Shown here: positions 1-64,000 of the stretch, piece by piece
How the letters are laid out: every line of letters starts with the position of its first letter
Numbering within the stretch: the first letter of the stretch is position 1
NCBI GenBank assembly: GCA_964416505.1
Contig: CAYQEJ010000003.1
Span: forward strand, 54,034-118,033
From: an uncultured Gammaproteobacteria bacterium
GTDB taxonomy: Bacteria > Patescibacteriota > Microgenomatia > Levybacterales > UBA12049
Length of the DNA: 64,000 nucleotides
Direction of reading: 5' to 3'
Made by a program: the position numbers and the translations under genes
The notes under the pieces: model-generated
Told to the model about the DNA's origin: nothing
Seen by the model: only the letters and a program-made list of their open reading frames with translations
The model's database searches: none

Positions 1-1
1 T

Positions 2-658
2 GCAGATAGACTAGGCGCTTATTTACCTAGAGAAGGGAAGTATCTCCCTAAAGCATTTGATTTCTTAGGAATAAAGTATTTAATTCAAAAAAAATCCGAT
101 GAAGGCAAATCTTGGGCTTTTCCTTTTAATTTATTTCCAAAAAATAAATTTAAACTAATTTATGAAGATAAAAAATTTGAAATATTTGAAAACAAAACAG
201 TATATCCAAAAGCTTACCTGGTTGGAGATTACTTTGTTGAAAACGAAAATCAAAAAATAATTGATAAAATAACAAATTACAATTTAGATCTAAGGAAATC
301 AGTAATTTTAGAAAAAGATCCCAATATAAATAAAAATAAAAAAATTACTGGTGAAGTAAAAATAATTTCCAATACTCCAAATAAGATCGTAATAGAATCT
401 AATTCAGATAACGAAGGGCTTATTATTATTTCTGATAATTTTTATCCAGGATGGAGTGCGAAAATTAATGGAAACAAAAAAGAAATTTTCAGAGCTAATT
501 ATTCTTTTAGAGCAATTCCTGTAACTTCTGGAAATAACCTAATTGAAATGACATATTTTCCCAACTCTTTAAAATACGGAATAATTACTACGGCAATCTC
601 TATTGTAATATTTGCATTTTTTTTAATCAGATTAAAACTACTGAAAGGTAAGTGGTAA
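2..658 (+). CDS. 3' portion of a YfhO-family-like integral membrane protein (partial, start lies off the window)
   Basis: Open frame without stops from position 2 to TAA at 656-658. The translation ends ...FYPGWSAKINGNKKEIFRANYSFRAIPVTSGNNLIEMTYFPNSLKYGIITTAISIVIFAFFLIRLKLLKGKW with a C-terminal TM helix, typical of the YfhO/glycosyltransferase-like membrane protein C-terminus. It is not in the ORF track because it has no in-window start. Confidence 0.5.
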   Translation, partial: ADRLGAYLPREGKYLPKAFDFLGIKYLIQKKSDEGKSWAFPFNLFPKNKFKLIYEDKKFEIFENKTVYPKAYLVGDYFVENENQKIIDKITNYNLDLRKSVILEKDPNINKNKKITGEVKIISNTPNKIVIESNSDNEGLIIISDNFYPGWSAKINGNKKEIFRANYSFRAIPVTSGNNLIEMTYFPNSLKYGIITTAISIVIFAFFLIRLKLLKGKW

Positions 659-740
659 AACTTATTAGAACACTTCTCATTATTTTAATTAATTTTTTAT
701 AAAACCAGTTAAAATCCTGCCCTCCTATTTACCACAATAC

Positions 741-769
741 TTGACATGTTAAGTATTAACATCTATACT
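741..769 (+). promoter_or_regulatory. Sigma-70-type promoter of the MarR gene: -35 TTGACA (741-746), 17-bp spacer, -10 TATACT (764-769)
   Basis: Consensus -35 hexamer and near-consensus -10 with 17-bp spacing, about 10 bp upstream of the ATG at 779. Read directly from the sequence. Confidence 0.45.
745..761. promoter_or_regulatory. Perfect 7-bp inverted repeat ATGTTAA-gta-TTAACAT inside the promoter spacer; candidate MarR auto-operator
   Basis: The palindrome atgttaagtattaacat lies between the -35 and -10 elements of the MarR promoter. MarR-family repressors typically bind short palindromes overlapping their own promoter. Confidence 0.35.
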
Positions 770-778
770 GTGAAAACA

Positions 779-1228
779 ATGAGTGAAAATTTCTCTGAAA
801 AAGTCGCGTATAAGATTCATAAAGCTGTTTTTGTAATGGATAAAATCGCAGACTCTACCCTACAAGATAATATCAATTTAACATTATCCCAATTCCTAAT
901 CCTCATGAACATTGTTCAAAATCAAGGATTAACACAAATTGAAATTGCAAATTTTCTTGAAATCACTCAATCTGCAGTCTCCCGTCAAATTGATGTTTTA
1001 AAAAATAAAAATTTAATTTTAATAAAACAAAATGAAGAAAATAAAAGAGAGCACTTACTCTTCCCTACTTCACTGGGTAAGCAAGTTTTCACAAAATCAA
1101 ATAATATTTTACACAAAACATTTGATGATTTACTCAAAGTAATGGACGATCGAGAAAAAGAAAATTTAGAAAAAAGCTTAGATAAGCTCCTCTTCTCCGT
1201 GTGTGGAAAGAGGAATCCTAATTGTTAA
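779..1228 (+). CDS. MarR-family transcriptional regulator
   Basis: Winged-helix region LTLSQFLILMNIVQNQGLTQIEIANFLEITQSAVSRQIDVLKNKNLI is typical of MarR. Start chosen at M12 of the track ORF (ATG 779), because the upstream in-frame ATG at 746 overlaps the -35 hexamer. Confidence 0.75.
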   Translation: MSENFSEKVAYKIHKAVFVMDKIADSTLQDNINLTLSQFLILMNIVQNQGLTQIEIANFLEITQSAVSRQIDVLKNKNLILIKQNEENKREHLLFPTSLGKQVFTKSNNILHKTFDDLLKVMDDREKENLEKSLDKLLFSVCGKRNPNC

Positions 1229-1240
1229 AGGAGGTGAAAA

Positions 1241-1855
1241 ATGAATAAATATAACGCATTACAAAACGATGAGATAATAAATTTAACTTCCCAAGCGCTT
1301 AAGAATAATGGAATAAACACAATAGTTGTTAATACCGGTAAAGAGGCAAAAGAAAAAGTGTTGGAATTAATTCCCGAAGGAAGTGAAGTAATGACAGCTA
1401 CTTCTACTACACTTGATCAAATTGGTCTTACTGAAGAACTCAACGAATCAGAAAGATTTAATTCAACAAAGAATGAGCTCAAATCTTTAAGTAGAGATAC
1501 TGATCATAGGCGTATGCAGCAAATCGGTGCTGCACCACAATATATAGTAGGAAGCATTCATGCTGTAACAAAGGATGGAGTCATATTTGATGCTTCAAAT
1601 TCTGGATCACAACTTCCAGGATACTCATACGGAGCAGATAGAGTAATTTGGGTAGTAAGTACTAAAAAAATCGTTGCAAACAACGACGAAGCTCTTAAGA
1701 GAATATACGATCATGTCTTACCACTTGAATCCGAAAGAGCAAAAAAAGCATATGGTGTTCCAGGGAGCTTTGTTTCTAAATTACTTATAATAAATCGTGA
1801 AGTTAAAAAAGATAGAATTACTTTAATTTTCGTAAAAGAAGATTTGGGATTCTAG
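1241..1855 (+). CDS. LUD-domain (lactate-utilisation LutB/LutC-like, DUF162) protein
   Basis: RBS aggaggtg lies just upstream. The segment [44 protein letters not shown] resembles the LUD/YkgG fold. The family assignment is from memory only. Confidence 0.5.
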
Positions 1856-2934
1856 CCTAAATAATCTTTAAGCTTGTTTCCCCGCGAAGGATGTCGAAGT
1901 TTTCGAAGTGATTTTGCTTCAATCTGTCTGATTCTTTCGCGGGTAACAGCAAACATTTTTCCTACTTCCTCTAGCGTTTTTGGTCTTCCGTCTTTAAGAC
2001 CAAATCTTTCTTCGAGAACTCTTCTCTCACGATCTGAAAGAGTAGCAAGAACTTGATCTACTTGCTCTTTCAAAAGCTCTCTACTTGCGGAATCAAAAAG
2101 GGTTGGAGCTGCGCTATCATGAATAAAGTCTCCAAGACGGGAATCTTCCTCATCACTTACGGGAGATTCCAAGCTAGCAGGCTCTTGAGAAATTTTGATT
2201 ATCTCAAGTGCCTTATCAGGATCAATATCTAAAACTTTTGCAACTTCTTCTGGAGTTGGTTCACGACCTAATTCCTGCATAAGCTTCCTTGAGGCTCTCA
2301 AAAATCTGTTAATATTTTCGACCATGTGAACCGGTATTCTAATCGTTCTTGCCTGATCAGCAATTGCACGAGTGATCGATTGGCGAATCCACCAAGTAGC
2401 ATAAGTTGAAAACTTAAACCCTCTTCTCCAATCATATTTCTCAACTGCTCTAATTAATCCTTGATTTCCCTCTTGAATTAAATCTAAAAGCGTTAATCCA
2501 CGACCAACATATTTTTTTGCAATCGAAACCACTAAACGAAGGTTAGAATTAACTAAAATTTTCTTTGCTTCTTCATCACCCTTCTCTACCCTTTTCGCTA
2601 ATACTATTTCCTGATCAAAATTTAAAAGTGGGATTCTACCTATTTCTTTTAAATACATCCTCACGGGGTCACTAACTGTCCCTTCTGTAAGAACTGTCAA
2701 AGCTTCTAGCTCTTTTTCTAAATCTTCAATTGGTTTTTCACTATCTTGATTTTCTGCAACTGATTCGAAAACATCAATATCTGCTTTTATCAATTTGTCA
2801 TACAATAAATCCAAATCCTCAATATGCTCTTCTGGTTTTGGAAACATTGAAAGTATTTCTTCTTGCGTAATATATCCACGTTTTTTCGCAGAATCAACAA
2901 TATCGCTCAAAATGTTTGGGGAATTTTTTGACAT
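1852..2934 (-). CDS. rpoD: RNA polymerase primary sigma factor (sigma-70, RpoD/SigA)
   Basis: Region 2 has [55 protein letters not shown]. Region 4 has [12 protein letters not shown]...[27 protein letters not shown]. Confidence 0.9.
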
Positions 2935-2973
2935 AGAATTATTTTATCATAAATTGAGCTCAAATTAAACCTA

Positions 2974-7378
<4,405 letters not shown>

Positions 7379-7395
7379 AGTGCTATTATATTTAT

Positions 7396-8922
7396 ATGCT
7401 CGCCAAAGTTAATTCTGGAGCTTTAATCGGGCTGAACGCTATACCTATTGAAGTGGAGGTAGATATTTCTTCCCAAGGCCTTCCTTCTTTTACAATCGTT
7501 GGTCTTCCTGACAAATCAGTGGAAGAGGCAAAAGAAAGAGTCAGATCTGCAATTAAAAATACTGGTGCAGATTTTCCCGCAAGGAGAATCACTGTAAATC
7601 TTGCACCAGCAGATATTCCAAAAGAAGGTGCCCTTTATGATCTCCCTATTGCCTTAGGAATTCTAATAGCTAGTGAACAGATTAAAACTAATATCTCAGA
7701 TTGCTTATTTATGGGGGAACTGTCCCTAGAAGGAAAACTTCGATCTACTAGCGGCGCTCTCCCCCATTCAGTTTTAGCTAAAGAAAAAAAATATTCATCA
7801 TTTTTTCTGCCTACAGAAAATGCGCAGGAAGCAGCGATAATAAAAGATATTGATGTATTTCCTGTCTATTCCCTACATGAGCTACTCAATCATTTAAAAA
7901 AGATTATAACAATTAAAAAACAAAAGGTCACAAAGATAGAAAATTTTTCTACTGAAGACTTTGAATTCGATATGATAAACATTAAAGGACAGGAAGGAGC
8001 AAAAAGAGCGATGGAAATTGCAGCTGCAGGAGGACATAACATAATTCTAAAAGGACCACCAGGCGCTGGAAAAACTCTTCTAGCTAGAACATTTCCATCA
8101 ATTCTTCCAAAACCCACTTTTGAAGAGGCTATTGAAATCACAAAGATTTATAGCATTTCAGGATTATTAGACAAAGAGGAATTAATAATTAAAAGACCAT
8201 TCCGCTCTCCACATCACACTACTTCCCACATTGGACTGATAGGTGGAGGAAATATTCCAAAACCTGGGGAAATATCTCTGGCTCATAGGGGTATTTTATT
8301 TCTGGATGAATTTCCAGAATTTCAAAGACATGTTTTGGAAGCCATGCGACAACCTATGGAAGATGGATTTGTTACTATTTCTAGAGCTTCTGGGAGAGTA
8401 ACTTTTCCTGCAAAATTTATTTTAGTTGCTGCTCAAAATCCATGTCCCTGCGGATATTTAGGAGATTTAAAGCATGAATGTAAATGCTCAACCTCAGAAA
8501 TTTTAAGATATCAAAAGAAAATCTCAGGACCCATGATGGATCGCATCGACATACATCTCGATGTCCCTCCGGTAAAAACAGATAAACTAATTTTAGATAA
8601 ATCTTCAAATCCTCCATCATCAAGAGAAATTAGAAAAAAAGTACAACTGGCAAGAGATCTACAGACAAGAAGATTTAAAAAAGATAAAATAATTTCCAAT
8701 TCTGAAATGGGAGCAAAACACATTAAGAAATATTGCGACTTATCAGTTGAATCCTCGAAAATTCTTGAGCTTGCGGTCAACAATCTCAATCTTTCAGCTC
8801 GCTCCTATACTAAAACTTTAAAGGTGGCAAGAACAATTGCTGATTTAGACAAATCGCTCAACATAAAACCAGAACACATAGCAGAAGCTCTACAATATAG
8901 ACCAAAAACTGATAACATATAA
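7396..8922 (+). CDS. YifB/ComM-family Mg-chelatase-like AAA+ ATPase
   Basis: N-terminal Lon-like ChlI region (GLPDKSVEEAKERVRSAIKNTG), Walker A GPPGAGKT, and a C-terminal Mg-chelatase C domain. Confidence 0.85.
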   Translation: MLAKVNSGALIGLNAIPIEVEVDISSQGLPSFTIVGLPDKSVEEAKERVRSAIKNTGADFPARRITVNLAPADIPKEGALYDLPIALGILIASEQIKTNISDCLFMGELSLEGKLRSTSGALPHSVLAKEKKYSSFFLPTENAQEAAIIKDIDVFPVYSLHELLNHLKKIITIKKQKVTKIENFSTEDFEFDMINIKGQEGAKRAMEIAAAGGHNIILKGPPGAGKTLLARTFPSILPKPTFEEAIEITKIYSISGLLDKEELIIKRPFRSPHHTTSHIGLIGGGNIPKPGEISLAHRGILFLDEFPEFQRHVLEAMRQPMEDGFVTISRASGRVTFPAKFILVAAQNPCPCGYLGDLKHECKCSTSEILRYQKKISGPMMDRIDIHLDVPPVKTDKLILDKSSNPPSSREIRKKVQLARDLQTRRFKKDKIISNSEMGAKHIKKYCDLSVESSKILELAVNNLNLSARSYTKTLKVARTIADLDKSLNIKPEHIAEALQYRPKTDNI

Positions 8923-8926
8923 ATTC

Positions 8927-9814
8927 ATGGAGAATCAATTTTCCAACAGTGCATCAAGCGGATACTACAAAAGAAGAATTGGAGCGATGATTTTTTTCGC
9001 TCTTTTTTTTATGTTCCTGGGTCGCCAACTTTCTTTTCTTCCCACAATTAATCTTTCAAGAGAAACAAAAGAAAATGACCTAAAAAAAGAAATAACCAAA
9101 ATTACAAAAGACAAAAAAGGTTTTTATTCATATTATTTTAAAGATTTAAAATCTGGGATTTCATTTGGAGAAAACCAGGACCAGATTGAAACAGGAGCTT
9201 CTGTTAATAAATTACCCATCATAGCAGCATTATATTATTTAGATAATCAAGGAAAAATAGATTTAGATAAACGCGTCACAATTCAAGAAAACGATGTTCA
9301 AGATTATGGTACAGGATCTATAAGATACCAGGAAATGCCACAAACATATTCTCTAAAAAACTTAGCTAAGCTTGCATTAAACGAATCTGACAACACTGCG
9401 GCACATGTGATTTCAATTACTATTGGCGAAGATAATGTTCAAAAATTAGTTGACTCGTGGGGAATGAGTCAAACTAGTATGGCAGACAATAAAACAACAG
9501 TATTCGATATGGGATTATTATTGGAAAAAATTTACAACGGTAAAATTACAACTTCTGCAAAAACAAAAGAACTTTTAGGATTTATGACTGACACAGAATT
9601 TGAAGATAGACTTACAAAAGGAATATCAGAAAATGCAAGAATTTATCACAAAACTGGAGACGGCGAAGGCTTCATTCATGATGTAGGAATAATCCAAACA
9701 GAAAAAGGCGCTTATTATCTAGGAGTTATGACTAGCGACATTGGCGATAATGAAGAAGAAACAAAAGCAACTATCGGAGAAATCTCAAAGAAAATTTTTG
9801 ATTCTCTAAATTAG
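8927..9814 (+). CDS. Membrane-anchored class A beta-lactamase-fold serine hydrolase
   Basis: N-terminal TM segment. The motifs fall in canonical order and spacing: SxxK (ASVNK), SDN (NESDNTAA) and KTG (HKTGDGEG). Confidence 0.6.
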
Positions 9815-10840
9815 TTTTTGTTGTTTTTTCTTTTCTTCTTCCTGAATTGGCAAACCAAAATGTTCATAAGCAAGACTTGTCGCCATACGCCCTCTTGGAA
9901 GTCTTTTTATAAAACCGATTTGCAAAAGATAAGGTTCTATCACATCTTCAATAGTAGATATGTCTTCAGAGATAGTTGATGCAATTGTCTCAACTCCCAC
10001 TGGTCCTCCCCCATGCTTTTCAATAAGAGCTTTTAAATATCTGATGTCATTATTATCGAGCCCAAGCGAATCCACCTCAAGCATTTTAAGTGATTCATCT
10101 GCAAGCTTCTTAGTTATTTCCCCTTCTCCATGAACCTGTGCATAATCTCGAACTCTTTTTAAAATCTTAAGCGCAATCCTAGGAGTCCCCCTAGCTCTTA
10201 CGGAAATTTCCTCAATTGACTGATTGTCTATTTTTGTTTTCAACTTATCAGCTCCTTTTCTAATTATTTCTTCCAGCTCCTTAGGTGTATAGAAATTTAA
10301 TCTATGAATTACACCAAATCTATCTCTTAAGGGCGCACTTAAAAGCCCTATTCTTGTCGTGGCACCAATTATTGTAAACTGAGGCAAATCTAACCTTAAA
10401 GTCCTAGCGCTAGGTCCTTTCCCAATGACTATATCCAAGGCATAATCCTCCATAGCCGGGTACAAAGTTTCCTCAACCACCTTATTAAGTCTATGTATCT
10501 CGTCTATGAATAAAACATCACCTTTCTCAAGATTTGTAAGAATTGATGCCAAGTCCCCTGCTCTTTCAATAGCGGGGCCACTTGTTATCTTAATATTAAC
10601 TCCCATCTCCCGAGCGATTAAATGAGATATTGTCGTCTTTCCCAAACCAGGAGGACCATAAAGAAGAATATGCTCTATAGATTCCCCTCTTTTTTTAGCT
10701 GCTGAAATTGCAATTTGAAGAGGTTTTTTAATTGTTTCCTGGCCATGAAATTCACTCCAGTCCTTTGCTCTTAAAGACACAAATAGGACTTCTTCTTCTG
10801 GCGTAACTTTTTCTTCCTTTGTTTTTTTATCTTTTACCAT
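9806..10840 (-). CDS. ruvB: Holliday junction branch-migration ATPase RuvB
   Basis: [12 protein letters not shown] Walker [10 protein letters not shown], and a C-terminal winged helix. Lies in a ruvC-ruvA-ruvB tandem. Confidence 0.95.
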
Positions 10841-11409
10841 TATTTCCCCAGATATTTGAGAACGAATTTTATTTTTTCATCTGCTGTCTTAATATCCTTA
10901 TCTATATTTTTAAGCGCTTCTATAATTTCTTTATGACTGAATCCAAAGCTTTTTAATGCCTCTAATACTTCATTATTTTCTTCTGAATCTACCATAGATA
11001 GATCAAGTATGCTATCATCTCCGAGTTTATTTTTAAGCTCAATTATAATTTTTTGAGCATTTTTTTTGCCCAATCTAGGAACTTGTGTAAAAAAGGAAAC
11101 ATTTCCTTTAAGTATTGCATCTACTACCCCACTTCTGTCTGCAAAAGAAAAAATCGACATTGCCGTCTTTGGCCCTACACCGGAAACACTTATTAGAAGC
11201 TCAAAAAGTTTTAGATCTTGAGTTTCTAGAAAACCAAATAAATCAAGCGAGTCTTCCCGTACATGTGTATACGTAAAAAGAGAAACATCATCTTTACCCG
11301 AATTCACAACCTTTGAAGAAACTAAAACCTTATATCCTACGCTACCAGTGTCTACTATTATATAGTTGCCATCCCTAAGAACAATTTTTCCTTTAACTAA
11401 GCCAATCAT
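10840..11409 (-). CDS. ruvA: Holliday junction DNA helicase subunit RuvA
   Basis: [10 protein letters not shown]...[10 protein letters not shown] is the RuvA domain I signature, with HhH motifs GVGPKTA. The start overlaps the ruvB stop. Confidence 0.9.
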
Positions 11410-11891
11410 AATTTAGAACCCATTTTAGCAGAAAACGTGTGAGTTATTGCAATAGCTAAAGCGTCATTTGTATCATCGAGTTTCGGTATTTTCTCAAGTT
11501 TTAAAATTATCTTAACCATCTGTGCAATTTGATTTTTTTCAGCTCTACCATATCCAGTTAATGCCATTTTTATCTGAAGGGGCGTATAAATAAAAATAGG
11601 AATTTTATTTTCCGCTGCAGCAAGTAGAATTACCCCTCTTGCCTGACCCACCGAAAATGCGGTTTTACTATTTGCTCCAAAAAAAAGTTCTTCAATTGAC
11701 AACTCATCAGGTTTATATTTTTTAATAATTTCTCTTATTTTCTGGTCTATAACAATCAGTCTTTCTTCAATTTTACCGTTTACCTCTGTCTCTATGCATC
11801 CATAATCTATTGGAGTCATTTTTGAATTTTCATTTTTTATAACCCCCCATCCACATCTCCCAATTCCCGGATCAATACCTAAGACTATCAT
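11406..11891 (-). CDS. ruvC: Crossover junction endodeoxyribonuclease RuvC
   Basis: MIVLGIDPGIGRCGWGVI is the RNase H-like RuvC N-terminus. Overlaps ruvA by 4 nt. Confidence 0.9.
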   Translation of the reverse strand: MIVLGIDPGIGRCGWGVIKNENSKMTPIDYGCIETEVNGKIEERLIVIDQKIREIIKKYKPDELSIEELFFGANSKTAFSVGQARGVILLAAAENKIPIFIYTPLQIKMALTGYGRAEKNQIAQMVKIILKLEKIPKLDDTNDALAIAITHTFSAKMGSKL

Positions 11892-11959
11892 TCAAAATAT
11901 TATACTAAAAATGACAACTATTGCTATAAGACTCCCCTTTTTGATAAAATACTAAGATC

Positions 11960-12673
11960 ATGAAAAGGTATAAATTGACAGCGGAACCTAGAAAGATAAC
12001 CGGAAAACAAATCAAAAAATTAAGACGGGAAGGAATACTCCCGGCTAATGTTTATGGCAAAGACATTAAATCTCAAACCCTTCAACTTCCTGTTTCAGAA
12101 TTTTTAAAAGTATACGAAGAAGCTGGAGAAACCGGAGTTATTGATTTAGAGATTGGAAATGACAAAATCCCAGTTCTTATTCACAATCTTCACTTAGATT
12201 GGAAAAACATGCCCCTTCATGTAGACTTCTTCAAAGTTAATCTTAAAGAAAAAGTTACAGCTATGATCCCGGTTGAACTAACTGGTGAACCTATTGCGGT
12301 AACTGAAAAAATAGGACTTCTTGAAAAAATAACTAATGAAGTTGAGGTAGAAGCGCTTCCAACAGAACTACCTGAAAAATTTGAACTCAATGTAACAGCT
12401 CTTAGAAATATTGACGAACAAATCACAGTTGGAATGATTAATAAGCCTGAAGGCGTTGAAATTATCTCTGATCCAAACTTAGTAGTTGTTAAAATCGGAG
12501 AATTAGTAAGCAAAGAGGCTCAAGAACAAGCAGCAGCAGATGCGGCAGCAGCCGAAGCCGCAGCAGCAGAAAATGCAGAAACAGCTGATGGAGAAACACC
12601 TAGTGAAAGTGCACCAACTGAAGGATCTAACGAAGAAGGTCAAGCAACCACAGAAGAAAAGCCTCAAGAATAG
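11960..12673 (+). CDS. rplY: Ribosomal protein bL25 (general stress protein Ctc form) with an Ala/Glu-rich C-terminal tail
   Basis: N-terminus MKRYKLTAEPRKITGKQIKKLRREGILPANVYGK matches bL25. The C-terminal 50 aa are low-complexity A/E/T-rich. Confidence 0.85.
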   Translation: MKRYKLTAEPRKITGKQIKKLRREGILPANVYGKDIKSQTLQLPVSEFLKVYEEAGETGVIDLEIGNDKIPVLIHNLHLDWKNMPLHVDFFKVNLKEKVTAMIPVELTGEPIAVTEKIGLLEKITNEVEVEALPTELPEKFELNVTALRNIDEQITVGMINKPEGVEIISDPNLVVVKIGELVSKEAQEQAAADAAAAEAAAAENAETADGETPSESAPTEGSNEEGQATTEEKPQE

Positions 12674-13084
12674 CTATAAGGAATCCAAAATCTTTTCCAA
12701 TTCTCTTCCCTCTTTAAAATTGGGGTCAATACTAAATACTTTTTCTAAATTTTCCCTTGAAGCTGAAAAGTTCTTGAGACGGAAATTTAATAAAGCCACA
12801 TTCATCTGTGCGTCTCTATAATCTGGTTTTTCTTTGACTTCCCTTTCCCAAAATGAAAGTTCTTTCACTAATTCAAATCTCTCATTTATGAGTGACTTTT
12901 GTCTTTCAAATGCTAAATAAACATTTAAAGAAATTAAAATCACAGCTACAAAAACACTCACAAACCCCACCAGGAAAATTAATTTATCAGAATTTAGCTT
13001 TTCGGGAATAGTTCGGTAATTACTCGGTAATTTTTTACTTTCTTTTTTATTCTTAAGCTTAGCTGTTTTTTTAAATTTTGCCAT
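12674..13084 (-). CDS. Hypothetical membrane-anchored small protein (one TM, helical repeat C-terminus)
   Basis: The ORF fills the gap between rplY and valS. It has a basic N-terminus, a single TM helix and a TPR-like helical tail. No recognisable family. Confidence 0.4.
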   Translation of the reverse strand: MAKFKKTAKLKNKKESKKLPSNYRTIPEKLNSDKLIFLVGFVSVFVAVILISLNVYLAFERQKSLINERFELVKELSFWEREVKEKPDYRDAQMNVALLNFRLKNFSASRENLEKVFSIDPNFKEGRELEKILDSL

Positions 13085-13091
13085 TTAACAA

Positions 13092-15212
13092 TTAACTAAT
13101 TTGAGGCCAGTCTACTGTAATTAATAACCGAGTATTTCCCGATATTTTCCCGAATATTTCCTCTGTGATAAATGGCATGAAAGGATGAAGGAGTTTAAGG
13201 ATTTCAATATATACAGTTTTTAATATTATCCATGAATTTTCATTTTCATCTTTTTTTATATCTTCGATATAGACATCGGCTAACCTATGCCAAGCAAATT
13301 CATATAATCCTTCTGCTGCTAAATTAAGATTGAAGTTTTCAATATGTTTCGTGGATGTTTTTATGCATTCAAAAAGTTCTTTTACTAAATCTTTTTGGAG
13401 CTTGGTCTTTGCAATATTTTCAAGACTGCTTAACTCAATTACTTCAAATTTTTTGTTTTTATTATTTTCTGTAAACTCTATAAACCTACCCATATTCCAA
13501 ATTTTATTTGTAAAATTTCTCATTCCTCTTATTTTTTCTTCAGCAAGAGCCTGATCGTTTCCAGCTGCCGATCCAAAAATCAGAGCCATCCTAACAGCAT
13601 CCGCGGAGTATCTATCTACCATTTCCATAGGATTTACAACATTTCCTTTACTCTTACTCATCTTTTGACCCTTACCATCCCTAACCAGTCCATGATAATA
13701 AACAGTCTTAAAAGGAACTTTTCCCGTAGAATAAAGACCCAACATTACCATCCTACACACCCACCAAGGCAAGATGTCATAAGCAGTTTCCATGACTGAG
13801 GTTGGATAAAATTTTTCAAAATCCCCTTCTATGGTTGTTTTTAAAGTCGCAAATGGCCACTGACCTGATGAAAACCAAGTGTCAAAGGTATCAGAATCTT
13901 GAGTAAGACTTTTCGAGTTACACTTCGAACATTTTTCGGGAGTTTGGCCCTCTGTTACAATCCAGCTATGGCATTCATCACACTTCCAGGCTGGAATCCT
14001 AATCCCCCAAACAATTTGCCTACTTATATTCCAATCTTTAAAGTTCTCATACCATTGAATCATAATTTTTTCAAATCTTTTTGGAACTATTTTAATCTCT
14101 TTTTTTCTTAAAGCATCTATACTGGGCTTTGCTAAAGGTTTAACTTTTAAAAACCACTGCTCCATTGGAAGCGGCTCCAAAACTCTTCCACACTTATAAC
14201 ATGTTGCAACATTATGAAAATAATTTTCATCAATTTTTTCAATCAATCCTTTTTCTATTAAATCTTTAACAACTATTTCCCTTGCATCTTTAACCTTTAA
14301 TCCTTTGTACTTCCCGGCTATATCCATCAGTTTTCCATCAAAACCAATTACCTGCTTCATTTCAAGACTATGCCTTTTGCCAATTTCAAAATCTGTAAAA
14401 TCATGTGAAGGAGTTACTTTAACCACACCGGTTCCGAAAGCTGGATCTACTGCTTCATCTCCAACTACTTTTAGCTTAACCTTTCCTAAAAGACCTTCAA
14501 ATTCAATTTCTTTTCCAATATACTTCTTGTATCTTTTGTCTTCGGGATGAACAGCAACAGCTGTATCTCCAAATTTTGTTTCAGGTCTTACGGTAGCCAA
14601 GACGAAAGGACCATATTTCATATAATAAAGGGGGTCTTTTTGTTCGATATATTTAACTTCCAAATCAGAAAATCCTGTTCCGTCTTTTGTACAATAATTA
14701 ATGAGCTTTAAGTCTCTATATACTAATCCATCATCAAAAAGTTTTTTAAATGTTTCATAAACAACACTTACTACTTTTGGTTCAATAGTAAACTTCATTC
14801 TTGACCAATCCAAAGAAAAACCTAACGACCTCAATTGCGATTCCATTGTTCCCCGATTTCCTTCTACAAAATCCCAGATCATTTTATAAAGTGTTTCCCT
14901 ATCGTAATCAAAACGAGATTTTCCCTCTTTCTGAAGATGCTTTTCAAAAACAAATTGAGTCTCAAACCCTGCGTGGTCAGCACCAGGAATCCACAATGAT
15001 GCGTCCCCTTTCATTCTGTGGTAACGCACCAAAATATCTTCAACAACATACATCGCATGTCCAAAATGAAGAGGAGCATTTGCATTCGGAGGAGGAAGAA
15101 TTATCGTGAATGGCTTACCACTGGGATTTACTTCTGGCTTGAATGATCCAGACTCTTCCCAATTTTTATATATTTTCTCTTCAACATCTTTATGATTATA
15201 TGCCTTATCCAT
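13092..15212 (-). CDS. valS: Valyl-tRNA synthetase (short form, 706 aa)
   Basis: Class I HIGH region PPPNANAPLHFGHA (ValRS-type PPPN..G.LH.GHA), KMSKSKGNVVNP, and a CP1 editing region. It is about 150-200 aa shorter than typical ValRS, so the C-terminal coiled-coil or anticodon extension appears absent. Confidence 0.75.
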   Translation of the reverse strand: MDKAYNHKDVEEKIYKNWEESGSFKPEVNPSGKPFTIILPPPNANAPLHFGHAMYVVEDILVRYHRMKGDASLWIPGADHAGFETQFVFEKHLQKEGKSRFDYDRETLYKMIWDFVEGNRGTMESQLRSLGFSLDWSRMKFTIEPKVVSVVYETFKKLFDDGLVYRDLKLINYCTKDGTGFSDLEVKYIEQKDPLYYMKYGPFVLATVRPETKFGDTAVAVHPEDKRYKKYIGKEIEFEGLLGKVKLKVVGDEAVDPAFGTGVVKVTPSHDFTDFEIGKRHSLEMKQVIGFDGKLMDIAGKYKGLKVKDAREIVVKDLIEKGLIEKIDENYFHNVATCYKCGRVLEPLPMEQWFLKVKPLAKPSIDALRKKEIKIVPKRFEKIMIQWYENFKDWNISRQIVWGIRIPAWKCDECHSWIVTEGQTPEKCSKCNSKSLTQDSDTFDTWFSSGQWPFATLKTTIEGDFEKFYPTSVMETAYDILPWWVCRMVMLGLYSTGKVPFKTVYYHGLVRDGKGQKMSKSKGNVVNPMEMVDRYSADAVRMALIFGSAAGNDQALAEEKIRGMRNFTNKIWNMGRFIEFTENNKNKKFEVIELSSLENIAKTKLQKDLVKELFECIKTSTKHIENFNLNLAAEGLYEFAWHRLADVYIEDIKKDENENSWIILKTVYIEILKLLHPFMPFITEEIFGKISGNTRLLITVDWPQIS

Positions 15213-16153
15213 TAAAGCTTTCTAAGATCCTTTTCCATTTTTCTTAGCTCATTTCGAGATTTAAAAAAGAAATATCCTACAGTACCGAATGTGATAATCG
15301 GAGAAACATATGGCGGAACTTCAATGTGAAATGCGTGAAGAGACATAATAACTCCTAAGAAAAATATGGAATACATTGCACCGTTTTTTAAGAATTTATA
15401 TTTTTTGATTCGATCAATATTGCTTATTGTAAGCTTTCTTAAAATAAGTGCTCCGATTCCATTTCCAATTAAAATAAATGGCACTGAAAAAGTAAAAGCA
15501 AATGCACCGATTACTCCGTCTATTGAAAAAGTAGTATCTAAAACCTCAAGGTATGCTATTTTTGAAAAATCAGACATATTATTTGACTTATCTAAGAGCT
15601 TTGCTTCTTGTTGCTCTGCGTACTGTCTGAATCCATGAATTATAAAAAAAGCTGTAGAACCAAGAACCGCTGCAAAAGCGAGCATTCCATCTACCTGAAG
15701 AGCTAAATAAACAATAACTGCTAAGAGAATGGAAACAACTGCGAAAAACCACGCTCCCTGACTTTGGAAAAATCTCTCGCCTTTTAATCCAAAGTTTTTT
15801 GGTTCTAAAAATAACCAGTTAAAAAAGAGGAAAATTAAAAAAATTCCTCCTCCAAGGAGCAAAAGCGGAGCCGCATGTTCAACAGCTTCTTTTGCAGCCT
15901 CCGAGCCCTTAAAAGAGATTCCTAAAACTTCGATTGGACCCAAAGATGGAGTCGCTGCCCAAATAATTAGAAACGGCAAAAGTCCTCTAACTACAAAAAC
16001 TGCAAAGAAAAATCCATATGTCAAAAACCATCTCCTCGCCTTTTTGCTCATCCCAGACAAGACTTCAGCATTTATTACAGCATTATCGATTGAGGTAATT
16101 ACCTCAAAAAGACAAAGACCTAAAATTGTTAAAATTATAAATAATATTTCCAC
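15212..16153 (-). CDS. TerC/DUF475-family integral membrane protein
   Basis: Multi-TM protein with ITSIDNAVINAE near the N-terminus. Family call from memory. Confidence 0.55.
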   Translation of the reverse strand: MEILFIILTILGLCLFEVITSIDNAVINAEVLSGMSKKARRWFLTYGFFFAVFVVRGLLPFLIIWAATPSLGPIEVLGISFKGSEAAKEAVEHAAPLLLLGGGIFLIFLFFNWLFLEPKNFGLKGERFFQSQGAWFFAVVSILLAVIVYLALQVDGMLAFAAVLGSTAFFIIHGFRQYAEQQEAKLLDKSNNMSDFSKIAYLEVLDTTFSIDGVIGAFAFTFSVPFILIGNGIGALILRKLTISNIDRIKKYKFLKNGAMYSIFFLGVIMSLHAFHIEVPPYVSPIITFGTVGYFFFKSRNELRKMEKDLRKL

Positions 16154-16192
16154 GGTTTAATTTTACCAGATTTTGAGGCAAAAATCGAAGTT

Positions 16193-18781
16193 TTATCTTT
16201 GAGTAATCAAATATTCCAAATTAATGTCAGAGCTAATGCTTAAAGACTTAAACTTATCAAGATCAATAACTCTATGAGTTTCTAAAGTTTCAATTCCTAA
16301 GTCGAATGTATACGGATCAGCTCCTGGCTGCTTAAACACTTTAAGAGAATATTTTGCTGATTTTTGAGTTCTAGGAAATGAATATGGTAAATCATATGTT
16401 AAAACAATAGTTTTTAAACTATCCGCTGGAATACTTACAAGAAATCCTGCTATAGTTTTATTCATTTGATTTTTTTCATTTACCTCTATTCCTTCTGGTT
16501 GGTTAAAATTTCGTGATTCATAAACGGCAGGATCAGTTACTGCTTTTTCAATTTTTAATTTCGTTCCATCAATTGATATTGAATTTAGCTTTACTGCTTC
16601 TGGTAAAATTAACTGTAAGTAATTTTTATAATTTTTATCTTTAGAACTATTTTTGTAAACTATAGTTAATTCTGAAGAAATCTTTCCGTTTTGCTGAAAA
16701 TTTATTTTCTTAGAAACACTTTTTGCTACATACCTATTTACATCGCTCTTGCTCAGATTTGATTCACTAATTCCAAGATAGTCATTAATCTTATTGTTCT
16801 CTTTCTCCCTATTATCCCAAAGACTTGATGACCAATCGCTTGATGTAAATACATTTTGGAACGAAGGTTCTGAAAAGGCAAAAGTTAAATCCTTTTTTAA
16901 TATTGAAGATCCAATTTCTTTTAAAAGTTGAATTTCAGAAAAGTCTTTATTATTTCCTTTAAAAATTGCTTTTGATAGGCTCAAAGAAAGATTATTATTT
17001 CTATCAAAATCTTTTACGTTTTCGTGATTTATTTTTCCTACTCCATCTACGTCAACAGAACCAATCACGCTTAAAATATTTTCTAATACATTTATATTCA
17101 TACCAATTACACCATCAACTTTTTCTTGATTAACAATTGAATATATATTGGAAGCTGTGATTGCGTCGTTTACGAAATCAGGATCAGATCCACTGTCCTT
17201 TAATTTAAGATTTTCAATTGATAAATATCTATTTAACCAAAAAGGTGGATCAATTTTTGCGTTAAGCTTCTCATCAATTTCTTTTACATCATAAGATTTA
17301 AAAGAAACAATATCTAAGTTTTGAATTTCAACAGTAAGGTATCCGATAACCACACCACCACCAGGACGAATTTCATTTTTATCATGCAGTAAAATCAAGT
17401 ACTTTTTTCTTTCGTTTACACCTAAAACATCTGGAAGAATGTCTGCTGAATTCGAAAACAATGTAACTATTGGAGCTATATTATTTATGTCACTTTCCAA
17501 ATCCCGTGGCACAGTACCCTCTGCTTTTACTTTTTGATATAAAAATAATGAATTTTTAAAAAGATTAGATGCCTCAGTAAAATCTTTTTTGGGATCTAAG
17601 CTTTTCTTTTCATGGATATTCCTAATCTTCTCTCCCCCATCAATTAGATATTCACCTGCTTTAGAAATATCTTCTCCGGATCTTGCTTTTTTTCGAATTG
17701 ATTCTGCACCTTTTTGCATTCCTAGAAATTTACCTTCAATAACTAAAGGCTGTGATGTTTTATATGCGATACCAAAAAAAACTTTAGCGTTACTTAATTC
17801 TTTTTTAGTTTTTCTTAAATCCCCCTCATTTAATTTCTCCATTGCGGAATCTAAAGATCTTTTTCCCAATAACAAGTACGCTTCTGTAGTAAGCAGTGGA
17901 AGAAGCATCACGAAAAGAATCAATAAAATAAGTGCTAAAAATGGTTTAAATAAATTTTTTTTATTTGTCTTTCTTTGAATTACATTTATTTGACGATTTT
18001 CTGAATTTCCCAGATCTAAATCTTTAATTTTTTCTTCTAAATCGTATTTACTTAATGCATGCTGAGAATTTTTTGGGATATAAATTTTCTCATCTTTTTT
18101 TTCATTTCCAAAATCCACTTTGATATCTGGATCAATCTTCTTAAAAGTATTTGCAAGAGAGATGTCTGTAATTGGATGAGGCGGAAAAAGAAGTATGATT
18201 TTCTGACTAACATCTAAATACGACGCTTTAATTAAAAGCTTAACTGTATCTTCAAATGAAACAGGAAAACTTAATGCTAAACCATTTCCTGGAACAATTA
18301 TTTTTTTATTTTTTCTCGCTTGAAGTATAAATCTCCCAATTGATGAATTTTTATCAAATAAGATATTTTTATCAAATATATCTCCAAATATAAGAACCGA
18401 GGAATTTGTATAAGAAGAGATAATTTCCTCTGAATGTGATACGTCAATATTCCTTGTGCTCCCAATGAAATAAAAATTTGCACTACTTTCTCTTGCCTTA
18501 GAAATGAAAGACTGAGCAGATCTTCTAGTTAGCTTGTCCCCATCATCAACTAAAAAAATTTTAGAATATCTATTGTTTGGCGCCTGTGGAATTTTATTTT
18601 TAAAAGGAATTTGAATTATTTTTTGCTTTCCATTGCTTTTTCTTGATGATAATAAAACTACTAATGTATCTTTTGAGAACTCTTCAGCTAATCTCTCCCC
18701 TATTACGCCAATTCTATCGACAATCAGTACGGGAAATGTTTTAAGATCTGTCTCATGTGCTTTGAGAACGGGCAGTTTCAT
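16193..18781 (-). CDS. Large bitopic protein: cytoplasmic Rossmann-like N-domain, one TM helix, about 570-aa extracytoplasmic domain (DUF4012-like architecture)
   Basis: 862 aa, TM helix around residues 283-300 (LALILLILFVMLLPLLTT). No catalytic motifs recognised. Confidence 0.45.
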   Translation of the reverse strand: MKLPVLKAHETDLKTFPVLIVDRIGVIGERLAEEFSKDTLVVLLSSRKSNGKQKIIQIPFKNKIPQAPNNRYSKIFLVDDGDKLTRRSAQSFISKARESSANFYFIGSTRNIDVSHSEEIISSYTNSSVLIFGDIFDKNILFDKNSSIGRFILQARKNKKIIVPGNGLALSFPVSFEDTVKLLIKASYLDVSQKIILLFPPHPITDISLANTFKKIDPDIKVDFGNEKKDEKIYIPKNSQHALSKYDLEEKIKDLDLGNSENRQINVIQRKTNKKNLFKPFLALILLILFVMLLPLLTTEAYLLLGKRSLDSAMEKLNEGDLRKTKKELSNAKVFFGIAYKTSQPLVIEGKFLGMQKGAESIRKKARSGEDISKAGEYLIDGGEKIRNIHEKKSLDPKKDFTEASNLFKNSLFLYQKVKAEGTVPRDLESDINNIAPIVTLFSNSADILPDVLGVNERKKYLILLHDKNEIRPGGGVVIGYLTVEIQNLDIVSFKSYDVKEIDEKLNAKIDPPFWLNRYLSIENLKLKDSGSDPDFVNDAITASNIYSIVNQEKVDGVIGMNINVLENILSVIGSVDVDGVGKINHENVKDFDRNNNLSLSLSKAIFKGNNKDFSEIQLLKEIGSSILKKDLTFAFSEPSFQNVFTSSDWSSSLWDNREKENNKINDYLGISESNLSKSDVNRYVAKSVSKKINFQQNGKISSELTIVYKNSSKDKNYKNYLQLILPEAVKLNSISIDGTKLKIEKAVTDPAVYESRNFNQPEGIEVNEKNQMNKTIAGFLVSIPADSLKTIVLTYDLPYSFPRTQKSAKYSLKVFKQPGADPYTFDLGIETLETHRVIDLDKFKSLSISSDINLEYLITQR

Positions 18782-18793
18782 TATAATTAAATT

Positions 18794-19234
18794 TTAGGAA
18801 AGATTCAGATGATTGTCTAGCGCGATATTCACAAGCCTATCTGCTTTTTTATTCTTTTCCCTTGGAATATGAGTATAAGTTATTGGAAGTTTTATTTCAG
18901 CCTCTTTTTGTTTTGCCATAAAAAGTAGCTCTCGAAGGTTAGCGTTTTTAATTTTATATAGACCATTCAATTGAGATGCAGCCAAATTTGAGTCCATAAA
19001 AAAATCTATTTTTTTTAATATAGGCATTTGATTTTTGTTTTCTAGTACCCATTCTAATCCTTCAATTATTGCTTTGTACTCAGCAACGTTATTTGTAGCA
19101 ATCCCTATATAAACCCCGATTGCAGCTAATGTTTCGCCACTTTCATTTTCGATAAATGTTCCAGTTGCTGCATGCCCCGGATTACCTCTTGAACCACCAT
19201 CAGTATAGATTTTCAAGCTTGTTGAATTATTCAT
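18794..19234 (-). CDS. rnhA: Ribonuclease HI
   Basis: IYTDGGSRGNPGHAATG, NNVAEYKAIIEGLEW, and DS...N..AD.L are the catalytic DEDD signature of RNase H1. Confidence 0.8.
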   Translation of the reverse strand: MNNSTSLKIYTDGGSRGNPGHAATGTFIENESGETLAAIGVYIGIATNNVAEYKAIIEGLEWVLENKNQMPILKKIDFFMDSNLAASQLNGLYKIKNANLRELLFMAKQKEAEIKLPITYTHIPREKNKKADRLVNIALDNHLNLS

Positions 19235-19401
19235 TTTAATTTCCCGTTCTAATAAATTTTTTTTAGATTCGGCCTTAAAAAAGACAAATTCTAATATTTT
19301 TTTTGGAAAATTCTCTTCTTTTTGAAGTCATTCTATTATTATTAGAGACCCGTACCTTAAAAGTCATTTTAACAGATTCAAAGAGGATTTTGAGGATTAA
19401 A

Positions 19402-19851
19402 TTATTTAGGCTTTACAACAAGCGTTCTTTCTCTTCCTTCGCCTACTGATTCAGAAATCACATCAGAATCTTCTGCTAAATACATATGCACTTCACGTCG
19501 TTCCCAAGACTTTAAATTCGGTAAATATACTTCTCTTTGTTCATTTAAAACTCTCTCTCGTGTTTGCTCTGCCAATGTTTTTAAATAATCTGATCTATTT
19601 TTTTTATAATCCCCGACTTCCACACTTACTCTTTTAAATTCTCCTAATTTCTTAGCAATCATTAAAGAAAGAATCAATTGAATTGAATCAAGGGTGTCTC
19701 CGTGATGACCAATGATTAGACCTGGATCTTCAGAGTTAACAACGACATTTATTGACTCGTCATTTTCTGATACTTCAAATGAATCCTTTATTCCGAGGTT
19801 ATCAAAAAGATTTTGAATTATTTCTTTTGTAATTTTTTCGTTTTCTGCCAT
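19402..19851 (-). CDS. Jag/KhpB (EloR) family RNA-binding protein (KH + R3H)
   Basis: Follows yidC as in the conserved yidC-jag pair. C-terminal R3H-like segment. Overlaps the yidC 3' end by 34 nt. Confidence 0.7.
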   Translation of the reverse strand: MAENEKITKEIIQNLFDNLGIKDSFEVSENDESINVVVNSEDPGLIIGHHGDTLDSIQLILSLMIAKKLGEFKRVSVEVGDYKKNRSDYLKTLAEQTRERVLNEQREVYLPNLKSWERREVHMYLAEDSDVISESVGEGRERTLVVKPK

Positions 19852-20624
19852 AAATCTTCTAGGCCTCCTAAGCCCACGATTTTATATTGCTGTATGATAC
19901 CAAAAATTGTAAAAGTATTCCAGTATAGAGACAGTCCTACCGGAAATTGAAAAGAAAAGAATGCAATCATGATTGGGAAGATGTATGTAGATTGGGACTG
20001 GAAAGCCGAAGCAAAATCGTCATTCTTCTTTTTTACAGTAGTCTTTGGTGCTGAGAAAATCATTTTTGACTGAAGGAATTGCAATACTCCAGTAATCAAA
20101 GGAACCGATATTGCAACAATTGTTAAAGAATTTAATAGATGTGATGGGCTTTGTCCAATCGGAATAGTGAAAAATGTCGATTCCCAAGGATGCTGCAATT
20201 TTAATGGATTAATTACTATTCCATTTATATAGCTCACTACATCCGCGGAACTTTTATGAACCACATTATTTAAAACATTGTAAAGTCCCCAGATAACAGG
20301 AAGCTGTATAAGAGTTGGAAGACACCCTGCGGCTGGATTTACACCATGGTCTTTATAGAGCTTCATTGTCTCCTCTTGAATTCTTTTTCTATCTCCTTTG
20401 TGTTTTTCTTTTAGATTTGACAGGTGAGGAGCTAAGTCCTGCATTTTCTTAGATGCTTTTAGCTGAGCAGAAATAAGAGGATAAAGAATAATTCTTATTA
20501 CTATAGTCAATGTAATAATTGAGAAACCAAGAGGATAGGGAACATGAAGAGCCAAAAGTCCTTGATAGATTGCTACCAAAATATTTATTATCGGGTGTAC
20601 TATTAATAAATTAAATATTTCCAT
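19818..20624 (-). CDS. yidC: Membrane protein insertase YidC (short Gram-positive-type form)
   Basis: Five-TM core with the conserved C-terminal segment LYWNTFTIFGIIQQY and a basic tail. Lies in the rnpA-yidD-yidC synteny. Confidence 0.9.
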   Translation of the reverse strand: MEIFNLLIVHPIINILVAIYQGLLALHVPYPLGFSIITLTIVIRIILYPLISAQLKASKKMQDLAPHLSNLKEKHKGDRKRIQEETMKLYKDHGVNPAAGCLPTLIQLPVIWGLYNVLNNVVHKSSADVVSYINGIVINPLKLQHPWESTFFTIPIGQSPSHLLNSLTIVAISVPLITGVLQFLQSKMIFSAPKTTVKKKNDDFASAFQSQSTYIFPIMIAFFSFQFPVGLSLYWNTFTIFGIIQQYKIVGLGGLEDLWQKTKKLQKK

Positions 20625-20841
20625 TTATTTTTGCGTTATAAAACGGTTGGCATTTTAACAAACGATTGAATCCTAGCGCTAATCCTCTTAAAACTCCATT
20701 TTCCATTATATTTCTTTTCGTATATTCTGAACATGTTTCATCAAATCTGCAAAATCTAGAAACACCTAATACATTTTTTAAGAGCGTTGATAAGATTAAT
20801 TGATAAAAGGAGATTATGGTTACTAATGTATTTTTTATCAT
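20611..20841 (-). CDS. yidD: Membrane protein insertion efficiency factor YidD
   Basis: 76 aa with the CRFDETCSEY motif (haemolytic-domain family). Confidence 0.85.
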   Translation of the reverse strand: MIKNTLVTIISFYQLILSTLLKNVLGVSRFCRFDETCSEYTKRNIMENGVLRGLALGFNRLLKCQPFYNAKINGNI

Positions 20842-21164
20842 TTTAAATAATTATTTTCTTTAAAAGTCTTTTTTATTTCCTCTAAGACCCTCTGTCTTTC
20901 TGTATCCTTAGATATTTGACTCGGGTAAAATATAAAATCGTATCCTGGTTTTATATTATCAAATATTTCCTCTACACAAGATCTAACTTTTCTTTTAACT
21001 TCATTTCTTTGCGTAGATCTCTGATCAATTTTTTTAGAAACTACAAAAGTAAATCTACTAAGATTCAAATTATTTACTCCAATTTTTAGATTAAAAAGGG
21101 GAGTAGTGATAATTTTAGGATTTGTCAAATAAACGTTTGTAAGCCTGTTTGTTTTTCCAAGCAT
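20838..21164 (-). CDS. rnpA: Ribonuclease P protein component
   Basis: Basic 108-aa protein with the RNR-like motif RFTFVVSKKIDQRSTQRNEVKRKVR, located directly downstream of rpmH. Confidence 0.85.
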   Translation of the reverse strand: MLGKTNRLTNVYLTNPKIITTPLFNLKIGVNNLNLSRFTFVVSKKIDQRSTQRNEVKRKVRSCVEEIFDNIKPGYDFIFYPSQISKDTERQRVLEEIKKTFKENNYLK

Positions 21165-21298
21165 TATACTGTCATTTTTTTCCTGCCAGTAGCTCTTCTT
21201 CTTTTTAAAACTTTTCTACCATTAGAATCACTCGATCTTGCAAGAAATCCATGCTTCCTAGCTCTTTTTACTTTTTTAAGTTTTCTAAATTTTTCCAT
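21164..21298 (-). CDS. rpmH: Ribosomal protein bL34 (45 aa; absent from the ORF track)
   Basis: Manual translation of the reverse complement 21298->21164 gives [44 protein letters not shown]. This matches the bL34 consensus (..KR.RSHGFRARM.T.NGR.VL.RRRAKGRK.LTV). Its stop overlaps the rnpA start, the classic rpmH-rnpA arrangement. Confidence 0.85.
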
Positions 21299-21361
21299 TT
21301 TATAAGAATAAAGTATATCAAAGTGGTTTATTTTTTAAAAGTGGTAAAAAAAGAGATACTT

Positions 21362-21427
21362 TTATCCACTTTTGCATTATTGAGGGAAGTAGGTTCGTTT
21401 GGTAAACTTTTAGCTATGTTATCCACA
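21362..21427. promoter_or_regulatory. DnaA-box cluster upstream of, and overlapping, the dnaA start
   Basis: TTATCCACT at 21362-21370 (8/9 match to TTATCCACA), a perfect TTATCCACA at 21418-21426, and weaker AGTGGT(A/T)A repeats between them. Confidence 0.4.
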
Positions 21428-22765
21428 TCAGAGCTCTGGAAAAAAATTCTTGCTGAAATTCAGACTGAAATATCAAGCGCAAATTATTTAACTCTTTTTA
21501 AAAATACCACATTAATTTCATTAGAGGATAGCGTAGCTACAATCGGAGCTCCATCTACCATGATAATTGACCTATTAAATAAAAGGTTTTATGAAATTAT
21601 AAAAAAAACAGTTGATAAGCATGTAGGAAGAGATACAAAATTAATATTTGTCCCAAAGACTCTTCAAGTAGCATCAACCAAATCCGCTGGTCCACTTTTT
21701 TCCAAATCAAATGAAAAACCTAAAGCAACAGTAGGACATCTTCCTAGAATTAGAGCTGATTACACATTTCAAAATTTTGCAGTTTCTGGCACAAACCAGC
21801 TTGCATTTGTTTCAGCAACAACAGTAGCCGAAAAGCCGGGAACAACCTACAATCCTCTTTTTATTTATGGGCCTGTTGGGGTGGGGAAGACTCATTTAAT
21901 GCAGGCTGTTGCAAACGAGCTATACTCTAAGGATCCAAGCAAAAAAATACTATATATAACAAGCGAGGAATTTACCAATGAGGTAGTAGAAGGTATCAGG
22001 GCAAACAATACTGCAGCCATGAAAAGGAAGTTTCGACAAGTTGACCTGCTTATGATAGACGATATTCAGTTTATTGCAGGCAAAGAAAGAGTTCAGGAAG
22101 AACTGTTTCACACCTTTAACATTCTTGTTGATAATGCCTCTCAGATAATCCTCACCTCAGATAGACCTCCCTCTGAACTTAAGAAAGTAGAAAAAAGGTT
22201 GGTTTCAAGGTTTTCCGGTGGACTTACCGTAGACATTGATTCTCCCGATTATGAACTTAGATGCGCAATTCTTCTTACCAAAGCTAAAAAGTTTAATTTT
22301 GATCTTGATATTGAAACTGCAAAGATTATCGCACAAAAAACAGAAGACACAAGGGAATTAGAAGGTCTACTTCTGAGAGTAATGACTGAAGCTTCCAGCA
22401 AGCAAATCGAGGCTTCACCTGATCTAGCAGAGACTGCACTAAAATCAAATGATGATATTAAAAAAGCCCTTTATCCCGAAGATGTGGTCAAAAGTATATG
22501 TGAGTTTTATCAAATTAAACCAACACAGTTAAAGGGATCAAAAAGAGATGCAAAACTAGTTAGAGCAAGACAGGCCTGCATGTATGTGCTAAAAAAAGAA
22601 TGCAATCTCACATACTCTGAAATTGGTAACTTATTGGGAGGAAGAGATCACACCACGGTTATGCATGGTGTTGAAAAAATAGATTCACTTTTATCAGCTC
22701 ACAAGCTAACAGAGGAGACATTGGGGATAAAAGAGCTAGGAATCAAATCTAGTGTTGAAAACTAA
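21416..22765 (+). CDS. dnaA: Chromosomal replication initiator DnaA
   Basis: AAA+ Walker A GPVGVGKTHL, box VII, and the C-terminal DNA-binding domain signature VMHGVEKI. Start placed at ATG 21416 (MLSTSELWKKIL...); the 55 upstream in-frame codons of the track ORF are AT-rich and not homologous. Confidence 0.9.
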   Translation: MLSTSELWKKILAEIQTEISSANYLTLFKNTTLISLEDSVATIGAPSTMIIDLLNKRFYEIIKKTVDKHVGRDTKLIFVPKTLQVASTKSAGPLFSKSNEKPKATVGHLPRIRADYTFQNFAVSGTNQLAFVSATTVAEKPGTTYNPLFIYGPVGVGKTHLMQAVANELYSKDPSKKILYITSEEFTNEVVEGIRANNTAAMKRKFRQVDLLMIDDIQFIAGKERVQEELFHTFNILVDNASQIILTSDRPPSELKKVEKRLVSRFSGGLTVDIDSPDYELRCAILLTKAKKFNFDLDIETAKIIAQKTEDTRELEGLLLRVMTEASSKQIEASPDLAETALKSNDDIKKALYPEDVVKSICEFYQIKPTQLKGSKRDAKLVRARQACMYVLKKECNLTYSEIGNLLGGRDHTTVMHGVEKIDSLLSAHKLTEETLGIKELGIKSSVEN

Positions 22766-22808
22766 GGCAAGTTTTACACATGGAAAAAACAAAAAAGTTA
22801 TTAACAGG

Positions 22809-22912
22809 TAATCCACATAACTTATCAACAAGATATCCACATTTTTCTGAGGCTGGCTCGTTGCTTTTTTCCACTTTTCCTGGTAACCTACTACAACTAC
22901 AAATTTATATAT
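22809..22912. promoter_or_regulatory. Candidate oriC core in the dnaA-dnaN spacer: three DnaA boxes and an AT-rich unwinding stretch
   Basis: TAATCCACA (22809-22817), ATATCCACA (22833-22841) and TTTTCCACT (22867-22875) are all in the same orientation. The run aaatttatatatatg follows at 22898-22912. Confidence 0.5.
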
Positions 22913-24028
22913 ATGTTTAAAATAACTGTTTTATCAAGTAATTTGAAAAATGGTATTTCCTTTGCAAATCATGCAATTTCTTCTAAAAGCCAATTACCAA
23001 TACTTCTAAATTTCTTATTAAGTGCTAGGGAAGGATATTTAACGATATCAGCAACAGATTTAGAAATTGGAATAATAATAAAAATACCTGCTAAGGTTGA
23101 GGAAGAAGGGGATGTGAGTATTTCAGCTAAAACTTTTGTAGATTTGATTTCAAATATAGACCAAGAAAAAATAAATTTAGAACTAAAAGAGAACGTTTTG
23201 CTTCTTAAAGCAGAAAAGCTAAAAACATCATTCCCTACGCTTATTGCTTCAGAATTCCCCAAACTATATGAGACAAAAGGAGAGAAGCAGGGTGAATTTA
23301 AAAAAGAAGAATTAGAAAGAGAAATCCAAAGGATTGTTTTTTCCTCAGCGGGGGATAGTGGTAGGCCTGCTTTGGCTGGAGTTTTGGTTAGAAAAGATTC
23401 AGAAGGAAAACTAATTGTTGTCGCAACTGATGGTTATAGACTTTCTCTAAAAGAAGGATTTTCTGAAAAAGCAGAGAAGGGAGAGGGCGTAGACCTTCTC
23501 ATTCCTTCGCGTGTTGTTAAAGAGGTTTTAGGAGTGAAACAGGAAGATGATTTAGTTAAGCTTTATGTTGCAAGAGAGGGAAACCAGGTTATCTTTGAAT
23601 GTGGAGACGCAATGATTGTTGGAAGGTTAATTGATGCAGAATACCCTGATTATCAAAAAATAATTCCAGACGAATCAACCACAAAAGCCATATTTGATAA
23701 AGCACACGCGCAGGCAGCGGTTAGAGCATGTTCTGTTTTTGCTAGGGAAGCTGCAAATATAGTAAAAATGGGAATTGGTAATGGAAAAATAACTTTTTCT
23801 GCTAGTGCATCCTCGGTAGGGGAGAATGAAGTAGAGGTTGAGGCAAAAACCACTGGGGAAGAAAATGAGATTGCGTTTAATGCAAGATATTTACTTGAGT
23901 TCTTTTCAGTGATAGATGCTGAAGAAATATCTTTCGAAATGACAGGTCCTTTAAATTCGGGAGTCTTTAGGGTGGTAGGGGATAATTCCTATTTACACCT
24001 CATAATGCCAATTAGAATCACTGACTAG
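22913..24028 (+). CDS. dnaN: DNA polymerase III beta sliding clamp
   Basis: MFKITV...LLNFLLSAREGYLTISATDLEIGI N-terminal clamp domain, 371 aa, directly after dnaA. Confidence 0.9.
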   Translation: MFKITVLSSNLKNGISFANHAISSKSQLPILLNFLLSAREGYLTISATDLEIGIIIKIPAKVEEEGDVSISAKTFVDLISNIDQEKINLELKENVLLLKAEKLKTSFPTLIASEFPKLYETKGEKQGEFKKEELEREIQRIVFSSAGDSGRPALAGVLVRKDSEGKLIVVATDGYRLSLKEGFSEKAEKGEGVDLLIPSRVVKEVLGVKQEDDLVKLYVAREGNQVIFECGDAMIVGRLIDAEYPDYQKIIPDESTTKAIFDKAHAQAAVRACSVFAREAANIVKMGIGNGKITFSASASSVGENEVEVEAKTTGEENEIAFNARYLLEFFSVIDAEEISFEMTGPLNSGVFRVVGDNSYLHLIMPIRITD

Positions 24029-24029
24029 T

Positions 24030-24455
24030 TTATTTAAAACCACTTTTTAGGTTAGTTAAATCAGTTTTTTTAAGATTATATTCGTTAAGTAATTTAGATA
24101 ATTCTGTATTCGCCTCTAAAGTCCTAGATCTATTGGAAAGAAATAAGAAAGAGTCATTTAAATAATCATAACTGAGTTCGAATAGATCGGATTTATAAGG
24201 TAGGCTTCTGATCAATACTCCCAACTGTTTAGGTGCTATTTGAGCATCAGCATCTTTTTGTGTAACACCTAAAGAATCAGTGTGATAAGGTTCTTTTTCT
24301 GTCTCATCAAAGACTGGTGTAGGAGCAATGCTGCTAATATTTTTAGTTTCTTTAGGAAGAACTGTGACCACGATGCTTATAAAAATAAGATAAAAAATTA
24401 TGGCTAAAAATATTAAAAATAGAATCTTATGTTTTTTTAAAAGTTCTTTAATCAT
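24030..24455 (-). CDS. Bitopic membrane protein (N-terminal TM anchor, about 100-aa extracytoplasmic domain); last gene of the T4SS-like operon
   Basis: TM helix ILFLIFLAIIFYLIFISIVVTVL. Overlaps the upstream gene by 8 nt. Its stop is 1 bp from the dnaN stop, so the two are convergent. Confidence 0.5.
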   Translation of the reverse strand: MIKELLKKHKILFLIFLAIIFYLIFISIVVTVLPKETKNISSIAPTPVFDETEKEPYHTDSLGVTQKDADAQIAPKQLGVLIRSLPYKSDLFELSYDYLNDSFLFLSNRSRTLEANTELSKLLNEYNLKKTDLTNLKSGFK

Positions 24456-25224
24456 TTTTTCTTATTGGAACTAATGACATAAACCTCGTGTCATATCTGT
24501 TCATTTGTGTTAGGGACGGGTGATAAATAAAATTACTTGAATTACATTTATCGCTTGCGGAAGCCACTATAAGTGTTTCGTTTTTTGGATTAGCGCCTAG
24601 CACAACAAATGTATGACTACATCTTCCTTCGCATCCGACCCAATTTTCTGCTGAGCCTAGGATATACCACCCTTGATTTGTAAATCTTTGAATTGCTTCA
24701 AGATCAGCTTTAGTCAAATGTCTTCTGTTATCTCTGTCTCTGCCTCCTTCTATAAGATCAACTTGCGCTCTTTTTAACCCTATGCTTCGTAAAAAGACAG
24801 TATCTACAATTGAAAATGGACTAGTTCCTACGTATCCATAAGCATTTCCCGGTTGCCAAGCAAAACCTTTTTCGGTAAATAATTCAGCTACTGTAGCAGG
24901 ATTTGCAACTCCTCGATCACTGGGGCGAGCTTTTAGTCCATAAGTCGCAAGTATCATGGCTATAGATGATGGTCCACAGCCTGAGCTGCCGACCGTACCA
25001 GTATCATAACGATTATTACCCCATGGAGAATCAAATTGACAGTAGTAAACAAAATTCCCGGGTTTTGTACCCGTGCTGGTGTCTCCTCCGAAATCTGATC
25101 CTTTACCAACCACCGTGGTTACAGTGTCGTGAGCTATACCCGTTTGCTGTGCAAAAGCAGGAGACAGAATAATTAAGCTGAGAAGTAAATTAATTAGGAA
25201 AAGAAGAGAGAGGATTTTCTTCAT
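24448..25224 (-). CDS. Secreted papain-like cysteine peptidase (Peptidase_C39_2/CHAP-like), candidate cell-wall hydrolase of the T4SS-like cluster
   Basis: Signal peptide MKKILSLLFLINLLLSLIILSPAFA. YYCQF...SSGCGPSSIAMILATYG contains the candidate catalytic Cys in the C39-like context, and ...CSHTFVVLG contains the candidate His. Confidence 0.55.
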   Translation of the reverse strand: MKKILSLLFLINLLLSLIILSPAFAQQTGIAHDTVTTVVGKGSDFGGDTSTGTKPGNFVYYCQFDSPWGNNRYDTGTVGSSGCGPSSIAMILATYGLKARPSDRGVANPATVAELFTEKGFAWQPGNAYGYVGTSPFSIVDTVFLRSIGLKRAQVDLIEGGRDRDNRRHLTKADLEAIQRFTNQGWYILGSAENWVGCEGRCSHTFVVLGANPKNETLIVASASDKCNSSNFIYHPSLTQMNRYDTRFMSLVPIRKND

Positions 25225-25262
25225 TTAACAATATTTAAGCACAATTGATTTAGTCTTACAAC

Positions 25263-25784
25263 CTAACACCCAGAAGGGAGTGGGTTAAATTGGGAATTTC
25301 TTGGAAAATCATTTGCAGCAAAGGCACCTAGATAAAACCTTACTGGTAAATTGCATAGTCCGTTTTTTGAAAAACCTTGATTAAGTAGATAATTTTCTGC
25401 TTCAGTTTTGGCTAGATCAATGTCTTTTGAATTAATTTCTATTTCGAAGTCATCTAGAGACTCAACGTATTGGATAATAAAATTTTCATTTTGAAAAATA
25501 ACTCCTGATTTGTTGTCTAACGGCGTTAAGATTTTGGCTTTTGCATCTAGGTCTGAAGGAGGAAGTGGCTGTCTAGTAGTTAGTTTTATTAAGGATTTTC
25601 CTAAGCTTCCAGGTTCATAGTTAACAACTGGCTTTGTGTATATTTGCTTCGAAGGGGTAGGTATTGGTTTTTGCGATGATCTTAAGTCGGAAAGAGTAGA
25701 TGCTATAGCAAGTAAAACAAATATTACTACTAAAATAACCGCAGAAATCAGATATATTATATTTTTTTTATTCTTTAAGTTCAT
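25263..25784 (-). CDS. Bitopic membrane protein (VirB8-like topology)
   Basis: N-terminal TM IIYLISAVILVVIFVLLAIA followed by an approximately 140-aa external domain. No sequence motif to confirm a VirB8 fold. Confidence 0.4.
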   Translation of the reverse strand: MNLKNKKNIIYLISAVILVVIFVLLAIASTLSDLRSSQKPIPTPSKQIYTKPVVNYEPGSLGKSLIKLTTRQPLPPSDLDAKAKILTPLDNKSGVIFQNENFIIQYVESLDDFEIEINSKDIDLAKTEAENYLLNQGFSKNGLCNLPVRFYLGAFAANDFPRNSQFNPLPSGC

Positions 25785-25785
25785 C

Positions 25786-28053
25786 TTACCTTATTGTATT
25801 ATATTCACCGTTTGTGCAAAGTTCAGGTGCGCCTCTGCAAACATTGGTTTCGCATTGCCAATAATCGAAATCTAAATTTCTTGGTTCAAGCACGATTTTT
25901 TCTCTGTCTACAGCTACTTGTATTTGTTCTTTCCACTCCACATTACCTCTATTGTAGGCAAGAGGATTGCGGTTGGAGCCCATTTGAAAAGCTCCCCAGG
26001 CTCCTTTGGGATCGGGTGTGCAAACGCTTCCATCGCTATTACATCTAAAATATGCATTGGGTCTATGGCCGCTTTCACATTCAGAAAGTAAGTACCAAAA
26101 TCTATAGTTTTTTGGATCTTTTGACTTAAGTTCATTCCCGAAATCGTTAAGTGTATAGTTGCAGCTTGGGTCTCCGAAATTTCCTTTAGGTGCGTTTACG
26201 GAATTATACTTTCCTGAGCAACTATCTCCAGTAGCAGGAGGTCCTCCGCCTCCAGTAGCGCCTAGAATAGAAATTGACACATCAAAAGTGCTATCGTCTT
26301 GGGGACGAAGAATTAAAGTAAAAGAATACATGGTTTGTTCGCCTGTTTCTGAAGGCGAATTATCCTTTAATCGCCAAGTGATTGCGCTTGAGTTTGTAGG
26401 AGATCTGTATATCCCCGTTGTGCCGCTCGGAATCAAAGTAGTCTCTTCAGGAATATCTGCGCTTACTGAAATATTTTCGATAGGGTCTACTGCATTTCTT
26501 TTATCGTAAATAACGATTATTTCATATCTCAAATCAACGCCATTGGGAGAAGATTGCGGGCCATAAATTGTATAGCTTATTCCTGCATAGCGGCTATTTG
26601 TGATTGGTTTTGTTAGATCTGAAGTGTTAAAGAAGATTTGGCCTATTATCACAAATATAAAGATTATTAGAGCTATTATGATAACAGCTGGTAAGCTAAT
26701 GGTGGTAACCGTAATCCCAATTCCTGTAATAATTTTTGCTAATACTAGAGAAATAACGCTTATCGTGGCAGCGGCTGCACTTGTAGCCACGCCTATTATT
26801 GCAGAAATTGCTGTTGTTAAAAAACCTGCGATGGAAGATAAAAGTGAGCCAAGTATTGATCTTGCAAACAGTCTTTCTAAATATCCAATTGGATCTAAGA
26901 ATTTTTTTAATTTAAAAAACTTTTTGTTTAGGTTCTTAAATCTATTAATTGATTTAGATTTAGACAGACGGTTACCTAGTCTTGTTTTGAAAAATCTTTT
27001 GTATAGCCAGTTTTGATTTTGAGTTGATTGTTGCGATTGGGATTTGCTTTGGTTGGTAGTTTGAGGAGCGTTAGCGAAATTATTTTGCAATACTGGGAGG
27101 GAGGCAGGAATAGGAGAAGTTAATGGCTGTGGTTTCGTAATCTGTGTTGGGGAAGGTTTGTTTCTTCTAAGTAAACGGGATGTGATCCCAGGATTTTGAT
27201 AGGTATATGTTATGTCTTTCTGCCTTTTCCTTTCGATAGCTGATGTTAGCTCTGGGTCATTGTATTGTGCTGCCCATTTTTTTGCATTTTGTGGAGAATA
27301 TGTGACCAGATGTTCTTCAATTTCTTCCTGCGCATTGGAAATTGCTCGTGATCGATCTAAATATCTAGCGCTTGGATCTCTACTATCATAATCTTTTGCT
27401 GTTTTTTCGATATATCTTCGTCTAGTTTCTAGATAATCAGAGTAAGTAAGATTTTTGTTTTCTAGGCTTACTTTCTCAAAAGCCAAGTCGAGTTGGGTAT
27501 TTTGAGGGTCTTTGGAAAGCCATTCGCGTGCCTTTTTAGGATCGGCTCTAACTAATAATTCATGGTATTCCCGTCGTGCTCTTTCATATGCCTCCAGTCT
27601 GCTTTTTGCAACAGGAGCATTTCTTTTTGAGGGATTTTGATTATATCTCCTGTATTCTTCCTCCCACTTTTTTGCAAAATACTCAGCATATCTATCTGCT
27701 TCTTTTTGAGATTCTTCATATGACCCCCCGCGTCTTAAAAGGTTAACACCTGCGATAATAGATCCTAAAGCTAAGCTCTGTGGATTTCTGGGGCTGGAGT
27801 TTTTATCTTTATCTTTTGACTCAATTTCTATATTTGCTCCCTGCGATCGTTGAGTATTTATGTCTTCAATGCCTTGCCAAATTCCTTGAGTATTTAAAAT
27901 CTGATTTTCAAATAAAATTTTTTCAAATGATTGCCTATTTCCAGCTCTAAAAGCATTAAATAATTGATTTTGGTCGAATCTGGATAAATTTCCAAGTTGT
28001 GAGGCTGCCCACTTAGCATTTTCTAGGCTTAATTGTTTCTCGTTTTCATCCAT
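25786..28053 (-). CDS. Polytopic membrane protein with a C-terminal Rpf/transglycosylase-like (lysozyme-fold) domain; VirB1-analogous peptidoglycan hydrolase fused to a channel-like membrane core
   Basis: 755 aa. About 390 aa of cytoplasmic Q/S/R-rich N-terminus, then at least 3 TM helices (residues about 395-470). The Cys-rich external C-terminus ends with LLSECESGHRPNAYFRCN...KGAWGAFQMGSNRNPLAY...WKEQIQVAVD...WQC, matching the CESG...G.FQ...EQI.VA...W..C pattern of Rpf-type transglycosylase domains. Confidence 0.5.
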   Translation of the reverse strand: MDENEKQLSLENAKWAASQLGNLSRFDQNQLFNAFRAGNRQSFEKILFENQILNTQGIWQGIEDINTQRSQGANIEIESKDKDKNSSPRNPQSLALGSIIAGVNLLRRGGSYEESQKEADRYAEYFAKKWEEEYRRYNQNPSKRNAPVAKSRLEAYERARREYHELLVRADPKKAREWLSKDPQNTQLDLAFEKVSLENKNLTYSDYLETRRRYIEKTAKDYDSRDPSARYLDRSRAISNAQEEIEEHLVTYSPQNAKKWAAQYNDPELTSAIERKRQKDITYTYQNPGITSRLLRRNKPSPTQITKPQPLTSPIPASLPVLQNNFANAPQTTNQSKSQSQQSTQNQNWLYKRFFKTRLGNRLSKSKSINRFKNLNKKFFKLKKFLDPIGYLERLFARSILGSLLSSIAGFLTTAISAIIGVATSAAAATISVISLVLAKIITGIGITVTTISLPAVIIIALIIFIFVIIGQIFFNTSDLTKPITNSRYAGISYTIYGPQSSPNGVDLRYEIIVIYDKRNAVDPIENISVSADIPEETTLIPSGTTGIYRSPTNSSAITWRLKDNSPSETGEQTMYSFTLILRPQDDSTFDVSISILGATGGGGPPATGDSCSGKYNSVNAPKGNFGDPSCNYTLNDFGNELKSKDPKNYRFWYLLSECESGHRPNAYFRCNSDGSVCTPDPKGAWGAFQMGSNRNPLAYNRGNVEWKEQIQVAVDREKIVLEPRNLDFDYWQCETNVCRGAPELCTNGEYNTIR

Positions 28054-28055
28054 AT

Positions 28056-29999
28056 TTACTTATTTTGGTCAAAATCAGAGAAGCCAGGTGCAATTTGCGG
28101 CGTCTGCGGAGGAACAAAACCTGATTGATTCATGGGACTAATGGGCGCTGGGTTTTGGTAGGGTGCTGAAAAAGAAGTCTCATTCATTATTCTTTGCTCC
28201 TCCTGTCTTCTTAAAAGTTCTTCTGGATTTGAAGTAATAATCTTGTGTTCAAACGGAGCAGATATCACTTTCATGGAAACATGACTTTGTCCTGCAAAAA
28301 ATAAACCCTCTCCGACGTTTGCTGATAAAAGTAGTTGTTTTTCCTGCTGTGTTAAATAGAAAATTTGAGACACTAAATCTATCTCAGTAGGGCTTTGTTT
28401 TAAAAGCATCTGAATGGACGAGTTTGAAAGAATTGCCTTTCCATAATCGGTGGAGAGAAAGTCCTGAACATCCTGGGTAGCTGTTGTTAGTGCAAGATAA
28501 TATTTCCTAGCTCTTTTAGCTATTCCATGGATGAAAGAGGCAGAGTCTTGGTATTTCATAAGGTACCAGGCCTCATCAAGCACTAATAGTCTTTTTTTAA
28601 GATCTTTTCTAACTCTCGTCCAAATGAAATCAAGAATTATATGCATAGCCACGGGGCGAAGCTGATCTTCGAGTCCTCTAGTTGAAAATGCAGTGAATGG
28701 ATTTTTTATATCAAAGTTTGATTGTTGGTTAAAAATTCCAGCCATGCTTCCTTTTATAAATTTCTCAAGCCTTAGTGCTAGGTTTTTAGAAATTTCATCC
28801 TCGTTTCCCAAGAGAACTTTATATAGATCTTCCATGAGAGGAGGCTTCTTTGTTTGTGTAGATGGGTCTGGTGTAATTCCTTTTTGCCTGTAAACTTCTA
28901 CTAATGCTCGATCAAGAATTGCGTCATGCGCTGCATCAAGTTCTCCCATAACGATTCTAAGAAGAGCATGGAGCGAAAGGATTTTTAATCCTAATTCATT
29001 TTCTCCTTGTTCATAGATACCAGATAAGTCGAATGGATTAATCTTGATAGGAGAGGCGGGGGTGAACTCAATATATTCTCCGCCGAGGGTTCTCGTGAGT
29101 TCCCCATATTCTCCTTCAGGATCAATTACTATGATTTCAGCGCCAAACATAAACTGTCGCATAAGCTCCAGCTTGATAAGGTAAGATTTTCCTGCTCCAG
29201 ATTTTCCGAAAACCACTTCGTTTGCATTTTCTAGAGAGTATCTGTCAAAAATGATTAATGAATCATTTAGCTTATTTAGTCCATACATTACTCCTTTATC
29301 TTGGGTGAGAGTGGCAGATGTAAACGGAAACGTTGAAGCGAGGGAAGTGGTGTCCATGTTTCTGGTCAAGAATAATTGATCGTCTGCAATTGGAATGCTT
29401 GATTTAAAACCAGCATCCATTTGAAGGGTTGCGGGTTTAGCTAGGACAAGAATTGAAGCCAGAAGTGTTTTGAGTCTTTTTGATGCCTCTTCAAGGTCCT
29501 CTTTTGTATCAGATATTAATGTAATGTAAAGGCTAAATTGAAAAAATCTTTCTATTCCCTTTGCGAGTTCTTCCTGTACCGAAAGTGCGTCTTCTAGAGA
29601 AGCTTGGACGGTAGGATCTAAGACTTTATTATTCTGTGTTTGTTCCATAAGGGTTGCTTCCATTTCGCCAATTTTTCTTCTTAGATCTTGGAGGGCATCT
29701 GGTGAAGATGTGGGATAGCAGAACATAGAAAGATTTAGTGAATGTTCAAAATCAATAAGAGGTTCAAGCCAATTAGGTGAAACAAATCTGGGGTATCCCA
29801 CAACGAAAAAAGTTTTGTGATATTTTTCTCCAATTCTAATATGCCCAAAATCAACTTCGATAGAAGAAGGGGCTATGATATCCGTAACAGAATTCATGCC
29901 TCTTTCGATTCTTTTTATTCCCTCATTTGCAGGGTGAATCGCTGCGCCAGGAATAGGATTAGTTTTTAAGCTTTGATCTTTTTTGTTAAATAGTTTCAT
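28056..29999 (-). CDS. VirB4/TrbE/CagE-family type IV secretion ATPase
   Basis: 647 aa, no N-terminal TM. N-terminal CagE_TrbE_VirB-type region (IAPSSIEVDFGHIRIGEKYHKTFFVVGYPRFVSPNWLEPL). Walker A VFGKSGAGKSYL, Walker B LLVLDEAWYLM, and C-terminal LTTATQDVQDF, typical of VirB4. Confidence 0.75.
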   Translation of the reverse strand: MKLFNKKDQSLKTNPIPGAAIHPANEGIKRIERGMNSVTDIIAPSSIEVDFGHIRIGEKYHKTFFVVGYPRFVSPNWLEPLIDFEHSLNLSMFCYPTSSPDALQDLRRKIGEMEATLMEQTQNNKVLDPTVQASLEDALSVQEELAKGIERFFQFSLYITLISDTKEDLEEASKRLKTLLASILVLAKPATLQMDAGFKSSIPIADDQLFLTRNMDTTSLASTFPFTSATLTQDKGVMYGLNKLNDSLIIFDRYSLENANEVVFGKSGAGKSYLIKLELMRQFMFGAEIIVIDPEGEYGELTRTLGGEYIEFTPASPIKINPFDLSGIYEQGENELGLKILSLHALLRIVMGELDAAHDAILDRALVEVYRQKGITPDPSTQTKKPPLMEDLYKVLLGNEDEISKNLALRLEKFIKGSMAGIFNQQSNFDIKNPFTAFSTRGLEDQLRPVAMHIILDFIWTRVRKDLKKRLLVLDEAWYLMKYQDSASFIHGIAKRARKYYLALTTATQDVQDFLSTDYGKAILSNSSIQMLLKQSPTEIDLVSQIFYLTQQEKQLLLSANVGEGLFFAGQSHVSMKVISAPFEHKIITSNPEELLRRQEEQRIMNETSFSAPYQNPAPISPMNQSGFVPPQTPQIAPGFSDFDQNK

Positions 30000-30643
30000 A
30001 TTTTCATTTTTCCAGTAACCATGGGAGTTATGATATCTTTGGATACTCCCGAGCTGCTTTCGTTGTTATAGATCTCATAAAAAAGCCTAATTAGTTCGTC
30101 TTTTTCCAAAATTTTTGATTTCAAACCGGATCTTAAAAGCTCTTGGATTATAGATGAAGATTTGGAAGTTAATAAATTTTTTGCATCTCTTATTATCGCA
30201 TCTCTGTCTCTTGAGTTTGCAATTCCTCCAGCTCCTTTTTCAAGATACGAGTACGAAATGGAGATATAAAATTTTTTATCAAGAACTGTATTTTTTTGAA
30301 CAAGTTGAGAAACGAATTCTTTATACATTCTAATGTGTTCTGAGAATGTTGGGTTAGATGCTTTCGCAGCTTGTTCCTCGAGTAGTTTTTGATAATTACT
30401 GATATCGAGTTTTCTGCTCAAAATTACTATTTGAATAGGAAAAGATAGGGAGTTGATGAGCGAAGCATAAGAGAGAATTTTTATTTCTTGTTCTTCTTTG
30501 GATTGTAATGCAAAATTTGTCGCTGTAACTTCTATAACCATACACACACTTCCTCCGGACATAAGAACTAGGCTGTCTATAATGTCCTCAATCTCTATAA
30601 ACTTTTGTGTTGTCGCTATGGTTTTTGGGGCAGAGTTTTTCAT
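29996..30643 (-). CDS. Hypothetical cytoplasmic protein (215 aa) translationally coupled between the VirB3-like and VirB4-like genes
   Basis: No TM or signal. Overlaps the VirB4-like start by 4 nt and abuts the upstream gene. No recognisable family. Confidence 0.45.
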   Translation of the reverse strand: MKNSAPKTIATTQKFIEIEDIIDSLVLMSGGSVCMVIEVTATNFALQSKEEQEIKILSYASLINSLSFPIQIVILSRKLDISNYQKLLEEQAAKASNPTFSEHIRMYKEFVSQLVQKNTVLDKKFYISISYSYLEKGAGGIANSRDRDAIIRDAKNLLTSKSSSIIQELLRSGLKSKILEKDELIRLFYEIYNNESSSGVSKDIITPMVTGKMKI

Positions 30644-31942
30644 TTAATTAAATAATTCCCTTCTTAATTCTTCCCTGGGATCTACTGAAAAAATTTCAAG
30701 CGGCATAATTGGTGTTCCGTTCGCTTCAATTTCCACGGTGTCAAACTTATTTTGTCCTTTTGGATCTTCAATAGAAACTATGTATTTCCCGTTTTGAAGA
30801 GAAGTTGCCGATGCAAATTGCCCAAGCCCATTTGTTTTAAAAGCTCTCACTGGATTGTCTTCTGGATCTTTTACCTCGACTAGAATATTTGGTAGGGGAT
30901 TCCCTCTAGGATCTTTAATGATCCCAGTTATTAGATTTGGATCTGCGGGAGCTGTGGGGAGGCCAACGCTTTTTACTAATGCAGGAGGGGCTTTTCTAAC
31001 TCTTTGGGTCTGGGGAAGAGGTTGTGCCGTAATTGGATTAAATTTCGTTTTTTCTGTTCCTTCAAGTCTAGCCTTAAGAGATAATAATTCTTTCTCAAGC
31101 GCCTCCTTTTGTCTGTTTGCTTCGATAAGCATTTTCTCAAGTTCTTCTGATTTTTGATGAGTAGTTGAGTCTGTTTGAGGAGTTGAGTTATTTTCTATAG
31201 CTTTTGCTTCAACAAGCTCTTTCTGAAGTGCGGAAACTTGTTCTTCGAGTTTTCTTTCATTTTCTTCTATTTTTTCTTCCTCCTCTTTTTCTTTGATTTT
31301 TTCAAGATCATCAAGATTCCCAGACATAATAGGTTTATTGTTGGGATCATTTAATTCGATTACTCTGCCTGGGACCTGAGTTATAGGAGTGTTTATTTGT
31401 GGTGCGCTCTGTGGCTGCGGAGCAGGAACAGGTTGAATGATTTGGGCTTGTGTTTGGATCGGGGTTTGTTGGATAGGTTGTTGATAGTTGATGGGGGTTG
31501 GTGTTTGTATCTGTGTTTGTGTTTGTAAAGGCATATTGGTAGGTGGTAGTGGAGCAGGTGTGTTAAGTTGAGGAGGAGTTGATTGGAGTACAGGATTTAA
31601 TGGTGTTTGTGGGGCACTAGGATTCATTTGTGAGAGATTTCCACCAGTTTTTCTATAGATATATTGGGTAGGGGAGAAAAGAGCTCTAATGAAATTTCCA
31701 ATCATGGTATCCATAGGTCTTCCGTCAATAGGAACAAACGCTAATGCAACACCAAGAGAGAGAAATAATACTGCTAAGGGGAGTCTAATCAGTATAAATA
31801 TCGGTAAGATAAAAAATATAAACCAGGCAATTACTGTTCCACCGGCAAGGTAGGCAAACTGCTTTACGGTCATGTTGCCAATAAGTTTAAATTGAAATCC
31901 TGTAATGTCTTGTGGTATTGGATGGTTTTCCATAGGCAGCAA
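30644..31942 (-). CDS. PrgI/VirB3-like two-TM N-domain, followed by a P/Q/T-rich linker, a coiled coil and a C-terminal beta-sandwich (carboxypeptidase-regulatory-like) domain
   Basis: The N-terminal 100 aa are MLPMENHPIPQDITGFQFKLIGNMTVKQFAYLAGGTVIAWFIFFILPIFILIRLPLAVLFLSLGVALAFVPIDGRPMDT, a hydrophobic hairpin as in PrgI/VirB3-family proteins that precede VirB4. The C-terminus IKDPRGNPLPNILVEVKDPEDNPVRAFKTNGLGQFASATSLQNGKYIVSIE is Big/CarbopepD_reg-like. Confidence 0.45.
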   Translation of the reverse strand: MLPMENHPIPQDITGFQFKLIGNMTVKQFAYLAGGTVIAWFIFFILPIFILIRLPLAVLFLSLGVALAFVPIDGRPMDTMIGNFIRALFSPTQYIYRKTGGNLSQMNPSAPQTPLNPVLQSTPPQLNTPAPLPPTNMPLQTQTQIQTPTPINYQQPIQQTPIQTQAQIIQPVPAPQPQSAPQINTPITQVPGRVIELNDPNNKPIMSGNLDDLEKIKEKEEEEKIEENERKLEEQVSALQKELVEAKAIENNSTPQTDSTTHQKSEELEKMLIEANRQKEALEKELLSLKARLEGTEKTKFNPITAQPLPQTQRVRKAPPALVKSVGLPTAPADPNLITGIIKDPRGNPLPNILVEVKDPEDNPVRAFKTNGLGQFASATSLQNGKYIVSIEDPKGQNKFDTVEIEANGTPIMPLEIFSVDPREELRRELFN

Positions 31943-32070
31943 AATAAATACAAATAAGAGCTCTTTGCTTCATACTAGAATATAACGTGAAAAATAGCGT
32001 TTCAAGGCTATCAAAATGAATCAATTTTTGAGGATTTTGAAGCTAATTGTGAAAACAACTTTTTAGACAC

Positions 32071-32700
32071 TTAATTTTGACAAGTGTAGATTATATCTCC
32101 CGCATGATTAAGCTTTTTGCATGTTCTGTTAAGAGCACAGTATCCATGAGGATGCGCTTCGCTGCAAGGAAATTGGCATGTGTAGTGACTACCTGTATCG
32201 TTTGGCACGCAGATTCTACCCGTAGGGCATATTCCGTCCGGATGTTGATTGTTGCATCTATAAGCGACGCTATCGGGAACACATTGATCAAATCCAAATG
32301 TTGAAATGCAGGCGTTTACTCCAGTTAGTCTTATTATGAAAGGTAATATTATTACTGATAATAAAATTAAGGTTAATCCCAAAATAGAAAAAGTAAGTGT
32401 TTTTTTGGCCCCATCTGCTTTTTTTGCATCACCTCCAGAGCTAACAAATTTAAATCCGGAAATTATAATCATGGCTACTGCGACAATTCCTGCGAAAATA
32501 AACACCCAGTAAATTACGTTTCCTAGGATAATTGGTAGGCAGTTAAGCGTTGCTACCTGGTTCGATCCGCCAGTTAGACATCCAGATCCTCCAAGAGGGG
32601 TAAAATTTGCAGCAAAAACATTTGGGGTGAAAAAAAGAAATCCAGAAATTAACAAAAAGAAAAATAAAAACTTTTTCACTGATAAATAAAAGCGTAACAA
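32071..32700 (-). CDS. VirB2/TrbC-like pilin paralog 1 with a Cys-rich C-terminal extension
   Basis: Signal peptide, hydrophobic helix, loop SGFKFVSSGGDAKKADGAKK, second hydrophobic helix, then a 75-aa tail containing 11 Cys. Confidence 0.5.
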   Translation of the reverse strand: MLRFYLSVKKFLFFFLLISGFLFFTPNVFAANFTPLGGSGCLTGGSNQVATLNCLPIILGNVIYWVFIFAGIVAVAMIIISGFKFVSSGGDAKKADGAKKTLTFSILGLTLILLSVIILPFIIRLTGVNACISTFGFDQCVPDSVAYRCNNQHPDGICPTGRICVPNDTGSHYTCQFPCSEAHPHGYCALNRTCKKLNHAGDIIYTCQN

Positions 32701-32721
32701 AGAAGATGTTAAATTACAAGA

Positions 32722-33141
32722 TTAACGAGGAGCTACTAGTGTAGGGAGAGTGAAGCTGCTGTTAAGTAGGCTTCCGATTCCGAAGAATTGTAATGCGAGG
32801 TTGATGATGAAGTAGGAAAGAAATACTAGTACTAATCCTACCAGTGCAGCTACGATCATTCCTCTTGCAGCATCTACTTTTCCTTTATCTCCACCTGATG
32901 TAATCCATTTAATTCCACCATATACTAGAAAACCTAAAGCTAGCAATACAGCCACTATAAATAATAGAAGAATTATTGAAGAAACTAGTGGGCCAATTCC
33001 TGCGTTACCCATATTGCAAAGAGTTGTAAATCTTCCGCCTACGCAGAGATCAAGTGTACCGCCACCTACAGCAGCAAAAGTTTTAGGGGTAAACGTTAAG
33101 AAAGAAGCGATCGATAACGATAGAGCAGTTAATTTTTTCAT
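32722..33141 (-). CDS. VirB2/TrbC-like pilin paralog 2
   Basis: Signal peptide ...TFA|AVGGG, TM1, loop WITSGGDKGKVDAARGMIVAA, and TM2. This is the classic conjugative-pilin topology. Confidence 0.55.
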   Translation of the reverse strand: MKKLTALSLSIASFLTFTPKTFAAVGGGTLDLCVGGRFTTLCNMGNAGIGPLVSSIILLLFIVAVLLALGFLVYGGIKWITSGGDKGKVDAARGMIVAALVGLVLVFLSYFIINLALQFFGIGSLLNSSFTLPTLVAPR

Positions 33142-33195
33142 TACTTATTTGATCGTATTGTGTTTTTAATTGTTTGTCAAGTACCTTTTCTGAAT

Positions 33196-33513
33196 CTAGA
33201 CTATTTGTCCAATTCCTAAAAACCAACCTAAAACATTTATTATCAAAAAAGAGGAAAGAGCAACTAGAAGTCCTATAACTGCATATGTAATTTTTTTTCT
33301 TGCAGCGTCTACTTTTCCTTTATCTCCACCTGATGTAATCCACTCAATGCCTCCCCAGACAAGAAAAGCGAGTGAGGCGAGTGTTATTAATACAAAAGCC
33401 CAGGTAAGACCATTTGTAATTACGTTTTTAAGAGTATTGAGGCCGCCTGTGGGCATCCCTGCGACAGGTTCTATAGAATATGAGCCGGGTAAGTTAAATG
33501 CAATTTTTTCCAT
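33196..33513 (-). CDS. VirB2/TrbC-like pilin paralog 3
   Basis: Shares the near-identical loop WITSGGDKGKVDAARKKITYAVIG with paralog 2, and has two flanking hydrophobic helices. Confidence 0.55.
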   Translation of the reverse strand: MEKIAFNLPGSYSIEPVAGMPTGGLNTLKNVITNGLTWAFVLITLASLAFLVWGGIEWITSGGDKGKVDAARKKITYAVIGLLVALSSFLIINVLGWFLGIGQIV

Positions 33514-34517
33514 TATCTCCCAAATCCTGGTAATCCTAGAATATCACGAGTTATTAATTCAAGTATAACTAAAGAAAATATAATAAATATAAATCCTACT
33601 ATTGCTGCCGTAAGCTGTTCTCTGGCATTTTTTACCTTATCAGGATCACCTTGGGATGTCATAAGTTTGTATCCGGCGACCAAGATTATTATGAATATTA
33701 TTCCGCCTCCAATACTTAAAACAAATCCAAGTGCCCATCTGGTAAAGTCAGTTGCTCCAGTGCTAACCATTCCAAATGCTGTTCTGACTCTTAAACATCC
33801 GCGCGCGTCATTATAGAAATTTCCATTTTTTTCGCAAGGTAAAGATAGAGGAGCATTCTTGGCATAATTTATGACTGAAGGATCATACAGGCTTCCGGCT
33901 ACGCATGTGCCTGTTCTACAGTCTCCTGTGGTAAGCGAATTGCAATAAAAACCCTCAGAGCACGTTCCCCTTACTCTCCCTCCTTTAGAACAGATTTTAT
34001 AATCGTTTGATGTTGGATCTATTTCGCAAGAATTATTTTGTCCTGGGCCCGTGGGTTCAGGGGAAGGATTTTGACCACCAGCCGTCCTAACTACTATGCC
34101 ATTGCTTCTGCAGGATGGTTGACAAGTGCCGTCTTCTTTGTAAACGCAGAGTCTAACCGTATATGTGCCAGCGCCTAAATTTCTTAGATCTCCTAGGGTA
34201 TGATCAGTCTCGCTAAATGTAACACCTGAATCTGGGTTTATAAGAATATCTTCAGATACGCATCCTTCTTGAAATTTTCCAGCTTTTGTTAATGAATCAA
34301 GAGGGCATGGGCCAGTATTTGAAGTATTAAATGCTACATAAAGACGTGTTCCTGCATCGCGGATATTGGTGAACGTAATGCTTTTAAATTTTCCTACTTG
34401 AAGTTGAGTGGGATCAGTCGTAAAAGTACAAGCATCATCTGGCCCGGCATATGCAATGGTAGTTTTTAGAGCGAAAAAAGCAATGAAAATTAACAAGGGA
34501 AAAATTATTTTCCTCAT
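33513..34517 (-). CDS. Secreted Cys-rich domain protein with a C-terminal VirB2/TrbC-like pilin module (paralog 4)
   Basis: Signal peptide, then an approximately 230-aa Cys-rich extracellular domain, then a pilin-like TM1-loop-TM2 with a degenerate MTSQGDPDKVKNAREQLTAAIVGF loop. Stop and start overlap with paralog 3. Confidence 0.5.
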   Translation of the reverse strand: MRKIIFPLLIFIAFFALKTTIAYAGPDDACTFTTDPTQLQVGKFKSITFTNIRDAGTRLYVAFNTSNTGPCPLDSLTKAGKFQEGCVSEDILINPDSGVTFSETDHTLGDLRNLGAGTYTVRLCVYKEDGTCQPSCRSNGIVVRTAGGQNPSPEPTGPGQNNSCEIDPTSNDYKICSKGGRVRGTCSEGFYCNSLTTGDCRTGTCVAGSLYDPSVINYAKNAPLSLPCEKNGNFYNDARGCLRVRTAFGMVSTGATDFTRWALGFVLSIGGGIIFIIILVAGYKLMTSQGDPDKVKNAREQLTAAIVGFIFIIFSLVILELITRDILGLPGFGR

Positions 34518-34552
34518 AATTTTATCGTAGGCAAAACTAGAATTAATTGCAA

Positions 34553-35875
34553 CTATGGAGTGAATTTGAATCCGCGGCCTTTAACTGTTTGGATATGTGT
34601 TGGGGAAGAAATGTCTTTTTCAATTTTCTTTCTTAGTCTAAAAATAAGTTGATCTAAAGCTTGCTCTGTAACCCCGGCAGTAGAGGATAAATCGCCCCAA
34701 ACTGAGGATATGATTTCGTCTCTTTCAACTATTTTTTCAGGATTTAAAATAAAAAATTTAAGTAATTTAAACTCTGAAGAAGTAAGTCCTTCAGACAAAA
34801 CTATTTCGCCAATTCTAATTTCCTTAGCCGCTTCATCAAATATTATCTTTTCTTGTTTTTCGGAAATTTCTTTTTTAGCAAATTCTTCCAAGAGAGGAAC
34901 TGCAAATTTATTATTTTTAATAAGTCCTACAGCCACTAAATGAGATGATTCAGAAGCTTTTTTATTTGCGATTAGACTTTGTTCGTATGGAGAGAGAGAA
35001 TTCCAGATTTCGTAAAGAACTGATTTTACTTTAGAATTATTTTCTAAAAATTCTCTGACATCATCTTTTTTATCATTTAAGATACAGGCTTCAATGCTAA
35101 CAAGCCATAATTTACCTAATTCTCCTGTTAATTCACTAATCTTTTCAAGCGTTTTTTTATCCACATTTTTTCCACTATTTTTCTTTAGATAATCAAGTCT
35201 AAATTGTTGAATTTTTTCATCTCCTAGAGATAGGTAAACTAAATTTCCTGTTAAAAATTCATAAAAGGAAGTAATTATTTCATTTCCTGCGGTTTCTTCT
35301 AATGGCCGAGAAAGAGGAAATATGCAGGAAAAACGATATTTTGCTCTATCTCTCAATACTCTTAAGTTATCAAAGAAGATAGGCTCAAGTACTCCAACGT
35401 ATTCTTCGAATCTATCAAAAAGTAGAACTATAGTTAATTCTTTTTCAAGACATAAATAGTCAATCGTTTTTTTTAGACCCTGGAAGATCACAAGTTCATC
35501 GCCTGATTTTAGACTCTCATCAAATATTTTTTTAAGAGCTTTATGCTCTTCGTTCATTTTTCTCTCCGCTAGAGAATCCAAGATTTCCAAAAACATATAC
35601 TTTGTAGATTCGGAAAGTGGCCTTTTTTTAATTTCTGCAAAATTCATCATTACGAAATGAAACCACTTTGTGTTTTCTTTAAGGTGAAGTTCGCGAGCTT
35701 TTGAATTGTATGCGAGAATTCTTAAGATGTTTGATCTTCCAACTCCTGGAAGAGAAATTACCTGAGCAGAATTTCCAACTCTTACAAAAGAAAGAATTTT
35801 CTCTATCTCAGAATATCTTGCGTCTTCAGGGTAAAGTGATTCGAAGTGTTTTGGTTCCATAGCTAGGTAAAACAA
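34553..35875 (-). CDS. Transcriptional regulator: N-terminal STAND/AAA-like ATPase domain, C-terminal OmpR/PhoB-type winged helix (Trans_reg_C)
   Basis: P-loop-like VISLPGVGRSNILRIL. The C-terminus ERDEIISSVWGDLSSTAGVTEQALDQLIFRLRKKIEKD....IQTVKGRGFKF matches the Trans_reg_C/CadC wHTH consensus. The domain order is the reverse of SARP/AfsR regulators. Confidence 0.55.
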   Translation of the reverse strand: MFYLAMEPKHFESLYPEDARYSEIEKILSFVRVGNSAQVISLPGVGRSNILRILAYNSKARELHLKENTKWFHFVMMNFAEIKKRPLSESTKYMFLEILDSLAERKMNEEHKALKKIFDESLKSGDELVIFQGLKKTIDYLCLEKELTIVLLFDRFEEYVGVLEPIFFDNLRVLRDRAKYRFSCIFPLSRPLEETAGNEIITSFYEFLTGNLVYLSLGDEKIQQFRLDYLKKNSGKNVDKKTLEKISELTGELGKLWLVSIEACILNDKKDDVREFLENNSKVKSVLYEIWNSLSPYEQSLIANKKASESSHLVAVGLIKNNKFAVPLLEEFAKKEISEKQEKIIFDEAAKEIRIGEIVLSEGLTSSEFKLLKFFILNPEKIVERDEIISSVWGDLSSTAGVTEQALDQLIFRLRKKIEKDISSPTHIQTVKGRGFKFTP

Positions 35876-35939
35876 TTGTAATTGTTTTATAAGGTTTATA
35901 TCAAGCTCAGATGCCTTATTTTTTCTAAACTAACGCCAT

Positions 35940-38900
35940 ATGACACACGAAATAATTATGAGACCAGGTGAATTGACAGTGCAAAGGGGACAATCTACAC
36001 TGAATAAGGAGCAAAGTATTTTTATGCCAGACGCAGGAATACAAACAGAAGGAGTTCAGCCAGTAAAACCAGCTATTAGAGCTGAGGTTTTACCTTTACC
36101 TAGAGTAACAACCAGCTTGTCTTTGGAAGGACTAACCCCGACTCAGCGTGCTGACGCTTTAAGGACAACAAGGCTTCTCGAAGGGCTCGGTTTGAAGCCT
36201 GACCAAGTTACTTCCAAAGGAAGAACAGAGCAAAAAGCAGGTCAAGTTGTTGAGAATGCACAGCTTGATAGTGAAAATCCGGAAGCATCAACTAAATCGC
36301 AGGAAATTTTAGGAAAAGGAGAATTAACAGATCAGGATAGAGCTGATCTTTTTGGATTAAACGCTGGTAGAATCGCAAAAGCAGAAGAGCTACTTAAAGA
36401 TAGTCTCGGAAGAGAATTAACTGATAAAGAAAAAGAAGGAATCTTACGCGCTCATTTTGTGGGAGCAGGGGAAAAAGGAAAAAACGGAGAAGAATCCGGA
36501 GTGTTTAATGTAACACGAGAGCAGCTTTCGGAAAAAGCAAAAATATTAAAAGATGCTGGATTTGATCAGGAGCAAAGAAGGGAAATCATAGAATCAGGTC
36601 TTACTCAAATGAATCCACCACAGCCTCTTACTCCTCTGGAGGCTAGAAACCAGGCAATTCTGGCCTTAGGGAATTTAACATTAACTGGAAAGCTTTTGGA
36701 AATCAGAGATAACATTTTAAGACTTCATAATGCTGCAATTGGAAATCCAGCTGCAGGTATTCCCGTGATTAATCCAGATGGTATTACCTCTGACGCACTA
36801 ACAGCGCTTCATAGAGAATTTTATAATAAATTTAATAAAGTACTTAATAATCCAAATACACCACCGCCACCCGAAGTTCTTCTTTTTGAAAGAAGACTTA
36901 AAGAAATTGGTGATCTTGATGCAAGAACACACGAGCAGCGTGGTCCACAAGAAGATTTCCATAATGAATATGATTTCATTAGGCTGCAATTGAATAGTAC
37001 TCCTCAATTATTGCCCAATGGAGCTCCAAATCCCCAGAGGGCAATTTTGGAAGAAGAGTTAGTTTTGAGTGTAGAAAATTTTGTGGGACATGGCATAAAC
37101 CCATCCAGTGATAGTATTTATGACTCTACTCTTAAAAAAATAGTGCAAACTGATACTTTGGTAAGTGATCCTGATCTTCAGGCAAGAATTCAGTCATCTG
37201 TTCAGAGGTTGGTTATTAGAATTGTGGGAATGCCACTTCAGGACGATGTGGGAGATTTTGATATTGGGTTTTATGGTGGAATTAATTTTTCAGCAATTAA
37301 AAATTTACTTTATTCACAGTCATTGGATCCTGCATATTTTAGATCTCAGCAAGAATACAATGCCTTTAGCAACTTGAGAAGAGACCAGAACTTAAGCGTA
37401 GAAGGTCTGTACCATTCTATGAGAATAGTTCATGAAATCAATAAAATGATTGTTCAGAATCAGCTTGATGCAGCAAATCAATCGGCTCCAAACTTAGGTC
37501 CTGAAGCACTGCAAATGCTTGCCAAGACAAAAGGTGCTGGCGCGATATTTAGAATTATGGAATCTGGTCTTTTGGAACTATTGGCAAAAGATGGATACAT
37601 GGCAAAGGGTTCGTATGATGCTCTGATGGGCAAGGCAATGAGTCAACAAACTGGAAGATATGATAATTCTCAAACGTCATCGATAGCTTCACAAGTTAAA
37701 GAAATGATTAGCGCTTTAAGATCATTGCCTCCTGGTATTATTCAGGCAGGAGATTTACAGGAGTTAAGAGACATGGAAAATTGGGAAATTGATTTAGCAT
37801 TTAATCTTGGAAGAAATATGTATAACGTTTTACATAGGTCTGCGGAGCTGGCTTCATGGGGAAGGCTTCCGAAAGGACTCAAGCTTTACACAAATTCTGT
37901 TTTTGGAGGATTTAGAAATATTTATAATCCTGCCCTTCATGTTATAGAAAGGTTTAAGCCCGGCGAAGGTAGAGGAGGATACAGATTATTCCAGATGTTT
38001 ATGGATGCGATGCAAAGACGAAGAGAAAGAGAGGGATTTGGTCATATGGGGCTTAAAAAACTTCATGGAGATTTAATTAAGTATTTTGAACTGCCTTCGA
38101 TTGCAGGTATGAGAGGGTATGTCTCATCTTGGAAAGCGAACGAAGGAGTTCTTAAAGTAATCGAAACCGGTTACGCTCCAAGAGGTAGATTTGCAGATCT
38201 AGATATATTTTCGCAAGTACAACTTAGAGAAGCAGGTTCTCAGATTTTTGATAGAAATGGAGGGGTAATTACTGGAAAAGGAATTGGATATTTCCTGGAT
38301 GTAGATGCTCTTACTTTTAAAGATGGTCAAGGGAGAACATATTCATGGAAAGATTTTTCAGATGCTGAGCAAGCTGATTATTATAGATCAATTTTCTTTG
38401 AGCCAAATACAGGTGGACATGGTCATGATCCAGTGTTAAAAAGAGATATAAACATAGGATTGGGAACTCTTTATAAAACAGCACTTGGGCCAGCAGGGGG
38501 ACATGAAGCACATAAAAATCATCATCATTTAAATGAGGTTAAAGAAGAAATAAGGCGTCTTATCTGGGAAAGAGTAGGAGCGGATAATCCCCTTGCAGTT
38601 TTACCGTATCTACATAGGCTTGAATTTAGTGGTGATCATAAACCAGTTGATGTGGGCCATCACGGGACGCCGCACTTAGTAGATGTTGCAGGCACAAAAT
38701 TGCTTGAAGATATTTATGATAGGCCTGGTTGGCAAGATTTTCAAGTGAAGCTTATGCTTCTAAATGAATGGAGAATGTCAAAAATTAAACAAGGAAATAC
38801 TAATTACACATTGCAGGACGCAATAAATGAAATGGATACAGCAATGGGTGTTCAAAGAGATCCTGTGACCCATGCAATTATTCAGGGGGGAAATCAAAGC

Positions 38901-39653
38901 CTAAATCTTAGTGGGGATGAATATGCATGGTATCAGGAGATAGCAAGAGGTGCGAAATTAGCTTCAGCAGATATGGCAAATGTAAGATTTGGATTTGTGG
39001 CTTTCGCAAACGATCTCCCACTGGAGCAATTTAACTTTGAGGTTTTAGGTGACAACTCTTATCAGAGGCATTTTGGCGATATTGTACAGATTAACAGTTC
39101 AACGGGGGCTATGATAGAGGCATTCGATAATTTGGGAACAGTAAAAGATTATCATGGAATAGTTGAGATTGTGGCAAAATTTGAAAAAGGTATAACGGCT
39201 GTGCATGGAGATGGTGCAGCTAAGGATAAAGCTGCTCCGTTGGTTGAGGCAATTACAAGATTTTTCAGGAGAGGAGAAAATGGCGGCTCAAAGAGTCATA
39301 AGGATGAAAATGAAAAATCTTTTTCTGAAAAAGCTAAGCGTTATTTTAGGCAATGGGATGAAGTTCATGGTCTACTTCAGCAATTTCATAAGGCTAATTC
39401 TATCGCACAGCAATTTTACAACGTTGAGGCATTAGCTCTTGATAGGCATCAATTGTATATGCTTCAGGAAGAGCTTATGGCAAATGGTCTCATGGGGCAT
39501 GATCAAGAAGAAGAGTTCAGGGAAAGATTCGGAGGATTCTTAGGATTTATTAATAGAATGTTTATTGAGCAATTTAGTAGGCTTTTGAAAGTTACATCTC
39601 TAATCACTACGAGAAACTTACTGGGTAGTTCATTTAAGGGTATAGGTCAATAA
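35940..39653 (+). CDS. Giant hypothetical protein (1237 aa), no signal peptide or TM, no recognisable catalytic motif; candidate cargo or effector of the adjacent T4SS-like apparatus
   Basis: Single uninterrupted ORF. GC visibly higher than neighbouring genes. No HUH relaxase motif, no Walker motifs. Divergent from the regulator gene and convergent with the VirB6-like gene (stops 4 bp apart). Confidence 0.55.
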   Translation: MTHEIIMRPGELTVQRGQSTLNKEQSIFMPDAGIQTEGVQPVKPAIRAEVLPLPRVTTSLSLEGLTPTQRADALRTTRLLEGLGLKPDQVTSKGRTEQKAGQVVENAQLDSENPEASTKSQEILGKGELTDQDRADLFGLNAGRIAKAEELLKDSLGRELTDKEKEGILRAHFVGAGEKGKNGEESGVFNVTREQLSEKAKILKDAGFDQEQRREIIESGLTQMNPPQPLTPLEARNQAILALGNLTLTGKLLEIRDNILRLHNAAIGNPAAGIPVINPDGITSDALTALHREFYNKFNKVLNNPNTPPPPEVLLFERRLKEIGDLDARTHEQRGPQEDFHNEYDFIRLQLNSTPQLLPNGAPNPQRAILEEELVLSVENFVGHGINPSSDSIYDSTLKKIVQTDTLVSDPDLQARIQSSVQRLVIRIVGMPLQDDVGDFDIGFYGGINFSAIKNLLYSQSLDPAYFRSQQEYNAFSNLRRDQNLSVEGLYHSMRIVHEINKMIVQNQLDAANQSAPNLGPEALQMLAKTKGAGAIFRIMESGLLELLAKDGYMAKGSYDALMGKAMSQQTGRYDNSQTSSIASQVKEMISALRSLPPGIIQAGDLQELRDMENWEIDLAFNLGRNMYNVLHRSAELASWGRLPKGLKLYTNSVFGGFRNIYNPALHVIERFKPGEGRGGYRLFQMFMDAMQRRREREGFGHMGLKKLHGDLIKYFELPSIAGMRGYVSSWKANEGVLKVIETGYAPRGRFADLDIFSQVQLREAGSQIFDRNGGVITGKGIGYFLDVDALTFKDGQGRTYSWKDFSDAEQADYYRSIFFEPNTGGHGHDPVLKRDINIGLGTLYKTALGPAGGHEAHKNHHHLNEVKEEIRRLIWERVGADNPLAVLPYLHRLEFSGDHKPVDVGHHGTPHLVDVAGTKLLEDIYDRPGWQDFQVKLMLLNEWRMSKIKQGNTNYTLQDAINEMDTAMGVQRDPVTHAIIQGGNQSLNLSGDEYAWYQEIARGAKLASADMANVRFGFVAFANDLPLEQFNFEVLGDNSYQRHFGDIVQINSSTGAMIEAFDNLGTVKDYHGIVEIVAKFEKGITAVHGDGAAKDKAAPLVEAITRFFRRGENGGSKSHKDENEKSFSEKAKRYFRQWDEVHGLLQQFHKANSIAQQFYNVEALALDRHQLYMLQEELMANGLMGHDQEEEFRERFGGFLGFINRMFIEQFSRLLKVTSLITTRNLLGSSFKGIGQ

Positions 39654-39657
39654 TTAG

Positions 39658-41262
39658 TTATCCTCCCAATCCCAATAGTGAGGAAATAGCTCTGCCTCTC
39701 TTTCTGTTTGCTGGATTAGGATCCATTGGATCATGGACAATAGTTGAATAAGTCTTTAAGCCTCCTCTAATAGATTTGCCTGCTTCTCCGGCCGGTTCAA
39801 ATACTGGGCCAAAATTAATAGCTGGAGCTTTAATTGCGCCTCTAGTTATGCTTAAAACATGAGGAGTCATAAATAAAAACCCAAGAGCTACTACACCTGA
39901 AAATATCTGACTTGATGTTCCCGTACCACCGCCTACTAGTGGTGGGATAAAAAGTGAACCAGAAGTGACTACATCTTGACTTGTAGCTGCGATATTGCTG
40001 AAAACTTTTCCAAGTACAAGCATGGACATAGCGGTAGGGAATACTGCGAGATTTGCTAGCATATCTTTAAACCATGCGCCTATTCCAGCACTTGACCCCG
40101 GTAGTAATCCGAGAAGAAGCCAGAAGGGGGCAAAAACTATATCGAGAAGTATGTTTATGTATGCAGTTATAAGAATGATCCAAAGCCTTATGGCTGTATA
40201 AATCAAAGCTAGGAAAATTATTAATGCTGATACTATTCCAACTATAAGGCCTACAACAGCAGTAAATAAATTACCGATTATATCTGCAAATCCTGGCTCA
40301 AGATTTATCTGGCCTTTTCCTGTAGGTCCATTTAATGCTGAAGTTACAAGATTTCTTATAGTATCGGACCCTTGTGCGGCTAGTTCCGGGAAGCCTCCTT
40401 TCACACCTGTATAAATTTCCCCTGATCCTCCAGGCCAAAGCCTATTTATAGCATCAAAAGGAGTAGGAGAAGTAGAGACTTGACCAAAATTTGTAATTTC
40501 GTGCCCAGGAATACTGGACAATACTCCTCCTACGAGATAAAGAGCAACATACATAACATCAATTAGAAGACCAGCTATGGCAAACGAAAAGGTAACAAGG
40601 ACAATTCCTAAAACAATTTTAGGGATCTGATTTTCTATAGTCATAATAGTGCGGGGATCTATGTGTACTCGAAACATTATTGCTAAACCGATTAACACAA
40701 AGACCAATACGAATAATAGATATGCGATATTTCTCATAGCTACCCATACTTGAAGAAGGGGTCTAATGCCACAAAAACCAACTCCTTCTGGTTTGTTTGC
40801 ACAGTCGCTTACTACAAGCGCTTGTGCGTACGTTTTTTGCGTGACCCCAAAATTCCCTGCCATATATTTAATATAATCACCGCTTGAAGCGGGAGGAGTA
40901 AACGTTGAAGCTATCATTTGAACCAAGATTCCGTAAGCACCCCCGCCATTTTCCACGAAACCTATTTTTCCAGTCTGAGGATTAAGCCCTAAGCATCTGT
41001 GGTCAGGTCTAATTGGATCTATTCCTCCGAGTTGACATACTGCAGCTGCCATGATTTCCATGAAAGTTGATTGAACATATGTTCTTTGGTCATTGGGCAC
41101 ATCTGAATCAAAATTTGATGAGTAATCATAGGAGGAATTGGGAGCACTGTATTTTTCGCTTGTGATTTCAGACGGAGTTTGAGCAAATCCATTTTTAGTA
41201 AATATGAAAATAAATGAGGCTAAAAAGACAACGAAAAACAAAACTCGGGCAGAGATTTTCAT
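39658..41262 (-). CDS. VirB6/TrbL-like polytopic inner-membrane protein
   Basis: 534 aa with signal peptide MKISARVLFFVVFLASFIFIFTKNGFA, an approximately 140-aa external domain with 3 Cys, and at least 6 TM helices with Gly/Ala-rich loops. Size and topology match TrbL/VirB6. Family assignment by architecture only. Confidence 0.45.
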   Translation of the reverse strand: MKISARVLFFVVFLASFIFIFTKNGFAQTPSEITSEKYSAPNSSYDYSSNFDSDVPNDQRTYVQSTFMEIMAAAVCQLGGIDPIRPDHRCLGLNPQTGKIGFVENGGGAYGILVQMIASTFTPPASSGDYIKYMAGNFGVTQKTYAQALVVSDCANKPEGVGFCGIRPLLQVWVAMRNIAYLLFVLVFVLIGLAIMFRVHIDPRTIMTIENQIPKIVLGIVLVTFSFAIAGLLIDVMYVALYLVGGVLSSIPGHEITNFGQVSTSPTPFDAINRLWPGGSGEIYTGVKGGFPELAAQGSDTIRNLVTSALNGPTGKGQINLEPGFADIIGNLFTAVVGLIVGIVSALIIFLALIYTAIRLWIILITAYINILLDIVFAPFWLLLGLLPGSSAGIGAWFKDMLANLAVFPTAMSMLVLGKVFSNIAATSQDVVTSGSLFIPPLVGGGTGTSSQIFSGVVALGFLFMTPHVLSITRGAIKAPAINFGPVFEPAGEAGKSIRGGLKTYSTIVHDPMDPNPANRKRGRAISSLLGLGG

Positions 41263-41337
41263 TAATTTAAGTTTGATCCATTTTCACTTTTATGTCAAGT
41301 TGGCTTCAAGCTCAAAAGCTGGTAAAATATATAGAGT

Positions 41338-41424
41338 GGAGAGGTCGCATAGTGGACTAGTGCGGCTGTCTTGAAAACAGCTGTGGGTGCAAGCCTACCG
41401 CGAGTTCGAATCTCGCCCTCTCCG
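41338..41424 (+). tRNA. tRNA-Ser (anticodon TGA), class II with a long variable arm
   Basis: GGAGAGG acceptor pairs with CCTCTCC. Anticodon stem-loop GCTGT-cTTGAAaa-ACAGC. 22-nt variable arm, T-arm GAGTTCGAATCTC. 87 nt; CCA not encoded. Confidence 0.85.
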
Positions 41425-41425
41425 C

Positions 41426-43864
41426 TTATCTCTGTCTAGGGTTTGAGTTTATCCCCCCGCTCACTTGACCCGTAGTGCTTCGTATAGAATTTACTAAAAA
41501 TGAAAGTCCAATTGCGCTTAGGAAGTTTGTTAATCCTTCTTTTCTTTTTTTTCTTTTGATGATTTCATGCTCTATTCTATATGCTTCATAAGCCATTTGC
41601 GCTAAGGTAATCTCCTCAGCGTTCCCTTTAGTCACTGTTTCTTCTAGTCTTTTTTTTGCTGCTTTTAATGCTTCATTTGCGTCTGATTCCATTTCTTCAA
41701 GCTCAGTAGAAAATTCTCTATTTCTTGCTTTTGCTCGAATCTCTGCGCTTTCAAAGGCTTTTTTGTATGCCTCATCGCGCTTTTTAATTGCGTTTGCTAA
41801 TTCTTCATCGGTCATTTTTCTTGGTTTACCATCTCTTTGGGCAGCTTGTTCCAGGAAAATTTCCATATTTAATCTTAATAAAGCTTCTTTTACTTCAGCT
41901 TCTGCTAATCTCCTTTCCAATATCTTTCTGTCCTCAACGCTTAAGGCTCCTTTCATTTCAGCAATTCTTAGTTCTTCCCGTGCTTCATCTACGAGCGTAA
42001 ATACTTTTCTTTCGGGTGCCGCTTGATTATGTTCATCATCGGTATCTGGGAGTTGTTCATCTGTTTCTAATATTTCTTCAGCTTCATCTCTAGGATCAAT
42101 TATTTGATCCACTGGTTGAGATGATGGCTCCATGGCTGTCTCGGTGGCTCCTTCAAGACCTTGTGCAGCTGAAATCATATCGCTAAGTCCCTGATTTGCT
42201 TCAGATGCTTTTATGAATTTTACATTTGGGAATGCCTCTTGAAGTCTTGGAATGGCATCATAATAAGCCTCGTGTACGATTACTCCAGCTATTCCGCCAT
42301 CTTTTAAAGATTGGCCTGGTTTTCCTAGTACAATAAAGCTTCCGTTATCTTTAACGCTTATTGCTGCAGCATTTGGTTTTGAATCAAGATTGGCTGTAAA
42401 GAAACTGGCTTCTTGATCTATGCCATTTGTTAGAAGGTTATTAAGACTTACTAAATCCTGCGTGGTTCCCTTTGCAATCCCATGTGCATCAAATTGAGAA
42501 GCGAGTTCAGGAGGGATTGATCTTCTGGTATCAACTAGCATATAAGGGTCATATGGGAATTCTTCGCCATCAACTAATTCATTTGGATGTTCTTCGATGA
42601 ATCTCTGTGCTTTTCCTGCCATTGCTTGAACTTCATCGGAAGACAATCCAGTTCGATTCGCTTCTGCTGTAGTGGGTGCTGGAACAGATTCTGGCGCTGT
42701 AGCTGAAGTTGCATCTCTTTTTGCTTTTCTTGCGATTGCTTCAGAGAGGCCATGATGTCCTTTTTCGGCATATGCTTTGGATTTTTCAGGATACCGCGCT
42801 AGATATGCATCCCATCCATTCATTTCTTCAATATCTCGTGCAGCTTGAGCTTTCTCTCTCCTACTTGAAGGATCAGCGCTTTGAACTTCAGGGTGTGCAT
42901 TTGCTTTTTCTATAATTTGTGCTTGAAACCTGGTAAGTTCTGGATCTAAATCTGGGTGGTCATAGATATGATCTGGTCCGATGGTTTCCAATCTTGGTGG
43001 ACCAGCGGTAAATCCTTCGGGGAGATTTACGTTTCCTGCTGATTGTGGGGATGTCTCTGGCAAATTTGATGGGTTTATCATTTCCCCGAGACCTTCTGTC
43101 ATTTGATCTGCTCTAATAAATTTTACTCCTGGGTATGCTTCTTGAAGCCTTGGAATAGCATCGTAAAAAGCTTCATTTACTAAAACTGCTGCTATTTCAC
43201 CTCTGGGGTTTTCTGGCGTTTCAATCTTGCCGTCGGGTTTACTAAGGATGATAAAATTTCCCGTATCATATGCTAGGCCACCCATTGCAGATGCAACTTG
43301 AGCTTCAATTTCTGGTGGAACTTTTAATGGTACAGTATGGAAATCACGAGCCTGGTCAATACCGGTAGTTAAAAAAGTATTTAAAGCCGCAAGTTGGTCT
43401 TTGTATCCTCCCTTTGCAATTCCATGCGCATCAAATCTTTGACCTATCTCAACAGGAAGTTGACCTCTCACTCCTACCATGAGATCATCTTGTTCATATT
43501 TAATTTCCTGAATAAATCCAGTTGATTCTGGTATTGGATGATCTCTTATGAAAACAGCAGCATTAGTTCCTAATTCTTGTATTTCTTGGGGGGAAAGGCC
43601 AGTTCTTGTTACTTCCTGACTTGTTAAGCCTGCTGCGTCAGCTAAGCCTGCGTCTATTCTTGGCGGATTTGCTGTTAGATCTGCTTCAATCGCTCCCGCC
43701 AATGCTGTGTTAGCTGCAACCTGCGCAGCATCTGGTGCTTTGGGTGCAGTGGGAGCAGCAGGTGCCCTTACTGCTTCTGCTGGCCGTGGTGCTCCATCTG
43801 GCATTCCTGGTGTTGTAGTCATACGTTCTATCATAAGTCTAGATTTATAAGCTAAGTTTGTCAA
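41426..43864 (-). CDS. Large hypothetical protein (812 aa) with an internal tandem duplication of an approximately 330-aa module, a C-terminal coiled coil and a C-terminal TM anchor
   Basis: Repeated blocks: QFDAHGIAKGGYKDQLAALNTFLTTGIDQ / QFDAHGIAKGTTQDLVSLNNLLTNGIDQ, and FYDAIPRLQEAYPGVKFIRADQMTEGLGEMI / YYDAIPRLQEAFPNVKFIKASEANQGLSDMI. GC-richer than surrounding genes. The stop is 2 nt from the tRNA-Ser 3' end. Confidence 0.55.
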   Translation of the reverse strand: MTNLAYKSRLMIERMTTTPGMPDGAPRPAEAVRAPAAPTAPKAPDAAQVAANTALAGAIEADLTANPPRIDAGLADAAGLTSQEVTRTGLSPQEIQELGTNAAVFIRDHPIPESTGFIQEIKYEQDDLMVGVRGQLPVEIGQRFDAHGIAKGGYKDQLAALNTFLTTGIDQARDFHTVPLKVPPEIEAQVASAMGGLAYDTGNFIILSKPDGKIETPENPRGEIAAVLVNEAFYDAIPRLQEAYPGVKFIRADQMTEGLGEMINPSNLPETSPQSAGNVNLPEGFTAGPPRLETIGPDHIYDHPDLDPELTRFQAQIIEKANAHPEVQSADPSSRREKAQAARDIEEMNGWDAYLARYPEKSKAYAEKGHHGLSEAIARKAKRDATSATAPESVPAPTTAEANRTGLSSDEVQAMAGKAQRFIEEHPNELVDGEEFPYDPYMLVDTRRSIPPELASQFDAHGIAKGTTQDLVSLNNLLTNGIDQEASFFTANLDSKPNAAAISVKDNGSFIVLGKPGQSLKDGGIAGVIVHEAYYDAIPRLQEAFPNVKFIKASEANQGLSDMISAAQGLEGATETAMEPSSQPVDQIIDPRDEAEEILETDEQLPDTDDEHNQAAPERKVFTLVDEAREELRIAEMKGALSVEDRKILERRLAEAEVKEALLRLNMEIFLEQAAQRDGKPRKMTDEELANAIKKRDEAYKKAFESAEIRAKARNREFSTELEEMESDANEALKAAKKRLEETVTKGNAEEITLAQMAYEAYRIEHEIIKRKKRKEGLTNFLSAIGLSFLVNSIRSTTGQVSGGINSNPRQR

Positions 43865-43943
43865 TTTTGCTTATAAACTAAGCGCATTATAGATTTGAGA
43901 CAGAAAACAAGCTTGATATTTACCTTATAAGAAATTTATAAAT

Positions 43944-44285
43944 TTATGCTTGAGGTGGAGCAGTGAGCGTCTTTGCGGTAGAAATTGCTTGTTCAATTTG
44001 TCCCTGCTTTATAAAATCTCTCATTGAGTTTAGGGTTTGATCTCTCTTTTCATCAGTTACTTTTTCCAGTTCTTCAAGATATACTTCATTTGCTTCTTTA
44101 TATTTTTCTCCCAAGCCTTTGAGCTTGGTTAGTAAATCTGCCTGATCTTTAATTGGAAGAGCTGCTAGAAAGTCACGAGCAAGTTGCTGTGCTTCTGGAG
44201 CATTAATTTTATTTTGCTTTAAATGTTCAACGATTAACTCTAATAGTTCTTTTTTAACTTTTTCAATTTCTTCTACCAAATTCAT
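43944..44285 (-). CDS. Small coiled-coil hypothetical protein
   Basis: 113 aa, highly charged helical protein, no family recognised. Confidence 0.45.
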   Translation of the reverse strand: MNLVEEIEKVKKELLELIVEHLKQNKINAPEAQQLARDFLAALPIKDQADLLTKLKGLGEKYKEANEVYLEELEKVTDEKRDQTLNSMRDFIKQGQIEQAISTAKTLTAPPQA

Positions 44286-44403
44286 TACTTCATGTTATCT
44301 CTTTTTTGCTAAAAATTAAATGGTTAGAGTTGACGAAGGATATGGGTTGAGTTACAGTATAGGTATGGATTCTGCCCCAGATGATCAAAGAATAAGTAAT
44401 ACA

Positions 44404-44910
44404 ATGCCTCAAATTCATGATCATAGCGTGAGAACTCTTCTCTCATGGTCAGCTCCTGGAAGGCCTTTTAAAACTCGTGGAAAGCAGTTTTATATGACCG
44501 CTCTTCTTATAGCTTTTTTAATTGAAATACTTTTGTTTTTGTTTCATCAATATATGCTTATGTTTGTTGTAGCTTCTCTTGTGTTTGTTTCGTTTGCTTT
44601 TGCTTATGTACCTCCAAAGAATTTCCATTACAAAATTTCAACTGAAGGATTTATGCTTGAAGACAGATTTTATATTTGGCACGAATTGTATGATTTCTTT
44701 TTTACTAGAAGAAACGGAATAGAAATTTTGAACATAAGAACAAAAAGTATTTATCCAGGAATACTTACTGTAACGCTTGGTGATATCACAAGGGAGCATG
44801 CAAAAGATGTTTTAGTGAGATATCTTCCTTTTAGGGAGTATATAAAACCAACCTTCATGGAAAAATCAGCTGACTGGTTATCCAAAAATTTTCCTCTTGA
44901 GAAAAATTAA
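44404..44910 (+). CDS. Hypothetical membrane protein (2-3 TM)
   Basis: The track ORF starts at 44320, only 34 bp from the divergent upstream gene. The internal ATG 44404 (MPQIHDHS...) is a more plausible start. The hydrophobic core is LLIAFLIEILLFLF...MLMFVVASLVFVSFAFAYV. Confidence 0.4.
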   Translation: MPQIHDHSVRTLLSWSAPGRPFKTRGKQFYMTALLIAFLIEILLFLFHQYMLMFVVASLVFVSFAFAYVPPKNFHYKISTEGFMLEDRFYIWHELYDFFFTRRNGIEILNIRTKSIYPGILTVTLGDITREHAKDVLVRYLPFREYIKPTFMEKSADWLSKNFPLEKN

Positions 44911-44912
44911 AA

Positions 44913-45002
44913 TGGCGGAGAGTGGGAGATTCGAACTCCCGGTCGCCTTACGACGACATCCGCTTTCCAAGCGAACGCACTAGGCCACTATGCGAACTCT
45001 CC
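44913..45002 (-). tRNA. tRNA-Ser (anticodon GGA), CCA encoded
   Basis: The reverse complement GGAGAGTTCGCATAGTGGCCTAGTGCG-TTCGC-tTGGAaa-GCGGA-long variable arm-CCGGGAGTTCGAATCTCCC-ACTCTCC-G-CCA folds as a class II tRNA. Confidence 0.85.
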
Positions 45003-45005
45003 GTG

Positions 45006-45431
45006 CTATATAATTAATTTCCTTGCTTCTTCCCAAGCTTCCTTTTCTGAATCATAAGTCAATTTTTTAGAAACATCATTATAATCTATCCACAAAACAT
45101 CTTCCATTTCATTATCGTGATTGTTAGTGTCTCCGCCTTTAAATTTCATCACAAAATAATAGACGGTTTTTTTTATTTTCTCACCATTCCAAACGTAGAA
45201 ATATGATGTTGGTTTTATTTCTTTTTCAATTTCTCCAATTATCCCTGTTTCTTCTTCAACTTCGCGAAGTGCTGTTTCTTCTTTCGTTTGATGTTTATTT
45301 TCTTCCTTATCTCCAATAAGTCCTTTGGGAAAAACCCATCCATGATGTTGTGAATGCTGAGCGATAAGAATTAGAGTTCTATCTCCATCTTTTTTATAAA
45401 CTATTCCTCCAGCGCTAAATTCAAGTGTCAT
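45006..45431 (-). CDS. NUDIX hydrolase
   Basis: Nudix box GLIGDKEENKHQTKEETALREVEEETGI (GX5EX7REVXEEXGU). Confidence 0.8.
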   Translation of the reverse strand: MTLEFSAGGIVYKKDGDRTLILIAQHSQHHGWVFPKGLIGDKEENKHQTKEETALREVEEETGIIGEIEKEIKPTSYFYVWNGEKIKKTVYYFVMKFKGGDTNNHDNEMEDVLWIDYNDVSKKLTYDSEKEAWEEARKLII

Positions 45432-45474
45432 AATATTAAGTGTTTACACAGAAAACTTCCTAGAAATTATTTTG

Positions 45475-45559
45475 CGGAGGGTACAGGATTCGAACCTGTG
45501 TAGGACTTGCGCCCTCGAGTTTTCGAAACTCGTGCAATTGGCCACTATGCGAACCCTCC
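45475..45559 (-). tRNA. tRNA-Ser (anticodon CGA)
   Basis: The reverse complement GGAGGGT...CGAGT-tTCGAaa-ACTCG...GGTTCGAATCC...ACCCTCC-G has a long variable arm. 85 nt. Confidence 0.8.
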
Positions 45560-45564
45560 TTATG

Positions 45565-45638
45565 CACCCTCGAATGGATTCGAACCATCGACCTTAGCGT
45601 CCGCAACGCTACGCTCTATCCAGCTGAGCTACGAGGGC
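45565..45638 (-). tRNA. tRNA-Arg, anticodon read as GCG (G34 instead of the usual A34/I34)
   Basis: The reverse complement GCCCTCG-TA-GCTCAGCTGGATAGAGC-G-TAGCG-tTGCGGa-CGCTA-AGGTC-GATGGTTCGAATCCATT-CGAGGGT-G. The D-arm GTAGCTCAGCTGGATAGAG is characteristic of tRNA-Arg. Acceptor has G1-U72. Confidence 0.65.
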
Positions 45639-45692
45639 TTGCTCTCTTAGGGCATATGCGTATTTTAGTTCATTATATGAGGCCAATCAAGC

Positions 45693-46670
45693 TTAGAGGT
45701 GTATGCATTTAACAAAAGGGATATAAAATGTTTTTGTTAATATTTTAATTGATCTAAACATCATGCTGCAGCTAATTTTTGGAGTCTGAATAATAATTTT
45801 GGGAGTAGGTGTGGGTGGTATTGGGGTTATGCTTGGGATCATGGAGGGAATAGGGGATAGAGTGGGTATTGAAGTGGGTAAATTTGTAGGGCTAGGAGCA
45901 TTCGTAGGTGATAATGACGGAATTGGGCTTAATATTTGAGTGGGAGAAGGTGCGGAAGATGGTGTTGGTGATTGAGAAACGCTTGGAGTTAAAGTAGAAG
46001 TAGGCGTATCTGTTGGAAGAGTCTCAGGACTAGATAAGTTGTTTTGAGCTTGCGGAATAGATCTTACTATGAAATCTAATGCGTTATTATTCGTGTCTTC
46101 AGAGTTTCCTGTCAATTCATCCACTCCACCACTACTCATGGAAATTGCAGTGGAAAAGCTCTTAGCTTTTCTTTCTATGCTTGTATTTGCGTCAGGAGCC
46201 GTGAGAGCTGTGCCTTCCCCAAGGGGATTATCTGGTGTACCGAGTGTTACGGAATCAATAAGAGCCCCTGTATTTACTGGTTCACTTCTTAAACCAATAC
46301 TATTGTTGTTTGAAATTGTATCCGAAGAAGTTTTATCGCATGTCAGCGTAGCATTAAGAGCTGTATTACACCATAGATAATACCCATGAGCTTTTATCGT
46401 ATCGGATGCGTTAAATACTATTATGTCTGTGTCAGTAGCGCCGCTGCTAGATCTTTTTACTAGTCTTATATCGCCTAAATTTATGTCCGAAGAGGTTGGG
46501 TTATAAAGCTCTACGAAGTCATCATTTGATGTAGCTCCTGCAATTTGAATTTCTGAAATCACAACATTAGTCGCAGGCGCTGCTGATGCGTTTTGAGAAA
46601 AATTAAAAATAACTGCTAGAAAAAGAAGCGTTAGTGAGGATCCCATAAACGTTTGGACAATACGTTTCAT
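45693..46670 (-). CDS. Secreted lamin-tail-domain (LTD) protein with a P/S/T-rich C-terminal linker
   Basis: Signal peptide ...FSQNASA|APA. ATNVVISEIQIAGATSNDDFVELYNPTSSDINLGDIRLVKRSSSG...HGYYLW matches the LTD consensus (V.I.E......NEFVEL.N.....V.L.GW.L). This is followed by about 120 aa of SPTP repeats. Confidence 0.55.
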   Translation of the reverse strand: MKRIVQTFMGSSLTLLFLAVIFNFSQNASAAPATNVVISEIQIAGATSNDDFVELYNPTSSDINLGDIRLVKRSSSGATDTDIIVFNASDTIKAHGYYLWCNTALNATLTCDKTSSDTISNNNSIGLRSEPVNTGALIDSVTLGTPDNPLGEGTALTAPDANTSIERKAKSFSTAISMSSGGVDELTGNSEDTNNNALDFIVRSIPQAQNNLSSPETLPTDTPTSTLTPSVSQSPTPSSAPSPTQILSPIPSLSPTNAPSPTNLPTSIPTLSPIPSMIPSITPIPPTPTPKIIIQTPKISCSMMFRSIKILTKTFYIPFVKCIHL

Positions 46671-46749
46671 GGCTATAGTTTAGGTATAGTATTATACGGA
46701 AGCTATGTCAATATGAGTAAATATATCGAAAACACTCAATATTCTGGGG

Positions 46750-46839
46750 CGGAGGAGATGAGATTCGAACTCATGCGAGACTTATTCAGCCTCAGGGGGT
46801 TAGCAACCCCCCGCAATGGACCAACTATGCGACTCCTCC
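46750..46839 (-). tRNA. tRNA-Ser (anticodon GCT)
   Basis: The reverse complement GGAGGAGTCGCATAGTTGGTCCATTGC-GGGGG-tTGCTAa-CCCCC-long variable arm-GCATGAGTTCGAATCTCAT-CTCCTCC-G. 90 nt. Confidence 0.8.
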
Positions 46840-46880
46840 TGAGTCGATTAATTATACATCAATAGAGGCTATTTTGCAGA

Positions 46881-47444
46881 TTAAACTTCGTATTCGTAGA
46901 TCTTGCCGCGTTCATTTTCGTATGAAGCCATTTGCATGTCAGTCATTTTTTCAAAGTATTTTCTAAAGGGTCTAATGCTATTTCCGGAAGCACAAATTAG
47001 AATTACATCATTTTGCCAAACATTTGCTAAAAGTTCTTTTATAAATTCAGTTACTCGAATTTCTACATCTTTTATGCTTTCTCCGTTGGGTGGAGGAGTG
47101 TCATAGCCTCGATGCCAAGCTGGATATTCTTTAGGATAAAGTTCTTCTGTCTTCTTCTTGTTTTTACCTGTTAGATCTCCATAGTCCCTTTCTCGGAGTC
47201 TTGGATCAGCGATTACGATTATTTCTGCTCCCTTATGGGCTTCTAGTACAATTTCCAAAGTATGCTTACATCTGATGAGAGGAGAGGTAAAAGCTTTTGT
47301 AATTTTTTCATTTTTTAAATGCAGTGCAATTTTTTTAGCCTCTTCAATTCCTGAGTCTGTTAAATCTGGATTTCTCTTTCCAGAAAAAATATTTTCAAGA
47401 TTATCAGTAGTCTGACCATGTCGAAAAAGAAATAATTTTGCCAT
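46881..47444 (-). CDS. Histidine phosphatase superfamily protein (phosphoglycerate mutase-like, GpmB/PhoE type)
   Basis: N-terminal catalytic motif LFLFRHGQTTDN, plus the downstream catalytic His in ...ICASGNS. Confidence 0.8.
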   Translation of the reverse strand: MAKLFLFRHGQTTDNLENIFSGKRNPDLTDSGIEEAKKIALHLKNEKITKAFTSPLIRCKHTLEIVLEAHKGAEIIVIADPRLRERDYGDLTGKNKKKTEELYPKEYPAWHRGYDTPPPNGESIKDVEIRVTEFIKELLANVWQNDVILICASGNSIRPFRKYFEKMTDMQMASYENERGKIYEYEV

Positions 47445-47461
47445 TATGCTTATATAAGAAT

Positions 47462-48157
47462 ATGAGAATTCTCGATCTTATTTTCCCAAAATATTGTGTA
47501 AATTGCAAAAAATATGGCGATTTTCTATGTGTTAACTGCTTTTCCAGGTTATCATTTGATACGAAAAATATTTGTCTTTTGTGCGGAAAGCCTTCTTATG
47601 ATGGATTAACTCATCCAATTTGTTATAGAAAAAACGGAATAGAAGGATCTTTTACTGGAATAGTATTCAATTCGATTTCTAGAAAACTTATTTATCAGTT
47701 TAAGTACAAACCTTTTTTATCAGGATTAGGTGCATTCTTGGGAGAATTATTATATGAGTCATTAATTCAAAATGAAGAATTTGAGAGGGTGATTGAAAAA
47801 TATGATGTTATCTTAGTTCCAGTTCCCCTGAGTGTTAATAAACTTCGGAAAAGAGGATATAATCAGGCTGGAGTTTTAGCAAAAGAACTTGGAAAGAAAT
47901 TAAGCATGCCGGTTTTAGATTGTTTGCTAAGGGTAAAAGATACAAAGACTCAGGTAGGACTTAGTAAAAAAGAAAGACAGGAGAATATTAAGGACGCTTT
48001 TCAAGTTAGAGATAAAATGGTTGAGAAGGTTAAAAATAAAAACATACTTATAATCGATGATGTTTTAACAACTGGCGCTACTTTTTCTGAAATAACTAGG
48101 ATTTTGAAGGATGCAAAAGTGAATAAAGTCTGGGGTGTCGCTCTTGCCAGGGAGTAA
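47462..48157 (+). CDS. comF: ComF-family (ComFC-like) phosphoribosyltransferase-domain protein
   Basis: N-terminal 4-Cys zinc finger (CVNCKKYGDFLCVNC...CLLCGKPS...HPIC) and C-terminal PRTase motif ILIIDDVLTTGATFSEI. Start moved to ATG 47462 to avoid a divergent overlap with the phosphatase gene. Confidence 0.75.
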   Translation: MRILDLIFPKYCVNCKKYGDFLCVNCFSRLSFDTKNICLLCGKPSYDGLTHPICYRKNGIEGSFTGIVFNSISRKLIYQFKYKPFLSGLGAFLGELLYESLIQNEEFERVIEKYDVILVPVPLSVNKLRKRGYNQAGVLAKELGKKLSMPVLDCLLRVKDTKTQVGLSKKERQENIKDAFQVRDKMVEKVKNKNILIIDDVLTTGATFSEITRILKDAKVNKVWGVALARE

Positions 48158-49016
48158 CTTCTTCTCCCTTTGCTCTTCTTCTCTCGGTTAGAAATTGAGG
48201 ATTATATCTCATGAAATCTGGCATGTGACGAACTGCTTTTTTGATGTCTTCAGCGCGTCTTCTCGAAGCTTTTCTTTCTCCAGGGGTGATTTTTAACCCA
48301 TATTGTCTCATTAGTTCTGGGTGTAGCATATCGAGCGCCTGAAGTCGCATAAAATCTTTAATTGCTTTTGGGACAGATGCATATTCAAGCAAAATATATG
48401 GCATTAAGCTCATCGCAGCGCCACCTACAGCAAGCCGTCCGTCGAAAATCATTGTTTCTAAGTGAGTTTGGATTCCGTCATATGTTTGAGGCAATGTTTC
48501 TGGTTTTAAACCCATTGGGCTAAAAACTCCTGTAATTGCGTCTTTGGCGTATTCATCTTTTTCAGGATCTGATAAAGGGCCAACAAATCTTTGATATCCT
48601 TCAACTGAGCCGACGATTAATGTACCCGCAACTACTCCTTGGCTTTCTTGAGTCATAGGAGAGTAGGGTTGACCTTCTCGATGTGCGCCAGTTGTTGTAA
48701 CCAGTCTTCGTCTAAAATCTGGGTTCGCATGAGCTTTGTTAATGCGCGTTATTGCTTCTTCCGCTTCTGCATTAGTTCCATGAATAATGTCAAATCCAAG
48801 TGTTGCATTTAGTCTTAATCTTCCGAGCGTGTTTCTTTGAATCTCGCCTGTATAAACTAAGAGTTCAGCAACTCTTGGATCAGCTGCCTGAGTTAGTAGG
48901 GCACCTTGTCCACTAAGTATCGGAGTAGCCTCGCTAGCTACTCTTATTAATGCGCCATTTGGATTAAATCTTAAATTATTTGGACCAGAATCTGGTCCAT
49001 ACTCAACGTTTGGCAT
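48096..49016 (-). CDS. Hypothetical protein with atypical (GC- and Arg-rich) composition
   Basis: Continuous ORF. Start set at ATG 49016 (MPNVEYGP...) because the 23 upstream in-frame codons are the tmRNA terminator hairpin. GC is markedly higher than the window average. The 3' end overlaps the comF 3' end by about 60 nt. No confident family; a possible MpaB/DUF2236-like oxygenase is only a guess. Confidence 0.45.
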   Translation of the reverse strand: MPNVEYGPDSGPNNLRFNPNGALIRVASEATPILSGQGALLTQAADPRVAELLVYTGEIQRNTLGRLRLNATLGFDIIHGTNAEAEEAITRINKAHANPDFRRRLVTTTGAHREGQPYSPMTQESQGVVAGTLIVGSVEGYQRFVGPLSDPEKDEYAKDAITGVFSPMGLKPETLPQTYDGIQTHLETMIFDGRLAVGGAAMSLMPYILLEYASVPKAIKDFMRLQALDMLHPELMRQYGLKITPGERKASRRRAEDIKKAVRHMPDFMRYNPQFLTERRRAKGEEVTPWQERHPRLYSLLHPSKS

Positions 49017-49026
49017 ATGTATAAAA

Positions 49027-49052
49027 AAACCCGCACGTGGCGGGTTTTTTAG
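49027..49052 (-). terminator. Rho-independent terminator of ssrA (perfect palindromic hairpin flanked by A and T runs, potentially bidirectional)
   Basis: AAAAAAACCCGCCACGTGCGGGTTTTTTT on the minus strand: 9-bp GC-rich stem, 4-nt loop, U-tract, immediately after the tmRNA 3' acceptor. Confidence 0.7.
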
Positions 49053-49059
49053 TGTGGAG

Positions 49060-49451
49060 ATGTCGGAGAGTGACTCCGAGTGCAAGAAATGTAATTTAGA
49101 AATATCTACAAGCTTAGTTTCGTATTATTTTGATCACTCTATTCTTTGAAACGAAACATTCATAAATAGAGCCGAGGTTATAAATACAATAAAGATCTAA
49201 CCGATTTCTTTACAGTTTTCTTGGCTGATTTAATGCCCAAAATGTCTCACCAAGAGAAGACAAAATGAACAGCTCAAAAGCTTAAGCGTATGCTAAAGCT
49301 GGTTGAGCGCTAGGTGAGAATAATCTCGCCATAGCGTTAAATGCATTTCTAGCATTTAATTTTTGATCAAATTTTACGTCTTTTAATCGTGGACGGCTTG
49401 CAATTATTAAAGTACTTATCTTGTCGATGCAATGCATCCCCAAGGATGAAA
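49060..49451 (-). ncRNA. ssrA: tmRNA (ssrA), approximately 390 nt, directly downstream of smpB
   Basis: 5' end GGGGATGCATTGCATCGACAAG... pairs with 3' ...CATCTCC-A to give a 7-bp acceptor stem with a G3:U70 wobble (the alanine identity element). T-arm-like CGGAG-tcactct-CTCCG. The internal tag reading frame ends ...NAFNAMARLFSPSAQPALAYA-TAA (a degron-like ALAYA end). The terminator hairpin follows. Confidence 0.7.
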
Positions 49452-49481
49452 TAATACCAAATTTAGCTTCAGAAGTCAAGT

Positions 49482-49934
49482 TTAGGAGGCTAATTCTTGT
49501 TCAATGTCACGTTCTAAATCTGCTCTTTTTTTGGCTTCTTTTTTATCATATTTTTTCTTACCACGTCCTATTCCAACCTCAAGTTTTATAAGTCCGTGTT
49601 TTTCATAAAAGGAGATTGGAACTAATGCCAGGCTAGCTCCATCAGTTTTGTGTTTAAGGCTAATTATTTCCTTTTTGTGCAAAAGAAGTTTTCGAGTTCT
49701 TGTTTCGCTATATCCTTCGGGTCTGGCATATTCATATGGAAAAATTTTAGCATTCACGAGGTATGCCTCAGAGCCTATTATTCTTACGTATGCGCCTGAT
49801 AGATCTGCATGTTCTAATTTTATAGCCTTAACTTCAGCTCCATTGAGATTTATTCCAGCCTCAAATCTTTCAGAGATCAAATAATCATAGAAGGCACGTT
49901 TGTTGGTTATTTTCATGAGGTAATAATACGTCAA
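49482..49934 (-). CDS. smpB: SsrA-binding protein SmpB
   Basis: 150 aa with ...LLLHKKEIISLKHKTDGASLALVPISFYEKHGLIKLEVGIGRGKKKYDKKE and a basic C-terminal tail. Canonical SmpB. Confidence 0.9.
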   Translation of the reverse strand: MTYYYLMKITNKRAFYDYLISERFEAGINLNGAEVKAIKLEHADLSGAYVRIIGSEAYLVNAKIFPYEYARPEGYSETRTRKLLLHKKEIISLKHKTDGASLALVPISFYEKHGLIKLEVGIGRGKKKYDKKEAKKRADLERDIEQELAS

Positions 49935-49952
49935 AAAAGAGGGAATGTAAAT

Positions 49953-51872
49953 TTAGTTGATGTCTATTTTGAAGATTTTTCCACCTGATAGAATGAGAAT
50001 TCTTTTATCAGTTTCTGAAACATCAATGTCTTTTGCAGATTTTATAATGCTTGCTGAGTATGATTTAACAAATTTTCCTTCTTTATCAACTACAACTACC
50101 CTTGAATTACCATTATCCAGGATATATAGATTATCAAAATCTTCTCCTGTAAATATTCTGGTTGGAGAAGAAAGATCTTTATCTAGTCCTGAAAAGGAAA
50201 AGTCATCTTTTGTTCCACGGGTATATTTATTCACTGAGCCATTATTGAATAAAACATAAATTGATCCGTCAATTGTCATCGATACTGCTTTTTCTAAGTC
50301 TTCGTTTTCTTTGAGATAATCGGATTCAGAATAATCATCTCCGTTTGGAGTAAATTTAGAAATTCCAGATGTTTTATCTAGTAAGTAAAGATTTGAGCCA
50401 AAAACTCCAATTCCGGCTTCTTCTTTCCAGGTTTTATCAATCAGTGATTTCTTGGAATTATTTCCTTTATCTAGCGATGATAGTCCTTTTGAGTCAGTAA
50501 AATAGATAAAATCCTCATTTTGAGTTATGTATTTAACTGCGGAATTCTCTATTTGATATGAAAGAACTTTGCTTTCTGATTTATCTACTTCGGATGCCTG
50601 AGATTCGCTTGCCTGACCTCCCGTAATTTCTTTATTTACTTTCGAAAGGAGATCCTCTATTTGATTATCTTCATCGGAATTGTTTTTAAATGTGTCTTTA
50701 TTCTCTTCAAGAATATTTTTTGCTTCCTTAAAGCTGTCCTGAGCAAGAGAGGCATTTAAATCTTTTAAGTTAAGTCCTTCGTTATATTTTTCTTCTGCTT
50801 GAGTGAAGATTCCGTTAAATTGCGCTTGTGTTTTATTGCCTTGTCTGCTTCTTATAGCAAGAAATGCTGCTATTAAAATTACTGTAATTAAAATTATAGC
50901 GATTGTGGCTATTATTTTTCTTGAATGAGAAAATCCACTTGTTAGCTTTGGAAGTTTTATCCCAAACCCTTTTGATATTCGAGATCTTTGAGAAATTTGA
51001 TCTGTAAGGAAAGGTGAAGGGATTTCATCCATTTTTATATCTTCATTGTCTATCGTGGGCCCATTTTCTATTGGCTTTTCAACCGTTTCAAAATTTACTG
51101 GTGCTTCGTTATGTTGGGCAATATTTACAATATTTTCCGAAGAGTCCTCATTAGTCTTAATTGCTTCATCATTCTTTACGGAGGTGTTCTCTTGCTCTTT
51201 TTCTTCTTCCTTTTCTTCATTTTCAACTTCATTTGCTAGTTCTGTAATAGCGGGTGAAACTTCTTGATGATCTGATTTTTTGTATAAAAGAATCACTGCT
51301 GATGCTCCACCATCAGTTTTTTCATGAATATGCGGTGCGAGATCTTCTGATATTTCTGCTGGGTTATTGCGGTCAAGTGAGGAGGCTAATGTGGAATGCG
51401 GAATTATGTTTACAAAAGATTTTGTTTGGAGAACGATTATGTCTTCTTCTTGAACATAGCCTGATGCAGATTTAATTTCGTTATCATCTTCTGCTTGAAT
51501 TACGGTTCCAATTTTATCTCCTCTTTTTAAGATTGCTTTTCCTCCACTTTTAGCAAATAAATAAAGAATATTTTCATTTAGATAGCAAATTACAAATGAA
51601 GAAGATACATCTCCTTTAATTCTTTGATTAGTTACATTTACGGCTTCTCTAATAGAGTCAAGATCTTTTTTCTCTAAAGTAAAAAATTCGCTTTCTAGGG
51701 TAGAGATAAGATCTTTTCCCAGTGCATTGAGATGTTCTTCGCCTTCTTGGGGAGTGTTGGAGGACTTTAAAGAAATAGCAGCAAATAATCTGCCTGCGCT
51801 ATATGCTTGAGACCAAGCTGTGGGCGTTGGGTTTGCAACTACTTTACTAAAAGTTAGGTTTGTTTCTGCCAT
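49953..51872 (-). CDS. Bitopic membrane protein: cytoplasmic N-domain (about 200 aa), acidic linker, one TM, extracytoplasmic beta-propeller-like C-domain
   Basis: TM IIATIAIILITVILIAAFLAI around residue 320. The C-terminal repeats (LYLLDKTSG, LYILDNGNSRVVVVDKEG) suggest NHL/YVTN-type blades. The function of the N-domain is not recognisable. Confidence 0.45.
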   Translation of the reverse strand: MAETNLTFSKVVANPTPTAWSQAYSAGRLFAAISLKSSNTPQEGEEHLNALGKDLISTLESEFFTLEKKDLDSIREAVNVTNQRIKGDVSSSFVICYLNENILYLFAKSGGKAILKRGDKIGTVIQAEDDNEIKSASGYVQEEDIIVLQTKSFVNIIPHSTLASSLDRNNPAEISEDLAPHIHEKTDGGASAVILLYKKSDHQEVSPAITELANEVENEEKEEEKEQENTSVKNDEAIKTNEDSSENIVNIAQHNEAPVNFETVEKPIENGPTIDNEDIKMDEIPSPFLTDQISQRSRISKGFGIKLPKLTSGFSHSRKIIATIAIILITVILIAAFLAIRSRQGNKTQAQFNGIFTQAEEKYNEGLNLKDLNASLAQDSFKEAKNILEENKDTFKNNSDEDNQIEDLLSKVNKEITGGQASESQASEVDKSESKVLSYQIENSAVKYITQNEDFIYFTDSKGLSSLDKGNNSKKSLIDKTWKEEAGIGVFGSNLYLLDKTSGISKFTPNGDDYSESDYLKENEDLEKAVSMTIDGSIYVLFNNGSVNKYTRGTKDDFSFSGLDKDLSSPTRIFTGEDFDNLYILDNGNSRVVVVDKEGKFVKSYSASIIKSAKDIDVSETDKRILILSGGKIFKIDIN

Positions 51873-51930
51873 TTTATATCATTCCGGCTTAGATTAATTA
51901 TCCAAGTCGAGTATTTGATAATAATCAGTT

Positions 51931-52158
51931 CTATAGAATGATTAGGGCAGCAACAAAAATTATTACACCTATTATAACATTAATTAGCGCAATTGAATTA
52001 AGTAATATTGAGCTGGCGCCATCATCGATTACTTTTTGCATTGCTCGTGCCTGTTTTAAAACAATTAAGAGAAAAATTATAGCAATTACGTTTAGGATTA
52101 AGAATCCTATTTTTAAAATAATTGCTAAGTTAATTGAGCTTATTAATAGTTCAAGCAT
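51931..52158 (-). CDS. Possible small two-TM membrane protein (75 aa)
   Basis: Fits exactly between the flanking genes and is strongly hydrophobic. An opposite-strand ORF of equal length exists, so the call is weak. Confidence 0.3.
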   Translation of the reverse strand: MLELLISSINLAIILKIGFLILNVIAIIFLLIVLKQARAMQKVIDDGASSILLNSIALINVIIGVIIFVAALIIL

Positions 52159-52813
52159 GTTTTGTTTTTCCTATTAAATTATTTATTATATTTATCACTT
52201 TTTCTGGGTGGGGTACTGCTAAGAATTCAAAGTTAGAAGCTGGTCCTGCAGTGTGAAGATTTACATCACCATAATCAAAAATTGATCTGATTATTCCAAT
52301 TTGTGAATATCCAACATCTTCAACTTGAGAAAGTTTTGTTGCTTCAACATTTTCATAAATTAGGCTTGAAAAATCTATATCGATTATTCTTTTATTAGTT
52401 ACTAATGAAACGTTATAGAACCAGCTCAAGTATTTTATAAAAGCATAAGAGGCAACAATTAAAAAATAAAAAGCTCCAGAAAAAGTAAAAAAACTGGTAG
52501 AAATAAAACTTAAATCAACAAGGCCAAATCTATATGCATACATAACTATGAAGGGGATGATAATAAGGCCAATGGTATTAAAAATCCAAGGAATATTCGT
52601 AACAAAATGTCTTCTAAGGTACAAAAGAATTTCTTCTCCTTCGATTTTATCTGCCACTTTAACTGCATTTGGATTATCGCAATAAGCAGAAAATAAATGT
52701 GTATGATTGTGGGTTTTATGTGAGCTGTATGTGGGTTTTGTTTCCACTGAAGGAGCTTTTTCTTCATTTTTTACGCTTGTTTCCGTTGTGTTTCCAACAA
52801 AGATATCAGGCAT
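52151..52813 (-). CDS. Membrane protein with bacterial PH-like (bPH_2/YdbT-type, DUF304) domain
   Basis: Two TM helices (IGLIIIPFIVMYAYRF, FFTFSGAFYFLIVASYAFI) followed by ...VSLVTNKRIIDIDFSSL, typical of membrane-flanked bPH domains. Confidence 0.45.
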   Translation of the reverse strand: MPDIFVGNTTETSVKNEEKAPSVETKPTYSSHKTHNHTHLFSAYCDNPNAVKVADKIEGEEILLYLRRHFVTNIPWIFNTIGLIIIPFIVMYAYRFGLVDLSFISTSFFTFSGAFYFLIVASYAFIKYLSWFYNVSLVTNKRIIDIDFSSLIYENVEATKLSQVEDVGYSQIGIIRSIFDYGDVNLHTAGPASNFEFLAVPHPEKVINIINNLIGKTKHA

Positions 52814-52837
52814 ATTTTAGGCGTAATACATTATATG

Positions 52838-54478
52838 CTACTTTTTTTCAATATTAAAGAATGCAAATCCTGATTGAGGGATTGAGAGGTGTCCCGGAGC
52901 TCTTAAATTAAATGCTTTTTTAAATTCATCTCCTGATAAAGAAATTCCGTTTATCGTTACGTTTGAGGTATTTCCATTTCCTTGGGTAACTGAAACACTC
53001 GTTGCCTGACTTATTCCTCCATTTCCTGCAACTAAATTTCGAAGTTCATCCATGCTGTATGGATTTCCTCCCCAGCAATCTGTAGTAACTGGGGTAATTC
53101 TACTTGTATCAATACCTCCTGTTTTAAGAGCGATTGCTGCATTAACAATGTCTGCCATCTCCGTAGGGGACAACCAAGGATTATTTCTTCCGCATTTCGC
53201 CGAAGATGGGCTGTATCCTTCTGTGTACCAAGCCTTATATAGCCAAGGAGATCCTCCGATCTTGTCGTATGCTTTGTCAATAAAACTTCCCCCACCTCCA
53301 CCATCAGTCGTGTCCCAGCCCATTGTTGAGGTAAAGCCTCCATGAGTAGAGGCGTAATATGTAACAACATCCTCCAAAACTTGTCCGCGAGTGGACTGAA
53401 CTGCTTGTCTCCACGCATCAGGTGGATTTGAGGCCTTGGAATCATTGTAAACTTGACAGGCTTCAGTAGTACAAATTTCTTTTCCTTCAGATTTATATCT
53501 GTATGCGTAAGTTCTTGCAGCAATCGCCTGAGCTTTTAATGCTTCAGGATGCCAAGTTGATGGCATTTCAGCAATTCCCATTAGATATCTATCTTCAAAG
53601 TTCATGCTTCCAAATCCTGCAACTTGAATATCTCCGCCTGTATCTTTTGAGACAGGATCTTTTCCGTAGTATGCTTTAAGGATTTGATTTGCTGATTGTC
53701 CACTTTGAGCTCTACCTCTTGCACCGTATTGGCTCATTCCCTTTCTGTGGGTATATGCTCCAAATGCAAAAGCTGCAAAATAACCAGACGGAGCAGCTTC
53801 TCTGAATCCTGTGATTGAAGCATTATAATCATCGGCCAAATTGCTATCACCTATAGTTGCCGTGAATCCTCCTGATCTTGAATTTATAATTTCCTGTTGT
53901 TTTGCGGTCAGGTTTGCAATTTTTCCACTAAGTTCTGACTGGTAATTTTTTGCTTCTCCTATGGCTTTGTCTAAATTAGATTTTAAAACTGCAAGTCTTC
54001 CTTTTTCATCTTCTAAAGTTGCTTTCTTTTCTTCCAGAGAGTTAATAGAGAGAGCTATGTTTGTAATTATCAATTTGTCTTGATCTGCAGCGGCTTTTTG
54101 ATATGCAAGAACCTGAGTTATTTCGCTTGCATTTCCTGAAGAAAGAAATATAAGAAGAGGGGAATTGTAGTGACTTTTAATGTAATAGTTTCTTATTGCC
54201 ATATTTAATTTATCAGTTTGTTTTTCCAGATTTTCATACCCTTTGTTGATATCATTTTCTTTTCTTACTAAGTCTCCTTCAATGAAAGAAATTCTTGATC
54301 GAATTCCTGAAACTTGTGTTTCAAGTGGGGTAGTTGCTGCCTTGGAATCATTCAAGGCTTTTGTAAGATCTGCAATTTGCTTGTTTAAATCATCTAACTC
54401 ATCTGCCTTTGCATTTTTTACAAATAGAAATGAAAAGACTAAAAGAACAGAGAGAATTAAAAGTCGAAGTTTGGGCAT
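52838..54478 (-). CDS. Secreted SpoIID/LytB-domain protein with an N-terminal coiled coil (amidase enhancer / lytic transglycosylase family)
   Basis: Signal peptide. About 200 aa of coiled coil. Then ...AGFGSMNFEDRYLMGIAEMPSTWHPEALKAQAIAARTYAY...CTTEACQVY matches the SpoIID/LytB domain consensus (EALKAQAVAARTYA...C....CQVY). Confidence 0.65.
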   Translation of the reverse strand: MPKLRLLILSVLLVFSFLFVKNAKADELDDLNKQIADLTKALNDSKAATTPLETQVSGIRSRISFIEGDLVRKENDINKGYENLEKQTDKLNMAIRNYYIKSHYNSPLLIFLSSGNASEITQVLAYQKAAADQDKLIITNIALSINSLEEKKATLEDEKGRLAVLKSNLDKAIGEAKNYQSELSGKIANLTAKQQEIINSRSGGFTATIGDSNLADDYNASITGFREAAPSGYFAAFAFGAYTHRKGMSQYGARGRAQSGQSANQILKAYYGKDPVSKDTGGDIQVAGFGSMNFEDRYLMGIAEMPSTWHPEALKAQAIAARTYAYRYKSEGKEICTTEACQVYNDSKASNPPDAWRQAVQSTRGQVLEDVVTYYASTHGGFTSTMGWDTTDGGGGGSFIDKAYDKIGGSPWLYKAWYTEGYSPSSAKCGRNNPWLSPTEMADIVNAAIALKTGGIDTSRITPVTTDCWGGNPYSMDELRNLVAGNGGISQATSVSVTQGNGNTSNVTINGISLSGDEFKKAFNLRAPGHLSIPQSGFAFFNIEKK

Positions 54479-54544
54479 TAGATTATTATATCAAATCAAA
54501 TATTGATCCATAGATTTTGTTGTGATATATTATGGCAACGACCA

Positions 54545-55120
54545 ATGGAAGAGATCTCGTACTCTGGATCAAGCATGCCCTCTAAAAAAAGAATTTCAAA
54601 AAGAGTTGCCCTATTTGGAATATTCTTTGTAATTATATTGCTTCTTTTAGGAAGTGTTGCGTATTTCGTAACAAGTAGCAAAGGAGAGAGTGAAGAAAAT
54701 ACTACAAATATTACACTTCCAGATGAGCCCGAATCAGAAATAATACAGGAGGAGACTCCTACTCCCGAGGAAACAGAAGCGCCAACACCTTCCATTACTA
54801 AATCTCCAACAAAGTCAGCAACAAAAGATGAGGACACTCCTGCGAGCGAGGGAAGCGTAGCTGTACAAAATGGAAGCGGCGAGTCAGGAGTTGCTGCAGC
54901 TGCTGCAGACATTATTAAAAATGCAGGGTTTTCTATTGCAACAACTGGAAATGCAGATAATTTTGATTACACCGATGTAACAATCAGAGTTAAAAGTTCA
55001 AAGAAAAGTATCTTATCTTCTTTGGAAGATGCTCTTTCAGCAAAATATACTGTTGGAGATACGTCAACAGATCTTCCGGAATCCACAAATTATGATGCGC
55101 TTGTTATAATAGGAAAGTAA
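54545..55120 (+). CDS. Membrane-anchored LytR_C (LytR/CpsA/Psr C-terminal) domain protein
   Basis: TM VALFGIFFVIILLLLGSVAYFV. The C-terminus VAVQNGSGESGVAAAAADIIKNAGFSIATTGNADNFDYTDVTIRV is LytR_C-like. Start moved to ATG 54545. Confidence 0.5.
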   Translation: MEEISYSGSSMPSKKRISKRVALFGIFFVIILLLLGSVAYFVTSSKGESEENTTNITLPDEPESEIIQEETPTPEETEAPTPSITKSPTKSATKDEDTPASEGSVAVQNGSGESGVAAAAADIIKNAGFSIATTGNADNFDYTDVTIRVKSSKKSILSSLEDALSAKYTVGDTSTDLPESTNYDALVIIGK

Positions 55121-55740
55121 TGATAATTCCTACAATCCTCGAGAAGAACTGGGAAGAGATAGAAAAAAAGTTTGAGATTTATAAGAATTTTGCTAAAGTA
55201 GTCCATATAGATTTTTTGGATGGAAAATTTGAAGAGAATACTACTTTTTTAGACCCAAGTCCATTTTTAAAATACTCAAAATATTTTGATTTAGAAGCAC
55301 ACTTAATGGTAGATGAGCCAATTAATTATGTTGAAAAACTTTCAAATGCAGGTTTTAAAACTTTTCTGGGTCATATTGAAAAGATGAATGATCAAATAGA
55401 ATTTGTTTCTAAATCTCAACAATTGGGCGAGGTGGGTCTTGCTCTTGATATTGATACGCAAGTTTCGGAAATTAAAGTTTCTCTTGAGGATCTTGACAGG
55501 ATTCTTCTAATGGGAGTGCATTTAGGAGCATCCGGAAGGCCTTTTGATGAAAGAGTAATTGATAAAGTTAAAGAATTACGAGGAAAAGCATTTACGGATA
55601 TTGAAGTCGATGGAGGAGTAAATAATGAAACATTGCCAGTTCTAAGACAAAGTGGTGCTAGTATGTTTTGCGTGAACAGTTTTTTATTTAAAGGGGATCC
55701 TAAAAAGCAGTTCAGATTACTTGAGTCGATTAGAGGTTAG
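55120..55740 (+). CDS. rpe: Ribulose-phosphate 3-epimerase family protein
   Basis: MIIPTILEKNWEE...VHIDFLDGKF...HLMV...IEVDGGVN parallels Rpe MKIAPSILSADF...HVDVMDGHF...HLMI...IEVDGGIN. Start overlaps the previous stop. Confidence 0.65.
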   Translation: MIIPTILEKNWEEIEKKFEIYKNFAKVVHIDFLDGKFEENTTFLDPSPFLKYSKYFDLEAHLMVDEPINYVEKLSNAGFKTFLGHIEKMNDQIEFVSKSQQLGEVGLALDIDTQVSEIKVSLEDLDRILLMGVHLGASGRPFDERVIDKVKELRGKAFTDIEVDGGVNNETLPVLRQSGASMFCVNSFLFKGDPKKQFRLLESIRG

Positions 55741-58111
55741 CAGGTTTTTGTTCGTTTAGGCTAATAGGTTTGCATCCGCCATTATTCTCAGTTCCTTTAA
55801 TAAAGTATTCATTTCTTCCTCCGCATGATTTAGAAACTATATTAGAAGGTTTTGGATAAATTTCATCTTTGGGATTTTTATTATTTAGTAAATTACTCAT
55901 AATTTTATTCCATATGGGTGCCGCACCAGTTATCCCTGATGCCAGAATTGGATTCATAGGGCTATTGTCATTGTTTCCCACCCATACTGCTGTAAGAATA
56001 TTTGGTGTGTATCCTATTGTCCAGTTATCTCTTTTATTATCAGTCGTTCCAGTCTTAACGGAAACAGTATGTTTGGGAATATTAAGAGGTGAATTAAGGC
56101 CGAACTCCAAGGCTCTTGCTCTGTTATCTGAGAGAATATTTGAAATAATAAAGGCGACTTCTTCAGGCATAGCTCTTTTTTCTTTAATATCTTTCTTTTC
56201 TTCTAACACAGCGCCTTGGTAGTTTGTAATTTTTAATATTGGATTAAGATCCACTTTCTTACCTTCATTCGCCAAGGTTCCGTACACTGTGGCCATATCG
56301 GTCATTTTGGCTTCAGCTGCTCCGAGGGTTACAGCAAGTCCATAATTTGCTGGATCTTCCCATGTGGTTACTCCCATTTTTTTTGCTAAGTTAACCATGG
56401 TTCCGATTCCAACTTTATTTAATGTTTTAACAGCTGGAATATTTATTGAATTTCCTAATGCATTTCTTAAGGTAACGTTTCCATGAAATCTTCCATCGTA
56501 ATTGACCGGAGAGTAGGGAGGAGAGCCTTGGGAGGCAAATGATACGGGTGTGTCCTGGATTGTTGTTGCTGAAGTATAGCCATTCATTAATGCCGCAGAA
56601 TAAGTAATAACTTTTACAGTAGAACCAGGTTGTCTCAAGGCTGTTGTGACATTATAATTTCCACCCTTTGGGTCGAAATAATCTTTTCCGCCAACCATGG
56701 CTAATATATCTCCGTTTTTAGGATTTGTTATAAGAGCACCAGCGTTTGTGAAATTTAGATAACTAGCTTTTTCTACTTCATTTGTAATAATTTGCTGAGC
56801 CATATCTTGAGTTTTTATATCCAGGCTTGTAATAACAGTGAGTCCACCTCTTTCTACAATAGGAAGTCCATATCTTTGGATAAGTAAATCTTTAACATAC
56901 ATTACAAAATGAGGAGCTTTTATATTGTTTTGATTTGGTTTAAATTCTAAATTCTTTTTTTCAGCAGTATTTGCTTGTTCTTTTGAAATAAATCCAAGAT
57001 CAACCATTCTAGCCAAAACTTCTTTCTGCCTCCCTTTCCATAAGTCGGGCGTTTGGCTGTATGGAGAATAAACAGAAGGAGCTTGAGGAAGACCTGCTAA
57101 GAAAGCGCTTTCAGATAGGTCTAAATCTTTAACACTTTTGCCAAAATAGGTTTGAGATGCTGCTTCAGCGCCCCATGCAGTTCCTCCGTATGGAACCTGA
57201 TTGAAGTACATTTCCAAAATCTCATCTTTAGAATATATTCTTTCCGCCCAGGTCGAAAGAATAATTTCCTTTACCTTTCTTTCTATTGTCCTGTCTGGAG
57301 ATAGAAGTCTAGCTTTTACGAGTTGTTGGGTAATCGTAGAGCCTCCTTGTAGAGGTTTTCCGGATATATCCGCAAATGCGGATCTAATAATTGCTAAAAC
57401 ATCGAATCCTGGAGTAGTATAAAAATTTTTATCTTCGATTGCGATTGTGGCATTTTTTAAATTTACAGGAATTTGAGATAAAGACACATTGGTTCTATTC
57501 TGGTTAGCATAAATTTGATAAAGCAAAACCTTATTTCTGTCGTATATTTTAGTTGTTTGGGGAATTTCTTGTTCTGCTAGACCAGCAGGATTTGGAAGAC
57601 TTTTTATAAACATGAAAGAAATGATAGGAAGAAAAACGAATAAAAATGAAAATGCTGTTCCAATAAATACATATTTAAATTTTGTTAAAAAAGGAAGTCG
57701 GGTAGAGAGCTTTGGTCTTCCTCTCTTGGCGTGATGTTTTTTAATATGTGGAAGACTGGGTTTTAAAATTGAAATTTTTGGTAAAGCAATGCCTGAAATT
57801 TTAATTTTTGGAATTTCTGGGACTTTGGAATTAAACAATTTTGGAAATTTTTCCGGAAACTCTACGTTAGGTAAAGCTGGAAAAGAAGCTCTAAAAAATT
57901 TGGGAAAATTGATATCTAAATTAAAATGTTTTTTAGTTACTTTTTTTAATTCTTTTTCAGTTTCAGAATTAAATATTTCCTTTATATTAGAAAATTTTAT
58001 TTCTACTTTTTTAAATAGTTTATAAGGAAAAAGAATGACGAAGAGAGTGATATCGCCAATTAGAATTAAGATTTTCGCAACAAATACAATTAATAAAACT
58101 ATAAATCCCAT
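55730..58111 (-). CDS. Class A penicillin-binding protein (bifunctional GT51 transglycosylase / transpeptidase), with an unusual 150-aa N-terminal repetitive extension
   Basis: GT51 motifs IEDKNFYTTPGFD, GGSTITQQLVK, RKVKE. Transpeptidase SxxK (GSTVK), SxN and SVKTGTT. The N-terminal extension has FPK/LPK periodic repeats before the TM anchor. Confidence 0.85.
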   Translation of the reverse strand: MGFIVLLIVFVAKILILIGDITLFVILFPYKLFKKVEIKFSNIKEIFNSETEKELKKVTKKHFNLDINFPKFFRASFPALPNVEFPEKFPKLFNSKVPEIPKIKISGIALPKISILKPSLPHIKKHHAKRGRPKLSTRLPFLTKFKYVFIGTAFSFLFVFLPIISFMFIKSLPNPAGLAEQEIPQTTKIYDRNKVLLYQIYANQNRTNVSLSQIPVNLKNATIAIEDKNFYTTPGFDVLAIIRSAFADISGKPLQGGSTITQQLVKARLLSPDRTIERKVKEIILSTWAERIYSKDEILEMYFNQVPYGGTAWGAEAASQTYFGKSVKDLDLSESAFLAGLPQAPSVYSPYSQTPDLWKGRQKEVLARMVDLGFISKEQANTAEKKNLEFKPNQNNIKAPHFVMYVKDLLIQRYGLPIVERGGLTVITSLDIKTQDMAQQIITNEVEKASYLNFTNAGALITNPKNGDILAMVGGKDYFDPKGGNYNVTTALRQPGSTVKVITYSAALMNGYTSATTIQDTPVSFASQGSPPYSPVNYDGRFHGNVTLRNALGNSINIPAVKTLNKVGIGTMVNLAKKMGVTTWEDPANYGLAVTLGAAEAKMTDMATVYGTLANEGKKVDLNPILKITNYQGAVLEEKKDIKEKRAMPEEVAFIISNILSDNRARALEFGLNSPLNIPKHTVSVKTGTTDNKRDNWTIGYTPNILTAVWVGNNDNSPMNPILASGITGAAPIWNKIMSNLLNNKNPKDEIYPKPSNIVSKSCGGRNEYFIKGTENNGGCKPISLNEQKPANL

Positions 58112-58210
58112 AAATTTTAATGAGCAGAAATAAATACAAAATTAGCCTCGTTTGATAAGCGAGTCTAGGCTGGATTATACAAAACTTATTTCTTACTTAA
58201 AAGAGGTACT

Positions 58211-60379
58211 TTATGGATTTGGAGTTGGAGATGGAGAGAGCTCAGGATGAGCACAGTCTACGCAGTACCTATCTCCGGTATCATCAGTTATTACATAATG
58301 TTCTTTTAGTTCCAAATTATCAGTCTGTTTTGGATCTTTAGGAATATCTTGGGTGCCTTTGTCAACGTAAACATTCTGCTTACCAGGATCTCTTCTTTTT
58401 GGAAATTTATTCCTAATAAAGTAGTCAGATCTTGTTTCGCACGAGCTTCCTTCAGTTGGGAAAAGCCCAGAATATCGACAAACGTTCATTTTTATTGCAT
58501 CTTTCGGTGGTCTAAGGGGAGTTGTTTTTTTATCTTTTAATAAAAATTCCATAATTTCATGCCAGATGGGGGAGGCGCCTGTTACCCCTGATACTACAGC
58601 TCCCATAGGAGTATTATCATTATTTCCTACCCATGTTGTTACTACGTACTCCGGAGTATATCCAATTGTCCAATTGTCGCGGTAATCATTTGTAGTTCCT
58701 GTTTTTACAGAAACATATTGTCCGGGAAGATTAAGGACTGAATTAGTTCCAAATGCTAAAGCCCTAGCTCCGTTATCAGCTAAAATGTCAGAAATTATAA
58801 AAGTTACGCTTTCAGGGAGTACTCGTTTTCCAAAAATCATAGATTCGTTTTTCTTTTTTTCCAAAATTTTACCTCTATTGTCGGTTACTTCTAAGATTGG
58901 ATTTAAGTCTACGCGATATCCTTTGTTTGCAAAAACACCAAATGATGTTGTCATGTCTAACATGGTTACTTCTCCTCCTCCTAAGGTAAGCGATAAGCCG
59001 TATCTTTGGGGGTCTGTAAATGTATTAATTCCCATTGCTGATGCAGTTGCCATCATTACTTCAACTGTATTAAGCTTTAGCATTTTTACAGCAGGAATAT
59101 TTAAAGAAGACGCTAAGGATTCTCTCATAGTTACAGCGCCATGGAATTTCCCATCATAATTTTTGGGACAATATGCGGCACCTGCAGATTGAGGAAAACA
59201 AATTTCTTTATCTACAAATACTGTAGCTGCAGAGTAACCATTCAGAAGTCCAACAGCATAATTAATAGGCTTGATGGATGATCCTGGCTGTCTTAATGCG
59301 AGAGCTATGTTAACGTTTCCATCAATTGAGGAATCAAAATAATCTTTGCTTCCTACCATGGCTAATATATCTCCGTTTGCAGGATTTGTGACGACCGCCG
59401 CTCCATTTGAAACTCTCGCGAATCTTAGTTTTCCAACTTCAGTTGCTACAGCTAGTTCTGCAAATTCTTGGATGCTAGAATCTAGAGTAGTTTTTACTTT
59501 GAATCCTCCTTCATCTGTAAACTTTTTTCCATATTTTTTTTCCATCAAATCTTTTATATATAGTACAAAGTGGGGTGCGAGGATATTGTTGGATACGTTT
59601 TTATAAACTAGCTTTTCTTTTTTAGCATTTTCCTCTTCTTTTTGGCTTATATATCCTTGTTCTCTCATTTGGGAAAGAACAAGTTCTTGTCTTTCTTTTG
59701 CATACTCTGGGTGAGATCCAAATGGGGAGTAAAGAGTAGGGCTTTGGGGAAGACCTGCTAAGAGCGCAGCCTCAGCTAGTGTAAGGTCTTTTGCACTTTT
59801 GCCAAAAAAAGTTTTAGCTGCAGCTTCGATTCCATATGCGGTTCCTCCATATGGAATTTGGTTAAGGTACATTTCTAAAATCTGTGATTTGGAATAGAGA
59901 ATTTCTGTAATGAATGCTAGTACAACTTCTTTAACTTTTCTTTTTACGGATCTTTCGGGGGTTAAAAGGCTACTTTTGATAAGTTGTTGAGTTAAAGTTG
60001 AGCCTCCTTGTATAGGTTTTCCTGAGATATTTGAAACAAGAGCTCTTGTTATTCCTCTGACATCAATTGCGCCGTGTTTGTAAAAATCTTTATCTTCTAT
60101 TGCGATGGTGGCATCCTGTACGTTTTTTGGAATCTCTTTTAGTGGAATTTGAGTTCTATTTTTGTCTGAGTAGACCGTATATAGAAGTTTTCCGTTTCTG
60201 TCGAAAATTTGACTTGATTCTGGAATTGCGGTTGGATTATTAAGTCTAGTAGGGGACGGAAGATCTTTAAGTATATAATAGTAGGATAAAAATCCGACTA
60301 GAACTATCAAAAGCGCAACTAGAATTCCAAAATATCTCTTTTTTCTGAATTTTTTATATTGCTTTTCTATAAGCTGCAT
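58211..60379 (-). CDS. Class A penicillin-binding protein, tandem paralog
   Basis: IEDKDFYKHGAIDVRG, GGSTLTQQLIK, RKVKEVVLA, GSSIK, and SVKTGTTNDYRDNWTIGYTP. Same domain order as the adjacent PBP, but the sequence is clearly diverged. Confidence 0.85.
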   Translation of the reverse strand: MQLIEKQYKKFRKKRYFGILVALLIVLVGFLSYYYILKDLPSPTRLNNPTAIPESSQIFDRNGKLLYTVYSDKNRTQIPLKEIPKNVQDATIAIEDKDFYKHGAIDVRGITRALVSNISGKPIQGGSTLTQQLIKSSLLTPERSVKRKVKEVVLAFITEILYSKSQILEMYLNQIPYGGTAYGIEAAAKTFFGKSAKDLTLAEAALLAGLPQSPTLYSPFGSHPEYAKERQELVLSQMREQGYISQKEEENAKKEKLVYKNVSNNILAPHFVLYIKDLMEKKYGKKFTDEGGFKVKTTLDSSIQEFAELAVATEVGKLRFARVSNGAAVVTNPANGDILAMVGSKDYFDSSIDGNVNIALALRQPGSSIKPINYAVGLLNGYSAATVFVDKEICFPQSAGAAYCPKNYDGKFHGAVTMRESLASSLNIPAVKMLKLNTVEVMMATASAMGINTFTDPQRYGLSLTLGGGEVTMLDMTTSFGVFANKGYRVDLNPILEVTDNRGKILEKKKNESMIFGKRVLPESVTFIISDILADNGARALAFGTNSVLNLPGQYVSVKTGTTNDYRDNWTIGYTPEYVVTTWVGNNDNTPMGAVVSGVTGASPIWHEIMEFLLKDKKTTPLRPPKDAIKMNVCRYSGLFPTEGSSCETRSDYFIRNKFPKRRDPGKQNVYVDKGTQDIPKDPKQTDNLELKEHYVITDDTGDRYCVDCAHPELSPSPTPNP

Positions 60380-60438
60380 TAGAATTTAATCATACCATCC
60401 TGCTAGAGAAAGAAACAACAATTTACTATAATGATGAT

Positions 60439-61470
60439 GTGATTTCTCTTGAGCAGATTCAAGCATTTCTTCAATTTCTTACAATTCCATTTGTAAATTT
60501 TAATTTTATAGATTTAGCAATCATTTTTATTGTGGCTTTTTATATCCTTGAAGGTTATTCAATTGGATTTATAAGAGGATTTGCGGATTTTACTAGTTTT
60601 GTAGCGTCTTTCTTATTTGGTCTTACATTTTATGATATATTTGGTAGCTTTTTAGTAAGTAGTCTTAATATTCCTAAGGGTTTTGGAAATGCACTGGGTT
60701 TTTTTCTAGCAGCTTTTTTGTGCGAAATTACGATCACAATTTTACTAAGAAGTTTTGTATTGCCTTACTTACTTAAAAGAGCATCTGGTTTGGATTATCC
60801 TAAGAAAATGGGAAAAATCGCCGGAATATTCCCAGGATTTTTTTCATCTTTGGTTCTTTTAGCTTTTGTTCTTACTATGGTAGTTGCGCTTCCTTTGTCC
60901 CCATTCCTTAAAAATGCAGTTGCGTCTTCTCGTCTTGGAGAGCCGCTTGTGTCAAATATTCAAGGATTTGATAAAGAATTAAATAATGTGTTTGGTGGGG
61001 CAGTAAACGATGCTTTAACTTTCTTAACAGTTGAACCGAAAAGTGAAGAAATATTAGAACTTAATTTTAAAGCAACAAATATAAAAATTGATTCAGCTTC
61101 CGAAGCAGAAATGCTCGATTTGCTAAATAAGGAGAGAGAGAAAGCAGGCTTAAGTTCGCTTGAAAGGGATCAGAGTCTAACAGAGGTTGGAAGAGCTCAT
61201 TGTCGGGACATGCTTTTAAGAGGATATTTTTCGCACAATACTCCAGAAGGAAAGACGCCTTTTGATAGAATGACGGAAGCAGATATAGAATATCAATTTG
61301 CGGGAGAAAATCTAGCTCTTGCTCCAAGTACAAAGCTTGCAATGCAAGGGCTAATGAATAGTCCTGGACATCGAGCAAATATTCTTTCGCAGAATTTTGG
61401 AACCGTTGGGATTGGAGTGATTGATGGGGGAATCTACGGAGAAATGTTTTGCCAGGAATTTACGGATTAA
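60439..61470 (+). CDS. Fusion protein: CvpA-family membrane domain plus C-terminal CAP (SCP/PR-1/YkwD-like) domain
   Basis: Four TM helices with a CvpA-like N-terminus (DLAIIFIVAFYILEGYSIGFIRGFADF). The C-terminus ...GYFSHNTPEGKTPFDRM...GENLA...MNSPGHRANILSQNFGTVGIGV matches the CAP-domain consensus (HxxxR, GENL, S.GHR.NIL, G.G). Confidence 0.6.
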   Translation: MISLEQIQAFLQFLTIPFVNFNFIDLAIIFIVAFYILEGYSIGFIRGFADFTSFVASFLFGLTFYDIFGSFLVSSLNIPKGFGNALGFFLAAFLCEITITILLRSFVLPYLLKRASGLDYPKKMGKIAGIFPGFFSSLVLLAFVLTMVVALPLSPFLKNAVASSRLGEPLVSNIQGFDKELNNVFGGAVNDALTFLTVEPKSEEILELNFKATNIKIDSASEAEMLDLLNKEREKAGLSSLERDQSLTEVGRAHCRDMLLRGYFSHNTPEGKTPFDRMTEADIEYQFAGENLALAPSTKLAMQGLMNSPGHRANILSQNFGTVGIGVIDGGIYGEMFCQEFTD

Positions 61471-61471
61471 T

Positions 61472-62518
61472 ATGATTCATCTAGCGGGTTTAGATAAGGT
61501 AAATGTAAATAATAAAAGAGTAATCGTAAGGTGTGATTTTGATGTTCCTCTGGACGAGGATAAAAAAATTCTCGATGATACACGTTTGGTTTCTTCAGTC
61601 TCTACGATAGAGTTTTTAATTGAAAATGGTGCAACTGTAATTTTGGTTGGGCATTTAGGAAGGCCTAAGGGAAATGATTCTAATTTTAGTTTGGAGCCTG
61701 TTACGAGATGGTTTGAAGAGGAATTTCCTGGAATAGAAGTTAAAAAAACTCATTTAGGTGAGTTTGAGGGATGGAAGCTAAAAGAAAATCTTTTTCTGCT
61801 GGAAAATCTTAGGTTTTATGAAGAAGAGGAAAAAAATGATTCTTCTTTTTCTCATAAGCTTGCATACTTGGGAGATATATATGTTAATGAAGCTTTCGGT
61901 TCTTCGCACAGAGCACATGCATCAATAGTCGGAGTTGCAGGTCTTCTTCCTCATTTTGCTGGATTTCATTTTAGAAAAGAAGTTGCCATTCTTAGCAATT
62001 TAATCGACAATCCTAAAAGGCCTTTTACTTTTGTTGTAGGTGGAGCGAAAATTGAAACAAAACTTCCTTTAATTTCTAAGATGCATAAATTTGCAGATTA
62101 TGTTTTAGTTGGAGGTCAGATTGCGGAGCAAGCAAAAGTTTTAATGGAAGAACAGCATAGAAAGGGTCCTAATGAGAAAGCTATGCTTTTCGTAGCAGAT
62201 TCAACAATTGATAAAAATAACATTACTCAAAATAGTTTGGAAAACTTTATTCAGATAATTTCGAGATCAAATTGTATAGTTTGGAATGGGCCAATGGGTT
62301 TTATTGAAAATGGTTTTACGAATACAACAGAAGATTTAGCAAGTGCTATTCAAAAAACTAGTGCCTATAAAGTTATAGGAGGAGGAGACACGATCGGATT
62401 TTTAAATAAAAAGAATATGTTAGGAAAATTTGATTTTGTTTCTGTGGGTGGGGGAGCGATGTTAGAGTTTTTAGCTGGTGAATCTCTTCCTGGAATTATA
62501 GCTCTTCAGAATTCTTAG
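61472..62518 (+). CDS. pgk: Phosphoglycerate kinase
   Basis: RVIVRCDFDVPLDE, ILVGHLGRPKG, and C-terminal GGGDT...VSVGGGAMLEFL. Start at ATG 61472 (MIHLAGLDKV); the upstream 17 codons of the track ORF overlap the preceding gene. Confidence 0.85.
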   Translation: MIHLAGLDKVNVNNKRVIVRCDFDVPLDEDKKILDDTRLVSSVSTIEFLIENGATVILVGHLGRPKGNDSNFSLEPVTRWFEEEFPGIEVKKTHLGEFEGWKLKENLFLLENLRFYEEEEKNDSSFSHKLAYLGDIYVNEAFGSSHRAHASIVGVAGLLPHFAGFHFRKEVAILSNLIDNPKRPFTFVVGGAKIETKLPLISKMHKFADYVLVGGQIAEQAKVLMEEQHRKGPNEKAMLFVADSTIDKNNITQNSLENFIQIISRSNCIVWNGPMGFIENGFTNTTEDLASAIQKTSAYKVIGGGDTIGFLNKKNMLGKFDFVSVGGGAMLEFLAGESLPGIIALQNS

Positions 62519-62781
62519 TGAGGTCTTGATCCGCCGTTTCCGTTATGAGAAGAATTTCCTCCATTTGATCCTTTTAGATTTTTTCTGTGAATAATATCTC
62601 TTTGATTACCTCCTTGTTTGTAAGGCATTCTTGCATCTTTTTTCTCATCCCGTCTTCCTTTGTGTGCTCTGCTTAGTTCCATAGAAGATATAAGGTTTCT
62701 ATCGAAAACAACAATAGGCGCTATTGGAGCAATTGCTACGCTTTCGGCTAGTGGTGTTGCTAATTCTGAAAAACTCATAGC
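62515..62781 (-). CDS. Possible small basic protein with a low-complexity G/N/S-rich tail (88 aa from M24 of the track ORF)
   Basis: Exactly fills the pgk-cmk spacer. No homology recognised. Could be spurious. Confidence 0.25.
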   Translation of the reverse strand, partial: AMSFSELATPLAESVAIAPIAPIVVFDRNLISSMELSRAHKGRRDEKKDARMPYKQGGNQRDIIHRKNLKGSNGGNSSHNGNGGSRPH

Positions 62782-62850
62782 AAAAATTATAACATGGCCT
62801 GTCAAGCAATTCGACTTGATGAAAAAAGCATAAAGTTTTATAATCTTCAA

Positions 62851-63441
62851 ATGACACCTGCTGATTTAGGAGACATAAGAAATATCACCGTTTCAGGGAG
62901 AATTGCTTCAGGCTCTACAACTCTCGCAAAAAATTTGTCTGAAATATTAGGTTGGAGACATATCGAGGGGGGGGACATTTTTTGGGAAAGAGTAAGAACT
63001 AGGCTTGGTTTGGGATCCAAGGACACAGATAAAAGACCTGATGATGAAGATAAAATTTTTGATGAGGAGTTAAAAAAAATGCTTTCTGATGAAAAGGATT
63101 TAATTCTCGAAACAAAATTAGCTGGTTTTAATGCTCAGGGAATTCCGGGATTGTTTAAGATTCTAGTGGTATGTGAAGATTCTGCTGGAGAAGATCACAT
63201 GGATATCAGAATTGATAGGCTTATTAATCGTGAGCAACAGTCAATAGAATCAGCAAAGCAGGAAGTGATCCAGAGAGAAGTAAATGATATAGAAAAATGG
63301 AGAAGAATTTATGCAAACGGGGATGCAGATTGGGTTTATTGGGATAGAAAATATTATGATTTCGTGGTTAATACATATTCGCATAATGCGGAAGAAAGTC
63401 TTAAATTAGTGTTAGAAAAAATTGGCTACAAGAAAACTTGA
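62851..63441 (+). CDS. Cytidylate kinase-like (AAA/NMP-kinase family 2) protein
   Basis: P-loop ITVSGRIASGSTTLAKNLSEILGW, then WVYWDRKYYD... Start at internal ATG 62851 (MTPADLGDIRNITVSG). Confidence 0.55.
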   Translation: MTPADLGDIRNITVSGRIASGSTTLAKNLSEILGWRHIEGGDIFWERVRTRLGLGSKDTDKRPDDEDKIFDEELKKMLSDEKDLILETKLAGFNAQGIPGLFKILVVCEDSAGEDHMDIRIDRLINREQQSIESAKQEVIQREVNDIEKWRRIYANGDADWVYWDRKYYDFVVNTYSHNAEESLKLVLEKIGYKKT

Positions 63442-63488
63442 ATTTAAGAAGTTCTAGTGATAGAGTAGGCTTTTCCGCCCAAAAAAAT

Positions 63489-64000
63489 ATGAAGCGACTA
63501 ATGACAATATTTTTGGGAACAGTATTTTTTATAATTCTAGTTTCCGCCCCTACTCAGGCTCAGGTCACTTCTACTCCTACAGAAAGTATCCCAATCCCAA
63601 CAACAAGCTTAACGCCTAGTCCTACTCCAAAAACTGTTAACTACACTCTTCCATATCCTGGGATTCTTCCTGGAGGCCCACTTTATTCCTTAAAGATGGT
63701 AAGAGATAAGTTAATTGATTTATTTATGAGAGATTCTCTAAAGAAGGCAAATTTTTATCTTCTTCAGTCAGATAAGAGAATGGCGTCTGCTTTAATGCTT
63801 TATGAAAAAGGAGAAAATGATTTAGCAAATACTACTTTTTCTAAATCCCAAGTATATTTAGATAAGTCTTTAGGAAGGGCTAAGCAGGCAAAAAATAGTG
63901 GGGAAGACATAGGAGATATTTTTGCAAGAATAAAAAACTCTGCAATTAATCAAAAGCAGGTAATTGAAATTTTAAGTAAAAAATCAGGTAATAAGAGTGA
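63489..64000 (+). CDS. Secreted hypothetical protein (5' part; continues beyond the window)
   Basis: ATG 63489 with signal peptide MKRLMTIFLGTVFFIILVSAPTQA. The frame stays open to the window end. Confidence 0.45.
   Translation, partial: MKRLMTIFLGTVFFIILVSAPTQAQVTSTPTESIPIPTTSLTPSPTPKTVNYTLPYPGILPGGPLYSLKMVRDKLIDLFMRDSLKKANFYLLQSDKRMASALMLYEKGENDLANTTFSKSQVYLDKSLGRAKQAKNSGEDIGDIFARIKNSAINQKQVIEILSKKSGNKS

What the first reader, a model, noticed from the sequence alone, without database searches (positions are those of the whole stretch)
41426..43864. 812-aa protein built from a tandemly duplicated ~330-aa module, GC-rich, C-terminally membrane-anchored, abutting the tRNA-Ser 3' end
Two copies of a module share long identical stretches (QFDAHGIAKG..., (F/Y)YDAIPRLQEA(Y/F)P.VKFI(R/K)A, GIDQ...F). 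These are followed by a 150-aa charged coiled coil and a terminal TM helix. The gene's 3' end is 2 nt from the tRNA-Ser(TGA) 3' end, and tRNA 3' ends are classic insertion sites for acquired DNA.

The module may be a novel binding or enzymatic domain, for example surface display on the other cell or host.
Basis: seen in the sequence. Interest (0 to 1): 0.55.

Follow-up and report, generated by a model that had tools for sequence, protein, structure and literature searches.

The report
Modular Patescibacteria protein with phage-type domain
This is a chromosomal gene of an ultrasmall (Patescibacteria) bacterium: a conserved head and tail carry two diverged copies of an uncatalogued, probably enzymatic domain also found in proteins that phages inject, so it is a candidate cargo of the neighbouring type IV secretion system, not a tRNA-inserted island.

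Summary
The ORF and its internal repeat are real (aa 81-276 vs 398-577, 42% identity, E 1e-39). The repeated unit is about 190 aa, not 330. A different 120-aa module lies between the copies and is not repeated.

The repeat is an uncatalogued alpha/beta domain with an almost invariant His in an "FDAHG" motif. It has no Pfam, NCBIfam, PHROG, PADLOC or PDB match. It has 361 relatives among 1.84 billion representatives. About 60% carry it at the extreme C-terminus. Others are giant phage or conjugative "polyvalent" proteins with portal, MuF, ART, 2H, Zeta or LPD domains.

About nine relatives share the N-terminal 70 aa and the C-terminal 200 aa but carry different central payloads.

The locus is syntenic in relatives, third-codon-position GC (GC3) is native, and no att-like repeat exists, so the tRNA-island idea fails. 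No signal peptide is present. The C-terminal hydrophobic helix is marginal, and a coiled coil is not shown.

The gene lies beside a Patescibacteria type IV secretion (T4SS) cluster. In other lineages the domain sits next to T4SS pilin arrays or overlaps a coupling-protein gene.

Best reading, at moderate confidence: a payload-swapping candidate T4SS-associated effector.

The parts
41426..43864 (-). 812-codon ORF as listed from TTG. The likely true CDS is 41426..43834, starting at ATG M11 (about 802 aa).
43836..43864 (-). Promoter-like site TTGACA-17-TAGACT (10 of 12 matches), ending 2 nt before ATG 43834. The listed TTG start is its first base.
   Evidence: It is a consensus match only: the number of such sites in the region is not above the shuffle expectation.
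43625..43834 (-). Conserved N-terminal 'chassis' segment (aa 11-80), rich in Ala, Pro and Gly, with no hydrophobic core. It is shared with P0001-P0003 and P0153-P0156.
   Evidence: jackhmmer E 1e-25 to 1e-35. DNA similarity to relatives stops at about 43629.
43037..43624 (-). FDAHG-domain copy 1 (aa 81-276). It keeps all family-conserved polar residues: D145, H147, K151, D170, R173, T177, N230.
42674..43036 (-). Inter-copy module (aa 277-397) with the motif W..Y...YPEKSKAYAEKG. It is a separate module, also present in P0007 (aa 399-511) and P0030 (aa 14-107), and weakly in P0155 and P0005.
42134..42673 (-). FDAHG-domain copy 2 (aa 398-577). It is the ortholog of the single module of P0001, P0002 and P0004. 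It keeps D459, H461, K465, D483 and T490, but has Ala at the conserved Arg (486) and His at the conserved Asn (531).
42023..42133 (-). Acidic spacer (aa 578-614).
41540..42022 (-). Conserved C-terminal chassis (aa 615-775): a charged region nearly free of Pro and Gly, presumably helical. Heptad periodicity was not demonstrated.
41429..41539 (-). KRKKRK, then a marginally hydrophobic helix (aa 777-794), then a short polar tail ending in a basic ...PRQR. Homologs have the same layout (tails ending ...PQRH, ...SPRR, ...PRNR).
41338..41425 (+). tRNA-Ser(tga), convergent with the ORF. It is a conserved neighbour in all relatives, but its whole transcription unit is inverted in L003 and L004.
43944..44285 (-). 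113-aa acidic (pI 5.1) protein encoded directly upstream and co-directional. It is conserved next to every ortholog seen, including the distant P0007 locus, and may be a partner or chaperone.
24448..35875 (-). Context: a Patescibacteria-type T4SS cluster. It holds VirB4 (28056-29999), a TrsD-like gene (29996-30643), PrgI/VirB3 (30644-31942), T4SS_pilin genes (32071-34517) and a Trans_reg_C regulator (34553-35875). dnaN lies at 22913-24028.
   Evidence: paper PMC12102498
35940..41262 (.). Context: two conserved unannotated genes between the T4SS cluster and the target. One is 1237 aa on the plus strand. The other is 534 aa on the minus strand, with several long hydrophobic stretches (read by eye; TM segments and signal peptide not predicted with a tool). 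Both are syntenic in relatives.

Best explanation
The gene encodes a modular, payload-swapping protein of a Patescibacteria (Microgenomates/Levybacteria-like) bacterium.

**Shown**
- A conserved chassis, made of the N-terminal ~70 aa and the C-terminal ~200 aa, frames a variable centre. The C-terminal part is a charged region followed by a weakly hydrophobic helix and a basic tail.
- In this genome the centre holds two diverged copies of a ~190-aa alpha/beta domain, called here the "FDAHG domain", separated by a third, unrelated module.
- The FDAHG domain is uncatalogued. It has a Rossmann/flavodoxin-like beta-alpha-beta core and a conserved polar set: Asp and a 99%-invariant His in the first core strand, a Gly-Ile-Asp...Arg...Thr loop, and an Asn at the end of a later strand.
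- The same domain occurs in giant polyvalent proteins of phages and conjugative elements.
- In Patescibacteria it occurs repeatedly beside T4SS genes.

**Inferred**
- The polar set probably forms a catalytic or ligand pocket at the C-terminal edge of the sheet.
- Polyvalent proteins are thought to enter the recipient cell together with the DNA.
- The protein is therefore a cargo, or a membrane-proximal accessory, of the adjacent Patescibacteria T4SS. The chassis would provide recognition or tethering. The small upstream 113-aa protein may be a partner.
- The FDAHG modules would act enzymatically on a target in the host cell on which the epibiont lives.
- Copy 1 is probably the active one. Copy 2 has lost two conserved residues and may be regulatory or differently specific.
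For: **The domain is a real family**
- The repeat has E 1e-39.
- A profile search finds 361 cluster representatives at E<=1e-3, and 199 at E<=1e-10.
- The AF2 model built on 55 sequences has pLDDT 89.5 and pTM 0.82.
- The His is conserved in 148 of 149 sequences. Asp, Gly, Asp, Arg, Thr/Ser and Asn/Asp are conserved at 74-99%.

**Effector-like deployment**
- Of 154 domain hits, 95 end within 15 aa of the protein C-terminus.
- The internal hits lie in proteins of 1000-5100 aa that also carry:
  - LPD3, LPD37 and LPD39;
  - Phage_portal with MuF;
  - Portal_Mu with a 2H phosphoesterase;
  - ADP-ribosyltransferase;
  - Zeta toxin;
  - LysM;
  - His_Phos_1.
- The only significant hit in the predicted viral structure library (BFVD) is a phage [quoted passage not shown] (E 7.5e-9).
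- In an IMG/VR phage contig the domain lies in a 1504-aa protein directly after an SLT lysin protein.
- Iyer et al. 2017 (PMC5512222) argue that such proteins are delivered with the DNA. They also note that solo domains of this kind occur near T4SS genes.

**Chassis with variable payload**
- Searches show the chassis relatives.
- DNA similarity to relatives breaks at aa ~79 and resumes at the tRNA.

**T4SS links**
- The window has the T4SS cluster about 6-19 kb away, in conserved synteny.
- In L011 the domain protein lies 1 kb from an array of six T4SS_pilin-like genes (five by Pfam, six by jackhmmer).
- In L016 the domain gene overlaps the 3' end of a VirD4-like coupling-protein gene, with a LysM-M23 hydrolase next door.
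- In L007 a coupling-protein-like gene lies 2 kb upstream.
- No substrate of the Patescibacteria T4SS is known (PMC12102498).
Against: - No translocation, toxicity or enzymatic data exist.
- T4SS adjacency is not general. Loci L012, L013, L019, L020 and L021 showed no detectable T4SS gene in the flanks held (at most 10 kb). Roughly 4 of about 10 independent long contexts are positive, a small sample with no formal background.
- If the C-terminal helix is a true tail anchor, the protein would stay in the producer's membrane facing its own cytoplasm. That fits an accessory role better than a cargo role.
- The payload is central, not C-terminal as in classical polymorphic toxins, and no variable immunity-like gene follows.
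- The chassis family is tiny (about 9 members), so generalisation is weak.
Confidence: 0.4

Rival explanations
1. The protein is a tail-anchored, cytoplasm-facing membrane protein that works inside the producer cell. It could be an accessory or regulatory enzyme of the T4SS or envelope. The chassis would be a membrane tether and the FDAHG modules would act on a self substrate.
For: - No signal peptide is present.
- KRKKRK precedes the only hydrophobic stretch, 19-35 aa from the C-terminus. The positive-inside rule then places the bulk of the protein in the cytoplasm.
- The locus is stably syntenic next to T4SS and membrane-protein genes.
- GC3 is native.
Against: - Hydrophobicity is marginal, and in most homologs Lys residues lie inside the stretch.
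- Payload swapping between close relatives, including a payload-less member, is unusual for a housekeeping accessory.
- Elsewhere the domain sits in phage and conjugative injected-type proteins and at free C-termini.
Confidence: 0.25
2. The gene is a domesticated fragment of phage or conjugative-element polyvalent weaponry. The bacterium would use it against incoming phages or mobile elements, or it would be a leftover of an old integrated element. It would have no link to the T4SS.
For: - Iyer et al. propose that chromosomal copies of polyvalent domains are captured from invasive elements and may target incoming parasites.
- The domain is present in phage proteins.
- Several Patescibacteria contexts are unrelated to the T4SS.
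- One context includes an integrase.
Against: - PADLOC gives no hit.
- No mobile-element genes, att repeats or compositional anomaly are found here.
- The locus is conserved across relatives that are only ~73% identical in DNA.
Confidence: 0.12
3. One reading: the protein is a surface-displayed binding module encoded on DNA acquired at the tRNA-Ser 3' end.
For: - The gene abuts the tRNA 3' end.
- Overall GC is raised.
- The central region varies between relatives.
Against: - No signal peptide is present.
- No direct repeat of the tRNA end exists.
- No integrase is found.
- GC3 is native.
- The gene is present at the same site in all relatives.
- The tRNA unit is inverted in some relatives, so the abutment is incidental.
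Confidence: 0.04

Closest known systems
Large polyvalent proteins of phages and conjugative elements and their 'LPD' domains (Iyer, Burroughs, Anand, de Souza & Aravind 2017, PMC5512222)
   Same: The FDAHG domain is found inside bona fide polyvalent proteins, together with LPD3/37/39, portal, MuF, ART, 2H and Zeta domains. The paper also describes solo versions of such domains near T4SS genes.
   Different: - This protein is chromosomal, syntenic and compositionally native.
- It carries two copies of one domain rather than many disparate ones.
- It has its own conserved N- and C-terminal chassis.
- The domain matches none of the LPD models present in Pfam.
- Whether it equals one of the LPDs that never entered Pfam could not be checked.
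Polymorphic toxin / effector systems (Zhang et al. 2012, PMC3482391, listed; compared from general knowledge)
   Same: Conserved trafficking or framework parts carry recombination-swapped payload domains among close relatives. The payload domain is usually at protein C-termini across the wider family.
   Different: - Here the payload is central, between a conserved head and tail.
- No adjacent variable immunity gene is present; the downstream neighbours are a tRNA and a conserved 534-aa membrane protein.
- No known trafficking domain (LXG, RHS, WXG, MuF) is present in this protein.
T4SS substrates with C-terminal recognition regions, such as Xanthomonas/Stenotrophomonas X-Tfe toxins with XVIPCD and VirB/D4 substrates with positively charged tails (general knowledge; PMC11253643 and PMC6759196 listed)
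   Same: An enzymatic N-terminal or central part is joined to a conserved C-terminal ~200-aa region whose tail ends in basic residues. The gene is encoded near T4SS or coupling-protein genes.
   Different: The C-terminal region shows no sequence similarity to XVIPCD, BID or any Pfam family. The host system is the monoderm-type Patescibacteria T4SS, whose substrates are unknown.
Flavodoxin-like / Rossmannoid alpha/beta folds (REC domain, methylglyoxal synthase; weakly Tpt1/KptA and DarT)
   Same: The topology is beta-alpha-beta three-layer, with conserved residues at strand C-termini.

Membership tests
Genomic island integrated at a tRNA gene | Direct repeat of the tRNA 3' end (attL/attR) bounding the insert | tested here: not met
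   The repeat finder on 41200-47000 shows only inverted matches, and these are other tRNA-Ser genes. No direct copy exists.
Genomic island integrated at a tRNA gene | Integrase or mobility genes inside the insert, and absence of the insert in relatives | tested here: not met
   The segment holds only the 812-, 113- and 196-aa genes, none with an integrase hit. The same genes lie at the same site in L001-L004.
Genomic island integrated at a tRNA gene | Atypical composition or codon usage | tested here: not met
   GC3 is 0.234 against a window mean of 0.247 (sd 0.027). The raised GC is confined to codon positions 1-2.
Large polyvalent proteins (Iyer et al. 2017) | Contains a domain that belongs to the polyvalent-protein domain network | tested here: met
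   The same domain lies in proteins carrying LPD3/37/39, portal, MuF, ART, 2H and Zeta domains. The BFVD hit has E 7.5e-9.
Large polyvalent proteins (Iyer et al. 2017) | Several domains of disparate biochemical activity in one polypeptide | tested here: not met
   The protein has two copies of one domain plus one uncharacterised module. No other catalytic domain is detected.
Large polyvalent proteins (Iyer et al. 2017) | Encoded by a phage, plasmid or conjugative element | tested here: not met
   The locus is chromosomal, syntenic and compositionally native, and has no relaxase, integrase or virion genes.
Polymorphic toxin system | Variable toxin domain at the extreme C-terminus, followed by a cognate immunity gene | tested here: not met
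   The variable part is central and the C-terminus is conserved. The downstream neighbours are a tRNA and a conserved 534-aa gene.
Polymorphic toxin system | Payload replaced between close relatives on a conserved framework | tested here: met
   Relatives with the same chassis carry one module, two modules, a different domain, a linker-like domain or no payload.
T4SS substrate / effector | Genomic association with T4SS or coupling-protein genes | tested here: inconclusive
   Positive in the window family, L011, L016/L017 and L007. Negative in L012, L013, L019, L020 and L021. The sample is small and no formal background was computed.
T4SS substrate / effector | T4SS- and T4CP-dependent translocation into a target cell | not testable with these tools
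   This needs an experiment.
Tail-anchored membrane protein | Single C-terminal TM helix of sufficient hydrophobicity, no signal peptide | tested here: inconclusive
   No N-terminal hydrophobic segment is present. The C-terminal stretch has a 19-residue Kyte-Doolittle mean of 1.13 (1.1-1.6 in homologs), at or below the usual ~1.6 threshold, with Lys inside the stretch in most homologs.
Coiled-coil protein | Heptad (3.5-residue) hydrophobic periodicity | tested here: not met
   The Fourier power at period 3.5 for aa 621-775 is not above shuffles (p 0.54). Sub-windows reach p ~0.1. This is a crude test and no dedicated predictor was available.
Any catalogued protein family (Pfam-A, NCBIfam, PHROGs, PADLOC, PDB sequences) | Significant profile match | tested here: not met
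   Searches give no match at or near the curated thresholds.

The most novel reading that the evidence does not exclude
The chassis family would be the first recognisable substrate family of the Patescibacteria T4SS. Its conserved C-terminal ~200 aa would be the translocation or coupling-protein recognition region. Its interchangeable central payloads, including the FDAHG domain shared with phage-injected polyvalent proteins, would be enzymes delivered into the host bacterium on which the epibiont depends. The FDAHG domain would then be a new enzyme class used in common by phages, conjugative elements and ultrasmall epibionts to manipulate recipient cells.
Probability: 0.25. Interest if true: 0.75.

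Novelty: new variant of a known kind. Interest (0 to 1): 0.45.

Why it matters
Patescibacteria (CPR) make up a large share of bacterial diversity and live attached to host cells. Their T4SS genes are essential for epibiotic growth in the one system tested, as cited in PMC12102498. No relaxase is associated with most of these clusters, and nothing is known about what the machine moves.

A protein family next to T4SS genes that carries a domain otherwise seen in phage and conjugative injected proteins gives a concrete, testable cargo candidate.

Separately, the FDAHG domain is a well-populated family: 361 clusters at 50% identity. It models confidently, has an enzyme-like conserved site, and is absent from Pfam, NCBIfam and PHROGs. 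Defining it would annotate hundreds of "hypothetical" proteins, including parts of giant phage proteins.

Tried and rejected
- Self-BLASTP of the whole protein returned only the diagonal. Splitting the protein was needed to see the repeat.
- The AF2 model from a 4-sequence alignment was poor (pLDDT 56). It was replaced by a 55-sequence run.
- The afdb50 library was unavailable.
- tblastn of three versions of the domain against cultured phage genomes and PLSDB plasmids found no match.
- The genome-contig scan found only the MAG already known. Alignment A3 was too diverse for pattern search.
- A profile search with the chassis C-terminus returned only a 99%-identical fragment, because the word prefilter was swamped. 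The size of the chassis family is therefore a lower bound.
- The weak Pfam hit T3SS_basalb_I (E 0.021, below cut-off) was rejected as a chance match to a charged helix.
- DNA_Packaging_2 for the 113-aa protein (E 5e-4, below cut-off) was not accepted.
- No conserved immunity-like neighbour was found across loci.
Full report
**1. What is in the sequence**

The window is AT-rich (35.5% GC). It carries a Patescibacteria-type T4SS cluster at 24448-35875, next to dnaN at 22913-24028:
- VirB4 at 28056-29999;
- a TrsD-like N-terminal VirB4 fragment at 29996-30643;
- PrgI/VirB3 at 30644-31942;
- several PF18895 T4SS pilins at 32071-34517;
- a Trans_reg_C regulator at 34553-35875.

This is the arrangement described for Patescibacteria, including the position close to dnaA and dnaN (PMC12102498).

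Two conserved unannotated genes follow: 1237 aa and a 534-aa protein with several long hydrophobic stretches (read by eye; no TM prediction was run). After them come tRNA-Ser(tga) at 41338-41425 (+) and the target ORF at 41426-43864 (-). The stop codon begins at the base after the tRNA 3' end.

A homolog of the protein's framework is annotated from "Candidatus Levybacteria", which belongs to the Patescibacteria group, Microgenomates.

**2. The repeat**

BLASTP of the two halves aligns aa 81-276 with aa 398-577: 42% identity, E 1e-39. Only 88 nt (77%) and 28 nt (93%) of DNA similarity remain. The repeat is therefore real and old.

The unit is about 190 aa, not 330. The segment between the copies (aa 277-397) is a separate module. 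It has its own relatives: P0007 aa 399-511, P0030 aa 14-107, and weakly P0155 and P0005. It is not repeated after copy 2. An HMM of the domain finds only these two copies in all six frames of the window.

**3.

- GC. The gene's GC of 0.415 is the second highest among 46 ORFs. GC3 (0.234) is ordinary, so the excess reflects amino-acid composition.
- Start codon. The TTG start is the first base of a TTGACA-17-TAGACT site. Most homologs begin at MIE(S/H)MS, so the start is probably M11.
- Coiled coil. The region is charged and nearly free of Pro and Gly, but lacks significant heptad periodicity in a simple Fourier test.
- TM helix. The terminal hydrophobic stretch is only marginally hydrophobic, and in most homologs it is interrupted by Lys.
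- Signal peptide. No N-terminal hydrophobic segment is present.

**4. Not an island at the tRNA**

Three relatives of the protein were found among 5.8 billion sequences, and a second search added four more.

The relatives' loci are collinear with the window on both sides. The order is LTD protein, NUDIX, a 188-196-aa protein, a 113-aa protein, the gene, tRNA-Ser(tga), the 534-aa protein, the 1237-aa protein, the regulator, then the pilins. DNA identity is about 73%.

No direct repeat of the tRNA end exists; the only matches are other tRNA-Ser genes in inverted orientation. No integrase is present.

In L003 and L004 the whole tRNA transcription unit (promoter-like site plus tRNA) is inverted relative to the same flanks. 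There the gene faces the tRNA 5' side, 47-69 nt away. The 3'-to-3' abutment is therefore lineage-specific.

**5. A chassis with swappable payload**

DNA similarity between the window and its relatives runs through the first ~79 codons. It then collapses until the tRNA, apart from module-to-module matches.

At protein level, aa 11-80 and aa 615-812 are shared by P0001-P0004 and P0153-P0156. The centre differs:

| Member | Central payload |
|---|---|
| P0001, P0002, P0004 | one FDAHG module |
| window protein | two FDAHG modules plus a linker module |
| P0003, P0153 | an unrelated beta-rich domain |
| P0154, P0155 | a linker-like domain |
| P0156 | none |

Copy 2 groups with the single module of P0001, P0002 and P0004 (48-59% identity). 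Copy 1 is as distant from copy 2 (43%) as from modules of unrelated proteins (41-45%). Copy 1 also keeps the long loop typical of the wider family.

The last ~30 aa of the P0001 module match copy 1, while the body matches copy 2. This indicates recombination among modules.

P0007 is a more distant positional ortholog, preceded by NUDIX and a 111-aa gene. It has the order FDAHG, linker module, helical region, hydrophobic end. The "copy 1 + linker" pair may therefore be a unit.

**6. The domain**

The domain has no match in Pfam, PHROGs, NCBIfam, PADLOC or PDB sequences, whether searched with single sequences or profiles.

An exhaustive profile search of 1.84 billion representatives finds 361 proteins at E<=1e-3, 199 at E<=1e-10 and 28 at E<=1e-30.

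With 55 sequences AF2 gives pLDDT 89.5 and pTM 0.82. The model has two parts:
- an N-terminal helix and hairpin extension;
- a ~120-aa beta-alpha-beta core.

Conserved polar positions, in 812-aa numbering for copy 2, are D459, H461 (148/149), G462, K465, G481, D483, R486, T490, N531 and P546. H461 lies in the first core strand and N531 directly after a later strand. This is the usual site of pockets in such folds, but that is an inference from topology: the coordinates could not be inspected.

Copy 1 retains the whole set (D145, H147, K151, D170, R173, T177, N230). Copy 2 has Ala at position 486 and His at position 531.

Structural neighbours are uninformative:
- Foldseek against the PDB finds nothing at E<1.

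**7. Where else the domain occurs**

Of 154 domain instances, 95 end within 15 aa of the C-terminus of proteins with unrelated N-terminal parts. Another 37 lie well inside their protein (more than 100 aa from its C-terminus), most of them in proteins of about 900-5100 aa.

The large proteins are polyvalent proteins in the sense of Iyer et al. 2017:

| Protein | Other domains |
|---|---|
| P0120 | LPD3, LPD37, LPD39 |
| P0066 | Phage_portal, MuF |
| P0079 | Portal_Mu, 2H phosphoesterase |
| P0091 | ADP-ribosyltransferase, 2H phosphoesterase |
| P0092 | ADP-ribosyltransferase |
| P0057 | 2H phosphoesterase, Zeta toxin |
| P0054 | LysM |
| P0082 | His_Phos_1 |

The sole significant hit in the predicted viral structure library (BFVD) is a phage [quoted passage not shown] (E 7.5e-9). 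In an IMG/VR contig the domain lies in a 1504-aa protein just after an SLT lysin protein. No cultured phage or plasmid carries it.

Iyer et al. argue that such proteins enter the recipient with the DNA. They also note that solo versions of their uncharacterised domains occur near phage structural or T4SS genes.

**8. Patescibacteria contexts of the domain**

Contexts with T4SS-related genes:
- The window family.
- L011: the 509-aa protein P0033 lies 1 kb from six T4SS_pilin-like genes.
- L016/L017: a 280-aa FDAHG protein overlaps the 3' end of an 872-aa VirD4-like coupling-protein gene (TrwB_AAD_bind, T4SS-DNA_transf, TraG-D_C). A LysM-M23 hydrolase lies next door.
- L007, from a "Patescibacteria group bacterium": a coupling-protein-like gene lies 2 kb upstream, with an integrase between. 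L007 and L016 may be related genomes (they share FtsH - coupling-protein - gene synteny), so they may not count as independent contexts.

Five other long contexts (L012, L013, L019, L020, L021) show housekeeping or unrelated neighbours. The association is suggestive but not general.

**9. Interpretation**

The best-supported reading is a chromosomal, payload-swapping protein whose payload is an effector-type, probably enzymatic domain shared with injected proteins of phages and conjugative elements. It is functionally tied to the adjacent T4SS, either as cargo or as a membrane-proximal accessory.

Shown:
- the repeat;
- the domain family and its fold class;
- its conserved residues;
- its architectures;
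- the chassis with variable payload;
- the synteny;
- the absence of island features.

Inferred:
- catalysis;
- delivery by the T4SS;
- the roles of the chassis ends and of the 113-aa partner.

The main rival is a tail-anchored, cytoplasm-facing protein that acts in the producer cell.

**10. Novelty and score**

The concept of solo polyvalent-type domains near T4SS genes is published. The following were not found in any of the libraries or papers searched here:
- this domain, which is uncatalogued;
- its strong presence in Patescibacteria;
- the head-and-tail chassis with interchangeable centres;
- the two-copy architecture, unique to the window protein among the chassis relatives (one other listed hit, the 5103-aa P0104, also has two domain instances).

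I rate it a new variant of a known kind, with interest 0.45. It becomes more interesting if the T4SS-cargo reading holds, because the substrates of the Patescibacteria T4SS are unknown.

Noticed in passing
window 41300-41425; L003 2430-2553; L004 2780-2900: The whole tRNA-Ser(tga) transcription unit is inverted in two relatives, between otherwise collinear flanks. The unit is the promoter-like TTGGCT-17-TAAAAT plus the 88-nt tRNA, which is 100% identical in L003. The orientation co-varies with the C-terminal allele type of the neighbouring gene (...GPQRH/...PRQR versus ...EG..RR).
   Followed up: partly
window 41325-41425 and 44915-45015: A 101-nt inverted repeat (76% complementary) is formed by tRNA-Ser(tga) and tRNA-Ser(gga). 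It brackets the 3.5-kb segment holding the 812-aa, 113-aa and 196-aa genes and could be a substrate for inversion. Four tRNA-Ser isoacceptor genes and one tRNA-Arg gene lie within 41338-46839.
   Followed up: partly
window 43836-43864 (-): The ORF finder's TTG start is the first base of a TTGACA-17-TAGACT promoter-like site that ends 2 nt before ATG 43834. This suggests a very short leader or a leaderless mRNA, and a true start at M11 or M15.
   Followed up: partly
window 43944-44285 (-): A 113-aa acidic protein with no family match is conserved directly upstream of every ortholog seen, including the distant P0007 locus (L006). It may be a partner or chaperone.
   Followed up: partly
window 35940-41262: Two large conserved genes without any Pfam or NCBIfam match lie between the T4SS pilin array and the target, and are syntenic in relatives. 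One is 1237 aa. The other is 534 aa and, read by eye, has an N-terminal hydrophobic segment and several more long hydrophobic stretches; Pro-containing stretches are frequent in it. They could be divergent T4SS components such as VirB6, which is reported as hard to detect in Microgenomatia.
   Followed up: no
window 29996-30643 (-): A 215-aa protein matches the N-terminal part of a VirB4 model (NF045975, E 1e-10). It is TrsD-like and lies directly upstream of VirB4, as described for Patescibacteria.
   Followed up: partly
L016 6940-10384 (also L017): The VirD4-like coupling-protein gene overlaps by about 10 nt the start of a 280-aa gene ending in the FDAHG domain. A LysM-Peptidase_M23 gene lies on the other side. 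This is the tightest T4SS link seen for the domain.
   Followed up: partly
L005 / L002 (GCA_964561915.1, contig CAZLQR010000025.1): The MAG is titled "uncultured Gammaproteobacteria bacterium". Its gene content (PF18895 pilin arrays) and its collinearity with the window point to Patescibacteria/Microgenomates, as does the Levybacteria homolog. The taxonomic label is probably wrong.
   Followed up: partly
[not shown]
   Followed up: partly
window 49052-49441 (-): A tmRNA gene (Rfam RF00023, 76.9 bits). A tmRNA also lies in the syntenic region of L001.
   Followed up: no
window 45693-46670 (-): A lamin-tail-domain (LTD) protein with a signal-peptide-like N-terminus and a long Pro/Ser/Thr-rich C-terminal half. 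It is conserved in relatives and is probably a cell-surface protein.
   Followed up: no
P0162 (JGI, 1056-bp contig): A 141-aa fragment is 99% identical to the C-terminus of the window protein. The same or a nearly identical organism therefore occurs in a JGI metagenome.
   Followed up: no

Follow-up and report, generated by a model that had tools for sequence, protein, structure and literature searches.

Does the minus strand immediately downstream of smpB in this 64,000-nucleotide stretch of DNA (the window) encode a transfer-messenger RNA, or does the open reading frame that crosses the same positions (49282-49479) mark a protein gene? The original prediction read the locus as ssrA, the gene for tmRNA, and the open reading frame as part of that RNA. 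Our analysis leads to the same answer. Judged from sequence comparison, the locus is almost certainly the functional ssrA gene of a Candidatus Levybacteria (Patescibacteria/CPR) bacterium, and its product a one-piece tmRNA of the standard form.

Identity, fold and tag frame of the RNA

The Rfam covariance model for tmRNA, RF00023, matches positions 49441-49052 of the minus strand with 76.9 bits (E = 4.1e-28) against a gathering score of 47; the match covers model positions 1-374 of 374 and is not truncated. A search with this model was the check that the original prediction had named, and its tmRNA claim stands. At the 3' side, the match to tmRNA extends past the discriminator base, A387, to 49052. 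The Rfam and ARAGORN scans of the window yielded five tRNAs as other RNA genes, and there is only one tmRNA. All 16 related loci tested also match RF00023, at 88-127 bits, and the window score is the lowest among them. Because the standard Rfam model detects the gene at its curated threshold and Patescibacteria tmRNAs are already catalogued (5,252 of 6,765 Patescibacteria genomes; PMC11915505 supplement), the kind of gene is already known.

The neighboring protein gene encodes the partner of tmRNA. Its product matches the Pfam SmpB family over residues 3-142 (PF01668, E = 4.6e-44), which places ssrA, as predicted, directly 3' of smpB (49916-49482) on the minus strand. Searching species-representative genomes with SmpB gave 80 loci at 52 to 89% identity, and those with informative labels are mostly Candidatus Levybacteria/Levyibacteriota or Patescibacteria metagenome-assembled genomes. 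Using nhmmer with the window tmRNA as query, we found a tmRNA homolog beside smpB in 71 of these 80 loci; the nearest relative, L006 (contig CAZMGC010000026.1), carries a tmRNA that is 94.9% identical. The two genes and the structural elements of the RNA are as follows.

49482-49916, minus strand: smpB coding sequence, 144 amino acids from ATG, stop codon included; tmRNA protein partner (Pfam PF01668).
49055-49441, minus strand: tmRNA (ssrA) gene, 387 nt from G1 to discriminator A387 (full-length RF00023 match, homologs beside smpB, covariation).
49435-49441, minus strand: acceptor stem, 5' strand GGGGAUG (nt 1-7), carrying G3 of the G3:U70 alanine identity pair (alignment).
49056-49062, minus strand: acceptor stem, 3' strand CAUCUCC (nt 380-386), followed by discriminator A387 at 49055 (alignment).
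49396-49423, minus strand: helix 2, 5' strand (nt 19-46), whose partner is nt 329-359 (fold; compensatory changes in helices 2-4).
49083-49113, minus strand: helix 2, 3' strand (nt 329-359), followed by CAC (nt 360-362) (fold and alignment).
49365-49395, minus strand: pseudoknot PK1 (nt 47-77), stems CGUC/GACG and GAUUAAA/UUUGAUC (covariation).
49272-49308, minus strand: helix 5 (nt 134-170), enclosing the end of the tag frame and its stop codon (fold and alignment).
49219-49271, minus strand: PK2 (nt 171-223; helices 11-13, 95-98% paired).
49176-49212, minus strand: PK3 (nt 230-266; helices 14-15, 92-95% paired, compensatory changes).
49117-49172, minus strand: PK4 (nt 270-325; helices 16-18, 94-96% paired).
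49063-49079, minus strand: T arm (nt 363-379), stem UCGGA/UCCGA, with the 7-nt loop GUCACUC at 49074-49068 (alignment).

We wrote the canonical tmRNA fold by hand for the window sequence (acceptor, helix 2, PK1, helix 5, PK2 to PK4, T arm) and counted it on a 36-sequence MAFFT alignment of the window and 35 relatives, which was not fitted to structure. Standard pairs fill 90.1% of 3,691 cells (104 pairs in 36 sequences), compared with 39 to 46% in a control in which the 3' partners were slid by one to three columns. Changes on both sides occur in 59 of the 104 pairs, and none of 500 column shuffles reached any of the observed covariation measures. The minimum free energy of the 390-nt RNA lies at z = -6.8 relative to shuffled sequences.

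This signal extends to individual elements. The seven acceptor pairs are the same in each of the 36 aligned sequences, including the G3:U wobble that the original prediction had noted in GGGGATG/CATCTCC (49441-49435 with 49062-49056). In the 5-bp T stem, pairing is 100% and four of the five pairs show compensatory changes, and the pseudoknot stems are 77 to 100% paired in the same alignment. Stem a of PK1 is 100% paired and compensatory in three of four pairs, and both sides change in five of the seven pairs of stem b. The knot stems of PK2 (UCUUGG/CCAAGA) and PK4 (GUUUCG/CGAAAC) show both-side changes in 6/6 pairs each. Pairing is lower, 64 to 85%, in the helix 5 region (helices 7-10), where the alignment is gappy. 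The structure is a standard four-pseudoknot one-piece tmRNA. Like E. coli SsrA and other standard tmRNAs, it combines an acceptor carrying G3:U70 and a discriminator A with a T arm and no anticodon arm; a long helix 2, a PK1 that precedes the resume codon, PK2 to PK4 and an smpB partner are likewise those of one-piece tmRNAs. It also shares with them an alanine resume codon, a small/hydrophobic tag end and a stop codon in helix 5. The tag-coding elements are as follows.

49285-49353, minus strand: tag reading frame, 23 codons, encoding ARNAFNAMARLFSPSAQPALAYA (conserved resume context, ARAGORN calls).
49282-49284, minus strand: tag stop codon UAA, within helix 5 (sequence).

The frame opens, with no start codon, at a conserved resume site, the GCU at 49353-49351 (nt 89-91), and it closes with ...AFNAMARLFSPSAQPALAYA-UAA, a hydrophobic, alanine-rich C terminus that ends in PALAYA. 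The resume context, UAAAU directly before GCU, is conserved and aligned across 70 sequences (the window and 69 relatives), and its U and A at -5/-4 match the E. coli resume context. In five close relatives, the resume codon is GUU (Val) instead of GCU. Read from the aligned resume column in all 70 sequences, the tags of the clade have a median length of 24.5 codons (range 11 to 42), and 49 of the 70 have at least 23 codons; 55 of the 70 end in Ala, most commonly as ALAYA. Across roughly 97,000 catalogued tmRNAs, the commonest tag length is 10 amino acids (PMC11915505), compared with 23 codons in the window. The window tag thus appears long relative to bacteria generally and normal for its lineage. 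The earlier description of an unusually long ALAYA tag therefore holds for the ending and for length against bacteria at large, and it fails for length within the clade.

Long tags are also found in mollicutes, which lack active ClpXP and in which Lon reads a longer tag that ends in NYAFA (PMC9382460). The tmRNAs of Mycoplasma and Mesoplasma resemble that of the window in coming from reduced genomes and in having a tag much longer than that of E. coli with an aromatic/Ala-rich end, and several Levybacteria relatives likewise end in ...NYAFA or AYAFA. There is, however, no sequence relationship between the tags, and the PALAYA end of the window is closer to the common ...ALAA type. A Pfam scan of 10 large window ORFs identified no protease, with ClpX, ClpP, Lon and FtsH all missing from this set.

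Transcription of ssrA

The stop codon of smpB and G1 of the tmRNA are separated by 40 nt (49481-49442), not by the approximately 30 nt first proposed. This interval, and the sequence 3' of the gene, contain the following candidate signals.

49451-49479, minus strand: candidate sigma-70-type promoter for ssrA (motif score and positional conservation).
49023-49050, minus strand: intrinsic terminator with an 11-bp stem, AAAAAACCCGC / GCGGGUUUUUU, a 5-nt loop and a U run (fold).

The candidate promoter consists of a -35 box TTGACT (49479-49474), a 17-nt spacer and an extended -10 element TGgTATTAT (49459-49451). There are 9 nt between its -10 box and G1, and its motif score is 10/12 plus the TG. 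In a scan of the window alone, such a match is not significant, with four sites in 1.7 kb where 5.5 are expected. A matching promoter (at least 9/12, with the -10 box 8 to 12 nt from G1) is found in 45 of 70 homologous loci, the window and 69 relatives, a count that is inflated by the relatedness of the sequences, whereas shuffled flanks gave 0.8 on average and at most 4. We accept the candidate because its position is conserved across loci, the match in the window by itself being no better than chance.

The order p220, a 639-amino-acid protein, smpB, ssrA, a comF-like gene and a histidine phosphatase is conserved; the window and its six closest relatives alone also have an mpaB/Lcp-like gene between ssrA and comF. 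In 18 relatives, some of them close (L008, L007, L002 and L003), ssrA lies on the strand opposite smpB, and all 18 keep the promoter motif. Because the motif is positionally conserved and is retained in every inverted relative, a dedicated ssrA promoter seems more likely than obligatory co-transcription.

The terminator stem is perfect and comprises five G-C and six A-U pairs. Its predicted free energy is -14.2 kcal/mol (z = -4.0), and none of 200 shuffled sequences folds as well; a hairpin and T run follow ssrA in most relatives. The perfect hairpin and U tract described earlier are thus present, and the 9-bp GC stem of that description is in fact 11 bp long with only five G-C pairs. A conserved sequence found downstream of ssrA in distant relatives was considered as RNase P RNA or another known RNA and rejected, Rfam giving no match at gathering score or E ≤ 1; the motif is absent from the window.

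Of the alternatives to the reading given above, the one that survives best leaves the RNA itself in place: the tmRNA would be real, with most of it coming from a joint transcript with smpB and freed from the 40-nt spacer by RNase P. The original prediction had suggested this route. The two genes share a strand across a short gap, and because no terminator separates them, read-through from smpB may occur. Roughly two dozen more distant same-strand relatives have no promoter motif before ssrA and may rely on co-transcription, and in one of these, L028, the leader and trailer that flank ssrA look near-complementary by eye. Against this, the gap itself holds TTGACT-N17-TGgTATTAT at an offset from G1 that recurs in 45 loci, far above the shuffled mean, and the 18 relatives in which ssrA and smpB are on opposite strands all keep it. 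We therefore consider smpB-driven expression as the chief source an unlikely reading, and the two routes may coexist.

With a dedicated promoter as the preferred reading, the RNA would work as follows, by analogy with E. coli and other tmRNAs. Transcription would start mainly at the ssrA promoter and leave a leader of a few nucleotides, which RNase P would trim to G1; the 3' trailer would be removed and CCA added enzymatically. Alanyl-tRNA synthetase would charge the RNA through G3:U70, and SmpB and EF-Tu would deliver it to stalled ribosomes. Translation would then resume at GCU (nt 89), add Ala and the 23 residues ARNAFNAMARLFSPSAQPALAYA, and stop at the UAA in helix 5, and the hydrophobic ...PALAYA end would presumably mark the product for an ATP-dependent protease.

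Departures of the tRNA-like domain from consensus

The tRNA-like domain of the window tmRNA departs from consensus at several positions. Its T-loop, GUCACUC, has neither the usual U54 nor A58 (Rfam consensus UUCGAuU), and Infernal bypassed it through a local end, while the T-loop of tmRNA has been described as highly conserved (PMC1168896). Across the 70 clade sequences, the loop has the form N-U-C-A-Y-U-N: U55, C56 and A57 are invariant, just 2 of 70 have A58, and the base at position 54 varies. In 60 of the 70, positions 54 and 60 are pairable, through five pair types, whereas about 39% would be expected if the columns were independent (our own arithmetic from column counts).

Three further deviations accompany the T-loop. 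The sequence GCAC precedes the T arm in the window and 11 relatives (12 of 70), and GGAC stands there in 56 of 70 and in the Rfam consensus; by our own mapping, the C of GCAC occupies the site of G333 in the G-A tandem of E. coli tmRNA (PMC1168896). The D-loop region has a single G in place of the consensus GG. Finally, the gene ends ...CUCC-A-CAC and so does not encode CCA, which is absent from the gene in 64 of the 70 clade sequences and encoded in only 6. Because it is not gene-encoded, CCA must be added post-transcriptionally, and membership in the tmRNA family is unaffected; tmRNA genes do not always encode CCA (PMC11915505, Fig. 1 legend).

Compared with standard tmRNAs, the window RNA therefore differs in its T-loop, which has no U54 or A58 and may form a 54:60 pair, in GCAC for GGAC, in its one D-loop G and in its missing CCA, as well as in tag length. 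Most of these features are shared with the Levybacteria/Microgenomates tmRNAs, which have the same T-loop type, no encoded CCA and long tags, and which differ from the window in the GUU resume codon of five close relatives and the inverted ssrA of 18. The nearest relative, L006, has an identical tag, the promoter, the terminator and the same order of smpB, ssrA, mpaB-like gene and comF; it differs in combining A54...U60 with GGAC where the window combines G54...C60 with GCAC. The T-loop variant thus appears to be clade-wide rather than a defect peculiar to the window copy. Because the deviations are common to species whose stems still covary, the T-loop, GCAC and missing CCA are best read as lineage traits rather than as signs of decay.

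A stronger reading takes these traits as functional. Levybacteria-type tmRNAs, including that of the window, would then form a distinct functional variant that unites a remodelled elbow, long tags and conserved internal peptide segments. The elbow envisaged has no U54-A58 pair and a covarying 54:60 pair, which leaves a 5-nt UCAYU loop; the single G of the D region and, in the window genome, the C that replaces the conserved G of the G-A tandem are also cited for it. Tags in the clade are habitually two to four times the usual length, and conserved segments lie within them, F-N-A-M-x-R-x-F-S-P-S in the group that includes the window and A-L-K-A-E-R-D-A-I-L-A-E-L in others. If the reading were true, these features might mean that docking on SmpB or the ribosome differs, or that another adaptor or protease handles tagged proteins, as Lon does in mollicutes. 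In the literature, we found no specific description of long tags or T-loop variants in CPR tmRNAs. We regard such a functional variant as doubtful. The T-loop, the long tags and the flipping orientation of ssrA offer modest leads for tmRNA specialists and do not amount to a new kind of system.

The same deviations could be taken in the opposite sense, as marks of a decaying or inactive copy whose tRNA-like domain has drifted off consensus. The Rfam score, lowest among the clade loci tested, would fit this, as would the T-loop, the C in place of the second conserved G of GGAC, and the behavior of ARAGORN. The original prediction had also proposed a run of ARAGORN, and that program reports no tmRNA at the locus or elsewhere in the window. 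Among the 71 related loci with a tmRNA, it makes a call in only 20 and mis-sets the tag in two of these; in the other 18, its tag start coincides with the aligned resume column.

We altered the window sequence in silico and ran ARAGORN again. Introducing a consensus T-loop, a GG D-loop or an encoded CCA, singly or combined, did not rescue detection. Replacing the 3' 60 nt with those of L016, L013 or L025 rescued detection, as did a double edit that changed GCAC to GGAC and introduced an L006-type T arm. With the 3' end swapped or repaired in this way, the program reports exactly ARNAFNAMARLFSPSAQPALAYA, starting at nt 89. Because 3' swaps and the double edit restore the call, the miss is a threshold effect of several small deviations in the 3' domain, and it is no evidence against the gene.

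Decay also sits poorly with the remaining observations. The T-loop type is common to all 70 clade members and GCAC to 12; the stems covary; the tag frame, stop codon, G3:U pair, promoter and terminator are all intact, as is smpB; and no second tmRNA was found in the window. That the window holds a decayed copy is accordingly very improbable, and we retain the reading of an intact tmRNA with the traits of its lineage.

The open reading frame at 49282-49479

The open reading frame that raised the question overlaps the gene and its promoter.

49282-49479, minus strand: spurious 65-codon ORF, in which the tag frame continues upstream across PK1, helix 2 and the promoter (no Pfam family, not conserved).

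Its start is a TTG within the -35 box, and it matches no Pfam family. Only the window, L006 and L004 have an open frame upstream of the resume codon. In L005, L008, L009, L010 and L011, it is closed by a 1-nt indel immediately 5' of that codon, which gives a stop 4 codons upstream of it and leaves the downstream tag frame intact. The ORF is not a gene; it is the tag frame, as the original prediction held, and its upstream part is open by chance. That it is instead a real 65-amino-acid protein gene with incidental RNA-like features is effectively refuted: its 65 open codons from TTG and a 51-amino-acid version called on a related public contig speak for it, but it has no Pfam family, its start codon falls inside a -35 box, five close relatives close the upstream frame and preserve the tag, the region before the resume codon changes by paired compensation as an RNA does, and peptide conservation begins only after that codon.

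The 51-amino-acid version is annotated as a gene on a 13,333-bp NCBI contig, and because such a version stands as a public gene, mis-annotation of the tag frame is real and recurrent. A 485-amino-acid member of its database cluster resembles, by eye, an unrelated sugar kinase and was disregarded. Because ARAGORN detects so few of the related loci, pipelines that rely on it are expected to under-call ssrA in this CPR group and often to report the tag frame as a protein. The main value of the present result is in annotation, a housekeeping RNA gene taking the place of a false "hypothetical protein." The same holds for the start of the adjacent mpaB-like gene, for which the ATG at 49016 is preferable to the TTG at 49085, which falls inside the tmRNA.

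The 3' domain of the tmRNA and its detection

The tmRNA beside smpB in the window carries two unusual features in its tRNA-like domain.

49068-49074, T-loop of the window tmRNA
49081-49084, GCAC, 5' of the T arm of the window tmRNA

In all 70 clade tmRNAs (the window's and those of 69 relatives) the T-loop reads N-U-C-A-Y-U-N; A58 occurs in just two of them, and T-loop positions 54 and 60 show paired covariation in 60 of the 70. Ahead of the T arm, the window and 11 relatives carry GCAC where the conserved sequence is GGAC. A literature search on tmRNA found neither the N-U-C-A-Y-U-N T-loop nor the GCAC variant described.

ARAGORN did not detect the window tmRNA (49052-49441) and recovered 20 of the 71 related tmRNAs among the loci retrieved with the window's SmpB, placing the tag start wrongly in two loci (L054 and L064). 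In silico, detection of the window tmRNA was restored only when the 3' domain was repaired at two places together, with GCAC changed to GGAC and the T arm altered as well.

Variation in the tag

The resume codon is GUU (Val; tmRNA nucleotides 88 to 90) in L005, L008, L009, L010, and L011, the five nearest relatives after L006 and L004, and their tag is VSKTFNAIGRAFSPSSAQPALAYA. L078 resumes at GUC, and the remaining 64 clade sequences use an Ala resume codon. Nine relatives (L029, L033, L036, L042, L047, L050, L056, L064, and L073) have tags of 30 to 33 codons with a common internal motif, approximately A-L-K-A-E-R-D-A-I-L-A-E-L. The codons for this motif differ among its carriers, which suggests conservation at the peptide level within long tags, beyond the C-terminal degron. 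The longest tags, in L057 and L052, reach 41 to 42 codons.

Gene order around ssrA

Relative to smpB, ssrA is inverted in 18 of the 69 relatives (L008, L002, L003, L007, and 14 further loci), which are scattered and include both close and distant ones. Inverted copies of TAGCCTCRTAA, 11 nucleotides of the smpB 3' end, bracket the L008 cassette.

L008:3420-3960, inverted promoter-ssrA-terminator cassette
48096-49085 (longest ORF), minus strand, mpaB/Lcp-like oxygenase gene (Pfam PF09995, E = 1.4e-25)
L035:3577-3710, 3' of ssrA, example of a conserved element of ~130 nucleotides

The mpaB/Lcp-like gene starts at the ATG at 49016, 8 nucleotides past the ssrA terminator; the longest-ORF start, a TTG at 49085, falls within the tmRNA and is to be disregarded as the gene start. 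Only the window and its six nearest relatives have this gene separating ssrA from comF, and it is thus, by its distribution, a lineage-specific insertion beside ssrA.

The ~130-nucleotide element, not present in the window, lies 3' of the tmRNA in L016, L026, L031, L035, L058, L063, L064, L075, and L080. It appears structured, with the layout CUUCG-hairpin-CGAAGUGGCnnnGCCACACUU ... GAAGAGUGCCCC ... GAAGUGGGGC-U run, and had zero Rfam matches, even at E <= 1. In L016, L026, L035, L063, and L080, the next feature is a small ORF that looks GIY-YIG nuclease-like by eye.

Other genes and the spurious ORF

Elsewhere in the window, the following genes were annotated.

25786-29999, minus strand, TraG/VirB4-like P-loop ATPase (28056-29999) and an adjoining 755-aa protein
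41338-46839, four tRNA-Ser (anticodons tga, gga, cga, and gct) and tRNA-Arg (gcg)
55730-60379, minus strand, two class A penicillin-binding proteins in tandem

Three of the five tRNA genes are packed into 730 nucleotides (44913-45638). A Pfam scan gave no match for the 755-aa protein, and large ORFs of 812, 1,237, 534, and 639 aa were likewise without a Pfam family. The database cluster (P0001 and P0002) whose representative is the 51-aa ORF, a spurious gene call over the tag frame on a related public contig, also includes a 485-aa protein that by eye resembles an unrelated FGGY-type sugar kinase; its inclusion is probably a clustering artefact.
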